This document shows positions 1-64,000 of a stretch of DNA of 64,000 nucleotides, piece by piece. Position numbers and translations under genes: made by a program. Position 1 is the first letter of the stretch; every line of letters begins with the position of its first letter. Under the pieces are notes generated by a model. It was given only the letters and a program-made list of their open reading frames with translations, ran no database searches and had not been told where the DNA came from. Source of the DNA: Blepharisma stoltei ATCC 30299 (Eukaryota > Protista > Ciliophora); assembly GCA_965603825.1 (NCBI GenBank), contig CBFDEM010000041.1, forward strand, positions 496,001 to 560,000, written 5' to 3'.

Positions 1-303
1 CTGGAGAATATGCAGCAGGGACGCAAAAGTTTAATGCAAAAGCTTACTAAAAAGCCAATAGAGCATTATATAGCTAAACGAGAAAGAATTATTAAAGACA
101 TGACTGAAGAAATCAATGGGCTTTCAAAAATAAAAAAAATAATCACATCAAGACTCGTCCATAAAGAAATTCCGAAATTCAGAGAATCAAAGATTCATCA
201 GCATGATATTGTAATAAAAGCTTTTGCAAGGTGCACTGTACAAGAATTTGAGAATTGGATTATTCAGAATAAAGAAATTCAAAAAGGACTAAACGCCAAA
301 TAA
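1..303 (+). CDS. Hypothetical protein, probably 5'-partial
   Basis: Frame is open from base 1 to TAA at 301-303; no recognisable motif. Confidence 0.55.
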   Translation: MENMQQGRKSLMQKLTKKPIEHYIAKRERIIKDMTEEINGLSKIKKIITSRLVHKEIPKFRESKIHQHDIVIKAFARCTVQEFENWIIQNKEIQKGLNAK

Positions 304-385
304 AATCCTGCTCATAATTTATTATAAACTAGACTTAATTTTAATTTAACAAACTATTAAAAATTTGTGTGTTATTTATAAATTT

Positions 386-1054
386 TTAAATAAATTGTGT
401 TATTTCTCTGATAATTCCATATGGTAAATCGTAATATTCCTTGCTATTTGATTTTTGATTTTGAGCTGCATATGCTAAATAATAAATAAAAGGCAGTCTT
501 CTTTTTCATAATTTCACTTTTTTATTGTACTCAATAAGCTCAGTTAAGCCAACTTCAACACATACAGAATAGTCGAATTCGCTTCCTCTATCAAGCAAAA
601 GCTTAGCTGTTCTTATGTCTTGATTTCTAATTGAAATAGTTAATGCAGATTGATCATCCCAATTAAGAATTCCTAAAGGATGCACCTTTACAATAGTTTT
701 CAGAGCTTCAACATTCCCATTTCTTGAAGCTATATGAATAGGTCGATCACCTACAGAATCTTCACTAATAAAAAATAAACTCGGGTAATTTTGAGCAAGG
801 TATCCTAAAATTTTAAAACTGTTTGATTTTGTTGCGTAATGAGCAATATTTTCTCTTCCAGTATCCAAAAAATAAGGATTAAATCCAAATTCAATAAGCA
901 GATTTAACACTTCTGGGAGATCTTGAGTACATGTAAGAAAAATAGCTTCAGGATATACATCAACCAATTTTTTGAGTTCGTCTTGGTAGTTTTTAATTTC
1001 TTTTATATTTCCATCCATGATGAGCCGATGCAAATGAAATACCGTTTCATCCAT
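386..1054 (-). CDS. Ankyrin-repeat protein with C-terminal F-box/SOCS-box-like motif
   Basis: Ankyrin motifs (GDRPIHIASRNGN, SALTISI). TGA at 506-508 read as W extends the frame with WKRRLPFIYYL...DLPYGIIREITQFI to TAA at 386-388. Confidence 0.8.
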
Positions 1055-1108
1055 TTTATTATCAGATGTGAAAAGGCATATTTATTAGCTTAAACCTTTT
1101 CTATTATC

Positions 1109-2593
1109 TTATTCTTCGTTTATTTTCTTTTTCTTCTTAGGAACATCAAATAAATCTGCAGTTGCATCCATCAAAAATTGTATATCTTTTGCCATTTTTT
1201 CTTTTTGTTCTAGCTTATCTTTCTTTTTCTCCATCAAGCTATCCTGAATCTTCTCTCTCACTTTCTTTGTATGCACAGACTCTTTGACCTTCTTCTTTTC
1301 TTTTTCTTTTTTCTTCTTTTTCTTTTTTTCATTTTCTAGTCTTTCTTTTTCTTCTTTTTCAGCCTTTTCTTCTGCTTTGATCACTTCTTCAGAGGCTTTA
1401 TCAACAGTCCCAATTTCATGTGGATTCAGGACTATAGTATCAGGTGGCAATTTTTCTAATAAATTATGGACTTCTTGTTCCTGTCTTTGCCTTTTTGTTT
1501 GGAAAATATTGGCTTCATTGCTATCATAGTTAGCTAAGCCACTTCCAGGGATACAAATATTGCTAAATCCATTAGCCGTTCCAATACCAAGAAAATCTTC
1601 ATAAGGCACAAATTGAGTGTCTGCTATAGAACTAGTGCAGATATGAGACATATAAGGAGATTTTTGTTTTTCTAGCTGCCAGTCTTTTCATATTTTTACT
1701 TCACTAAGAGAGCTCATTGATAGCAGCCCAGTCTGACTAATTGAAAGGCTGTTACATGGAACTTCTGTCCAGTATTCTTGGAGTGGATTTCCTAATGACC
1801 TAATATCAAAAATTTTTACTTTACAATCGGCACCTCCAGTGGCTAAATAGAGCCCTCTAGAATCTATAGCTAAACTTTTGCATGGCCCATTATGAGCAAT
1901 CAGCCTAACAACTGGCTTATTTATATTTGGTGTCCACATAGTGACAATCCCTCTTGCATCCCCTACGCAAATGACCCCATTTCATGGATTCCTCTTCATA
2001 TCATTGACATTTTCAAAGTGGAACCTATGCTCAGCAGCAGGCTTTCCTACAGAAATGTCCAGATATTTCAAAAATCCATGATTATTTGCAGACACAAGTA
2101 AAAAATGATAAGGCAAGTATTCCAATTTTTGAGGTTCTATATGTGTTTTTAAAGCATGGACTTCAATACCTTGGCTATCATAAATATAAAGCCCTTTTCT
2201 TTGGGCTACAGCAAAAAGAAGCTCGTTTTGTAAGAATTTTACGTCTCTTACAAGCTCTTTTAGATGGAATTCAGTCATTAGTTTGGCTTCTCTTCAGTTC
2301 ATTAACGCAATGTGGCCTTTGCGGCCTCCAAGTAATAGGCTGGTACCGTTCATTGTGTAATCAAGTGCATATGGACCAAAACTCAAATTAAGGTCAAAAA
2401 TGTGCCTTGAGCTATATTCAGGGACAATTTCTTTGAGTTGTTTTTGGTTTACTTTATAGGTTTTTTCGCCTTCGTCTGGCTCTAAATACCCGTTTTGTTG
2501 CGTAAGTAAAATTTGTGTTTCATAGTTGGCTGACCTTCCATCTCTGTAATATTTGTGGGCTGTGGCTAGTTTTGCATTGAGTTTTGTTTCCAT
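1109..2593 (-). CDS. UTP7: U3 snoRNP/SSU processome WD40 protein UTP7/WDR46 (BING4CT domain)
   Basis: Four ORF pieces share one frame, joined by TGA at 2294, 1982 and 1688. Motifs: FGPYALDYT.NG..LLLGGRKGH, LEYLPYHFLL, IPGSG.ANYD..EAN, EVH.LLEKLPP.TI. Confidence 0.92.
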
Positions 2594-2754
2594 TTTAATT
2601 ATTTTATTACTAAATTATATGAGACTATACAGAGGTAGCAAAGGAGCAAGCTAAAAATGCATTTTTAAGCTTTATTTGCGTATCAAACTTATCAATTATT
2701 AAATATATGCCTTTTATATTATAGCTATCTGAATTGCAGAATTTCGCAAATTTA

Positions 2755-3558
2755 TTATTCAGCAAACTCCATTCTCCTGTTTCTATACATCTCCATCTTA
2801 TAATTTTGTATTTGGTCCAGCACATTTCCTCCAAGTATCTGAAGATCCCACTCATCATCATTTTCAAGCCCTTTCCACCACTTTTTTGGGTCTGGGATTT
2901 TTCTTTTATGAATTTCCTTTGCAATAAACACTTCTTGAGGTGTTGCATCTTGTATCGTATATTTTAAAGGGTCATTTAATGCTTTTATTGTCTCCAACGA
3001 TTTTATAATATATTTTACTTCATTTCTGTCACTATACTTTTGGCTTCTTAGCTTATCCCATGCAACTTGTCTGTCAAGGAATTTTGAATATTCTTCTTTA
3101 TATATTTCTAAATTTCCTCTTCCTTTAAGTCTGATTTGTTTTATTAATGCTTCATGTCTTACTGGATCAATTGGCTTATAAAATGTATCAGGTGGAGCTT
3201 GGAATTTTCTAGGTGCTGATTTAGGTTGAGTTACAACAGTTTGTGTTATTAGCCTTTCTCTTTCCATAAGTTTCCTTGTTTTTCTTCCCCTTCAAAACGC
3301 TTGAATAATAACTGCAGCATCTGCTTGCTTTTTTAATGCAAGTCTTAATACAGCTTCTGCAGGGAGTTTTGATAAGAAAAGATACTCTCTTTCTTTAGCT
3401 TCTAGCCTTTGTCTATGACGAAGCTTCAATAATTCAAGTTCAGCGTGGCGCATTTCTTGTAAAGTTGCTGGATTATTTCTGCTTTTTCTATTTCTAATAG
3501 CTCTTTGTATGATTCGTGCAGCTTGTTCTTCGCTTAGTCTATTTTTCATTTGATACAT
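2755..3558 (-). CDS. IQ-motif protein resembling the C-terminal half of IQCB1/NPHP5
   Basis: Two in-frame pieces joined by TGA give IIQAF[W]RG (IQ consensus). A second IQ motif (AARIIQRAIR) and a C-terminal AK..H......WWK.L motif recall NPHP5. Confidence 0.7.
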
Positions 3559-3617
3559 TTGAATTATTAAACATTTTTCTTACTGAAGCACAAGAAATTG
3601 GTTCCATAATTGAAAAA

Positions 3618-4433
3618 ATGGGAAATTGTTTACGTCATGAGGAAGAACCTAATAAAAAACTCAGAACTAAAACAATAGATGAGTTTGAAAAAATTTATAC
3701 CTTAGGATCACCCTTGGGAACCGGACAATTCAGTGAAGTACTTGAAGCGAAATCTGCTACTAAATCAATTGCAGTAAAATGCATAAATCTCGCAGCAATG
3801 AGACATGAGCTACATTTATTAAGAAGAGAAGTAGAAATTATGAAAAAAGTGAGGCACCAAAATATAGTGCAATTTTATGAGATATATGAGAATCCCGAAT
3901 TTATCTATATCACAATGGAATTATGCGAAGAAGGGAATTTAAAGAAAAAAATTGAAGCTTTTGGAAAAATGAATGAAGAAGATGTAAAAATAATGACAAA
4001 ACAAATATTAAGCGCTCTTGTGTATTTACATAGGTTAAAAATCTGCCACAGAGACTTAAAGCCGGAAAATATTCTTTTTTCTAATAATCGAGTGAAGCTT
4101 GCTGATTTTGGATTAGCAAGGCATATGAATGGGACAAATGGGTTTAGTGTAGTTGGGACTCCTTATTATCTAGCCCCTGAAGTGATTGATGGGCATTATA
4201 ACTCCAAATGTGACATATGGAGTTTAGGAGTTGTTCTTTATTATTCGCTCACTGGAAAGCTTCCTTTTAATGGGACTTGCTATGAAGATTTATTCTCAAA
4301 AATCCAAGGAACTGAGATTAATTATGGCTATATGTCGACTGAGGCCAAGGAGTTTTTGAAGCTGCTACTTCACAAAGATCAAAATTCGAGAATCAATGCA
4401 GAAGCTGCTATCAAGCATAGTTGGCTGAATTAA
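3618..4433 (+). CDS. CAMK/CDPK-like Ser/Thr kinase (no EF hands), N-terminal MGNC acylation motif
   Basis: GTGQFS, AVK, HRDLKPEN, DFG and APE motifs; first ATG at 3618. Confidence 0.9.
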   Translation: MGNCLRHEEEPNKKLRTKTIDEFEKIYTLGSPLGTGQFSEVLEAKSATKSIAVKCINLAAMRHELHLLRREVEIMKKVRHQNIVQFYEIYENPEFIYITMELCEEGNLKKKIEAFGKMNEEDVKIMTKQILSALVYLHRLKICHRDLKPENILFSNNRVKLADFGLARHMNGTNGFSVVGTPYYLAPEVIDGHYNSKCDIWSLGVVLYYSLTGKLPFNGTCYEDLFSKIQGTEINYGYMSTEAKEFLKLLLHKDQNSRINAEAAIKHSWLN

Positions 4434-4495
4434 TTGAAATTTTGTAGTATAAAATAGCTAAGAATCTGATTATTAAGCCAAAATTTCTTTAAAAA

Positions 4496-5260
4496 ATGTC
4501 ACAATTCAACTTTAATTTCAAAAACTTTGGGCCTAACGATAATTTCTTCAGACAAATTTCGTTCAATAATCCAAGCCCTTTGAACTCCAAACGGTCAGTT
4601 TCGAATAATTCGCAAAAATTATCATCAAGAAAATCGTCAAGGAAACTAAAAGAAAATCAAGGGACAGAAAATATAAATAGTTTAAATAGTTCGAGGGCTT
4701 CATCTTCAAGAAAACGCTTTTATTGTGAATATGAAAAAGATTTCCCCAATTCCTTCGCATTGAAGCCAAATTTTTATATTGATCAACTCTTTAATAAAAA
4801 AGTCCGTCAAACCATCACATTGCAGCAGAAAATAAACCAAAACCGTCTTAAACCGCGTCAAATCCACAAAGACAAACAGAAGCCAGAGATCCCAACACTC
4901 AAAGATTCAGCAGAATTTAATTCTGCTTTATCTATTAAAAGGCTTTTAAATATCAGCCACAATAATGAGCAGTTAAAATTAAAGAGCTTAATAACGAGAA
5001 GAACTTCATTAGAAAGCCGAACGGATTTAGAAAAAACTTATGATGAAAGCATTATAAAGGTTAGGCAATGCACAACTCATAGGGTTTTAAGGCCACGGTC
5101 GGTCCCGAGAAAAATAATGTCAAGATCTCAAGCGATTTCTGAGTGTCAGACTGATGATAGTGATGACGATATTATAAATGAAATTCCGAAAGAAATACCA
5201 ATTATGGAGCATGAGAGCTGCGAAGAAGAGAGCCCAGTGCGTCACTTAAAATGTGTATAA
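4496..5260 (+). CDS. Hypothetical basic, low-complexity protein
   Basis: 254-aa ATG-to-TAA ORF flanked by AT-rich spacers. Confidence 0.7.
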   Translation: MSQFNFNFKNFGPNDNFFRQISFNNPSPLNSKRSVSNNSQKLSSRKSSRKLKENQGTENINSLNSSRASSSRKRFYCEYEKDFPNSFALKPNFYIDQLFNKKVRQTITLQQKINQNRLKPRQIHKDKQKPEIPTLKDSAEFNSALSIKRLLNISHNNEQLKLKSLITRRTSLESRTDLEKTYDESIIKVRQCTTHRVLRPRSVPRKIMSRSQAISECQTDDSDDDIINEIPKEIPIMEHESCEEESPVRHLKCV

Positions 5261-5441
5261 ATATTCAATATATCTCATTTTTGAAAAATCTTTTTTATTA
5301 TTTAAGCTATTAGATTTATAAATTAGCCAAACAAATTATGGAAATCTTTTAAAGCTTTTATGAATGATATAGCATTTATTTTTTTCTCACATTAATCTGA
5401 TTCCCATTTAAAACGAATCATAAAGGGTAGTAGATGGGTTA

Positions 5442-6077
5442 ATGAATAATAAATCAAAGGGATGCTGCTCGTGCTTTAAAGCAATGTTCGGCGGCCAGTC
5501 AAAGCCGTAATTCCAATACAGTGCTCAAAGCAATAAACCCGAAGAGAACAATAAAAAAAGTGTTCCAATAGAAAAACCAACTGAAGTTTCAAAAAAATCC
5601 CCTCCTCATTCCGAAATCAAAGAGAAGAAGCCAGAAAAGAAAATCCCTGCCTCAGACCCAGCCCCTAAAAAGAGAGAAACCACCAAATCTACTGCAAAGC
5701 AATCTACAGTAAATGCAGAAACGTTCCCATTAGACGAATCTTCAATATCTCTCCGCGTCTCAAACGAAATAAGTGTCTCTAACGACGTTGTATTTTATGA
5801 TAAAAATTCTGGAAGCAACCAAACATATGACAAAGAGCAAGCTCGATGCAACCTTGATGAAGCTTTCCATATGATACAAGCAGACAATGGAAAATCTTCG
5901 GAAATGAGCTCAGAGCATTTGACATTTGGCAAAGACGCGCTAAATTCGTCATTTATTAACTCGAACAGTGAGGTTAGTGATGAAGGAAAAGAGCAATTTA
6001 CAAAGGTGATTAAGAATATCAACTTTAAGGATCTTTTAGAAGAGGAAGAAAGCAGAAGAAGCAAGGAAGAAGAGTAA
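5442..6077 (+). CDS. Hypothetical protein (one 15-nt intron), N-terminal GCCSC possible palmitoylation cluster
   Basis: MNNKSKGCCSCFKAMFGG. Removing 5507-5521 removes an in-frame TAA and runs into the 5871-6077 ORF. Confidence 0.7.
5507..5521 (+). other. 15-nt spliceosomal intron
   Basis: gtaattccaatacag; contains in-frame TAA; A at position 10. Confidence 0.75.
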
Positions 6078-6105
6078 GTAATAGATTTATTAATGAGATT
6101 TTAGT

Positions 6106-7158
6106 TTAATAGGCTTCTTTCGCTTGGTACCAAGGGGCAAGGAAGACTGGCTGGACGCAGTCTAAGGCACCTTGAAGCTGGGGGTAATAGATAGCATTGA
6201 GACTGAAATAGTTCCAAGCTCTGTTTAATTTGGAATTTCACCAATCAGACATGCATTGACCAGTAAATCTTCTCATTGTATTGCAATTGTTTATTGAACT
6301 TGACTGAATTCATTGAATTAAATACTGGCTGCTTTGTTTTGCTGGCTCATCTCCAGGAAATAGTGTGCAATAGCTATTTCCAGAAGGGTTATAGCCGCAT
6401 AAGCAAGATCCCATCAACTGTCCATATTCAAAATAATCGTCTCTCGTCGACATACAGTCAGCATCTACACTGCATTGTTGAGGTATCTTTTTAGCTGTAG
6501 AGACCTGGCTCATACACTCGTAAACTCCGTCATATTCCATGCACAGTCCACTGTTGCACAGCATCGAAGAATTTGTAGGAGAGCAATATCCTACCGGTAA
6601 ATGGTTACTTATCGAAAAATAAGGGAAGCAAATGCTATTTGCTGGGGTGCTTGCCAAATTGCAGCCAGATCCATTCACGCAGTCATAATCACTTGTACAC
6701 CCAGTGCCACCTATATGAATTTGAGGGACACATTGTTGGTTAAAACACCTGAGTCCAGGGTTGCAGTCGTCACTAGTAAAGCAAGCCTCTCCGTTCAGAG
6801 ACCCTACACAGACACTATTTACACATCCATTTTTGGCATGGTTGCTACATTGTGAAGAAGAGCTGCATTTTTCACCTGGCCATGCATTGACGGGTGGAGA
6901 TGGAGGATTTCCTTCACAGGTAGAGTTACGCTGGACTGGAGCTTGGCAGTGAGGATTTCGCTTGGAGCAGCTTGTTACATAATATGTAGGCTGAGTAACT
7001 GTGGGTGTGTAGAATACACAAGTATTATCAACAAAATTCTGGTGATCTTGCTTGCATTGGTATAATGGGCATTGATTGTTTTTAAGCTTTTCAGGAGCTG
7101 CTGCAGAAAGAGAGAATATAACGGAGAAAGCTAATAAAGCTAGTTTTGAGGTCTCCAT
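6106..7158 (-). CDS. Secreted cysteine-rich protein
   Basis: Signal peptide METSKLALLAFSVIFSLSAA and repeated C..D.DC..G..C units. Read-through of TGA at 6310 and 6238 extends the frame to TAA at 6106-6108. Confidence 0.85.
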
Positions 7159-7232
7159 ATATAATATTGTAATTTGTGTGAATTAAAACTAAATTATAAA
7201 ATTGTTAAATTATATAGGGATTTATAAATTTT

Positions 7233-10160
7233 TTATTTTTTCCGATGGCGCATTTTTTGGAAAGTGTTTTGTACATGGAAACGAGTTAGATTTGCATTAT
7301 TTCTTGCTAGATCCCTTGGGCTCAAGTAGTTAGTGTTGTGGATTTCACTAATAGACAGTTTTTCTTGTATAAGAGAAGACAAAATTGGGTTTAGAACACT
7401 AATTGATTCTCTTTCATCAGCTTTACTTTGATTACTTGGCCTAGATCTCTGTGTCGAATTTATTGAGTTTCTATTCTCGTGTCCCGGTAATTTCAGTAGT
7501 GGCCTTTTTGTTGCTCTTATACTTTTTGGCCTATAAATATCATCTCTTTCAACTTTTTTATATTTGTAAATTTCCTTTGAATCTGATTTATAAATAACTG
7601 ATTTTTTCATATAGGCAGATTCCACTTCTTTTATCTTTGCTAGAATGTCTAAAGGTCCTTGAATTCTTTCACTAGGATTATCCCTAAATGAAATAGGCAC
7701 TTCTCTAGCTGTTATTGGCATTAAAGGTTGGATTTCAGGCTCAATTTTATCAGTGTCTACTAATGAGGAATGCTTTAGTACTGTACTGAATGGGATACTT
7801 ACGAAATTCTTTTTGGAATCAAGTCTGATTGAGGAACGAAAAGATTTTTTAGGAGAAATATGAGGATCAGGTAGGTTTTGTGCGTTATCAAAAGTATTTG
7901 ATTGTTTTGATTCTTCGTCACTTTTATCTCTCGTCACATTTTTTGCTACTGATTTATCTCTCGTTAGAAACTTGGACTTTATGCTGTTTCTTCTAAATTT
8001 CAGAGATTTTATGCTTTCTCGGGATTTTCTCTCTGACTTGAAATTTGAGCATTTTATAATTTCAGCTTCGCTTAATGACGAATCGCTTCCACTGCTTTCA
8101 GTACCACTATCAGAAATATTGACAATATCAATATCTTCCCAGTCTTCATCATTTTCTCATATTTGGCTGCCTTTATGATTTTTTTCGTCATTTTCTATTA
8201 ATTTGTTCACGTCACCTTCATCTGAGCTTCCCTCATAGTCTATAGACTGTTCTTCAGCACTTGATTCATTATCTTCAACAGTGTTATTTGTATCATTAAT
8301 ATTATTTCCATTTTGTTTCTTAATTTTCTTCTCTTTGTATGCAGGTCTTGCAAATAGAATTTTTCTTAATGTATCATTGACACGCCTTACTCTTCTCATA
8401 TAAAGCGTAGGGGATGCAAACGTCAAGCATAATTCACATAAGTCAGCACCTATTTTTTCTAGATGGGATTTTTTCATATGCATGTCTCCTTGGAAATTAT
8501 CAAAAGCTTTAGAACTTCTAGGGCCAAAAAATGAAGCTTCAAGCGTATAAGAGTGAGCTATGCCCATTTCATTATAAACAACAATTCTTTCTGTAGAAAA
8601 TTTGGATTTTTCCATACGGAAATGAGAATCAAAATAACTAAAACATTTATTTTTTCGGGACAATAAAAGTGGAATTACCTTAGCTAAGAGATTTTTCCTT
8701 TGAGGAATGGCTTCATAGCTTTTTACATTGCAGCCATACATAAACACATTTTTTTTCTTTGAATGCCCATGCATATCGCAACACATGATTATTTCGTTTT
8801 TTTCATTAAAAACTTCTATCATTTTTTTAGCATAAAAAATAGTGGGATGTAAAATTTTATTTGGTTTTTCTCACCTTCGGTTTAGGTCAATTCCTAATAA
8901 GCAGCATCGAGAATTCCCATATCTGACTCCGTCAACGTTTAGCATTGGGATTATTCGAAAGACAAATTTTTTTCTTAGAAGTTTTGCTTGATAAGTATTT
9001 CCTAACAAAAAATCAATAGCTCCTTTTATCATAAAAGATGAGACTGTTTCTCCACTATGAACTCTCGCTGTTAAAACAATGCCCTTTTTATGCGAATGCT
9101 CATCGATTATTGTTTTGCCACTCAAAGAACTTTGTCTTTCTAATTTTTGTTTCCTCATTTTAAGTATTCTTCTCCCACTAGAGCTTAATCCTCATTCATG
9201 GCTTTCATCTTCAAAAGATATATAACTTTGCACATTCTCAGTAATAGTCAGCATTTTACAAATATTTCCTCCAAGAGTCTGACACAGAGGATTTATTCTT
9301 AAAATTTCATTATTCTGCTCTATATCTGACAAATACTCCAATAAATCTGTATAAGTATAAGGATAAGCATATGCAAAATAAACAAGATCATTTGTATATT
9401 GAAAATTATATTTAAAACTAAGACAGTAATAAGAATGATCCAAATATTCAGGAGCATAGTCTTCATTTTTTTCATAGCTAATATCATAGCATCCTCTATA
9501 TCATTCTTTTTCTTCTGTTTCATACAGAATTGTAGATCATACCAGCGGCTTCATTCCAGCTCTATAAAGAGGGTCTCGTTTAAGCATATTTTCAATTCTG
9601 AATGTCACTGTTATTGGTCTGAAATTTTTAACAGAAAAATAATACCAGTGGTTATGCCGTGATGTTTCTGTATCGGAACGAATAAATAATTTATATTCAA
9701 AATCAGATAACTTTATAACTTTATCCAGATTTCCTGATTCAAATTTGCTGTCAAAAATTAGCGTTGTCTGATCATTAGGAATCTCTAATGAATACTCTGG
9801 TTTAAATTCAGGGCATGGTTTATAAGCTTTTGCTTTAAAAAATGCTTCAAGCTCAGAGTCAGGCATATCTTCATTAAATTTCTCTATATGAGGCTTGGCA
9901 TTTCTCTGAGGTTTGTTTTCGCTAGTAATTATTTGGGGCTTTCCTGCTATTTGTAGCAATGCTTTAATATCATAAACAAGCATCCCACCGAGCTCAAATT
10001 TATAGTTTCCTTTGTCATGGGAAGTTATTGAAGATTGTTTGGTTTCTTCTTTTTTTATGATGGGAGCATAAGATCAAAGAATTTCTTGTGCTGTTCTATC
10101 AACAAAGTGTTTACTGGTTATTTGATGATTTCCTGAGGCGATTAAGCCATTATTTGACAT
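7233..10160 (-). CDS. Cytosolic carboxypeptidase (CCP/AGBL/Nna1, M14D tubulin deglutamylase family)
   Basis: Five ORF pieces in one frame. Motifs: FDSKFESGNL, WYYF, YPYTY, ARVHSGE, PMLNVDGV, DLNRR[W], DMHGHS, YTLEAS. ATG at 10158-10160. Confidence 0.92.
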
Positions 10161-10442
10161 AATTAAAACAACGTTGGAATAATTATATATTGGTAATAAT
10201 TAAAATAGTAGATTGAACGTATTTTTACAAATTTAAAAGAAATTGATCGTTTAAATAAAAACTAATGATCATCCAAATCTTTGTTAACAGTTTATGCACA
10301 ATTTGAAATTAAATAAAATATTTCGTTTAGACATTGATTGAAATTATTGAATTTTTATATACAATGACTAAAAATCCTTAAATTAACGAACTTTTTGATA
10401 AAATATATATTCATCAATTTTTAATTTATATGAATTTTTATT

Positions 10443-11399
10443 ATGGATTCCATTGCAAATAGAGTGAACAAACTCAAAGAGCGCTTTCCTGCAGGAGAAC
10501 CGCATGTATTAGAATATGCAGCTCGAGCACCCACTCTATCCGATGCAATTAATTATTTACGAGAAATCTACGGGAATCCAACATCTCAGCCAAGTGCATG
10601 GGCAAAGCCCTTAAAAGTCTCAACGGCTCCAACTGACCCCAGAGAGAGAGCCCGTGCACGTGCCCTCGAATCTACCACTGAAGAAGACTCCAAGCCAGAA
10701 TTTGACGTTTCTGAATACAAGATAAAAGAATGCAGGAACCGAGCTGGCTGCAATTGTGACAATTATCATCACGAGTTCGAGCGACGCCGTAACCCTAACA
10801 AAACCCACTACTCAGAAATTCCTTGCCCTAATGTTTTTAATGGGTCTTGGCGAGCTCCAGTCCTCTGTTCTAAAGGAAACAATTGTGGGCACTCACACAC
10901 AGTAAATGAAGCTAGCTATCATCCCAGGACTTACAAAACGAAGCGCTGCCTTAAATTCGACGAAGGAACTTGCCATTATGGCATTAAATGTGCATATATT
11001 CATGGGAATAATGACCCTATTGCAGCTGCTTGGAAGCGTAAAATGGAAATGATAAGCCAGCCTAAAACCTCTCAGCCAGTTAGCTTTGCACCTAAAGTGT
11101 CTTTGGCTTCTCTAATACAAAGAGATGAGCCACCTCCAGAGTCGGATTTGTCACCTTCTGCATGGACTTTTATGCCGACTGTGAAAAATCCTGTAGAAGA
11201 GCTGAATTTGAAGATGCAGAAAAGAATAGAAGAACTTTATTTGAAAACTCTATGCTCAATTTGCTACATAAAAGAAAAAGACACAGCACTAATACCTTGT
11301 GGGCATCTTTTTTGCAGTGAGTGCTTATTGCAAACAGTCACAGCAGTCTGCCCTATCTGCAGGAGAGATTTTCGAGATAAATTAACAGTATTTTTGTAA
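10443..11399 (+). CDS. Unkempt-like CCCH zinc-finger plus C-terminal RING protein
   Basis: YKIKEC...YHH.FERRRNP, C.KG.NC.HSH...E..YHP.TYKT..C, C.YG.KCAYIH; C-terminal CSIC...LIPCGH.FCSEC...CPIC. Confidence 0.85.
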   Translation: MDSIANRVNKLKERFPAGEPHVLEYAARAPTLSDAINYLREIYGNPTSQPSAWAKPLKVSTAPTDPRERARARALESTTEEDSKPEFDVSEYKIKECRNRAGCNCDNYHHEFERRRNPNKTHYSEIPCPNVFNGSWRAPVLCSKGNNCGHSHTVNEASYHPRTYKTKRCLKFDEGTCHYGIKCAYIHGNNDPIAAAWKRKMEMISQPKTSQPVSFAPKVSLASLIQRDEPPPESDLSPSAWTFMPTVKNPVEELNLKMQKRIEELYLKTLCSICYIKEKDTALIPCGHLFCSECLLQTVTAVCPICRRDFRDKLTVFL

Positions 11400-11404
11400 G
11401 GCAA

Positions 11405-13693
11405 TTAATTTTTATGTTTCTTATTTATCAGACAACTTTTTTCTTGTTTGAGGGTTTGGTGGGTGTACATGATCTCCATCCCTGTGCCATATACAATCAT
11501 ACTCATTATTTTCATTTCTTTTTCCCAAGCGTTTACAAGCTCTTCCTTAGATCGTTTTAAGAAATCAACTTCATTGTCTCGCTGGATCAGTTTTTCTTTG
11601 ATGTCTCTGATTTCTTCTTGATGAGAAGAGCTTAAGCTTTCTTCTTTTTGCCTTAAAGCTTCTTTAAGCTCTATTTCTGTCCTAGTTTTCTCTTCCTGCA
11701 TGGAGTTTAAAGAGTCTTCTTTTTCTCTTAGTTCTAGCTTAAGAGTAGAAATTTCTGATTTAAGTTTCATTATATCTCTTTCAAGTTCTAAATATTTTAT
11801 TTTGTCAACGCTTTGCTCGTTAAGCTCGCTTTGATTTCTTTTCATAACTTCCAGCTGGTTTAATGCGATTCTTTCGCTTTCTTGGGCTTCTCTAAGCCGA
11901 TTTGCTATTTTTTCTAAATCGATCTCACATGCTTTGATTGACATTTCTTTTTGTATGAGCATTGAGTCGAGTTTGTGGTTTTCTTCTTTGGAGTCTATTA
12001 GCTGTTTTGTGATTTCGTCCTTTTCTTTAAAAAGCTGCTTGATATCATGGACATGTGACTCTCTTTCTTTTTTCAAGCTTTCACATTCATTTTGGATTTT
12101 TTCCCAAATTAACTTTTCAGCTTCAAGCTGCTGAATTTTACTCTGTAGGGCTTGGCATTCTTCGCCTGCAGCTTCTAGTTTAGCTTGACAGTCAGCTAAA
12201 CTTTTAGCAATTTGATCTTTTTCGTCTTCAATTTGTGCAGCTCTCATTTCTTCGTCTTTCCTCAATTTTTTTTCCTCTCTGCATTTTTCTTCCAATTTTT
12301 TCTTTGCCATATAAATTGTGTCCATTTGCTTGTTTATTTCTTGGACAACCCCTCCTCCACCTCCTAGCTGGCTTTTCAAGGTTTTGTTTTCCATTTCTAG
12401 CCTTTCTATTTGTTCTTCTAATTCTCTCTGCATTCCTGTTTGTAAAGAAAAATCTTCTTCTTCCTTTTCAGTTTCTAGTAAACTTGCTTTTGAGTGGAAT
12501 TCTCGTTGTGTTACAGTTTCTGGGATCAAAAATTCCCTCTTTTTTCCTTCCAGCTCTTTTTTGAATTTTTGGAGCTCTCTTATCTGCTGATCTTTGGTTT
12601 CAAGCGCTAAGGTAAGTTCTGCAACTCTTTCTTTTTCTTGGGAGATTTGGTCTTTGTAGAAATTCAGTGTTTGTTTTAGTGTAACAACTTCGGACATGTT
12701 GTTCTCATTTTGTTTTATGGTCTCTTCAAGACTGTTTTTTTCTTCCTGAAGTTCTTTAACCTTCTTTTTGTATGTGCTTAAGTCTTCTAGCCGTTTTTTA
12801 TACAATTCTAGCGTACTCTCAACTTTTCCTAGCTGTATCAATTTTTCTTGTGCCATATCAAGCTCGTCCTTTGTCATCCTTAGCTCATCTGTATGCGCTT
12901 TTTCAGTCTCCACCAGCTTGGCTTCCAATTCTTTAATTATTTTATCCTGCTTTTCTATTTTTTCTTCCAGCTTAAACAATGATTCGTCTACGTTCCAATC
13001 TCTATTCCCAATCCTTCTTTCCAGCTCGTCTTCTAACGCTTTGATTCTTTTTACATACTTCTCATTGTCATTGTTTAAATCCCTTTGCTTCTGCTCAATT
13101 TCTTTTAATGCACCTTGCAATTCCTCACATTGGTAAGCAAGACTTCTGTTTTCATGCTTCAGCTGGGTTACTTCTTTTCGTTCTTCTTCGTCTGTAAGCT
13201 TGGTCTCTCCTAGCTTGTTTAGAATCCTTTGTATGAAAACCATTAACTCTACTTGAATGCTTTCATTTAGATCAAGGATCCTTGAGATGTAGGTTTCTTT
13301 AGACTTGCAGCTGACTACTGCACCCATAATTAGCTCAAGTAGCATGATGGAGTTTTGACGTTCAGCTGATCTGGCAATTGCTGTAATTTCAACATGATCA
13401 ACTATTTTGGTAGAAGGCACATTGAGGATGTCAGTATAAAACTTTTCTATTTGCCTCTTGAGTTTGTTTAGATTCCCTAAGCGAGCTGAGAAATTGTCAT
13501 GAGTATTTCGTATTATGGTATCTGCACGGAAAAGATCTGGGGAACTAAATAGAAGTTACATTTGGCTCATGAGCTCGAAAAGCAATACTCCGTCACTCAA
13601 GTCGTCCATAGTTTTGATTTTTGCGGAAAGATTATTGCAATTAAGCTATATATCATATACCCATGCGATAAGGCTTCTCTCCAGATCGTTCAT
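11405..13693 (-). CDS. HOOK-family microtubule/dynein adaptor (HOOK domain plus coiled coil), two introns
   Basis: Spliced N-terminus MNDLERSLIAWLN...DLSDGVLLFELMSQISP; LLELIMGAVVSC..KE.YI.RIL.L.ES.Q..LM; long coiled coil with DELD motif. Confidence 0.85.
13545..13559 (-). other. 15-nt spliceosomal intron
   Basis: gtaacttctatttag; contains in-frame TAA; removal restores the HOOK motif QISP. Confidence 0.85.
13646..13660 (-). other. 15-nt spliceosomal intron
   Basis: gtatatgatatatag; ends in in-frame TAG; removal gives LIAWLN. Confidence 0.85.
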
Positions 13694-13855
13694 ATTAAAA
13701 CTAATATTTTCTTATTTTTAAACAAATACTTCTTTATTATTTATATATTTTAGCAATTTAAAAAGCATCATTTAGGCCTCCAATAGTTATTTTTAAATTC
13801 TCCCATATTTCGCATTACCCCGCATTTCTTATAAATTTATTTCACTTATAAAATA

Positions 13856-14269
13856 ATGGCATTTGTAGACAATTCAAAAAATCTCAGTTCTGAAGACAGC
13901 TGGTTCAAGAAATCGCAAAATTCACTAAAAGAAAGGTTCCTTAATATTGCAAATGATATAAAAGCGTTTCAAGGGCAGTTCTATGAAGTGGAAAAGAAAT
14001 GCTTTAAAGAAGACCGAGGACAGTGCTTAGCTCAGCATGACCAATTTAAATTGCTAATTGCTGATTTGCAGAGAAAACAGGAAAAAGAAAAACAAAAATG
14101 TTTTAAAACTTGTCAAGCTCTAATTCCTAAAGAAAATAATAGAAAACAAGCTAACTGGGAAAGTGATTATTTTGAGTGCTATTCACTTTATATGGAAAGA
14201 TACATAAATTTAATGCAAAATGAATGCGAAATTTATAAGAATGCAGCAAGTCAGCTGCTGGAAAATTAA
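13856..14269 (+). CDS. Small helical protein with spaced cysteines, function unknown
   Basis: 137-aa ATG-to-TAA ORF with KKCF..QCL..KCFKTC..ECY spacing. Confidence 0.7.
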   Translation: MAFVDNSKNLSSEDSWFKKSQNSLKERFLNIANDIKAFQGQFYEVEKKCFKEDRGQCLAQHDQFKLLIADLQRKQEKEKQKCFKTCQALIPKENNRKQANWESDYFECYSLYMERYINLMQNECEIYKNAASQLLEN

Positions 14270-14478
14270 TAAGTAATGAAATATTTTTTGATTACTAAAG
14301 GTATAAAAACATCATTTTTTATTGATGATGATTTAAATTAAGAGCATGAGATACTTAATTAAATCTAATTTTTTAGGTAATTGGTTTATATTTTTGAAAT
14401 ACTTTAACTTTATAGATCCAAAAATTTATTACATTTACTTACTAGAAATTTTAATAAACATCGTAGATAAATAAATCA

Positions 14479-15741
14479 ATGTTATTCAGATTTGCAAGAA
14501 GATTTTACAGACACACATTTTCCTTGCAAGAAACACAGAAATTCTTTACAAGCTGTAAAACTTCTAGAGATATCAAACCAGCCATAATCTCAATAACAAA
14601 CTTCATGAAAACAGAAAAGCTCCCAGATATTCCTTTCCGTAACATTTTATGAGGAATCGCATATTTGAAGCAAGTCAATCTAAACGAATCTAATTTTGGA
14701 AAAGAAATAACAAATCAATTCAATGCAAATAAGAATTATTACTCTAATGATACATGAGCCTTGCTTTTATACTTAACCAAGGTTCATTCCCTGCATGACC
14801 CAAATTTTGTGAAAAATCTGTACAGAGATATCCCAAAACACATAAACCAACTTGGGCTAAAATTTTTCTGCTATTGTATTGATGGGCTTACTTATCGTAC
14901 AGATTTGCTTACACAAGAAATAATGGACCGAGTGCATGAAGAGATAATACGTCTTGAAGGAAAACTAAAAGAAGAAGACTTAAGGATAATTACAAGCAAT
15001 CTCAAAACTTTAAATAAATACTACGTTGGCAGCCATAAAGCGTATGATTCCCTAGAAAATGAGATTTTTAGGCTTAAAGATGTATTGAGTTTAAGGACAA
15101 TCGCAACTGCTATGAGCTCTTTTTCTATTGTAGCAAGAATAAAGACTCTTAAAATCTATTCAATCATGCTTAAGCCAATAATAGCTAAGCTTCCTGAAAT
15201 AAATGATACTTGCTCAATACCTATGATTTTAAATGTTTACTGCCAATATGTTAACTTGAGGCTTTTTGAAGGACTTTTTGATGCTTGTGCTCAGATTATT
15301 TTACAAAATCCAGAGCCTTATATGAAGAGCAACTTAGATATGCTAATGACTATCCATTCTTTTTCAAAAACAGGATTATATTCAGAAATTATCGATCTTG
15401 TCCCTATTTATGTAAAGGAGCTGCCAGCAAATATCAAGCAAGAGCCTTCGAATTTAGGTGTATTTTTTATTGCAATTTTAAAATACCCTCTTCCTACTGA
15501 TTACTTACAAAAATGCTTAAGATGGCTAGTAGAAGGTCAACACCTTTTATTTAATCACCACAAAGCCAAAATTCTAATGAGGCTAGTCACTAACAATATT
15601 GACTGCCCAGAGTTTTTCGCCCATTGCCTTGAAACTGTAAAGTTCACTGATTTAGATATACTGTATTTCAAAGCCATTATACCGAAACTGAAAGCTCTAG
15701 GATTTTCTATTAATGCAGAAAATACAAATAACAATAATTAG
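14479..15741 (+). CDS. Probable mitochondrion-targeted helical-repeat protein
   Basis: Two TGA read-throughs extend the ORF to ATG 14479. N-terminus MLFRFARRFY looks like a mitochondrial presequence; body is Leu/Ile-rich and helical. Confidence 0.7.
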
Positions 15742-15858
15742 AAATATATTTTCGGTATTTCAGCTCTCAGAAACACCACTTAAATACTATAAGAAAATAG
15801 TTTAAATTCAATACTTATTTATAAAATAATTTAAACTGCATTTGTAAATATTCCTATA

Positions 15859-16953
15859 ATGGGATCATTTTGTTCTTGCTTACGAGAATACAAACTCAAC
15901 GACCAACAAATGTTCATCCAGAAGGAAACTTCTAATCTCAGAGCCCAGCTATTTCAAACTCCACTCGTATTGACATCAGAGAATTCTTACGATCCTTTTG
16001 ATACCTCAAATTTAGTTACATTGCAATCTATATGTCGTGGATTTATTGATAGAAAAAATACTTTGACCCTCATGAACAATAAAGTGCGTGAGGTCAAAAT
16101 TGAGTCTGGCCACTTATCAGTCCCAAGGACAAGCATTAAAGAAATTGAAGGAGAAATCCCGAACTATTTAAACGAGACCACAGCAGGCATAATTAAGCGA
16201 CTAGAACCCTTTTTCTATGATATTAATGATGCAGACAGCCGAAATGTGAAGCATGGCCCTGTTAAAATGGAAACTGGAGCTATTTATATAGGAGAATGGA
16301 ATGATAAGCTAGAAAGAAATGGACGAGGAGTCCAGTATTGAGCTGATGGTTCAAAATATGAAGGATACTGAAAAAATGACCGAGCAAATGGCAGAGGAAG
16401 GCTGGTGCATGGAGATGGAGACATTTATGACGGAGAATGAGTCAGCGATAAAGCTCATGGATACGGAGTTTACATCCATTCTGATGGAGCTCAATATGAT
16501 GGGTTTTGACAGGACGACAAACAGCATGGCCATGGCGTCGAAAAATGGCCTGATGGCTCCTTATATGAAGGAAGCTATCATCAAGGCAAAAAGCATGGGA
16601 CAGGGACTTTTATATGAGCCGATAAAAGTAAATATGAAGGTGAATTCCGAGATAACAGCTTAGAGGGAAAAGGAGCTTATATATGAAGCGATAAAAGGAG
16701 ATATGAAGGAGAATGAAAAAATAGCAAAATGAACGGAAAAGGCATTTTTATTTGACCTGATGGCAGAAGATACATAGGAGAATATTTAAACGACAAAAAG
16801 CACGGACAAGGAGTCTTTATATGACCTGATGGGAAAAAATATGAAGGAGCTTGGAAAAAAGGGAAGCAGCATGGACATGGAGTGTTTTTTACAGCTAAAG
16901 GAGAAAAAATAGAAGGGGAATGGAAAGAAGGTAAAAGAATTGATAAAATGTAA
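15859..16953 (+). CDS. MORN-repeat protein with N-terminal acylation and IQ-like motifs
   Basis: Nine in-frame TGA fall on MORN Trp positions (YEGY[W]KND, YEGE[W]K, FI[W]PDG); ends TAA 16951-16953. Confidence 0.93.
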
Positions 16954-16972
16954 ATGTAAATTATTTTATAAA

Positions 16973-19900
16973 TTATCCCCATGAAGATTGGTTTGGTTTG
17001 GAATCCCAAGAGGAAGAAGTTGAAGAAGGCTGTGGAGCTTCACCCCAGGAGGATTGAGACGCAGGAGGATTTGCAGGTGTGTCTGACCAGCTTGTGGTTT
17101 GAGCAGCTTGAGTTTCTGAGCTTCCCCACCCACTGCTTGGAGGATTAGATGATGGCTTTGTAGCTCCAGAGTCTCCCCATCCAGTTGAACTGCTTGAAGT
17201 TGTATTAGAAGCTTGAGGTTCTCCCCAGCCTGTAGAGCTAGCTGCATTTGAAGTTCCAGATTCTCCCCATCCACCAGAGCTACTATTTGTAGTAGAGCTT
17301 GATCCTCCCCATCCTCCTGAACTGTTACTAGTTGTAGCTGAAGATCCAGAATCTCCCCAGCCAATTGAGGCATTGTTTGTGGTCGAAGAGCCAGAGTCTC
17401 CCCATCCAGTTGATGCGCTACTTGTGGAGCTCTCTCCCCATCCTGAAGAAGAGTTTGAGCTGTCTCCCCATCCTCCACTATTTCCTCCATCAGAGCTTCC
17501 CCATCCTCCACTTGATTCGCCTCCTCTTTCTTCTCCTGAGCCTCTTCTTCCTCTTCCACGACCTCTCCCACGGCCTCTTCCTTCATCTGGGTTAGGACAT
17601 TCTCTTGACATATGGCCTTCTTGTCCACATTTAAAGCAAGCTTTTGGCTTATTCTCGCCAGGATTAGGACATTCTTTTGACATGTGGCCTTCTTGCCCAC
17701 ATTTAAAGCAGGCTTTTGGCTTGCTTTCTCCAGGGTTAGGGCAATCTTTAGACATATGTCCTTCTTGGCCGCATTTGAAGCACCCTTTTGGCTTTTTGTT
17801 AGCATTTTCCCCAGGGTTTGGGCATTCTTTTGACATGTGCCCTTCTTGGCCGCATTTAAAGCAGCCTCTTCCTCGTCCACGTCCTCCTCTTCCACCTCTT
17901 TCAGCAGAGTCAATTTTGTCTCAATCAGTTTCAGGCACAGGAGGAGCTGGCATAGTCCATGAGTTTTGGACTTCTTCGCCCCAGCCTACTTTCGGCTTTG
18001 CAGCTTTTTCAGCTTCTTCAGTTTTTTTCTCTTCAGTTCCCCATTTTTCAAAGTTTTTGGTAAGTTCCCAGTCATCAGCTCTGGGGGTTTTGGTAAGGTC
18101 TTGTCCGCCAGCCCATTCTTGAGCGCCGATATGAGGGGTTTTATCAAATGGGGTAGCATCGCCATAGCCTGGAGTTTTATTAGGTCTTTGTGGTGTCATA
18201 GGGGCTGTGTTTTCATTAGACTCTTTAAGAACTGGCTGTTTAAGCTGCTCAGCTGCTTTTCCAGGGATTGCCAGATAATTGGTAGTGTCTATCATAGGAG
18301 CTTTAGAACGAGCGAGATGGTTTTTGTAGAGACGGTCAGAGTAATGTCGCTTGAACCAGCTAATAAGAAAGGTCATATTTGGATGGTAGGCTTCATGGAA
18401 AAATAAACCTTTTGGTTTAACCTTGATATATTCTCTAATTATTTCTTCTTTTGGAAGATAGGTTAAGATAAAAAATTGAGGATACTGAGGAGAGACACAG
18501 AAATAGTAAGGAATTGTGGTAGGTTTTGCCTTTTTTTCTTGAGTTAGAAGGTTTTCTAAGAACTTCATGCTACCAGATGTGATGTCTTTGAATTTCGGAT
18601 GTGAAATAGACTCTTTTACAATTTTTGCACATGGAGCAATATACCTGTCAGCTATTTCTTGTAAGGACTCATAGGTGTCTTGTCCAATCTTAAACCTCGT
18701 TCCCAACATATTTCCAGCTGGCTTTCCTTCTTCTGCAATATCCAGATGTGCATATAAAAAGTCATAAAACTTCCAAGTGCATGTCAAATGGTCCATTCCT
18801 CTACTGCTCGGCCTGAACACATAGTCTCCTATATCTTTATTGTATAATTCATCACAAGCAGACTTATAGCCAATATTTTTATATTTTGGATGATTCACGA
18901 CCCTTGGGACATATTTTTGTCCCACAACTTGCTCGTCTTCTTTAACTCCTCGTTCAGTCCAGTCACTGTCATCTTGTATAAAGGCATCATCAAGATTTAA
19001 ATGAATATATTTCCCATGGTTTAGCACGTCTTCAGGCAATAAGCTGAGCTTTACTTTGAAAAGCAGCTCTTTAGGAGTCTTTAGCCTTGATGATACTTCT
19101 ACGACTCTTGCAGTCAGTTTTTTGCCTTTATAAAACACTTCATTTATCTCTTCTTCTGTTGGAGTCTTTCCTTCTATAATGTTAGCAATTTCAACTTCGG
19201 CTTCTAATTCACATTCTAGCATACATCTTAGCACCTGCCTCTGAGGCTCAAACCCAATAACCATAGCTTGCACGATACTGCCTTTTTTAAGGGTTTGTCT
19301 TGTTTCTTTAGTAGTCAGGTAAAATAAATCATCAGTTGGTGGCTCACTATAGCCTCTTTTTGGATTAGCAAAAGGCGTGGTCAGTTCAGCTACAATAAAC
19401 TCTAAGATTTCTTTTTGGTTCATTTTGCCACGGTCAGCTTGGAGTTTTGCATAGACGTCAAGATCAAGTTCTCTCATCTTGTGGGGAACCAGCATTATTT
19501 CTTGGATTAAATTTTCTTCTTTAATTCTTTCGTCACTGAGAGCTGATTTTGAAACAATTTTGGCGAGCTCATAGTTTTCTGGGTGAATACGGGTACAATC
19601 TAGAGGCTCAGTTTCGCCCTCTTCAAATGGAATTTTTATAAATGCGCAGCAGTTTTCGTAGATTCGCTTGGGTAAAATGCATTTCCCAATTATTTGGGCT
19701 CTCATAGCAAGTTTTTCTTTGCAGCGGTATTTGATTCCTTCAAGAAGATCATAAGCTCTTACTGGGCCAAGACCTGGAATAAATGATAGAGGACCTTGTA
19801 GATGAGGCTTATTAATGATTTGGTTTACATTGATTCCATACTGTGAGCATGCGTCAACAGCCACCATTTCCATCCCTATAAGTCTTTTAGACTCATTAAC

Positions 19901-22216
19901 TAAGGACTGTAAATGATGCAGGTTTAAATTTTTTATCTGTAGCTCATTAGGATCATTCCACAGTCCAAGAGTTTCTGCGCGAGGGTTTTGAATGAATCTT
20001 CCTAGTGAAATCGCCATTTTTGTTAGGTTATTGTAGGTTTCACACAGTTTTTTAGACCTTTCTGAGGTTGCAAATAGAAGAGGGATCATTGTATCTTCCA
20101 TAGCGAGGAATGGGGCCTTTGAAAATAGCTGAGCTCTGTCTACATCAAAGCCAATTTCTGTCTCATTAAATGTATCAATTGTTAAGTTTTCTAGCAAGGT
20201 TCCTATAGATTTTCGTAGGTTTAAGCTTTGCAAACAGTTAGCGCCTATTACGACTACATGTGGTTGGTGTTCAAGAAGAAGTCTGATGATTTGTTTCTTT
20301 TCTGATATGTAGCGGGCTTTGTCACTTTCATGCAAAAATTCCACTTTTCTAATATTTAAGGTCGAAAAACTAGCGATTTCAGCGACATCTCCATTAGGTT
20401 TTAGTACAACCACAGCAGTTTGCCCAAACATCTTGGAGTCTGGATCAGTGACCAATGCACAGATTTTGGGCCTAGGGTCTTCTTCTCCTTCTGCTACAAA
20501 ACTTGGTCTATTTAAAATATCAAAAAACTTTCTCTGCACTTCTACCAGTACCCAGTCTTCACTTCTCGCTGTAAAAAGCTTCCAAAAAGACTGCTCGAAT
20601 TCCTGATACAGCTGGTTTAAGCTTTGCCTCAAAACTTCATATCGAAATTGGTTCCACTCCAGCTCAGCTTCTTCAGTCCCATCAGTTGTATAAAACGGTG
20701 TCAACATTGCCAAAATTTTATCATCTTTTGCATCATTCCAAGGCAATTTGAACTCAATTTTAATCAGTCCTAACGCCTCACTTTTTATTGCCAAAGCCCA
20801 CAGCTCAGATGTCCAAGTGCTTAAGCTTTTGCCTTCTGCAAAATTTTTAACCCTGTAGTATGGGCTGAATATATCTAAGGCAGTTTTCCCTTTTTCTGTT
20901 GGAGATGTGTAAATCCTGACGAATTTTTTGTATTCTTCTCTGACAAAGACACGAAAAGAGGGGAATCCTGATAGTTCAGATTTCATGAGGGTGCAAGCAT
21001 TGTTGATGACTTGGATTTCTTCATGGTAAACGTTGCTTAAAATTTCAAATGCAAGGTCTTGGGGTCGGGATTCAGGCAGCTGAGGGATGTAGATTTGTTG
21101 ACGAGCGTTTACGTTTTCAAGAAGCTGAATAGGTGTTAAGCCAGCTTTTGAAGTAAAATCGGTTAGCTTATTTCTGCGGGCTTTTACAATAGGGTTGTGA
21201 GATTTTGGATCAAATTCATAGACGTAAATTTTGATGTAGGCTTCCAAATCATTTATTTCAAGCAGGTACTCAGTAGTAGAATGGGAACTAAGCAAGTTGT
21301 TAATATAGTCAGGCAACGTGCCTGCTTCTGATAATAGCACTCTGTCCCCAGGGTTTAAAGTTTCCCCTCTTTCTAAAGCAATTGCATTTTGGCTTGCTGA
21401 TTTCAAGATTTTTGCCAAATTTTGTTTAGTGGAATACATGAACCCCCACTCTTTGTCCCAGTTATAAAGATCCCATAGCTCGCTGTCTGACTCTAGCTCA
21501 GGTCTAAGCATATTCATCCTATACCTGTATATAAAGGGCACTTCAAAATAGTCGACTCTATAATATTTTAAAAATGCACAGATTTTTTCTTTAATAGGGA
21601 GCGGATTTTCTGAAGGCTTTTTGTGCAGCAATTTCTGAAGAAGTCAGTCAGCCTCCAAGCTGAGCTCATGCTCACTAGGGTGTTCTCTATTTCTCAAAGT
21701 TATTTGAAGCCTTTCAGGGATGTCAAGATCTCTAATTGCCCTAGCTTCTGGAGTATTGAACTGCCCAACTATTTCATGAGGCTCATAGACAATGGGTTTT
21801 GACTCTTTTTCTTTTATTTCTGACTGATACCCAAAAATACTTGCAGCGAGTTCAACACTTTCCCCAAATTGTTCAGCCCCCTCTGCTTCGTCTAGTGACA
21901 TATCACTCTCAGAGTCTTCTTCTACAAGTTTCCTTATCTTGTGTGGAGCGTCTCTGCCAAAGAGCCCTTCGTCAAGTTCCTCACGGGATGTGGCCTTTAT
22001 TGTGAGTCCACGGCCTAAGTTTTCTTCAACGAGCTCTCGGTCTTCTTCATCAAGGTCACTGATTTTTTTGATTCTGCGACGTTTGACAGTTTTTTTGACC
22101 TTCTTAGGCTTAGCGATAATTTCTTCTTCTTCAGCTAGGTCGTCGGGGACGACAAAATCGTCATGCTGGTATTCGTCTTGAGAGCTTGATTCTTCGGAAC
22201 TTGAATCACCTGACAT
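16973..22216 (-). CDS. SPT6: Transcription elongation factor SPT6 with C-terminal CCHC zinc knuckles, RG repeats and GW/WG repeats (1747 aa)
   Basis: Acidic N-terminus (LDEEDRELVEEN, DIPERLQ), FEVPFI..YR, YqgF-like region (AISLGRFIQNP), HhH (LDCTRIHPENY), S1 and tandem SH2 (FRPSSRG.DHL..TWK; IPYYF). Three ORF pieces are in one frame, joined by TGA at 21644 and 17921. Confidence 0.93.
16976..17520 (-). repeat. Ser/Gly/Thr-rich GW/WG repeat region
   Basis: Ten GWG, two SWG, one SWS and one SWD motif spaced by roughly 9-16 residues. Confidence 0.9.
17597..17863 (-). repeat. Four tandem ~66-bp units encoding CX2CX4HX4C zinc knuckles
   Basis: CFKCGQEGHMS(K/R)(E/D)CPNP occurs four times. Confidence 0.92.
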
Positions 22217-22392
22217 AAATATTATTTTTATTAGGATCCCCCTCTTAATTAATAGCCATTTTATTCGTAAAATACAGCTTCTGATAGCTGTCTTATAGCT
22301 GACAAAAAGACTTGGAGCGTTTGCTTAGTTTTAATTTCTAATTAAATTTAAATAAGAATAATTAAATGGAATAATTAACATATGCGTTTTAA

Positions 22393-23781
22393 CTATAATT
22401 CATAATTTAAAGGCTCGCACTCAATTTCTTTAGCTTCATGCGTGTGCTCAGTTAAAAACAAGGAAGCTGCAGCTGATATAAAATAGCAAACTGCGTTGAA
22501 GTGGAAAATCAACGAGTTTCCTCCAATTTCACCTAATTTTTCTGTTAGTGGAGGAGTGAAAACGCCAGTCATCAATTGAATGCCAGTTACTCAGCCAACT
22601 CCAAGACCTCTGACGTGTGTAGGGTATAATTCTTGTGAATGTGTGTATAGAGTCGAAAGTCCCATCATTAAAAACCCAAAAGATACTGCAGACCAAATAT
22701 AAATCTACTTATAAGTTACAATTCCTGTTCTTTCAGAAAACATAAAGGGATAAATCGTCAACCCAGAAAGCATAAATGCAAGAGCCTCGGTCCCTTTTCT
22801 ACCTAGCTGAGTGTCTATGCATTTAGAAGCAATATAAGTACCTCCAAATCCAGCAATTTGCTGCAGAAATATAACACTATAAGCACTCAAATCACTAGAC
22901 TCAGGAAGAAGTAAAGGCATGAAAAAAATCATGTTTGTATAAGCTACGCTTGACCAAAAGTATTGAATTGTCTGCAAAATTGTGGTTCTGAGCAAGGGAT
23001 TTCTGAAAATTTCAAAAACTGAAGAACTTACCGCTTCTTCTTCGTCATATGAAGAAAATCTTTCGTGTGGAAGAGAAAATTTAAAATCTATTTTCCCATT
23101 TATTGTTGCTATTGTTTTTATTACTTCCTTCAGTTTTTTGCTTTTTATTTCATATAGGAACATTGGGCTTTCTAATACTTCTAGCCTTAAATATGTTAAG
23201 ATAACGCTTATGATTGTAGAAATTCATGTTAAAATAAGCCAAGCTGGCTGTTCTGATGATATTCTAAATTCAAGTAAAATTGCAAAAAAAATAGATAGGG
23301 CTGTTCCCAAGCAGTAAGAAACATTTAAAATTGTCATTGTCCTGTGCTGGCTAACCGGAATTGCCTCCATAAAAACAGTGGTTCCAATACTTCCGTCACC
23401 TCCCATTCCTAGCCCAATCACAAAAAGCCCAAATAATAGAACTTCGTAGCATGGAAAAATACAGATCAGGATTCCACCACAAGCTGCCACTGCTACTGTA
23501 ATTTTAAATATTGGCGCTCTCCCATATATTCCGATGAGATAAGAAAATACGTAGCAGCCTACCAAAGTTCCAAGATTTATTGAGATTGCAAGGTTTGATT
23601 TTGATTTCACTAAATCATCGTCAAATTTATACATTATGATCGCACTAGTTTCTATCCAAAGCATCGTAAGAGCAAGAGCCTACGTTAGAATTACTGCAAA
23701 ACAATTAAAATAGAGCTTGGTTTGATACCTTCCCCATCCTATGTCTTCTAAAGCTTTTTCAATGGGGTTAAGAGTGAGCAT
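22393..23781 (-). CDS. MFS transporter (SV2/SVOP-like), two introns
   Basis: ALEDIGWGRYQ start, GIYGR motif A, GLGMGG, LGRK, ELYPTHVRGLGVG. Pieces are joined by TGA and two 15-nt introns. Confidence 0.88.
22705..22719 (-). other. 15-nt spliceosomal intron
   Basis: gtaacttataagtag; ends in in-frame TAG; the downstream exon carries the ELYPT motif. Confidence 0.85.
23680..23694 (-). other. 15-nt spliceosomal intron
   Basis: gtaattctaacgtag; ends in in-frame TAG; links the GWGRYQ exon. Confidence 0.85.
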
Positions 23782-23858
23782 AAATTCTGTTTTTCAATCT
23801 TAATTTAATATGAAAAAATGAACTAAATTACCCCGAAAAGTGAATTATAAAAAAATAT

Positions 23859-24602
23859 ATGGAAACTGGGCAAATTGTGCCGCATTATGGAGAAACTCCA
23901 AAGCCAAGAGATCATATTAGAATCGTTTGTATTTCAGATACTCACACACAAACGCGAGGCTTACAGATTCCTGCAGGCGATATTTTAGTTCATTCTGGCG
24001 ATTTCTGTAAAAAAGGAGTGTCATCTGAGGTGCAAGAATTTATGCAGTTTCTGCAGAGCCAAAGGCATCAGTATAAAATTGTGGTTTCTGGAAATCATGA
24101 TTACCCACTAGATATAGCTGGATATCGAGCTATTGCTGCAAGAAAAGGATTAAAAGATAGGGTGGATCCATATGCTGTTAAAGCAAACTTAGTATCGAAT
24201 TGCATTTACTTAGAAGATACAGGAGCCCAATTATTTGGATACTCCTTTTGAGGATCTCCATGAACTGCTGAAAGGCATAAAGGATCATTCACTATTCGAG
24301 ATGAACGCGATCTAGGTTTCAAATGATGTGGATTTCCTGATAGAGTCGATATTTTAATTACACACAGTCCTCCATTTAGCCAAAGGGATATTAATTCAGT
24401 AAGAAATGAGCATTGTGGATGCAGATATCTTGCTGATACAGTTAAGAGGATCCATCCAAAAGTTCACATATTTGGCCATATCCATGAAGGCCATGGCTGA
24501 AATATTGAAGGTCACACAACATATATAAATGCTGCAATTTGTAACAGAAGATATTTACCTGTATTTAGACCTATAGTTTTCGATCTCCCTCGCAGGGAGT
24601 AA
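23859..24602 (+). CDS. Metallophosphoesterase (MPPED1/2-like)
   Basis: CISDTH, HSGDF, GNHD, F[W]GSP[W] (both TGA), LITHSPP, HIFGHIHEG, YINAA. Confidence 0.92.
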
Positions 24603-24849
24603 AAATAATTAATGATTTTATAGTTAAGCTTAAGTGCTAAATTCATCTTTTTGATCTGAATTTCATCTTGTGTAATATTTTAAATGGTATATTATTAGAA
24701 GACATACTTTATCAACCTAATTGCTTTTGATCTTAAATTTGATTTATTTTGCTTCATAAATGAAGAGGGTTAGAACACATTAAAAAGAAGATATTTATTA
24801 ATAAATAATAAAACTTTTGCTTATCAAACATTGGCATTTATAATTCATC

Positions 24850-25170
24850 TCTTCAGTTGTATGGGATTTATGCTCCAATATATATGGAATCAAACTTAGC
24901 ATCTCTTGGGCGATCTTATCTGCTTCAATCATAGCCAATACTTTCTAGCTAACTAAGCTTGCTTTAAATTTCCTTGTGCTGCTTCTTTTAATTCAAACTC
25001 AAAAGCTGCTCCCACCGCTATATGTCTTCTTCCATGACATTTTTATAACTTAGACTTTTAAGATTTCTTAGTTCTGGATTAACTCAATTTTCTTGATGAG
25101 TGGCTCTTTCATTATATTGAGCATATCATCATACCTTTCTGCTTGCTGAGCTAATTTGCCATATATATAA
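24850..25170 (-). pseudogene. Degenerate 14-3-3 gene remnant
   Basis: Across frameshifts and stops it reads LIYMA/KLAQQAERYDDML...LRNLKSLSYKNVM...FELKEAAQGN, matching the 14-3-3 N-terminus (MAKLAEQAERYDEM...RNLLSVAYKNV...IEQKE..KGN). Boundaries approximate. Confidence 0.78.
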
Positions 25171-25517
25171 GATCAAATAGTTAAAATTAATTTTAACTTG
25201 GCAAGCAATTAAAAAAATAGTCTGTATATGCAATATTTCTTAGATATCTATTGTATCTGCATTTCACCTTTATATATATTTTTGTAATTCATCCTGACAA
25301 ATATAAGCAATTAATTTATTAAATATTTCTTTTTTAATTATATAGCAGAATCCCTCCTCAATTTAATATAATCTTAATTAATTAGTTCTAGATCAATAAC
25401 TATACAAAAGTGTATGCATGCCCATGCATACTTATCTTAATTTCAGTTGTAATATCTTACGTAATTACAAAATGGTTACGTCATGATATTCATTTTGCAC
25501 ATGTTTATCTAATAAAT

Positions 25518-26297
25518 ATGAGGTATTGGGATCCAATAACTTCAAGCATAGACTGATGCGAAGCTAATTACGAAGTTTCCGAATACATCGTAGAATTCTG
25601 GAACACAGTAACCAGTTTTGCATTAGTTGTAGTTGGAGTATATGGATTATGGGTGCTTAGAAGCTTTGAAAGCCGATTTGTTGAAAATTTGATCGCTTTC
25701 TTTTTCATTGTAGTTGGGGTTGGATCTGCAGCTTTCCACGCTACTTTAAAGTATGAGTACCAGCTATGGGATGAAATTCCGATGTTTTGGGTTATTTCAG
25801 GGGCGATTTATGCCTATATGGTTTTATTCGATTATTGGTGGGAAAAACGAATTTATCTGCAATGGTTCTTTATAATCTATAATATCGTCTGGTATTTTGT
25901 GCACAGTAGCAACGCGTTTACAGTTTTCTTCCAAGCTAACTTTTTTGTGCTTAACACCGTGATGATTGTATTAATGGTAACGTTCATATAGTTCTATTTT
26001 CATCAAAAATACAAGACAAAGTCCTCAACAATGATGATAAGTTTATATATTTTTGCAATACTTTCTGCTTTCTCCTTATGGCTTGTTGATAAACTTATGT
26101 GTGAGCATGTCAGTCAACTTCCTGTAAATCCTCAATTCCACGGCTGGTGGCATGTTTTAGTAGCTTCTAGTGCTCATTATTCCTTGATGTTTGAGCTTGT
26201 AATCCGCCACACAATACAACAAAACAGAATGCTAGAAATCGCAGGTGGACTTTTAAAGTACCCCATAAATAACTCAGAAGACCTGCATTCGCAATAA
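25518..26297 (+). CDS. Alkaline ceramidase (ACER3/YPC1-like), one intron
   Basis: YWDPITSSID[W]CEANY, EFWNT, GSAAFHATL....QLWDEIPM, HGWWH. Confidence 0.92.
25977..25991 (+). other. 15-nt spliceosomal intron
   Basis: gtaacgttcatatag; ends in in-frame TAG; joins the exon carrying HGWWH. Confidence 0.85.
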
Positions 26298-26341
26298 TTA
26301 ATATTTTTTAAACTATTCGTGTTTAATATTAAATAGACCAT

Positions 26342-27529
26342 TTAAAACCCGGAATTTACAAAATGATAGGCTGTGCCATACACGGGATCAAGTATTGACT
26401 TGCACAGCGTTAAGTTCTCTTTAAGTCTGAATATATTGGCACTTAAAGATGGTAAATATTCTTTATTTGGATTGTTGTCAGAATAGCTATTGCTATCTTC
26501 TTCAAAGCTGCCTTCATTCACAATTGCATCAATTTTATGAATTTTATAAAATTGCTTGCTAAAGAGACTAGAAACTCCATAGACTTTTACCACTTCACTT
26601 GCTGCTTTAAAAGCGATTTGAATTTTGCTGAAATTTGCGACTGAAACGCTTTTTCCGAGATTATTGGCTGAATCTAAAGGATCAATAATGTTCATGAGCT
26701 TTAGTTGGGGATAAATGAAACCTTCATTTGTTCCTATTTCGCTTTGGAGATTTTGAAGAAGTACTAATGATAAAATTGGATGCTTTAAAGATTTGTCAAC
26801 TTTATGCTCTGGGTGTTCACAGTTCTGGAGTGCTAAGACATACTTTGAGGCTGACATTGATCCACAGCAAGTTATTATTTCGTTTTCTCAGTCGTGCTCT
26901 GCAAGGACATTAATCATTGTAGTTAGTACGTGTAGCGGTGAAGTCCTGGATTCAGGAAAACAATTAATAATATATAGAACTAAAATTTCCAGTGCATATG
27001 TAGATAATAATCCTTGCATAGAACCTAGCACTCTACTCTCATAGTATGCTCAAACTTTTGCTATAATTATGCATCTTTTAAAGAAGTGATCTGGAAACAA
27101 TCTATCAATTTCTTCCAAAAAACACAAAGTTCTTACTCCTCCCAGTTGGTTAACTGAAATATCAACTGGAATTCCGCAAACCCTCAGTTTGATTAATCTT
27201 ATTTTCGCGTTTATTTCTAGTAAATCGCTAATGCTATACTCAGGATGAAGAATCGAAATATATTCGAACTGCGCTTTGACCCTTTCCAATATAAATTCAG
27301 TAATATTCACTCCTTGGTATTCTGGAACTACAACGGTCAAATCGATGTCACCTTCAGGCAAAAAGGTTTTGAGAGGTAGAGATCCATATTCAGCTATTGT
27401 CACATAGATTCCTTTCAGAGCACAAAATATCGTTTTCTTTATGATCTTCAGCGCTGCAATTCTTATCGCTAATCGTTCCTTGTTCGGGGCATATTGGTTC
27501 AGAAGCTGTAACTCTAATTCATCAGTCAT
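26342..27529 (-). CDS. Pol-beta-family nucleotidyltransferase with PAP/OAS1 substrate-binding domain
   Basis: YGSLPLKTFLPEGDIDL, VDISVNQLGG, K.[W]AYYESRVLG..QGLLSTYALE, NIIDPL...NNLGKSVS. Confidence 0.88.
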
Positions 27530-28253
27530 TTTTAATTAGTAAAAATTTAACGATTTATTTTATAGGAGGTTTATCAAAGCATCAGAATGTAGAGATTTAT
27601 TAGAAGAAAAAGGTTTTGAGTTAAAATATCAGAAACAATTCTTGCAATCAAAAGATTATTTTTTATGTGTTATAGTTGGAAGTATTTAAGATTAAAATAA
27701 AAATTCATTGATTTGTAGGAATAAAGTTAATGCTTAAGGAGAAATTGATCACAGAGAGGAGAGTTAGGATGATTTATCATGAGTCAAAATGTTGTAATTA
27801 AATATGAATAAATATTAGCATGAGATTGATATAAGGCACTAATTTCTCATTTTTATATCGCATAGGCTTGGTAAATTTTCTATATATATCAAAGTATTTC
27901 GAAAAGTTGAGGCAAAACTAATGAGGAATATCGAATAGACTCTTCTTATATATGCATTCGCAAAAAGATAAAGAAAAATAGAGAAATTAAATAAAATCAA
28001 GGATTCTTGTATTTATATCAGATGAATTCACAAATTTGTTTTAGAATTCAATGAGCTTGAAGAACATCTAATATTAAATTAAAATTTAGATTGTTTTGAT
28101 AATATATTTTAATAAATATTGCTTAACTTCCAATGCTTATCAATTTTACTTCTTTAAATGAGTTTTATTAACCAATTTTCTATTAATTTTGATCAATTCA
28201 ACTCAAAGTATCATTGAATTGAAATTCTTGTCTTCAAATTTTTATATAAATAT

Positions 28254-31200
28254 ATGAAACATTTATATGTTTTCTTCATCATTCTAGCCCATGTGCAGTC
28301 GAGTAAATTTAATTTAGGCTCCTTCACAGCATTTGAAGTCACGTGCAAGAACTATCAAATAAGACAAGTAACAGATAACTATATGAGTGTTAAACCATAT
28401 ACTACTCTTCCTTCAGGCTCTCAATTTAAAGTTATATATCCTTCAGCTTTCACAAATTTACCTTCAGGCACTGTATCTTGCTCTTTTACAGGGATAACTG
28501 GCGGCCAATGCCAATTTTCAGGCAATACCTTGTATATTACCAATTTCACACCATCAAATTCTCCAACATTAACTTTTACCATTTCAAGTATCACAAACCC
28601 TACTTATGCAGGAATTACAGGAACTTTTCAGATTTATTCATTAAAATCAGATGGAACGATCCTTGACAGCACAACTTCAGGAGTTACACTAAATTTTACT
28701 CCCTTGAGCATGGGATCTGTTACTCTCTCCACTGAAAACCAAATAGTAGCAAGCCCTTGCAAGTGAACTTTTGATGCGACCATAAACAACAGTGTTGGCA
28801 GTAATGGCGCATTTGTAGTAAGCTTTCCAAGCTGAAATTCACAGCTAGGAGCAGCTGATACAGAAATTAGGTATTTCTGTGATGGAACGGTGACATGCAC
28901 AGGAGTTACAAGTAATTTTTAATTAGATCTGCCTTCATCACTTCCGTGCACGTGCTCAAAAGGCATAGCTACAATAACTTTGTCATCCGGTTTATCTGCT
29001 TCAAGGGTTGTTTTTACAATTTCACCAATTTTAAATCCTCCGAGCACTGACGTTTTTACAGGGATTATCGTTTCAACTTCATATAGTGGTGGACTAATTG
29101 AACAAAGCTCCAGTTTATCTGTTCAAATGACTAAATCAACGACTTTAGAAATCTATTCTATGTGAATTGATGACGAAAAAGTTGGTGCTCAAGCAATTTA
29201 TTATTTCTACACCAATTGCTCTGCACCTGTCATATCGACTTACAATATGCAAATTACTTTTCCGACTGGAGAAATTACAGCAACGACAGGCGTAACAACT
29301 GTAGAAGGTGTTATATGGGTTAACCGTAATAATCTCGTATATACGATTTCAAATGATGTTTTGACTCTAACAGGGCCTTTTACTCAATACATTGACTGAT
29401 ATAAGTCTATTGAATTTCAAGTATTGAGCTTATCAAACCCGCCATCCACAAAGCCAACTCAACAAATTCAGATTAAAATAAGTACATCAAACGGAGGAAC
29501 TGTTTGTTCAACAACATCAACAACTGGATATAGTATGACTGCGACTCCTTCGACGATTTCAAGCATATCAATTACACCATCAGACAAGACAATTGATGCA
29601 TCAACATCATATGCTTTTTCGTTCACTCCCGTCGTCTCCATTCTTTCCGGGAGTGTAATTACAATAACAGTGCCATCGCAAGTCTCAATCAGTGACAAAT
29701 CAGCAAGCTTTATTAGTTCTATCACTTCTGGACTAGACTCAAATGCCCAATATTCAGTAGCTTCAAATGCAATTACGATTTCAAGTGGATTTCCAAGTCA
29801 ACTAGCAGCCTCAAGCGTAATTTCTTTTTCTCTCTCAGATCTGACAAATCCACCGACAACAGCTACCTCATCAGTATTTACAATTACTATTTATTCAGAT
29901 TCAACTTTAGATTACTCAGAAGTTAATGATCAATCTGCAACAGTCACAGCTACATCTGGATCCCTTCAATCAGTTACTGTGACTCCTTCTTCTTATACAA
30001 CAGGTGATTCATCTACATCGTACACATTCCTCATTACTACTGGCCATAAAATTGTTGCTGGCGGTCAAGTTCTTATAAGTTTTCCATCAGATGTCTCTAT
30101 AGTGTTTTCAACCGCTACCTGCTCTAATCCTATTGGATTTAGTTCAGGCTACTCGTGTTCATTTACCTCATCAAGTGTCACTATAACTTATGGATTTCCA
30201 AGCGATTTTCCTCAAGGACAAATCGGGATAACTGTTTCAAGCATAACAAATCCTGGGACTACCAAGCCTACAAACACTTTTAGTGTAACTTCAAGCTACC
30301 AAGGATCCTTAATAGACACACTTACAAGCGGAATAACAATTGCTATGACCCAAGCACATTTATTAACGAGTGCTTCTTTTACCCTTGGAAGCACCACTGT
30401 GGGAGCTACTGCAGACTTAAAAGTTGCTATATCCCCTTATAACTCAATGGCCTCTGGGTCCTATGCTCTAATTACTCCGCCTTCCCAAATTGAATTTCCT
30501 TCATCTCCTACATGTGTATCTCAATCATCAAATCTGCAAAGCGTTTCTTGCAGCATCTCTGGAAGTGCTTTAAAAGCAGCTTTTACCTTAGCTTCAACTT
30601 CTACTTCAGAAATTGATTTTTCAATTAAAAACGTAGTTGGTCCACCGTCTACAAAGCCAACAGATACTTTTAGTATTTTTACTTATATATCAGGATATTC
30701 TATTGACTATATCAGCTCAGGGGTTTTTGTGAGTGCAAGCACTCCTGCAACTATGGTAGCTAGTGTAACTCCAACAAACACTGGAATAGCTCAGACAACT
30801 TCTTATACCTTTACGCTGAATACACTTCATACTGTAGCAAGTGGAGGATATGTGATCATTGTTTTTCCCTCTCAGGTGTCGTATTCAGGTATTACATGCA
30901 CTTATAACTCTCAGGCGGTAAGTTGTGAAGATAAAGGGAGCAATACTATATGGGTAAGTCCATTTGCAAGTGATTTTACTGCAGGAAAACTGACTTTCAT
31001 TGTAAATAATGTAGAAAATTATTCTCAGCCAGGAACTTCTGGGGCTTTTCAAATAACAACAATGACTTCTGATAACTATAAAATTGATTATAGTGGCTCT
31101 GCAGCAGTCACGTTCACCTGTGCGTTGCCTAAATACTCATATCAAAACAATTGCGTTGATAACTGTCCTGATGGAACTTATGCTAATGGCTCTGAATGTT

Positions 31201-34200
31201 CTAGCTGTGCAACTGGATGTGCTACTTGCTCTGGATCCTCAACTAATTGTTTGACGTGCTCACAAGGATATTACTTTTACCAAAATACTTGCGTCGACAC
31301 ATGTCCATCTGATATCACAATTGTGAGTGGAAGTAATTGCATAAGCTGTCAATCCCCTTGCAAAACTTGTTCTGATTCTATCACACATTGCAATTCATGC
31401 ACATCAGGGTATTATCTCTATAAAAATGCTTGCACCAAAACTTGCCCAACTGAAACTACTGTCATCGTTGGGAGTTCTTGTGTTGATTGTCAGTCGCCAT
31501 GCTCAACATGCTCTTTATCTATTACAAACTGCACTTCATGCACAACAAAATACTATCTTCACCAAAATAGCTGTTTAGATTCCTGCCCAAAAGAAACTAC
31601 AATCACCAATGGAACTGACTGTTTAGACTGCGAATCTCCTTGCTCAACCTGTTCAGAATCCATCACAAACTGCACGCTTTGCATTTCAGGATACTATTAT
31701 TATAAAAATACTTGCTTACAAACTTGTCCGACGAGCACTACAGTCCCAAGTGGAACCTCTTGTGTGGATTGTCAGTCTCCCTGCAGTACCTGCAGCTCTT
31801 CAATCACTTCTTGTACTTCTTGTATATCAGGCATGAATTTATATGGAAACCAATGTGTATCTACATGCCCAGATGGATATACTTCTATAAGCAGCATTTG
31901 TCAGCAATGCTCAACTAAGTGTAAAACATGCTCACAAACAATAGACACATGCACAAGCTGCTATTCTGGGGATCATTTAGATAATATTACATGCAGCCCA
32001 GACTATAGCACTACTTTATTATTAGATACAGTCCCATTTCCTGTTAGTACAAGTGGGACTGTTCTTTCAGGAATCAGTGCAGCTTCTAAAGTGCTTTTTC
32101 CATCTACTGGAATGACCTCAGGCACTCTTGCTATGTGAGGAGTAATTGAGCCAATCAGCTGAATTGGTGTAATAGGTGGCCTTAGTTCTTCAACGTCAAC
32201 TCATGGTAGAACTCTATTAGCAACTGATGAATTTCCTATATATGTCCCTTTTATTTTGCTTTTATCGTTTTTAGTGCTGCATGTTCTATTAAATTTGATT
32301 TTTTGTGTGATTTATTACCACAAAATTTTTAAAAAAGACGATGACCATAGAAATTGGCTTAGCCTTAACAGAATAGCAAAAATGGTTATTGTACCGCTTG
32401 CAGTGGTTTTTTCATTTAAATTCATTAGGATGCTTGATGTAAAGCTATTTAACTTGAAGTGCTTTACAGCAGAGTTTACTACAAAAGCAGCTTTTTATAA
32501 ACCACTTATATTATTTTCTTACGTAAGCTTACTGAGTGTTAATATTCCAGTTATTGGAACTTTATGCTACATTTTAATAGAATTTTCTACCGGGAACATT
32601 GTATATGTGCTTGCCCTTGATTCCTTAATATTCAATATTCTTGTGTTTATGATTACCATAATTGACATTTTCATGATGAATATGGAGCTCAACAAAGAAT
32701 TGAAGGTAATGAAAGATAGTCAAATGGCAACTGATAATAATTTTACTATAAATACAATGAGGGATGCATTTGCAGAAACTATGGAAGATCTAACATTAAC
32801 CAATTTTGCAAGTATTAAGATAAAAAATGCAGAATTAGAAAATATGGGAGATCTAGAGTATACTCAATTAGGAGGTATAATGATAAAAAATGCAAGTACA
32901 GAAGCCATGGCAAGAAATGCAAGCGCAGAAACTATGGTAAAAAATGCAAGTGCAGAAACTCTAGATGATATCATTTATGCTGAAGAAGCTAGCTTCAAGG
33001 TAAACTACGAGGATATGACTTCAGCAGAAAATTTGAATGAAAATGAAATTTTCATAGGCTACGGATCAGGTGCACAAGTTTGGACCATGAGTTTTCAACA
33101 TGAGTCTGAAACTAATGTTGGGCTTATCCCATTGCCTCCTGTAAAACCTGTATATCGTCCTCCACCTCCTAATATTCTCGAAACCATCCCTGAAGAAAGC
33201 GTTTTAGATCTCACGCTTTCAGAAATGGACATAGATGATAAAAGCATCATCAAAGTACCTCACATTCCTTCAGGAAAAAATATTAAAGTAAGGAAGTCTT
33301 TTGATGGGGCTGAAATCTTAGATTTAGAATCCATTGATGAAAATCCTCAGCTGGTTGACCAAAACCTGTATTCAATTGAGCGGGTAAACCCAAATGATGC
33401 AAGATTTGGGACTTTAAAAGAAATAGGCTCAAATAAGCTGATAACTGCTAAAAGAAACTTCGCAGGGGCAACAGTTGTTGACGTAGAAACTGAGGATGGA
33501 AAATGGCTTATTGGAAAACACGTCAGCAAAGAAGAAGATTTTGATTTCGCAAATGCAATTGAGGACCCTAAAAACCCAGAAGCTGTATTAGTCACCCATA
33601 AAAGAACTGGAGTGAAGTGCAGAGTTAAAAAAGGCTTCAAAGGACTGCCAAGACTTGATAAGAAAACAAATCTGCCTTTATTCAGAGAAAAAATAATTGA
33701 CACCTATGACATTGATTCAGTTTTTGTAGACCCTAAGAATTCTCATTACGCAAATCTAGTTTCTGATGGAAAAGAAATCAGGGCTAGGCGAAATTTTATA
33801 GGAGGAAACATTCTAGACGTCCTCACAGATGAAGAATTCGAAGCGTTAAAAGCAGAAATGGCTGAAAAAAATGCTAACCGAAAAAGAGAAAAAAAAGAAA
33901 AAGAACTGGCCAAGCAGCAGGAATATGAAGCAAGAATTAAAGAAGAGCAGGATAGAGAAAAAGAAAGAAAAGCTAAATGGCTTGAAAAGAAAGCAAAAGC
34001 AGAGCAAAAAGCTAAAGAAGAGGAAGAAGCGAGACTAGCTGAATTGCAAAAAGAAGAAAACGAAGTTATGATGTATGAAATACCAAATTTAGAGCAAAAT
34101 GTGGATACTCAGGCTAATACGGATACCCAGGCTTTTGTGTTTAATAAAGATGGATATGAAGAAGAGCCTCCAGCATTTACCACACCACAGAGCAAGATGT

Positions 34201-34490
34201 TTACAGAAACCTTTTTAAGCAATTCTTCGAAAAAAGCTGTCACTCCTGAAGGGATTTCAAGTTTAGAAGCAATTTATTTGCAGAGGCTTGAACCTGCAAA
34301 AAATAAAAATATTTCAAGACCGAAAAAGAAAGGGAAAAAGCTGAGACACTTCAGCCCATTCATGAACCCAACGACTGAAGATAGCTTGCTAAATCAAATA
34401 GAAGATTCAGTTTTGAACCAATTAAATATAGGGCAAGGCCCAGCTGATTTAGATTTTGAGTTGATAAGGAGAAAGACTGATAATGTTTAA
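28254..34490 (+). CDS. Large (2073 aa) membrane protein: signal peptide, Ser/Thr-rich beta repeats, furin-like CXXC repeats, several TM helices, cytoplasmic tail; one intron
   Basis: Four ORF pieces lie in one frame, joined by TGA codons and a 15-nt intron. Recurring I.NPP.T units, C.SPC.TCS.SIT.C.SC repeats and hydrophobic segments at about 32050-32670. Confidence 0.85.
28912..28926 (+). other. 15-nt spliceosomal intron
   Basis: gtaatttttaattag; contains in-frame TAA. Confidence 0.85.
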
Positions 34491-34570
34491 TTTAAAATCA
34501 TTAATCGAATTTCTTATTTAAATTATTTATAAGCCATTTTGATGAGAAAAAAATTATAAAATACTCTTAA

Positions 34571-35153
34571 TTATACGATAAAGAATTCTTGTGAATTATA
34601 ATTGTATTCAGTTAAATTATTAACTGAAACTATCTTTTTGCATACAGGACACGAAGGTTTGGTCTCAAGTCAAGTATCTACACACTCGGAGTGAAATTTA
34701 TGAGGACATTTTAAAACAGTGATAATCTGTCCTTTCGTTATATCATTCATACAAATTGAGCAAAAGCCTTCCTCTTCAGCTTCTAGATGAAGCAACTCTC
34801 CAGTTATGTCTTGTGATTGCATAGTATAATTTGTATTCTGAATGTTGGTTTCATTTAGCTGCTCAATATATCTCTCTACTGAATTCTGAATGACAAGGTC
34901 CAAAACCATCAGCTGCTGCTCTTCGTATGACATTCTCCGAGCTAAAAAATAAATTCTAAGAAGAATCATAAAAAAGGTTGCAGAAATTCACCCAATCAGT
35001 AAAAGGGTTTGAGACCTCAAATTATTTGAAACTAACAGCAGCTTGATAAAAATCAGGGCTATGGTGAGACAGCAGAACTAGAATAAAGCTTACTAAAAAT
35101 AATTTTGTTGATAGGTAATATGTAAAGTACTTCAATTTTGAAAGCAAACTCAT
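34571..35153 (-). CDS. Transmembrane RING-H2 E3 ligase-like protein, one 16-nt intron
   Basis: CSICM...LKCPHKFHSECVDT[W]LETKPSCPVCK; hydrophobic N-terminus is reached after removing 35078-35093. Confidence 0.82.
35078..35093 (-). other. 16-nt spliceosomal intron
   Basis: gtaagctttattctag; removal puts ATG 35153 in frame with the RING domain. Confidence 0.75.
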
Positions 35154-35388
35154 TTTAATAAAATTTATTTAATTCAAAAAAATAAGCGAAATTATCATAA
35201 ATTGGATGGAGATTGACTTAATTTGCTTACTGCCATATGACATATATATCAATTCATGCCGACTTATTATTTATTATATCAATCAGAAAAATCATAAGCA
35301 CACTCAAATTGCTTTTGATTATTAGGAATTAATACTGCTATTTAAATTAAAATATTTATTTGTATATTGTGTAAAACTCTCCTTTAAA

Positions 35389-36162
35389 TTACTCTTCATT
35401 ATTTTCATCAAAAACATTTTTTTTTATCCTAAGCACTCTATACATATAATTTAAAGGCTTCTCATGAAGCCTCCAGTATGAATAAGCTCCATCTTCCATT
35501 TTCTCCATAAAATAGACCCTTTCAAACCTCGAATGAACTAAAGCCATTCCACACATCAAACAAGGCTCAACCTTGGTGATGAGATAGTGATCATTACAAT
35601 AATATTGATTATCAGAAATAGGAAAATTATTAATTGCATCCATAATTGGATGCTGCAAAGGCAAGTCTCCTTTTTTCCCATAGCAGATTTCTTCGGTTTT
35701 CGGGTTATAAATAGCAGCTGAGTCATGGTCTAAGCTCTTCATAATTTCAAAAATTTTTTTCATTTCTTCTTTTATTTGGATTATTGGAAGGATGCTTGGT
35801 TCTTTATAAGAAATAGGCCAAAATGAGTTTCAGATCTTTAATTGTTCACGGGTATAAGCAGGAAATTGAGGAACTTCTTTTTCTATTATTCGATCACAAT
35901 CATTGCAGCCATCTCCAAGGGTTTTGAGCTCTTCAGCTTCTTCATCTGTGATTAGATTTGAAGGTCCTATTACTAATTCAAGCTGATGGCCGCATGTGTG
36001 TTTTTTTGCTCTTTTTAGATGATTGAGAGAGTATTGCTCTAATGGGAACTTTTTGCCCATCATTTTGATAGTTTCTGTGCCTTTTTGTGCATCGATGATT
36101 AGGATTTTGCATAAAGTATTTGTTGGTTTTGTACTTGTGCAATATGGGAGATATTCCTTCAT
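35389..36162 (-). CDS. TAD3: tRNA adenosine-34 deaminase subunit Tad3/ADAT3
   Basis: L.HLKR, VP..PA.TREQ...[W]NSFWP, PLQHPIM (no catalytic Glu), EPCLMCGMALVHSR. Confidence 0.88.
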
Positions 36163-36274
36163 CTTAATATATTTTAATCAAAATTGTAATAATTATCCAG
36201 CAGAAAATATATAATATTTAAGCGAATATTTAATTTTAGGAAATATTCAATAGAATTTCATAATTATATAAATT

Positions 36275-36844
36275 ATGGTCGGAACTGTGAAGATCTCGGA
36301 TATTCCTCTAGAGGCAACCAAAGATGATATCGATAAATTCTTTGATATGGCAGGGCCATTTAGCATAATCCGATTTGACCCACCTGTAGCGATTATAGCT
36401 TTTGAGGATGACAATGATGCTGATAAAGCTTTATTTTTAAATGGAATGGAGATCTTGGGAAAAATTGTTAGCGTAGAGATGCATTCTGAAGAAGATATAG
36501 AAAAGGGCTATCATATTATTTCTGATAATATTGCTCAGCCAGCATTCAGCAGTATAACTATCCCTCAATCTGCTCAGCCTGCATCCAGCAACATTACCAT
36601 ACCAGAAGCAGTCATTGAAGAGTATAAAATGGACTCTACCTTACAGAATGTACCAAAAAAATCTAAGCCTTTGGCAGAAACAACTAATGATACCGCGAAG
36701 GAGAGGCTTCAAAATGTATCTCTTCCAGCGAGACGAAAATTAGATGAAAAAGATCCATTTGCCATTCTTATGAATTTGAACGTTTCAGGTGTGATCGCAT
36801 TCACTACATTGGTCTACCTAACATTATCAAGCTTTTGGTCTTAA
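36275..36844 (+). CDS. RRM-domain protein with C-terminal hydrophobic tail anchor
   Basis: TVKISDIP...I.KFF..AG, AIIAFED...A.KAL.LNG.EI.GK.V.V; terminal GVIAFTTLVYLTLSSFWS. Confidence 0.75.
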   Translation: MVGTVKISDIPLEATKDDIDKFFDMAGPFSIIRFDPPVAIIAFEDDNDADKALFLNGMEILGKIVSVEMHSEEDIEKGYHIISDNIAQPAFSSITIPQSAQPASSNITIPEAVIEEYKMDSTLQNVPKKSKPLAETTNDTAKERLQNVSLPARRKLDEKDPFAILMNLNVSGVIAFTTLVYLTLSSFWS

Positions 36845-39734
36845 GCAATTCATGAAGTGAATTTAATATAATTCTTAAAGTAAAACTTTAGATTAATTTG
36901 GCATAATAATGTTGCCTATATTTGATTAAAGGATTAAATATAAATCGAAATTAAATTAAGAAATAATCTCAACGCTTTAGGCAATATAAATTGTTATAAA
37001 ATTATTTTTAAATTATTTTTAGATCTCTATTTTATATAAAAAATCTCAATGCTAAATGATATAGTCAAAGCAGATAGAAATAGCAATTATAAATTTTATT
37101 TCCAAATTTAACCCTTTTTCATATTGGATGTAAAAATAATAAAAATCACATAATTAAGTTTAAATTTATGTGGCCTCCATATTTATTTTCTCCACATTTA
37201 ACTAGTGACATATTATGGGTCTCAGCACAAGCCCATCTACACTTTTCCAGTTTTTAGTCCCAGGATTCTAGAATCACTCCATTTTGAGGTAATACCAAAA
37301 CAAAGTGCATTCAAATAAGCCCATTTTGTTTATAGATATGGGTATATGAGAATCTTTAAATCCACTTCCAATGAGATAATCTCAAAATCTTATTTAGGTA
37401 CCAGAATTTCAAACAGCTAGGAGGTGTATGGATCTTTGATATGCGAAAATTTCCTATTTCGCGGCATTCAACTGATTAAGGTTTTTTTTATTCTTAGGAT
37501 TGATTCAAAACCTCAGAGAGTCTTTCTTATCATCAGGCTTAAATAGAGCAAGTGAAGAATCGCTCATTTTCATTTTTTCATTTCTTTGACAGAAAAGTTG
37601 CATCTTCTTTATGTTTCAACAGCAAGAATCATAAGACTTTCAAACATAAATTTAGTAAGGCACTGCTTGCTAGAAATTAGAAAAAATCTTTATCAAATAT
37701 AGAAGCAATGAAATCTTTAATTCTGAAGATTTTTAATACGGCTTGAGGTTCGAATTGAAGAGCCAAATGAAACGCGTTAACAATTTTAATTGAATTCTGA
37801 AATTAACTGATGCTGCTTGCTTAGAGTTTTTTTAAGATGATTAGCCAACAAAACTTGACGAATCCTTGTTGTTACTTAAGAAAATTGATAGACAAGGAAA
37901 TTCAAAAGGATCAGTATTGACAAAGTGAGCATGATTTCAAAAATGATTCCATCGGAATAATTTCTGAGATGTTTCGCTTGGAAACTTAGTCTTTGCATCT
38001 TAATTGAATGTTAAAATTATGCATTCTGCCCTTTGATCCCTCTTGAAATTTAATGATTGCCTATTCTGGCGATGTCTTGGAAATTAAGGTTATGATAATC
38101 AAGAACACTTTGAAAATGAATTATAAGCTGACTCTGTTTCTTCATTAAACCAAAATACAATCTTCTAAAGTGTCGGACTCAAAAGAGGAAATTTGCGAAA
38201 TATCAAATTTTGACCTCACATTTTTACGACCCCAATTTTCAAACGATTTCTTCAAGATAGCACTCGGAAAAGAATTCAGTGGAATAATAGAGCTCATTCC
38301 TCTATAGATTTCTTGCAGACAATTGATTAGCTGCATTGTTGCCAAAATTAGCTTGAGATTTCCTATATGAATTATCGGAATACTGATGTTACTGATGATG
38401 GCCAAAAAGCACTTAAAAGAGACTTGCATCAAAAATCTTTAATTTAAACGAAGACACCTTAAAATTTGAAATGAAGTTTCAAAGTTAATTGGTTTGTATG
38501 AATAACTTAATTTGCAAAAAAAAATTTGTAATTTGGCTGCATATGAGGCAAGTAAAATTGGCTGATTGAAAAAATAATTTTCCAAACTTATGTAAAGCGG
38601 CTATTTAACAGATAAAAATATTGAAATTGAATATCAATACAGCGTTTTCACTTGCCTAATAATTTTTGCTGTGAATATGTATCCAACTGCACTTAATTAA
38701 TTTGCGGCTCTCGATGAATAATGCTAATAAGCCCTTAGACTGAGCTCTATAGCAAAATAAGAGCACATAAAGTGTTTATCTTAAACTTTCCATAGTCTTA
38801 ATCCTTTTTACAAACAAGTGTAAAGACAGTTGTGCTGCTAGCCATAATGAACGAACTTAAATATATATATCGGATTTGAGTTACAATTAGATCCTGCATA
38901 TTCGATTTCATTGTCCTGAGGGCTTAATAAACCAAAATTCGGTGTATCTTCCTCTGTAGCATCGGTGTTCTTGCTAAAAATTATTCACATATGAAGACTT
39001 TCCTAACTAATTAGATCTTGTTATTGGAAATTGCTATACTTTAGAAGAGTATAACCTATTAAAGATTGAAGAAGACTTCAAGCTCATATTTATATGTTCC
39101 TTATATAATAAATTTATGTTTAACCTTGAATAATTATAACAGAATTGCTTAAATTAAAATTATGAACTGCCATTTATGAACTAGAGTATTAACCTAAAAG
39201 TGAGACTCCATTAAATTTAATATTTAATTTTATCTCATATGACGTCACACATAAAATGAGCTATCTTAATTTCAAAAAAATGGACACTTGAAACTCCATC
39301 AGACCAGTTTCTCCTCCTTTTTATTTAGGAGAATTTTTCGCCATCTTTACCTTTATCAAAATTCTAGTCTAGTCTAAAAAGTTAACTGATCAGAAATTTC
39401 GCAACAATTAGCATTGCTTAATGGTATTTTTAACGATTTAAAATTTAATCCAAGCTATAACTCAATAAATTCATGACTTAGAGCTTGTATAATAGTTTTA
39501 TTAGCGAGTTAGTATAGGAAGTAATCCCTAAATTTTTTTTTACTTGTTGACAAAACTAAGTATTTTATATTATAAGTGCCAAATCTAGCCCTGCAGAATT
39601 TTTTATATGATGAACTATGAATTATAAGCCTGTCTAACCTAGTCTAACCCTATTAGTTCGCCTAGAACAAAAATTAAATAATCTTAAGCGGTTAAGATTT
39701 ACTGAATAAATTTCCCATATTTTATAAAAATTTA

Positions 39735-40823
39735 ATGGGAAGCCATAGCTTCAGATCAGATGATTGAGACCGTGAGATGTGCGTGAACATTTCTCACTTC
39801 AAGATCCATCATACTATAGGAAAGGGTTGCTTTTGCAGAGTGTGACTTGCTAAACACAAAACAACAAAACAGATATATGCGTTAAAAGAAATCTTAAAGT
39901 CAAGGGTCATAGCACAGAAACATGTAGGAGCAGCATTGAATGAGCAGACCATTTTAAGCACTATAAGACACCCTTTCCTTGTTAACATGCATCACGCATT
40001 TCAAAGTCGTGACTACCTTTTTCTTACCTTAGACTTAAAAACTGGAGGAGATCTGCGGTACCATCTCCTTAACCATACTTTTGTTGAGGAAGAAGCCAGA
40101 TTCATGATTTCTTGCGTGATACTTACATTGGAGTACTTACATTCAAATAAAATTATACACAGAGACTTAAAGCCTGAGAACTGACTTTTGGATGAAGACG
40201 GCTACGTTTGTTTAACTGACTTTGGCATCGCACGAAAACTCGAAAATGAGACTTGCAGAGAAATGTCTGGTACTCCAGGATACATGGCGCCTGAGGTTCT
40301 GTGTCAGGAGAGTCATACTTATACTGCAGACTGGTTTGCTATAGGTGTGATTTTATACGAAATCATCACTGGATTAAGACCTTACGTAGGAAAAAACATG
40401 AACCAAATAAAAAATCAAATCCTTGATAGACAAATACAACTGAAACATGAAAATCTATCTGGGGATTGGTCTAAGGAATGTGTTGACTTCGTAAATAAAC
40501 TGATCCAAAGAGAACCTCAAAACAGACTTGGTTTTAAAGGAGTAAGCGAAGTAAAAAACCATCCATGGGTGAAGAATGTTGAATGGGAAAAGCTGCTCAG
40601 AAAAGAAGTTGCTCCGGTTTTTAAACCACCCAAAGCTAATAATTTCAATCATAAATATGTTTCCGAGGAATGGAGAGATGGAATTGTCGCCAAGAGCGAC
40701 TACAACCAAGAGGCATTTAAAGGTTATTTCTATAATGAAATGTCTCAAGGTGATAAAGTAGAGTCAAATCATCATGATTTGCACTCAAGAAGAAAATATA
40801 ATCTTTGTCAATTATGGAAGTAA
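39735..40823 (+). CDS. AGC-family Ser/Thr kinase, array copy 1 (divergent)
   Basis: IGKGCF.RV[W], YALK, HRDLKPEN, DFG, SGTPGYMAPE; three in-frame TGA. Confidence 0.85.
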
Positions 40824-41333
40824 ATTATAAGCTAACGCTTTTAGAATTAAATAAAAATCGTCTTTAAATAGTTTTATTTGGCCTAAATCTTTCAGCTTGT
40901 CGTTGTATTTGACCACATGGGTTGATCAGTATGGGGTATGATGATTTAAAAAAAATCAAAAAATCTGAATAAGATTTCTAATAAATAATTTTAAATTAAA
41001 AAAAACAACTGCTCTACCAAAAAGAAATCAAAAAGAATCATTTCTTTAATTTTAAACCTAAATATCAGAAAAATATTTTTAAAAAGCTAATTTATCAGAA
41101 CCCTTTTCAACAGGAGATAAAATGTTTCGAGCACCAATAATTATCAATAGAGTATCCAACAAAATATTTTTTGGGATATTCAGAAACAGATTTAACTCTA
41201 AAGCTGTATTTAATTTTCATAAATTTTTAATTTTTGAACCCCAATAATTTTTGAAGCATATCTTTTAATTCTGCCTTCAGCCATATATACGGGTTATTAG
41301 GACCACATTAATAAATATCTGATAAGCTTCGAA

Positions 41334-42479
41334 ATGGGAAACTGCAGTTTGAAAACTAGCGATTATGACCCGACAATTTGTATAAATCCTAATCAATTTG
41401 AGTTCCACTATCCAATTGGAAAAGGTTCTTTCAGCAAGGTGTGAAAAGTCACCGATAAAGCAACAAAGCAAGTCTATGCTTTGAAAGAAATCCTTAAATC
41501 AAGGGTAGTAGCACAAAGGCATGCTAATTCTGCTCTTAACGAAAAAACCGTGTTAAGTATGCTAAGGCATCCTTTTATGATAAATATGCATCATGCTTTT
41601 CAAAACAAAAATTACCTTTTCCTCACAATGGACTGGAAGTCTGGTGGAGATCTCCGCTATCAAATGATAAAAAATAAATTTGTAGAAGAGGAAGCCAAAT
41701 TTTTGGTTTCATGCATCGTTCTTGTATTAGAATACATACACTCTCTTAGCGTAATTCATCGAGACGTAAAACCAGAAAATTTGCTCTTTGATGAGGAAGG
41801 GTATATTTATCTCGCAGATTTTGGAGAAGCCAAAATATGGGATAAAGAGATGCCTCATGATATGTCAGGAACCCCTGGATATATGGCGCCTGAAGTAGCC
41901 TTTCAGCAGGATTATTCATATACCGCTGACTGGTTTGCGGTGGGTGTAATTTTATATGAAATTATTACAGGATCAAGGCCATATTCAGGAAAAACTTTAA
42001 ATGAAGTTAAAGATAAAATTTTAGAAGGCCAATCACATTTAAACGTCGAGAACTTATCAACTCCTTGGTCAAAGGAATGTGAAGATTTTGTAAATAAATT
42101 AATTCAAGTAAGCCCACAAAACAGACTGGGATTCAAAGGAATTGACGAAATAAGAAATCATCCATGACTGAAGTATATAGAATGGGATAGATTGTATAGA
42201 AAAGAAATTATCCCAAGCTTCAAGCCGAAGAAAGGAAATAATTTTAATTCACATTATGTAAATGAAGACTGGAAAGATGGAATTACACCCAAGTGCAATT
42301 TTAATCAAGATATATTTTTAGGCTACTTTTATATGGAGTTGCCTCAAAATACTGATTCAACTAACACAAAAGTCTATGCAAAAAGGAAAAACTCCTTTTG
42401 CTTGCCAACAATTCATTCAGGAGATACAATTAATCAAAAAATGCATGAACGAGGAAAAAGCGAATTTCGTGCTTCATAA
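41334..42479 (+). CDS. AGC-family Ser/Thr kinase, array copy 2
   Basis: MGNC start. TGA at KV[W]KV and NHP[W], where paralogues have TGG. Confidence 0.9.
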
Positions 42480-43263
42480 CTAGGTTAATGTATTTAAATG
42501 TAAAAAATTCGTCTCTATAGCTTAAAAATAATTCTAGACATTCTACTAAATTAAGTCGACGTCACCAATTTATTTTTCAATTTAAGGCTTTCATGGGCAA
42601 TTTAATGATAAAATCTGTGATTAATTTTAAAAGATAAAAAGTTACAATAATATCTTATTCGCTATCTATAAAGTTTTTATTATATTAAAATATCTTATGT
42701 TAATCACCTTGGTTGAAAATATGCAAAACTAAATAAAAATTGTATATAATTTTGTTGATCTATGAAAATAAAGTTATAAGGCAATGATTTGGAAATGTAA
42801 TGCAAAGTCTTTCTTTTGATTATTAATTTTTAGCTAACTTGTATTTAATATTTCTTTTGAGTTTGAAGAGCTGGGGAAAAATTAAAAGGTCATAATAAAA
42901 AATCTGGCCGATAGAATTATATAAAAGAATAAGCTTCTCTGCTCACTAGAAATAATAAATTATTATTCTAATTAACTTCAACTGAAAATATTCCCTCACA
43001 TATTTTTGAATACCCATATTTTCTAAATAATCTGTTTCAAAATCGATATAAATGTTTGGGTTAAGTTGCCTGAAACTAATTTTTCCACAGAAGATAGCTT
43101 AGAAGCTAGAAATTGGAAATTGAATGCAGTTAAGGTTTTGTTTTATATTTTCCAACTAAAAAATAACAATAACTAATTTTTTAAGTTAAAATTTATTTCA
43201 GGTGGTTAGCCATATACTTGGAGATTTCTTGCCACATTTATAAACATAAACATCCGACCTGAC

Positions 43264-44403
43264 ATGGGAAACTGCATTCTGAAAACTGACGATTGTGACA
43301 CGACGATTTGCTTAAATCCTCATCAATTCGATTTCCATTATCCAATTGGTAGGAGTTCTTTTAGCAAAGTTTGGAAAGTCACCCAGAAAAATTCAAAGCA
43401 AGTGTATGCCTTGAAGGAAATCCTAAAATCAAGAGTAGTAGCACAAAGACACGTTAACTCTGCCCTAAATGAAAAAGAGATGCTAAGCGTTCTACGTCAT
43501 CCGTTTATGACTAATATGCACCATGCTTTCCAAAGCCATAGTCATCTTTATCTTACTATGGACTTCAAGCATGGAGGCGATTTACGGTACCAACTTCTAA
43601 AACATAAATTTGTTGAGGAAGAAGCCAAATTCATCATTTCATGCGTAATCATTGGCTTGGAATACGTTCATTCCAAACAAATCATCCATAGGGACTTAAA
43701 ACCAGAAAATTTGCTTTTTGACGAAAAAGGGTATGTATACTTATCAGATTTCGGGGAAGCAAAAATATGGGCCCAAGAGAACTCAAATGATGTATCAGGA
43801 ACTCCTGGATATATGGCTCCAGAAGTTCTTTGCCAACAAAACCACTCTTATCCTGCAGATTGGTTTGCAGTCGGTGTTATCTTACATGAAATCATCACGG
43901 GTTCCAGACCTTTCCCGGGAAAAAATTTAAAAGAATTTAAAGAAAAGATCTTAGAAAGCCAAGTGCAATTAAACGTAGACACTTTATCCACTTCTTGGTC
44001 TAAAGCATGCGAAGATTTTGTAAATCAATTAATCCAAACAAACCCTCAAAATAGACTTGGGTTTAGAGGGGTTGGTGAAATAAAAAATCATCCATGGCTA
44101 AAGGATGTAGAATGGGATAAAGTTCTTAAAAAAGAAGCTAATCCGAGATTTGTCCCTAAGAGAGGGAACAATTTCAATAGAGAGTATGTAAACGAAGACT
44201 GGAATGATGGGATTAAGCCAAAATGCGATTTTAAACAAGAGATGTTTGCAGGCTACTTTTATGTGGAGATGCCTCACTTTCAGAATGTAGATAATAACCA
44301 GAACACACATATGAGAAATAAAAGCTCTTTTGTTCAGCCTCATATTCAAAGTGGAAGTTCGAGCAATCAAAGGGCAAGAGGAAAAAGCTCTGTACGTGGA
44401 TAA
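43264..44403 (+). CDS. AGC-family Ser/Thr kinase, array copy 3
   Basis: Uninterrupted 379-aa ORF with HRD, DFG and APE motifs. Confidence 0.92.
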   Translation: MGNCILKTDDCDTTICLNPHQFDFHYPIGRSSFSKVWKVTQKNSKQVYALKEILKSRVVAQRHVNSALNEKEMLSVLRHPFMTNMHHAFQSHSHLYLTMDFKHGGDLRYQLLKHKFVEEEAKFIISCVIIGLEYVHSKQIIHRDLKPENLLFDEKGYVYLSDFGEAKIWAQENSNDVSGTPGYMAPEVLCQQNHSYPADWFAVGVILHEIITGSRPFPGKNLKEFKEKILESQVQLNVDTLSTSWSKACEDFVNQLIQTNPQNRLGFRGVGEIKNHPWLKDVEWDKVLKKEANPRFVPKRGNNFNREYVNEDWNDGIKPKCDFKQEMFAGYFYVEMPHFQNVDNNQNTHMRNKSSFVQPHIQSGSSSNQRARGKSSVRG

Positions 44404-44637
44404 AAAATTAAATTTAAAACTTTAATGTAAATATAATATCTTTAAAAATTGAACTGTTTCAAAAAATTATTTTTAAAAAATAAACAATATTTTCTTTTAT
44501 TTCCAATGTGTTAAAGTTCATTTGGTAGCCATTTTAGTTTAAAGAGAAAATGAAAATTGTTGAAAAGTTGTTAATTTATTCACCAAATAAACTAGCGATG
44601 CATGCCTATAATTTATGACTCGACAAATTTAAAACCC

Positions 44638-45080
44638 TTTAGAAGGTCAAGCACATTTAAACGTGGAGAACTTATCAACTCCTTGGTCAAAGGAATGTGA
44701 AGATTTTGTAAATAAATTAATTCAAGTAAGCCCACAAAACAGACTGGGATTCAAAGGAATTGGCGAAATAAAAAATCATCCATGACTAAAATATATAGAA
44801 TGGGATAGATTGTAGAAAAGAAATTATCCCGAGCTTCAAGCCGAAGAAAGGAAATAATTTTAATTCACATTATGTAAATGAAGATTGGAAAGATGGAATT
44901 ACACCCAAGTGCAATTTTAATCAAGATATATTTTTAGGCTAATTTTATAAAATACCGATTCAACTAACACAAAAGTCAATGCAAAAAGGAAAACTCCTTT
45001 TGCTTGCCACCAATTCATTTAGGAGATACAATTAACCAAAAATGCATGAACGAAGAAAAAGCGAATTTCGCTCTTCATAA
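44638..45080 (+). pseudogene. Truncated, decayed duplicate of the 3' part of kinase copy 2
   Basis: Near-identical to 42020-42479 but with a 2-nt deletion creating TAG, a TAC>TAA change and further deletions; no 5' half. Confidence 0.92.
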
Positions 45081-45379
45081 CAAGGTTAATGTATTTAAAT
45101 GTAAAAAATTATTTTCTATAGCATAAAAATAATTCTAGACATTCTACTAAATTAAGTCGACGTCATCAATCTATTCTTCAATTTAAGACTTTATAGAAAA
45201 TTTTAGTGATAAAATCTTTGATTAATTTCAAAAGATATAAAGTTGCAGTAATATCTTATTCGATATCTGCAAAGTTATTATTATACTAAAATATCTTATT
45301 TTAGTCAGTTTAGTTAAAAATATGCAAAACTAAATAAAAACGTATATAATTTTTTTGATCTCTGAAAGCAAATTTATAA

Positions 45380-45713
45380 AACACTGATTAGAAAATGCAA
45401 TACAAAGTTTTTCTTTTGTTATAAATTTTTAACTAAGCTGCCTTTAGTATTTCTTTGAGTTTGAAGAGTTGGGGAAAATTAAAAGGTCATAATAAAAATA
45501 CTGGTCGATAGAATTATATAAAAGAGCAAACTTAACTACTCGCTAAACACTGATTAGAAAATGCAATACAAAGTCTTTCTTTTGATTATACATTTTTAAC
45601 TAAGCTGCCTTTAGTATTTCTTTTGAGTTTGAAGAGCTGGGGAAAATTAAAAGGTCATAATAAAAATACTGGTCGATAGAATTATATAAAAGAGCAAACT
45701 TAACTACTCGCTA
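45380..45713 (+). repeat. Direct tandem repeat, 2 x ~167 bp, intergenic
   Basis: aacactgattagaaaatgcaatacaaag...cttaactactcgcta occurs twice here and once in the paralogous spacer. Confidence 0.9.
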
Positions 45714-46017
45714 GAAATCATAAATTATTATTCTAATTAGTTTCAGCTGAAAATTTTCCCTCAAACATTTTTGAATACCCATATTTTACAAATAATCTGT
45801 TTCACAATCGATATAAATGTTTTGGCTAAGTTGTCTGAAACTAATTTTTCCAAAAAAGATAGTTTAGAAGCTATAAATTGGCAGTTAAAGCTTTGCTCTA
45901 TATTTTCCAACTAAAAAATAACAAGAACTAATTTTTTAAGTTAAAATCTATTTGGGTGGTTAGCCATATACTTGGACATTTCTATACCACATTTATAAAC
46001 ATAAACATCGACCTAAC

Positions 46018-47169
46018 ATGGGAAACTGCATACTGAAAACTGACGATTGTGACACGACGATTTGCTTAAATCCTCATCAATTCGATTTCCATTATCCAAT
46101 TGGTAGGAGCTCTTTTAGCAAAGTTTGGAAAGTCACCCAGAAAAATTCAAAGCAAGTGCTAGCTTTGAAGGAAATTCTAAAATCAAGAGTAGTAGCACAA
46201 AGACACGTTAACTCTACCCTAAATGAAAAAGAGATGCTAAGCATCTTACGTCATCCATTTATGACTAATATGCACCATGCTTTCCAAAACCATAGCCATC
46301 TTTATCTTACTATGGACTTCAAGCATGGAGGCGATTTACGGTACCAACTTCTAAAACATAAATTTGTTGAGGAAGAAGCCAAATTCATCATTTCATGCGT
46401 AATCATTGGCTTGGAATACGTTCATTCCAAACAAATCATCCATAGGGACTTAAAACCAGAAAATTTGCTTTTTGACGAAAAAGGGTATGCATATTTATCA
46501 GATTTCGGGGAAGCAAAAATATGGGCCCAAGAGAACTCAAATGATGTATCAGGAACTCCTGGATATATGGCTCCAGAAGTTCTTTGCCAGCAAAACCACT
46601 CTTATCCTGCAGATTGGTTTGCCGTCGGTGTTATCTTACATGAAATCATTACGGGTTCCAGACCTTTCCCAGGAAAAAATTTAAAAGAAGTTAAAGAAAA
46701 GATCTTAGAAAGTCAAGTGCAATTAAACGTAGACACTTTATCCACTTCTTGGTCTAAAGCATGCGAAGATTTTGTAAATCAATTAATCCAAACAAACCCT
46801 CAAAATAGACTTGGGTTTAGAGGGGTTGATGAAATAAAAAATCATCCATGGCTAAAGGATGTAGAATGGGATAAAGTTCTTAAAAAAGAAGCTAATCCGA
46901 GATTTGTCCCTAAGAGAGGGAACAATTTCAATAGAGAGTATGTAAGCAAAGACTGGAGTGATGGGATTAAGCCAAAATGCGATTTTAAACAAGAGATGTT
47001 TGCAGGCTACTTTTATGTGGAGATGCCTCACTCTCAGAATGTAGATAATAGCCAGAGCACAAATATGAGAAATAAAAGCTCTTTTGTTCAGCCTCATATT
47101 CAAAGTGGAAGTTCGAGCAATCAAAGGGCAAGAGGAAAAAGCTCTGTGCGTGTGGATAAAAATATTTAA
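46018..47169 (+). CDS. AGC-family Ser/Thr kinase, array copy 4 (recent duplicate of copy 3)
   Basis: Nearly identical to 43264-44403; a 2-nt indel alters the last residues. Confidence 0.92.
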   Translation: MGNCILKTDDCDTTICLNPHQFDFHYPIGRSSFSKVWKVTQKNSKQVLALKEILKSRVVAQRHVNSTLNEKEMLSILRHPFMTNMHHAFQNHSHLYLTMDFKHGGDLRYQLLKHKFVEEEAKFIISCVIIGLEYVHSKQIIHRDLKPENLLFDEKGYAYLSDFGEAKIWAQENSNDVSGTPGYMAPEVLCQQNHSYPADWFAVGVILHEIITGSRPFPGKNLKEVKEKILESQVQLNVDTLSTSWSKACEDFVNQLIQTNPQNRLGFRGVDEIKNHPWLKDVEWDKVLKKEANPRFVPKRGNNFNREYVSKDWSDGIKPKCDFKQEMFAGYFYVEMPHSQNVDNSQSTNMRNKSSFVQPHIQSGSSSNQRARGKSSVRVDKNI

Positions 47170-47792
47170 ATTTAAAACTTTAATGTAAATATAATATCTT
47201 TAAAAATTGAACTGTTTCAAAAAATTATTTTTAAAAAATAAACAATGTTTCCTTTTATTTTCCATGTGTTAAAGTTCATTTGGTAGCCATTTTAATTTAG
47301 AGAAAATGAAAATTGTTGAAAAGTTGTTAATTTATTCACCAAATAAACTAGGGATGCAATGCCTATAATTTATTACTAAGACTTATCATTTATAATTATT
47401 CCTCTTTTCTAAATATAGAACTTTTTCAAACAACACACTTAAATCTGTCTAAATTAAAAAATAATTGGAGATAATTATCTTAAAATTAAACTTTAGGATT
47501 CTTAATTACTATTAAGATTTTAGAAAATAATATCACCAATATCCTTATCACAAATGAGCTTCTTATGATACTTTTTCGCATAAATAGATATATTCTTAAA
47601 AAATCCAATTGTGAAAATAAGGTAAATTCCAAAAAATTATTGGATATTATAATTATAAGACTCTTTAATTTATACCTAACTTATTCATGTGCTTCTTTCT
47701 AATGTTCTAATCTCATGGCAAAAACACAACTGATTTTTGATTTCACCTGCTCGACTTCTATATACCAATAAACAATTACATCAACACCCAAA

Positions 47793-48896
47793 ATGGGAAA
47801 CTGTAGCATGAGATCTGACGATTACGATCCAGCAGTCTACTTAAATTCTCACCAATTCGAGTTCCATTATTTAATTGGCAGAGGAGGTTTTAGCAGAGTC
47901 TGGAGTGTTACTCACAAAAACACAAAGCAAAGTTACGCTTTAAAAGAAATTTTAAAATCAAGAGTCATCGCAAAAAGGCATGTTCACTCTGTAATTAATG
48001 AAAAAAGGCTTCTCAGCATTTTAAAACACCCTTTTATCGTTAATATGCATCATGCATTTCAGGATCGTGACTATCTTTACCTTACAATAGACTTGAAAAC
48101 AGGAGGGGATTTACGGTATCATTTCCAGAAACATACTTTTACTGAGGAAGATACCAAATTTTTGACTTCCTGCATAATTCTTGCATTAGAATATTTACAT
48201 TCAAATAAAATTATTCATAGAGATTTAAAGCCAGAAAATTTAATATTTGATGGAGAAGGATATATGCATATAACAGATTTCGGTATAGCCAGGGCTTGGG
48301 TAGAAGACAATTCGCATGAAGTATCAGGAACTCCTGGATATATGGCTCCTGAAGTTCTTTGTAAACAAAATCATACATATGCTGTAGATTGGTATGCATT
48401 AGGTGTGATATTATATGAAATTATTACTGGGCTAAGACCTTATTTGGGAGAAAACAGAAGTAAAATAAGAGAACAGATATTAGATAGACAAGTCCAGTTA
48501 AAAGCAAACAATTTAATAGGCGAATGGTCAGAGGAATGTGTGGATTTTGTAAATCAATTGATACAGAGAAGACCTCAAAATAGACTTGGATTTAATGGAA
48601 TCAATGAAGTGAAAAATCATCCGTGGGTAAGAAATGTGGAATGGGATAAATTGTTCAGAAAAGAAATCAAGCCGAGTTTTAAACCTCCAAAAGCAAAAAA
48701 TTTCAATCAAAAGTATGTGAATGAAGATTGGAAAGATGGAATTATCACAAATAGTGATTTTAGCCAGGAAATATTTCTGGGCTACTTTTATAATGAAATG
48801 CCAACAAATAATAAAGATGATCCAAACTATCGTAAGTGCCAAAGTGAAGGGAAAAAATATTTGCGCCAGACTTTGAATAAAAAGCAGGTATCTTAA
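47793..48896 (+). CDS. AGC-family Ser/Thr kinase, array copy 5
   Basis: MGNC, IGRGGFSRVW, HRDLKPEN, DFGIAR, SGTPGYMAPE. Confidence 0.93.
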   Translation: MGNCSMRSDDYDPAVYLNSHQFEFHYLIGRGGFSRVWSVTHKNTKQSYALKEILKSRVIAKRHVHSVINEKRLLSILKHPFIVNMHHAFQDRDYLYLTIDLKTGGDLRYHFQKHTFTEEDTKFLTSCIILALEYLHSNKIIHRDLKPENLIFDGEGYMHITDFGIARAWVEDNSHEVSGTPGYMAPEVLCKQNHTYAVDWYALGVILYEIITGLRPYLGENRSKIREQILDRQVQLKANNLIGEWSEECVDFVNQLIQRRPQNRLGFNGINEVKNHPWVRNVEWDKLFRKEIKPSFKPPKAKNFNQKYVNEDWKDGIITNSDFSQEIFLGYFYNEMPTNNKDDPNYRKCQSEGKKYLRQTLNKKQVS

Positions 48897-49336
48897 GATT
48901 ATGATTTTAATAATGATTAATTCGTTTATTTGGATAAATAATAATTTTAATGCAAAAGAAATTTTATAATTTCTTTGTAATGTGCCGTGTAGCATTCATT
49001 TAAAATATTGTGCTTGCGAATATTTCATTTTTGGTCAATCTCAATCACAAATTTTCTATAACTTTTAGCTATGCATTCATATTTATATAGTCATTTCGAA
49101 TTTAAAAACATAACGCAGCCCTATAAATCATAAAATTCCCAATTAAAAAATTAACTTATATATTATCATTTTTTTTTAGTTCACCTATACATTATAATGG
49201 CATAACTATAAACTCTACAATCACTTCTATATGAATTTTTCTGCTGATCTATGATTACAAAATACTAAATTTTACAAAAATAAAAAGTTTGCGGCCATTC
49301 TAATTTTCTTTTTACTAAATTAATATTTGCTATATA

Positions 49337-50434
49337 ATGGGAAACTGCAGCTTACATATTGACAATTTCGACCCTACAATCAGCATAGACTCCACCCAAT
49401 TTGAATTCCACAATCCAATTGGAAAAGGAGGCTTCAGCAAAGTATGAAAAGTCACACACAAGAAGACCAAGCAATCTTTTGCTTTAAAAGAGATGCTGAA
49501 ATCAAGGGTCCTCGCTAAGAGATCTGTTCACTCTGTAATGAACGAAAAAAGACTTCTCAGCATTTTAAAGCACCCTTTTATTGTGAACATGCATCACGCT
49601 TTTCAAGACCGAGATTTCCTTTATCTCACCATGGATCTCAAAGCCGGTGGAGATTTGAGATATCAATTAACAAAGCAAGCGTTTAATGAAGAGCAAGCAA
49701 AATTCATAATTGCCTGTTTAGTCACTGGTTTAGAATACCTGCACTCGAATAAAATTTTGCATAGGGATATCAAACCAGAAAATTTAGTTTTCGACAGCTT
49801 AGGATACTTGCATATTACTGACTTTGGAATAGCAAGAATTTGGATGGAAGATAACTCAGGGGATACGTCAGGAACCCCTGGGTATATGGCTCCGGAGGTT
49901 ATGTGCAGACAAAGCCACTCATATGTGGCTGACTGATATGCAGTAGGAGTTATACTCTACGAAATGATAGCTGGGGTTAGACCTTATCTTGGAAAAGATA
50001 GGAAAGAAATCAGAGACCAAATATTGTCAAAACAAGTACAACTTAAAAGAAGCGATATTCCTTCAACTTGGTCTCAAGAGGCGTTAAATTTTGCTAATCA
50101 TCTAATACAAAGAAAAGCCCAGAATAGGCTTGGTAATGGAGGGTATGAAGAAGTGAAAAATCACCCATGGTTGGCTGATGTGGAATGAGTCAAATTGTTT
50201 AGAAAAGAAATAATTCCAACTTTTCAGCCTAGCAATTCTGATAACTTTAATCTTAAGCACGCAAGTGAAGATTGAAATGATGGTATTGCTGTTAAGGCTG
50301 ATATTTGCCAAGATATTTTTATTGGGTATTTTTACAACGAGGCACCTCCTCCACCTCCACAAAATGAAAAAGAAGACCCAAACAGCCAAAAATCAAAGAG
50401 AAGGAAAAATTCATTTTTCAAGTTTATAAACTAA
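49337..50434 (+). CDS. AGC-family Ser/Thr kinase, array copy 6 (closest to consensus)
   Basis: MGNC, IGKGGFSKV[W], HRDIKPEN, DFGIARIW, DTSGTPGYMAPE; four TGA, each at a position that is Trp in paralogues. Confidence 0.92.
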
Positions 50435-50671
50435 ATTTCAAAGTATGATATAAATAAAATTTTAATTATAGCACTTTGGCAAAGCCAATTATTTATAAAT
50501 AATTTTTAAAAAATTTTTAACTTATTAACAGAAATTGTCTTTTCAGGAAAAAAAAAACTAGGGAAAATAGGCCTTAAAATAATTCTTTTAATGTGAAAAT
50601 TTCTGTTTTATATTAATTAAGCTGGATTATATATATTTTTTGGTTTAATTTCATAAAAACGACTATACCCT

Positions 50672-51826
50672 ATGGACATTAATAAATTACTATCCATTTG
50701 GATGTTTTCTTCAATCAATAAAGGCTATGAAATGCTCTGGAAGTCCTTTATAAGGCCTGAAAGAGAAAACTACTCTATCTATGATCTTGGGGACCGAATT
50801 TTTACATTAGTTGACGATAGGACATATCAGCGGACAGATTTTTCAATAGTAAGTAGCAATGGTTGCAGAATCCAATGCTCTCATTTTGAGCCTTTAGAGG
50901 CTTCGAGGCCTGAAGAAATCATGCCATGTGTCATATATTTACATGGAAATTGTGGTTCCAGAATAGAAGGTCTTGATACTGTTCCTATGTTGTTACCCTA
51001 CAATATGACAGTAGTTTGTTTTGATTGAGCAGGATGTGGCCTATCAGAAGGAGAATACGTCACATTAGGCTGATATGAAAGATATGATTTGGAAATTTTA
51101 GCAAATTATTTGATTAAAAATAGAAGAGTAAGCTCTATTGGGCTTTGGGGGAGAAGTATGGGCGCTGTTGCAGCAATTTATTATGCAAGCCAAAATTTTC
51201 CAATCGCTGGACTTGTTTTGGATAGCCCGTTTTCGTCACTACGAAAATTAGCTACCGAAATAGGTGAAAAGGCTGCCGGTGTACCTAACTTTTTGATCAA
51301 ATTTGCGTTAAATAGGATCAAAAGCACAATAAAAGAAAAAGTAAATTTTGATATTGACGAGTTAAACCCAATTGAAAGGGTGTTAACTTGCAAATCTCCA
51401 TCAATTTTTGTTGCAGGAAAAGATGATGATTTCGTTCCTGTGCATCATACAAAATCCTTATATAAAAAGTATGCAGGAGCAAAGCAGCTTTATTTGGTTG
51501 ATGGAAATCACAATACTCCAAGGCCTTTAAGCTTTATCGACAAAGTTGCGCGATTTTTTTGCTCTAATTTGCATTGCAAAAACAGTTCAAATGGAAGAAT
51601 AATGGCAAGCATTTTATCTTTCATAAAAGATCAAGAGGAAGGGTCAGGAAAAGAAGAAATAACTGTCCCAAATACAATTACAATTACAAGAAAAGCAATG
51701 GAAGAATATGATGAAGAATGAATACAGATCCAAAAAGAATATAAAAGAGCTCATAGTGCTCCAACAACGAAATCAACTCAAGAAAGTGACACTTTGAGTC
51801 ATGAAAAATTTAAAGATGCAATTTAA
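50672..51826 (+). CDS. Alpha/beta hydrolase (YqkD-like)
   Basis: PCVIYLHGN, FD[W]AGCGLSEGEYVTLG[W]YE, WGRSMGA, DD.V, GNHN catalytic motifs. Confidence 0.9.
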
Positions 51827-51857
51827 GAGTGAATTATTATTTAATGTTTTTTGTTTG

Positions 51858-53519
51858 TTAATTCCTAATGTCTTCTTTAATGGATTGGAATTTCTTTTCT
51901 TTGAGATTAAAGGCTACCAATGTATATTCAGAAAAGAAATAAACAAAATTTTGATAAACTGTTTTATATGAAAATGCGTCTTTTTGCGGCGAAACAATTT
52001 GGCCTATAGAATTTCATCTTCAAACATCATTTTCTTCACTTTCATATGATGGCCCTAAAGGATCAATAATATATACTTTTTTATTATCACTACAAATAAC
52101 TTTAGCACTGTCTTGTTTTAGTTGTGGAGGAAGTGTCGCATAGGTTGAATTTTCTGGAGTATATTTATAAGCGCATGGAAGCTTATAGCCACTAATTATT
52201 ATTTCTCCGTCAAATAGGCATACACTTGGACAATATCCTGAAGCTGATGGCAGATTATTTAGCTTAATCCATTTATTTTGTGATAAATCATATTTCTCTG
52301 CAAGATTCATATATCTCCCATTGAATCCTCCAAATACATAGACAGATCCATCTAAATAAACTCCATTGGAACCAACACAAGGAGTGCCGTTAAAAAGAGG
52401 TCTTGCAGAAAAATTTTGATTGATTATGTATGTTTCACCTGTGAACCTTCCACTGCTGTTATTTCCGAAGCAGAATATCATATCATTTGGGATTGGGACA
52501 ATGCAGGCATATCCACTTAAAGCAATAGGTGTATGTCGTTCAAGTAACACAGGATTTTCATATTTTTGAGATGTTTTAAGGTCAACAGTTATCAATCTTG
52601 TATTTGGTGAAAAAAGTTTTAAATAGCTTGGGTTAATAGGCAAATTTTTATTTTCATTAGCTTTCGTAATATTTTTAGAGCTCAGCTCACAATTTTCTAA
52701 TATGTTCCCATAATAATCAATATAACCTTCTAATGCATATCTCTCTTCATTTTCTTTATAAATTGGAACTTTATTTGAACTTTTTTGTAAGCTTGATAAA
52801 TATATTAATTCAGCTAAGTTGCTTGCACCTTTTTTGGCATTTTTAATTATATCAATACTTTTTTGGATCTCTTGTAATCCATTATTTATCAATGCTTCAG
52901 TTTTATCTAAATGCTCCAGATTCCCAATATCAGTCAAAAATGCGATACAATCATTAGTGCTCTTCTGGATTTGCTCAATCAATTTTTGTTCTGCTTGTCT
53001 ATATCCTTCAGTATGAGTATTGATAAGATTTTGCACAGAGGTTTTCTTTTCATGGCACCATTGCAAACCTTCTTGGAATTGCTGTTGATTGGCTTCCAGC
53101 TTTTTAAGGATTTTTGTAGGGTAAACAGCTGCTTCAGGGTCAGCTAAAGGGAAAAAAGCATGCCCTCTATGATTGGTAATGCACTGAATGCATAGCAATA
53201 AATTATCAAATTCGCAAAAAGCAATAACTTGCTCCCCATGAGTCACACAAAGAATAGCAGTTTTTTCTTCATGCGCAATTTCTAATAAAGCAAAATTTGT
53301 TTTAAGGGCCTTTACATTTAGATCAGTTGGCTGTTGGCAGAATGGACATAATATAGAATTTGCCTTTGTGTATGTTGTGACACATTCTTGGCAGATAGTA
53401 TGAGCACAATCAAGAAGCTTAGGGGTTTTGTTTTCTGAGTCATAATGTTCAAAGCAAATTCCACAAGAAGGGGCATCTATATTTCTTTGGATTTCTTTTT
53501 TGTATCCTTTAGGTTCCAT
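51858..53519 (-). CDS. RING / B-box / coiled-coil / Kelch-like propeller protein (TRIM-like E3)
   Basis: CGIC...PKLLDCAHTICQEC...CPFC; CVTH.E....FC..D..LLC.QC...H.GH; VYVFGG...AEKYD....W. Extended through TGA to TAA at 51858. Confidence 0.87.
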
Positions 53520-53572
53520 TGAAATATTATAATAAAAGTTAATTACAATTATTTATAAGATTATTTAATAGA

Positions 53573-54415
53573 CTACAAAACATTTATGAAGTTTTGGATT
53601 GCTTTTAGCTCATTCTCTAGCAGTAGAGTTTCTGTGTGAAATTTATCAGTTTCATCTTTCCATTTTATACTTAAAGACTCATAATATTTCGTAGCGTCCC
53701 ATATTCATTGGAGTCCAAGCTTCAAAGATCCTGCTGTTTCTTCATTCTCCTTATGCAAAAATATAGGAAATTCTATTTCTTTGTACTCTTGGTCTCTCAG
53801 ATTTTCCATTGAAATATGAGTAACACCTATCAGCTCATGACTGCCATCTGGATCATAATGCATTACGGTACAGACCACATCTTGCATCCCATGCTCTATT
53901 TCTGTACTAAAGCTTTGACTTCACTCTGGGCTGCTATTATACATCACTTGAGTTGTAACAAAACTATCCATCTCACATTTTAATATAACAAAAGGGTTTG
54001 CATAAGGAGTTCTCTTAACTGTTGCACTAATAACAACTATATTAAGTACACTTCCTTTCATAATCCCATATTGGTTAATTTCAATATTTTCTTTAGCTAA
54101 TCTTATTGGCTCTATTCCTGCGTTAAAAACTTCTTTTTTCTCTTGATATTCTTCCTTTGCTAAGGCGAGCTTGACATTAATGCTTTTGAAATAGCCAATA
54201 AAATTCCTTGAAAAATTTTCAAGACTTATATGAATATCCTGAGGATGATTATTGAATGTAAAAATACTTTCAACTGACGAGAGTGATAAGTTGTGTTTTT
54301 TGTGAAGAAAATGCCTTGCTTTTTTAAATGAAATAGAGTCTGAGATGTGCTCTTGTAGTTTTTCATATAAAATGTTTATAAGTGCCTCCTCTTCTTCAGT
54401 GTTTTGAATTTCCAT
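53573..54415 (-). CDS. C2-domain protein
   Basis: L.I.VISA....ANPFVIL, SSPE[W]SQSF, VMHYD...ELIG, GSLKLGLQ[W]I; ends TAG at 53573. Confidence 0.75.
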
Positions 54416-54440
54416 TTTACTTGAAATTATTACGGTTAAT

Positions 54441-55190
54441 CTAAAGTGCTAAATTTGCCTTAACCTTTTCATGCCTTACCAAGTTGTCTAAAACCAGCCT
54501 ATAAACTGGTGCACAGTTGTTGATTAGGTTGCTCCCAATAAGCTCTGTGTGGTCCATATCAAATGTTGCTAAATGGTCTCCCCATTCTGCTTCATAGCTA
54601 AAGAACACCCCATCACATGTCCTCTTATGGAACGGGACGTAATCTTCTAACTTTTTCCCTAAGTCTGAAAGCGCGAATGTCATTGTTTGAGATGGTCTCC
54701 ATGAAGAAATGGAATATTGCTTTACATCATCTCTTGGAGGCAATGAAGCATTGAGCCTTCTTATGCTTTTCGTGTCGATTTCATCTAAAGCTCTTTTAGT
54801 GATCCCTAGAAATCTCACAACTGGGTCTACACGTCCTTCTTCATATTGAGGCGTGTGAGTCCAATCAGAAAATCTGCTTCCATGATGAGGAGAACTGATT
54901 GTGGTGAGACTCTCAATTTTTGTCCCAAATTTGCACATTGCATGTCTGCAGTCTAGCCCAGCCACTGAAAATGCTACGACGTGAGGTTTTTTAAGGTCTG
55001 AGAGCCTTGAATGAATGTATCCTGCCCTCTGGACTAGATTTGTTGTTGCAGGATTGCGAACTGGAAGGAAAATGATTGGCTGATTATCCTGGGCAAAGAT
55101 ATCTTTGATGTGGTCATAAAGGATTGTTCTGTATAAGCTGTGCTGGGATTCCAAGATATTAAATACAAAAACCAAAGGACTTTTTAGCAT
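54441..55190 (-). CDS. Lipase-like alpha/beta hydrolase (Tgl2/lipase 2-like)
   Basis: HVVAFSVAGLDCR (cf. AHSMGGLD.R), SLTTISSPHHGS, DGV......WG, DH..LIG. Confidence 0.8.
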   Translation of the reverse strand: MLKSPLVFVFNILESQHSLYRTILYDHIKDIFAQDNQPIIFLPVRNPATTNLVQRAGYIHSRLSDLKKPHVVAFSVAGLDCRHAMCKFGTKIESLTTISSPHHGSRFSDWTHTPQYEEGRVDPVVRFLGITKRALDEIDTKSIRRLNASLPPRDDVKQYSISSWRPSQTMTFALSDLGKKLEDYVPFHKRTCDGVFFSYEAEWGDHLATFDMDHTELIGSNLINNCAPVYRLVLDNLVRHEKVKANLAL

Positions 55191-55418
55191 TTTTATATAA
55201 AAATGAAATATTGATCACTTTTTAATATTCTTTAAAACTTTATATTTATTACTTAAGAAATAGCAAATTGAATATCTATTTACTTTTAAAACGAAGTAAT
55301 AGTTCAATAAAAATTTGTTCATTCTCTTTAATTTGTAGAATTGCATTTAGCTTTAATATAATTAAGCTATTTCAAATTGTTTTTACTGGCAGCTCGCTCA
55401 TAGAATTTCATAATTTAA

Positions 55419-58400
55419 ATGGCAGACTTAAAAGACAATGTAAAAGTTGCCCTAAGAATAAGGCCGCTTAATAGCAGAGAGCAGCAAGAAAGTGGGAAAA
55501 AATGCGTAACTGTCCACGAATTTCAAAATTCTATTTCATTAGAAACTCGCCCAGAGCCGAAAATATTTACCTATGATTATGTAGCTGACGAATACGTAAC
55601 CCAAGAACAAATTTTTGATGCTGTGGGCAAACCAATTGCTAAATCCAGTCTTTCAGGCTATAATGGAACTATCTTTGCATACGGCCAAACTGGGGCTGGG
55701 AAGACTTTCACAATCCAAGGTTTAGGAATTGAAGAATTTTCTTCTGATTTTGAGAAGCATGAAATGTACAATTTTCGAGGTCTTTTGCCAAGATGTTTTG
55801 AGTTTATATTCCATGAAGTGAACCAAGAAATGAAGAATTCTAACTGCGAGTATTTAATCAAATGTTCTTATTTAGAAATTTACCAAGAGCAGATTAATGA
55901 TTTACTTGATCCAAGTTTTGAAAGTTTGCAGATAAGAGAAGACATGAAGCGAGGAGTTTATGTTGAAGGTCTTATTGAAGAAACTGTGATTAATGCTTTT
56001 GAAACTTATGAACTTTTAAGAGTCGGAACACAAAACCGCCATGTGGGATCTACATCTATGAATAAAGAAAGCTCAAGGTCTCATTCAGTGTTTACCTTGC
56101 TGATTGAAAGCAAGCATAGTGTAGACGGATTAGTCAATTTTCGGTCAAGCAGGTTTCATTTAATAGATCTTGCAGGCAGTGAAAGACAAAAAGCGACAGA
56201 TGCAGCTGGAGATAGGCTAAAAGAAGCAGGGATGATCAATAAATCTTTGTCAGCTTTAGGCAATGTCATTAATTCGCTTGTTGATATTTCAGAAGGAAAG
56301 TCTCGGCATGTCCACTATAGAGATTCTAAACTGACTTTTTTACTAAAAGATTCATTAGGCGGGAACTCGAAAACTTATATAGTCGCTAATATCAGCCCTG
56401 CGGCCGGAGCTTTTGCAGAAACTTTATCAACTTTAAAATTCGCCCAGAGAGCGAAACAGATAAAAAATACTGCAGTTGTAAATGAAGATACAAGCGGATC
56501 ACTGGTTTTATTAAGAGAAGAAATAAAGAGACTTAAAGAAGACCTTGTCCAGGCTAAAAATATAGCTGAGCAAGCTGTCATCAACTGCCCAAGATGCGCT
56601 AATAAAGACTTTGTGCCAGGTCTAAAAGGTATTACGCCTAATGAAAGAATTTCTCAGCTTGAGCTATTATTGGAGCATAATATCAGATTAAGACAAGAAA
56701 GTGTCTCAGAGCTGGAAAAACAAATAAATGAAAAAGATAAACAAATTCAGTCCTTGAATATAGCCATTTCTAAATATGAAAGAAAAATCACCAATGATAA
56801 GATGGTGCTGAAATTCAGAGATTCAACGATTTCAAGATTACAAGGGCAGCCAGTTTCAGAAGAAGATTCAGAATTGGAGAACCTTAAAAAAGAAAACGAG
56901 ATGCTTAGAGAACAAATTGAGTCAAATCCAATAGCTGCAAGGCTATTTGTGGAAAATGATATATTGCAAAAAGAAAATGATTATCTTAAACAGGAGCTTG
57001 CAAATGGTCCTTCCTCAATTGCAATGAGACTTGAAGAAGAAGCGAAATTTACACAAGAATTAAGAGAAGCCTTAAGAGAAAGCACGCTAGAAAAAGAAAA
57101 TCTTAAAGCTCTAATAGCAGATTTACAGGCAAAAAGTAAAGAAAATCAAGCTCCCCAAATAAAAATCAATGAAAATCAAGGATTTTTACAAATAAAAAAC
57201 ACAGAAGAAGACATCTTCATCTCTTCTCACAAAAAAAGCATTGACGAGGACTTTTTAACAACCCCCCACAAGCGGAGTATAGATGATGAAAAACTATACA
57301 CTCCTAAACGAAGAAGCATTGACGAAGAAAGACAGGCCTACACAATCAGCCCAAGACTTAACAATGAAGATGAAATCACCAAAGTAAAACTAGAATACGG
57401 CGAAAAAATCAGCGAGCTTAATGAGCAGCTTCTTGAAGCAAAATCCGCTAAAAGTAAAGAAATGCTGGAGCTTAAAGATAAAAACATTCTATTAGAAATA
57501 AAAATTGCTGAACTGCAAAGAGAGCTCGATACTTTGAAAATAAATTCAAAAGAAAAAGTAGACGAAGACTTAGTTGCTTCAGCTTCTCAAATCGATGAGA
57601 TTTTGAAGACTGTTAATGAGCAGCAAATGTCATTGCAAGCTGAATATCTGCAAAGAGTTGAAAGTGAAGGGCATCTAAAAGAAGAAGTGGAAAAAATAAA
57701 AAAAATCAAAGAAGAGCTAGAAAATGAATGTAAAGTCTTGAAAAAGAAAATAGAGAAGGATGAGGTTGAAAGAGAAACAATTGGGACTCTCGTAGAAGAA
57801 AGAGAAGGGATAACTATTGAAATAAACAATCTCAAAAGTGAGCTTGGAGAGCTCAGGTCCACAGCTGAAGCCGCACAAAGGTTAGGGATTCTTGAACAAG
57901 AGCTCCTATTTGAAAAGGCTAAACGCGAAGAAAAAGAAAACGAGCTAAAAAATGCTTTGCAGGATATTGAAAATTTAGGAGAGTCTTTTGAGTACCTTAA
58001 AGCAAATATTGAAGAAAATAAAAAAACTATTGCAAGTAAAGATGCCAAAATAGCAGAGCTTAAGCAAGATATATCAAGACTTGAAGCGTTCAGAGAAAAT
58101 CAAGACCAGCTTATATCATCATTTAAATCTAATAAAGATCCATCAGAATCAATCAGCGAAATTGAGCCTTTGAAGAACAGAATTTTTGAGCTTGAGCAAG
58201 AAAAAGACTCAATTTCTAGGATGTTCACTGAAGCTAGCCTACAAATGCAAGAATTGAAAAATTCTCATATTGAGCTGAAAAAGCAAGAAGATGCCTCAAA
58301 ACAAGCTATGCACGAGCAGCAGAAATACATTACAACTATGAAAAAAGAAATATCTGGGCTAGAAGAAAAAATTAATGCGAAAAAAGAAAAATTAAAATAT

Positions 58401-60017
58401 TATAAAGAAGAACACAGAAGAGTTACTGAAGAAAATGAAGAATTGGCCCAAGAAAAATCGTTTATGAATAAAGAAAAAATAAACTTTGAAACAAATTATA
58501 TAAGCTCTAAAGAAGAAAATGATAAACTAAGCCAACAGGTTGTAGAACTAAGTATACAAGTTGTGAAACTCAGAGAAGAAAAAGAATCAAGAGTTAATGA
58601 TTTAACTAATGAAATCAAGCATTTAGAATCAGAGCTTTTCCAAGAAGAAAAAAATAGAGAAGCTTTATTAGAAAAAATAGAAATTTTAACTGAAGACCTC
58701 ACAAATGCCCAGGCAAACGCAAATCATTATCAGCAGCTAAGCATCAGCTTGTCCCAAAAAAACGCCGAGTTTACTTCCGAGATCTCCAAACTCCGAGACT
58801 CTCCCAAAGAAATTTTAGAATCCCTCGAATACGAACTTCAAGCTGCTCGAGAAGAAATCGCCACGCTAAAAGAAGAAAACCATACAAAAATGGAAATTCT
58901 TAAAAGTACCAACAAAAATATCCTATCCACAAGAAATGAAATCAATATGTGGAAAAAGTGCATTGACGAAAAAAACCAAACAATTCAAGATTTAAGGCTA
59001 GAAATAAGGCGACGAGAAGAAGGAAACTATAAACAGCTCAATTCTTTCCAAATGAAAGCGTCTGATGTATCATATGACAGTCTCACAGACGAAAATGAAA
59101 TTAAATACTGGAAGCAAAAGGTGCAAATCAAAGATAAAGAGCTAAAAGAACTGAAGGAAAAAGGGCAGGAATATTATTCACAGGCTGATGAAGCAATGGA
59201 AATCCAAAGAAAAGAAATTGAAGTGTTGACAAAAAAATATAATGGAGCCATTTCAGATGTAAAAAAAGCAAAAGAGGATTTAAAGGCAAGCCTGCAAGAT
59301 AGAGAAACAATGCTGGAAGAAATTAAAAGACTGAGAAGTGAAGAGTATAAAAATTTCAAAGAAAATGAGGAATTAAGAAATTCGCTGTCACAGGCAAGGG
59401 AAGAAAAAAATAGGCTTATGAGGGATATAGAAATTTTAAATAAAGAAAATGATAGGCTGCTTGGAAATGGGGAAAGCAGCTTAAGAGGAAAAGGGATTGG
59501 AAAAGATGGGATTTCTTTGATAAAAATAAATCAGAGGTTAACAGAAGAGCTGAAACTGAAAGGGGAGCAGGTTGAAAACTTGCAAAAGAAGTTTATGGAT
59601 TTATCCAAAAAAATATCAGACCCGAATAATCTAAAGACTGGGCAGCAAGAAGAAATCCAGAACTTAACTGAAGGCTTGGCAAGAATTACAGATTTTGTTT
59701 TTTCTTTGCCAATTGTAAATTCTAACCCTGAAGAAACTAATATAGTAGAAAGTACTATAAAAGCAATAGCAGGTATCTATGAGGCTTTACAAGAAAAGCA
59801 AAGAGAATTAAATCTGTCTCAAAGGGGCATTCGGCACGATGAACATAGTAGGCATGAGCCTTTTGGGACCTCCCAAATAAATAAGCCTGCTTATAAAAGC
59901 CCAATAGCCCAATATCATGCATTACTAAATGCGTCTTCAATAAAGCCTGGCGAACTACTATCGCCCTCAGAAATGCCAAAAGTACGGAGCTCCTCAAGGC
60001 AGAAATTTAATTTATAA
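55419..60017 (+). CDS. KIF15: Kinesin-12 / KIF15-like motor
   Basis: N-terminal motor (AYGQTGAGKT, SSRSH, DLAGSERQK, RHVHYRDSKLTFLLKDSLGGN), KM.LKFR...I.RL, NP..ARL..EN, long coiled coil. Confidence 0.88.
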   Translation: MADLKDNVKVALRIRPLNSREQQESGKKCVTVHEFQNSISLETRPEPKIFTYDYVADEYVTQEQIFDAVGKPIAKSSLSGYNGTIFAYGQTGAGKTFTIQGLGIEEFSSDFEKHEMYNFRGLLPRCFEFIFHEVNQEMKNSNCEYLIKCSYLEIYQEQINDLLDPSFESLQIREDMKRGVYVEGLIEETVINAFETYELLRVGTQNRHVGSTSMNKESSRSHSVFTLLIESKHSVDGLVNFRSSRFHLIDLAGSERQKATDAAGDRLKEAGMINKSLSALGNVINSLVDISEGKSRHVHYRDSKLTFLLKDSLGGNSKTYIVANISPAAGAFAETLSTLKFAQRAKQIKNTAVVNEDTSGSLVLLREEIKRLKEDLVQAKNIAEQAVINCPRCANKDFVPGLKGITPNERISQLELLLEHNIRLRQESVSELEKQINEKDKQIQSLNIAISKYERKITNDKMVLKFRDSTISRLQGQPVSEEDSELENLKKENEMLREQIESNPIAARLFVENDILQKENDYLKQELANGPSSIAMRLEEEAKFTQELREALRESTLEKENLKALIADLQAKSKENQAPQIKINENQGFLQIKNTEEDIFISSHKKSIDEDFLTTPHKRSIDDEKLYTPKRRSIDEERQAYTISPRLNNEDEITKVKLEYGEKISELNEQLLEAKSAKSKEMLELKDKNILLEIKIAELQRELDTLKINSKEKVDEDLVASASQIDEILKTVNEQQMSLQAEYLQRVESEGHLKEEVEKIKKIKEELENECKVLKKKIEKDEVERETIGTLVEEREGITIEINNLKSELGELRSTAEAAQRLGILEQELLFEKAKREEKENELKNALQDIENLGESFEYLKANIEENKKTIASKDAKIAELKQDISRLEAFRENQDQLISSFKSNKDPSESISEIEPLKNRIFELEQEKDSISRMFTEASLQMQELKNSHIELKKQEDASKQAMHEQQKYITTMKKEISGLEEKINAKKEKLKYYKEEHRRVTEENEELAQEKSFMNKEKINFETNYISSKEENDKLSQQVVELSIQVVKLREEKESRVNDLTNEIKHLESELFQEEKNREALLEKIEILTEDLTNAQANANHYQQLSISLSQKNAEFTSEISKLRDSPKEILESLEYELQAAREEIATLKEENHTKMEILKSTNKNILSTRNEINMWKKCIDEKNQTIQDLRLEIRRREEGNYKQLNSFQMKASDVSYDSLTDENEIKYWKQKVQIKDKELKELKEKGQEYYSQADEAMEIQRKEIEVLTKKYNGAISDVKKAKEDLKASLQDRETMLEEIKRLRSEEYKNFKENEELRNSLSQAREEKNRLMRDIEILNKENDRLLGNGESSLRGKGIGKDGISLIKINQRLTEELKLKGEQVENLQKKFMDLSKKISDPNNLKTGQQEEIQNLTEGLARITDFVFSLPIVNSNPEETNIVESTIKAIAGIYEALQEKQRELNLSQRGIRHDEHSRHEPFGTSQINKPAYKSPIAQYHALLNASSIKPGELLSPSEMPKVRSSSRQKFNL

Positions 60018-60080
60018 TCTAACTTGAATGTAAATCTTCACAAATTTTCTGTTCATTTCCATCATATTTTTCATAAAAAT

Positions 60081-61328
60081 ATGCAAGGCAACGCATTAAA
60101 TACAGCAATTGAGTATTTTTCAGACACCTTAAACAGAAAATCCGTAGCTTTGCAGTCACAAAATTTAAACACTTTTTTGACCTTATTATCCCAGCTTCTC
60201 CAACACAATAATCTGAAACTGAGAATTGACTTAAAAGTCTTAGGGAAAAATTGTTTGCATTGCGGGATGTACATCAAGCTAGAAAATTTAAAAAAAGCGA
60301 TCCCATTGCCGTGTAGTCCGCTAGAACATTTCTTTTGTGGAGCTGAGTGCCTCAAAAGGCATGCACTAATGTGCACTAATAATACACTACTGGAGCTAGA
60401 ATTCGTAAGATGTCCAGGATGCAGAAAGACGATTTCTTATGATATCATAAATGAAGCGTTCCAAGGAAGAATTCAGCAGCTGCAAAATGATGCGTGCGAC
60501 AGAGCTTTAAACATGCTTCTTGATGATGAAACCAAGGCCAAGATGAAACCAAAATTTACATGCCAAATTTGTTTTGGAGAATATGATATAGAAGAAGGGA
60601 TCACACTTGACTGCGATCATAGGTTTTGCATTAATTGCATTAAGATGCAGATAGAAATGCTTATAGACTCTGCACAAGTCAGTGATGAAAAATTAAAATG
60701 TCCCAATTGTCCTCAACCGATAAGTGTATATGAAATAGAAGAAATTGTGGGGCCAGAACTCTTTGAAAAATATGAGAAATTCAAGCTAAGAGGTCTGAGA
60801 TTGGATAAAAATGATGAAAATGGTATGATTTTTCATTGCTTAGGTGCTGATTGTGAATATATTTGTATTGTCGAAAAAGGAGAAACAGAGTTCGAGTGTC
60901 CTAGATGCAAATTTAAATGCTGTCCTTCATGTAAAGAAGACACTCATAAAGGAAGCACGTGTGAGGAATATAAGCAATGGAAAAAAGAAAACTCGGAAGC
61001 TGACAAATTATTTGATGAGTTAATAGAACAAGAAGGAATGCTGAAATGTCCAGAATGCGGAGCTGCAGTGCAAAGAATTTCTGGATGCCAATACATGGTA
61101 TGCTCTTCACCTCAGTGTCAAGGAAGAACTTATTTCTGCTATGATTGTGGAATTAAGCTAGCTGGAGATCATGCACCTCATGATTGCAAGCCGAGATGGA
61201 AAGCTAATCAACAGCCGCAGCAACCAGGGATTTTTGGAGGATTTGGTGGCATGGGATTTGGGAATATGTTTATTCAACCCCAACCTCTAAGGCCAAGAAA
61301 AATTCGAAGAAGAGGGAAAAGAAGGTAA
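60081..61328 (+). CDS. RBR (RING-IBR-RING) E3 ubiquitin ligase with an extra N-terminal RING-like finger
   Basis: CQIC...CDHRFC..C; IBR C....C...C..C....C..C....H....C; RING2 CPEC...VQRISGCQYMVC. ATG at 60081. Confidence 0.9.
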   Translation: MQGNALNTAIEYFSDTLNRKSVALQSQNLNTFLTLLSQLLQHNNLKLRIDLKVLGKNCLHCGMYIKLENLKKAIPLPCSPLEHFFCGAECLKRHALMCTNNTLLELEFVRCPGCRKTISYDIINEAFQGRIQQLQNDACDRALNMLLDDETKAKMKPKFTCQICFGEYDIEEGITLDCDHRFCINCIKMQIEMLIDSAQVSDEKLKCPNCPQPISVYEIEEIVGPELFEKYEKFKLRGLRLDKNDENGMIFHCLGADCEYICIVEKGETEFECPRCKFKCCPSCKEDTHKGSTCEEYKQWKKENSEADKLFDELIEQEGMLKCPECGAAVQRISGCQYMVCSSPQCQGRTYFCYDCGIKLAGDHAPHDCKPRWKANQQPQQPGIFGGFGGMGFGNMFIQPQPLRPRKIRRRGKRR

Positions 61329-61608
61329 AATAATTATATTTATATATTTTTAACAAATTATCTTCCATAGTTAGGCACATATGATAGCACAATACCTAAT
61401 AGCTTTTAAAGGGCTATAATTTTATAATTAATAATTATTAATACTGTGATTATTCGCTTATATATAAACAATGCTAAAAAGTCTTTTCTTAGCAAAAATT
61501 CCTTTGCTTTAATTAAGGGAGTTGCTAAAACTGTAACAGCTATTTTATCGAAAAAAATATTAGAAAAGCGTAACTTTAAATAAGACATAAAAATGGGGAA
61601 TTTATATA

Positions 61609-61655
61609 GAACTTGCCCGAGGATGGCGCTATTTGCGCCATCCTCGGGCAAGTTC
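61609..61655. repeat. Perfect 21-bp inverted repeat with 5-nt loop
   Basis: gaacttgcccgaggatggcgc-tattt-gcgccatcctcgggcaagttc. Confidence 0.97.
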
Positions 61656-61895
61656 GATACATTAGATTTTCTTTAATATTTTTAACATGTAAAATCTCTT
61701 AAGCACTTTATTAAATACTTTTGCTTCTAAATTCCTCTAGAAATTTTACATAAAAACGATTTCAAAACATTAAGCTTATCTTTCTTTCGAAATTCTCCCT
61801 ATTAACCTCTATTTAATAATATTAATACCATAAGAGAGCTTCAAGATCTAATATAATTGTATATGAAAAATAAATTCTAAGCTTATTTAAATAAA

Positions 61896-62642
61896 ATGTC
61901 AGAACCATTAGTTGAATCAATTTCTCGCGCACGAGTTGTTGAGTGCTCCCACGTGATAAATGACCAAATTCCTTTATGGCCAAGAAACCCATCAATGGTC
62001 CGCTGTCCATTTAACACTTATGAGAGAAGTGGCTTTTCTAATGAAATCTACACCTTGGCAGGTGGAACAGGTACGCATATCGATTCCCCAGCCCATTTCT
62101 TTGAGGGCAAGAAAACGATTTCTGATCTTCAGCCAAAAGAACTTGTTTCAAAAGGAGTTCTGATAGACGTAAAAGAAAAGTGCGACGAGGACAATGATTA
62201 CGAATTAACAGTTACAGACATAGTTGAATGGGAAAATAAGCATGGAAGAATCCCTGATAGGTCAATTGTTTGCATGAGAACTGGATGGGGAGCTAAATTT
62301 GGTCACCCAGAAGAGTATAAAAATCATGATGAGTCTGCAAAACACCCTTATTATCCTGGAGGAGTTATGAGATTCCCTGGGTTTTCAAAAGAAGCAGCTG
62401 AGTTTTTGTGCAGTCAAAGAAACATTAATGCGATTGGAATTGATACACTTTCTTTAGATCCTGGAAAATTGACCGATTTTGCTGTTCATAATGCAATCCT
62501 GGGGAGTGAGAAGTATCAGATAGAAAACCTGTACTTGGAAGATCTTCCAGAGAGCGGGTTTACAATGATCGCTTTGCCTCTTTTAATTGATCATGCTCCT
62601 GAATTGGCTGCAAGGGTTATCGCCATATTGGATTACAATTAA
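61896..62642 (+). CDS. Cyclase-family (kynurenine formamidase/isatin hydrolase-like) protein
   Basis: TGTHIDSPAHF, WE..HGRIP, RTGW, FPGFS.EAA.FL, IGIDTLSLD, IENL. Confidence 0.9.
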   Translation: MSEPLVESISRARVVECSHVINDQIPLWPRNPSMVRCPFNTYERSGFSNEIYTLAGGTGTHIDSPAHFFEGKKTISDLQPKELVSKGVLIDVKEKCDEDNDYELTVTDIVEWENKHGRIPDRSIVCMRTGWGAKFGHPEEYKNHDESAKHPYYPGGVMRFPGFSKEAAEFLCSQRNINAIGIDTLSLDPGKLTDFAVHNAILGSEKYQIENLYLEDLPESGFTMIALPLLIDHAPELAARVIAILDYN

Positions 62643-63530
62643 AGTACAGTTAATTCAAATTTATTAGGTCTATTTTTTAAATTTTCGCTTCTGGTATTAT
62701 TTCTACATGCAGAAAAGATTTTTCGATTATCTTAAATATTTATAAAATTTATCTCCAAAAAGTTATTTTTATTAAATATGCCAAATAAAGGAAATAGAGA
62801 AAACAATTTGGAAAGGAAAATTAGTATTGCCAGAAAGATCATATTCAAGCAAACACAAATTGATATGATTTTATCTAAAAAAATTTTTGAGACCACGTCT
62901 AACTCAAATAATCTTGAAAAAGAAAGTTATCTTAATAAATTGATTTCAAAGGACCTTCAAATCTCAAAGATCACCTTACAGAGGATTTGAAAAAAATTAT
63001 ATGCAACATAGTTTTATATTAAAAACAGCAAATCTAATAAATTTGGCATCAAGCTTCTCAATTAATCTGAGTTCGATTTTCAAACAAAGATTTAAACAAA
63101 ATAAAATTCCCTCAAGTAGAGTTGTCATATGGATTGTTTATTAGCACGAATTTCGAGTCAATTAATCTTTATGGAGTCAATTTCTGTATGGTTAATATTA
63201 TCCTTCAAATTTTAGGAGATGCAATATGATCGAAATAGAATTTGGAAAAAGATCCTGAGGACTGGGTTTGGTGGAAGATTGTTTATAATTACATACAGTA
63301 GGCATAAATCTTTTATATTAGTTGCTTAGATGGCATTGTGGAATCAATCAATTTTGCTCCAAAGGCGATTTTATTATTACTAAGAGTCAAAGCGATACAT
63401 ACAACCCACAAAAAGTTTAAGATAATGGCATTGCTAAGCAAGCATTATATTGTACTTTCATAACATTTTTACATTTATTAAATATTCTAGCTTATAATCG
63501 ATTTTGCTATTTATTTAATTAATTCTTAAA

Positions 63531-64000
63531 ATGTCAGAGCAGCAACTCTTTATATCAGCAGTTTACAAAGGAGATGTTTCTGATGTCTACAGGATTCTTC
63601 GTCGCACATCGATTGAACCCTTCAGCTGTAAAGACGTTAAAGGCTATACTGCACTTCACATTGGCAGCTTAAATGGAAATTTAGGACTTGTCGAGTTTTT
63701 GATTGACTATGTAATTTTTATTAAGATACGACAAACATATAGAGAAAATCAACTAAAAATTCTGACTCAATGATCAAACATCCCTACAGAAGAAGGGTTT
63801 ATTGCCTTGCACTTAGCGAGCTTCAAAGGTCACCATGTAAATCCTACTTAGAAAATATGTGAAAAATTAGTTGAAATTGGCTCGGATATACACAAAGTAA
63901 ATAACCAAGGACTTGGGATGATTCATGTTGCTGCCCAAGGAGACCAACCCTTAATTTTGGCTTATTTTAAAGAACGAGGACTAGATATTGAAAAAAGGGA
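63531..64000 (+). CDS. Ankyrin-repeat protein, 3'-partial (possibly ankyrin-DHHC palmitoyltransferase)
   Basis: GYTALHIGSLNG, GFIALHLASFKG, HVAAQGDQP; one TGA and two 15-nt introns; runs off the window. The DHHC domain is not visible. Confidence 0.8.
63711..63725 (+). other. Probable 15-nt intron without an in-frame stop
   Basis: gtaatttttattaag matches the consensus (GTAA, A10, AG) but keeps the frame open. Confidence 0.6.
63837..63851 (+). other. 15-nt spliceosomal intron
   Basis: gtaaatcctacttag; ends in in-frame TAG; the ankyrin repeat continues after it. Confidence 0.85.

Follow-up and report, generated by a model that had tools for sequence, protein, structure and literature searches.

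SPT6 is placed on elongating RNA polymerase II (Pol II) by its core and tandem SH2 domain. Among the systems closest to the Blepharisma stoltei gene BSTOLATCC_MAC16757, plant SPT6L (Arabidopsis At1g65440/GTB1) shares with it a full SPT6 whose tandem SH2 is followed by a disordered WG/GW array at the C-terminus, a paralogue without the tail in some genomes, and a tie to small-RNA-guided chromatin work (PMC2910046, PMC11127964, PMC10991848). However, SPT6L is the copy that is essential and does the housekeeping; the long-tail copies of Blepharisma are conjugation-induced, and their partner would be a PIWI-clade protein, in a setting of Pol II and DNA elimination rather than Pol V and methylation. 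In addition, the plant SPT6 proteins retrieved are devoid of CCHC knuckles. Duplication of an elongation factor into a hook-bearing specialist and a hook-less general copy is also seen in plant SPT5L/KTF1 and SPT5 (PMC10991848). The elongation factor is a different one there, and its AGO4 binding is proven, whereas the hook of Blepharisma is putative.

Zinc knuckles are also carried by CnjBp of Tetrahymena. Together with Tetrahymena Wag1p and Paramecium Nowa1/2, compared here by description, it belongs to the conjugation-stage GW-repeat proteins in scnRNA selection (PMC5666084); unlike the present protein, these are free-standing and have no SPT6 domains. Stage-specific Pol II elongation machinery in non-coding transcription is represented by Paramecium Spt5m/Spt4m and Tetrahymena Spt6/Ema2 (PMC5416832, PMC10830130), but no description of a hook or knuckle tail was met for them, and Tetrahymena SPT6, which vegetative cells need in order to grow, is controlled via a SUMO ligase. 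Outside plants, WG/GW repeats are also carried by the SPT6 of Physarum and Pelomyxa (PMC9864664), although these are amoebozoan proteins with shorter arrays; the amoebozoan and ciliate repeats are probably independent gains.

The candidate hook of BSTOLATCC_MAC16757 conflicts with the statement that SPT6 outside plants has no AGO-hook (PMC10991848). Furthermore, the main text of a 2026 eukaryote-wide elongation-factor survey mentions neither CCHC, ciliates nor AGO hooks (PMC13289920). In the literature on SPT6 with zinc knuckle, ciliates, Piwi and Stentor, covered thinly for subscription journals, no description of the tail was found. Added here from published RNA-seq is the conjugation induction of both long-tail paralogues; the fusion itself is already annotated as one CDS.

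Reading frame and transcript

Within the window, i.e. the whole 64,000-nt stretch analysed, the gene runs from 22216 to 16973 on the minus strand as one 1747-aa ORF with UGA read as Trp, a TAA stop and no introns seen. Its features, all on the minus strand, are as follows.

16973..22216 (-): whole CDS, 1747 aa; BSTOLATCC_MAC16757 (Contig_46.g365), Blepharisma stoltei
22007..22201 (-): SPT6 acidic N-terminal region (PF14632), by Pfam
21644..21646 (-): TGA codon 191, read as Trp, inside the SPT6 core, between PF14632 and the remaining SPT6
19025..21610 (-): SPT6 core with HTH_44, YqgF, HHH_7, HHH_9 and S1, by Pfam
18344..18967 (-): tandem SH2 (PF14633), by Pfam
18068..18154 (-): TP-rich linear motif HIGxQEWAGG...TPRADDW, majority consensus of the heterotrich tail alignment
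17921..17923 (-): TGA codon 1432, aligned with the conserved Trp of the PxVPxT[ND]W motif and crossed by RNA contigs
17864..17899 (-): first RG/RGG tract, aa1440-1451, from the translation
17597..17863 (-): four CCHC zinc knuckles, aa1452-1540, from the translation, Pfam and PDB matches
17540..17581 (-): second RG tract, aa1546-1559, from the translation
16976..17506 (-): Ser/Gly/Thr-rich GW tail with 10 GWG, 2 SWG and 14 Trp, from the translation
17087..17087 (-): strain polymorphism, Trp1710 TGG -> TGA, from RNA contigs
16940..16972 (-): 33-nt 3' UTR and poly(A) site, from the loose end of an RNA contig, run X1

Neighbouring CDS lengths of 669, 2928, 4599 and 1248 nt correspond to Contig_46.g352, g359, g387 and g388. 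Database searches such as Pfam were run on stop-free pieces separately, UGA=Trp being applied within scripts. Pfam recovered SPT6_acidic, HTH_44, YqgF, HHH_7, HHH_9, Spt6_S1 and SH2_2 (E 5.5e-58), so that acidic N-terminus, HtH, YqgF, HhH, S1 and tandem SH2 are all present in order, and homolog searches and trees identify the gene as orthologous to eukaryotic SPT6. In sequence the SPT6 domains are intact; the strain SNPs listed in the core (19025..21610) are all synonymous, and the tandem SH2 reaches a pLDDT of about 90 in a predicted model of a paralogue.

Two RNA contigs follow the gene with zero gaps or changes, one of 4624 nt over 16940-21551 and one of 4627 nt over 16945-21571, and one of them terminates at 16940 in a poly(A) that the template lacks. 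Transcripts polyadenylated near 17921, for which the initial annotation had allowed, are not found among the RNA contigs; poly(A) appears only past the tail. A separate downstream gene or an intron at 17921 was ruled out, the RNA contigs having neither joints nor gaps in the gene. The proposed fusion of SPT6 and tail in a single protein is thus borne out by one ORF, gap-free RNA contigs and poly(A) beyond the tail. The expectation that it would be easily missed does not hold for the published annotation, in which the gene is a single 5244-nt CDS with SH2_2 and four zf-CCHC. The 3' UTR overlaps the final codons of a convergent MORN gene. In the polymorphic runs, contig depth, a poor measure, is higher relative to the neighbouring gene.

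Only two TGA codons, at aa191 and aa1432, occur in the ORF. UGA is read as Trp in this gene, as had been assumed from the start, because RNA spans codon 1432, homologs carry Trp at the aligned position, and a tail Trp exists as a TGG/TGA strain allele; UGA=Trp is also the published code of the species (PMC9942806). It is highly improbable that UGA 1432 acts as a stop, in which case the protein would finish past the SH2 linker and its tail would be untranslated or made as a separate product. Partial termination there is conceivable, but, besides the Trp in homologs and the published code, another UGA lies upstream in the SPT6 core, the mRNA continues 980 nt beyond, and both a paralogue and the Stentor orthologue show the entire architecture free of stops.

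The knuckle and GW tail

The four C-x2-C-x4-H-x4-C repeats of the tail exceed the zf-CCHC (PF00098) cut-off (E 8.6e-32), and the zinc-knuckle SNPs listed between strains are synonymous in six of six cases. The closest knuckles in the genome belong to two DEAD-box helicases co-induced in conjugation (288-fold and 80-fold), which terminate in nearly the same unit. For the knuckles of the SPT6 tail the best PDB matches are nucleocapsids, but those are generic solved knuckles and a retroviral Gag origin was rejected; it is further disfavoured by flanks without a Gag or Pol ORF and by orthologous tails across ciliates. Searches of the B. stoltei genome, weak for low-complexity sequence, found no free-standing GW relatives of the tail.

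GWG occurs ten times within aa1571-1698, in addition to two SWG, and the last 187 aa hold 14 Trp at a spacing of 9-17 aa in a chain of 32% Ser, 19% Gly and 10% Thr. A chance origin of the GW content was ruled out by shuffling, which gave a mean of 0.5 GWG and at least 10 GWG in 0 of 20000 shuffled tails; Gly flanks Trp on both sides 20 times as often as expected by chance. By these measures the array would qualify as an Argonaute hook (GW/WG above chance, Gly/Ser/Thr-rich, low-hydrophobic), and the intrinsic disorder typical of hooks is predicted via paralogue P0001, whose GW segments have a pLDDT under 50 in a model from a 20-row alignment. The five strain amino-acid changes in the tail fall in spacers only; such retention of Trp amid varying spacers counts for the hook reading.

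The same features could also describe a Piwi-independent RNA-binding or condensate scaffold, through which a development-specific Pol II complex handles non-coding RNA or recruits helicases and decay factors. This is possible, though we consider it doubtful. The even spacing of Trp along a Ser/Gly-rich chain predicted to be disordered and the knuckle unit shared with the two helicases agree with it, Trp of the GW type also bring in CCR4-NOT and may promote condensation (PMC10991848), and Trp pockets vary in the PIWI clade (PMC12477606), a point that also counts against a Piwi hook. On the other hand, Gly on both sides of Trp is the usual hook context, and an Argonaute of the PIWI clade is reportedly bound by GW proteins of ciliates (PMC5666084).

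Conjugation-induced paralogues and a candidate Piwi tether

In published RNA-seq, BSTOLATCC_MAC16757 is 68-fold up at 26 h of conjugation and the long-tail paralogue MAC12811 (6 knuckles, 23 GW/WG) is induced 62.1-fold; in that series a Piwi rises 283-fold. The interval of induction includes the rise of 24-nt scnRNAs, scnRNA selection and the new MAC's formation. The third SPT6 paralogue is GW-poor and matches both SH2_2 and HHH_7; it is absent among the expression rows listed (at least 6.26-fold), where just MAC16757 and MAC12811 carry these domains. Expression is tied to sexual development, as for CnjB/Nowa1-type GW proteins, and the developmental role first raised in the initial annotation is favoured by both the induction and the GW-poor copy's absence from these rows. 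The tree joins the Blepharisma long-tail clade with Stentor SteCoe_8277 (97/100) and the short-tail clade with SteCoe_24471 (98/97), indicating a split older than the Blepharisma-Stentor divergence.

Induction alone is not specific, since many transcription factors have paralogues induced at that stage, TBP, TAF1 and SPT5 among them. The induced copies might be mere extra SPT6 for heavy developmental transcription, with the tail an appendage inherited from early ciliates and for the most part expendable or redundant. We regard this as unlikely, even though ciliate SPT6 tails vary greatly in length and GW count, with both missing in some clades, spacers tolerate amino-acid changes, and Arabidopsis SPT6L can do without its tail (PMC11127964). 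In Blepharisma and Stentor alike, the induced clade retains the GW array that the other clade has lost, and the knuckle SNPs are exclusively synonymous.

The preferred reading, at roughly even odds (about 0.5), is that of an SPT6 dedicated to development, which would anchor Piwi-scnRNA complexes on transcripts still being made by Pol II and resemble plant SPT6L by convergence. In its favour are a single mRNA with a single ORF, an intact set of SPT6 domains, strong induction in conjugation, and a conserved long-tail clade beside a GW-poor one. The long-tail protein would be a plant SPT6L/SPT5L-like factor plus an added RNA-binding module. As is established for SPT6, its core and its tandem SH2 would seat it on elongating Pol II; knuckles and RG tracts would grip the non-coding RNA as it is made, and several Piwi-scnRNA complexes would be caught by the Trp array and become more concentrated locally. 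The scnRNAs could then be matched against transcripts in both the old and the new macronucleus, for scanning and later IES marking, with ordinary transcription left to the short-tail paralogue.

In Tetrahymena, the GW proteins CnjBp and Wag1p function in scnRNA selection, GW proteins reportedly bind Twi1p, a partner of the PIWI-clade type (PMC5666084), and the loading of Spt6 on chromatin is linked to the lncRNA transcription that serves scanning (PMC10830130). Among the nine Piwi-domain genes of the B. stoltei genome, the induced candidate Argonaute examined (1/9) is PIWI-clade. Besides the variable Trp pockets, RdDM that stays intact in Arabidopsis with SPT6L deprived of its WG/GW tail (PMC11127964) counts against tethering. 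The mechanism of scnRNA selection has been called elusive (PMC5666084); for the delivery of Piwi-scnRNA complexes to nascent transcripts in scanning, BSTOLATCC_MAC16757 is a candidate open to testing, from a lineage in which conjugation can be induced, and the GW-poor paralogue is a natural control.

Distribution and ancestry of the tail

A survey of ciliate SPT6 C-termini, proposed with the initial annotation, found knuckle and GW tails widespread and not peculiar to B. stoltei, with zinc knuckles in 68 of 96 ciliate-clade SPT6s versus 1 of 143 others. The tree places BSTOLATCC_MAC16757 among ciliate SPT6s, apart from plants, and shows no hook origin shared with the plant SPT6L clade. This separate grouping speaks for the convergence suggested earlier, which may be claimed as a likeness in working only.

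Named SPT6 proteins of Tetrahymena, Paramecium, Oxytricha and Euplotes were not among the matches of the protein searches. According to a figure legend, Tetrahymena Spt6 has only a low-complexity N-terminus, TEX-like and SH2 domains; from that one legend, tail loss in oligohymenophoreans is suggested, and scanning could work tail-free. A tentative further reading, which we hold to be rather improbable, gives the ciliate ancestor a Pol II elongation factor whose built-in RNA clamp and Piwi hook coupled scnRNA scanning to transcription; heterotrichs would have kept it as a conjugation paralogue, and in model ciliates the tail would have disappeared, with free GW proteins used in its place. If so, it would have arisen independently of the plant AGO-hook elongation factor and been applied to DNA elimination. 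Outside the ciliates, Pelomyxa schiedti KAH3765056.1 has two knuckles and nine GW/WG.

The focal SPT6 gene and its transcript

The focal gene is BSTOLATCC_MAC16757 (Contig_46.g365), since its 5244-nt coding sequence has the same length as 16973-22216, its domain set is the same (expression data in Data S3 of the preprint on the genome, 10.1101/2021.12.14.471607), and the lengths of Contig_46 entries g352, g359, g387 and g388 match four window ORFs near it. With UGA read as Trp, as published for the B. stoltei macronuclear genome (PMC9942806), it forms a single ORF of 1747 aa that closes with a TAA stop and contains TGA twice, as codons 191 and 1432. Pfam searches on separate pieces of the ORF recovered all SPT6 domains and four zinc knuckles, and the protein is a true SPT6. 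The SH2 region is followed by a TP-rich linker of ~150 aa, an RG tract, the four knuckles, a second RG tract and a GW stretch of ~180 aa, in which 14 Trp are spaced 9-17 aa apart and ten lie in GWG, against 0.5 GWG expected after shuffling. The architecture described in the initial annotation, including the ten GWG, was thus found in one ORF. The features of the window are as follows.

16973-22216, minus strand: focal SPT6 gene
18068-18154, minus strand: TP-rich motif in the SH2-to-knuckle interval, conserved in heterotrich SPT6 tails; a possible kinase site or binding motif
16940-16972, minus strand: SPT6 3' UTR, overlapping the last codons of the convergent MORN-repeat gene
15859-16953, plus strand: MORN-repeat gene with 9 TGA read as Trp, ending 19 nt from the SPT6 stop
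29127-34490, plus strand: 1787-aa ORF under UGA=Trp
39735-50434, plus strand: six similar protein-kinase-like ORFs in tandem, 362-383 aa, most starting MGNC

The initial annotation had the frame continuing past 17921, with a transcript end near that position as the case against it. Two contigs (4.6 kb) assembled from runs presumed to be RNA, which gave zero coverage in the upstream intergenic bin, cross UGA 1432 and the tail without gaps, and one terminates in non-templated poly(A) beyond the tail instead, 33 nt past the TAA. In addition, Trp is aligned opposite codon 1432 in the paralogue and four other long-tail proteins, and two polymorphic runs carry Trp1710 as TGA in place of TGG. That UGA 1432 acts as a stop is highly improbable. 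Among the 40 variant sites listed, of a possibly larger total, the 22 core sites and the 6 in the knuckle region are synonymous throughout. Ten codons of the GW tail are changed by listed variants; in five of them a spacer residue is replaced, and every Trp is kept.

Paralogues and distribution of the tail

Three SPT6 genes are present in the B. stoltei genome: the focal gene (four knuckles, 14 GW/WG after SH2), a second long-tail gene, C33 (1851 aa, six knuckles, 23 GW/WG, no internal stop), and C53 (1539 aa, two knuckles, two isolated WG). One paralogue is 60% identical to the focal protein. The AlphaFold model of C33 gave pLDDT of ~90 for the tandem SH2, 55-78 for the knuckles and <50 for GW segments. 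In the IQ-TREE core tree, the focal protein and C33 grouped with Stentor SteCoe_8277 (nine knuckles, 11 GW/WG; support 97/100), and C53 with SteCoe_24471 (two knuckles, zero GW/WG; 98/97). Sequence relationships thus indicate a long-/short-tail split older than the Blepharisma-Stentor divergence. Since most other rows of the clade have GW tails, loss in the short clade appears the simpler reading, with the clade base poorly resolved. With respect to the tail-less paralogue asked about earlier, C53 is GW-poor and has two knuckles.

The ciliate-containing clade comprised 96 rows, mostly metagenome proteins placed by tree position, with TAA/TAG=Gln ciliates under-sampled and Tetrahymena and Paramecium absent; 68 carry one or more knuckles beyond SH2, and 31 combine knuckles with at least eight GW/WG. 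Outside it, knuckles occur in 1/143 SPT6s (Pelomyxa only) and at least eight GW/WG in 18/143, for the most part plants. Knuckles were found in Stentor, Stylonychia (four, few GW) and Nyctotherus (two), in a rumen-metagenome group a single knuckle is accompanied by about nine WG, and Litonotus SPT6 has neither knuckles nor GW. Tetrahymena Spt6 has been described without such a tail (PMC10830130). The amoebozoan Pelomyxa schiedti protein (KAH3765056.1, P0300) carries two knuckles, an RG tract and nine GW/WG. Three SPT6 loci (L025, L026, L027) lie on contigs whose ends resemble telomeres; the contig of a tail-less SPT6 (P0085) shows C4A3 repeats, and G4T4 occurs on that of P0205 (four knuckles, 19 GW/WG), which groups with Nyctotherus. 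P0194, labelled archaeal (MAG) at NCBI, falls within the ciliate clade and probably comes from a ciliate contig present as contamination.

Plant SPT6 is already known to carry WG/GW tails (PMC2910046, PMC10991848), and such a tail has been noted for Physarum SPT6 (PMC9864664). Both a supplement and UniRef names record the knuckles without comment. In agreement with the initial annotation, the literature searched yielded no description of a GW-tailed ciliate SPT6 or of the knuckle-GW combination, and no link of the tail to conjugation-specific expression.

Expression in conjugation and candidate function

Expression during conjugation, an earlier question, is strongly raised: published RPKM for focal SPT6 is 5-6 pre-mating, reaches 108 by 6 h and stands at 387 by 26 h (67.9-fold), and C33 is induced 62.1-fold. 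Over this time course, meiosis takes place, 24-nt 5'-U RNAs increase and undergo selection, and the new MAC forms (PMC9942856). The focal gene narrowly missed the genome paper's top-100 induced list, whose lowest entry is 69-fold, and SPT6 is not discussed in that paper's text or SI. No third SH2_2 or HHH_7 row occurs among table rows down to 6.26-fold; as C53 matches both families, its induction is probably under 6.3-fold.

SPT6 moves along with elongating Pol II by means of its core and tandem SH2, single-stranded RNA is bound by both CCHC knuckles and RG tracts, and GW arrays can bind Argonautes. At a probability of about 0.5, the long-tail paralogues would be kept by core and SH2 on development-stage Pol II, where knuckles and RG tracts would form an RNA clamp and the GW array a multivalent Piwi tether, so that scnRNAs could be checked against nascent transcripts. 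By hypothesis, focal SPT6 would act similarly to plant SPT6L/SPT5L, while lying outside the plant clade. The main rival, a Piwi-independent RNA or condensate scaffold, is possible but doubtful; it is favoured by the candidate Argonaute partner belonging to the PIWI clade, in which pockets are variable (PMC12477606), and by a near-identical knuckle unit in two co-induced DEAD-box helicases. A dispensable tail, for which Arabidopsis offers a precedent (PMC11127964), is unlikely.

The helicases L008 (G000:C43, 631 aa) and L009 (G000:C16, 589 aa) match BSTOLATCC_MAC17155 (288-fold) and MAC6689 (80-fold), paired by length and knuckle count. Their C-terminal knuckles differ very little from the final knuckle in the long-tail SPT6s (~80% DNA identity across 150 nt for L009), and a shared module or shared partner is possible. 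Both also carry a short WG/GW pair at the N-terminus.
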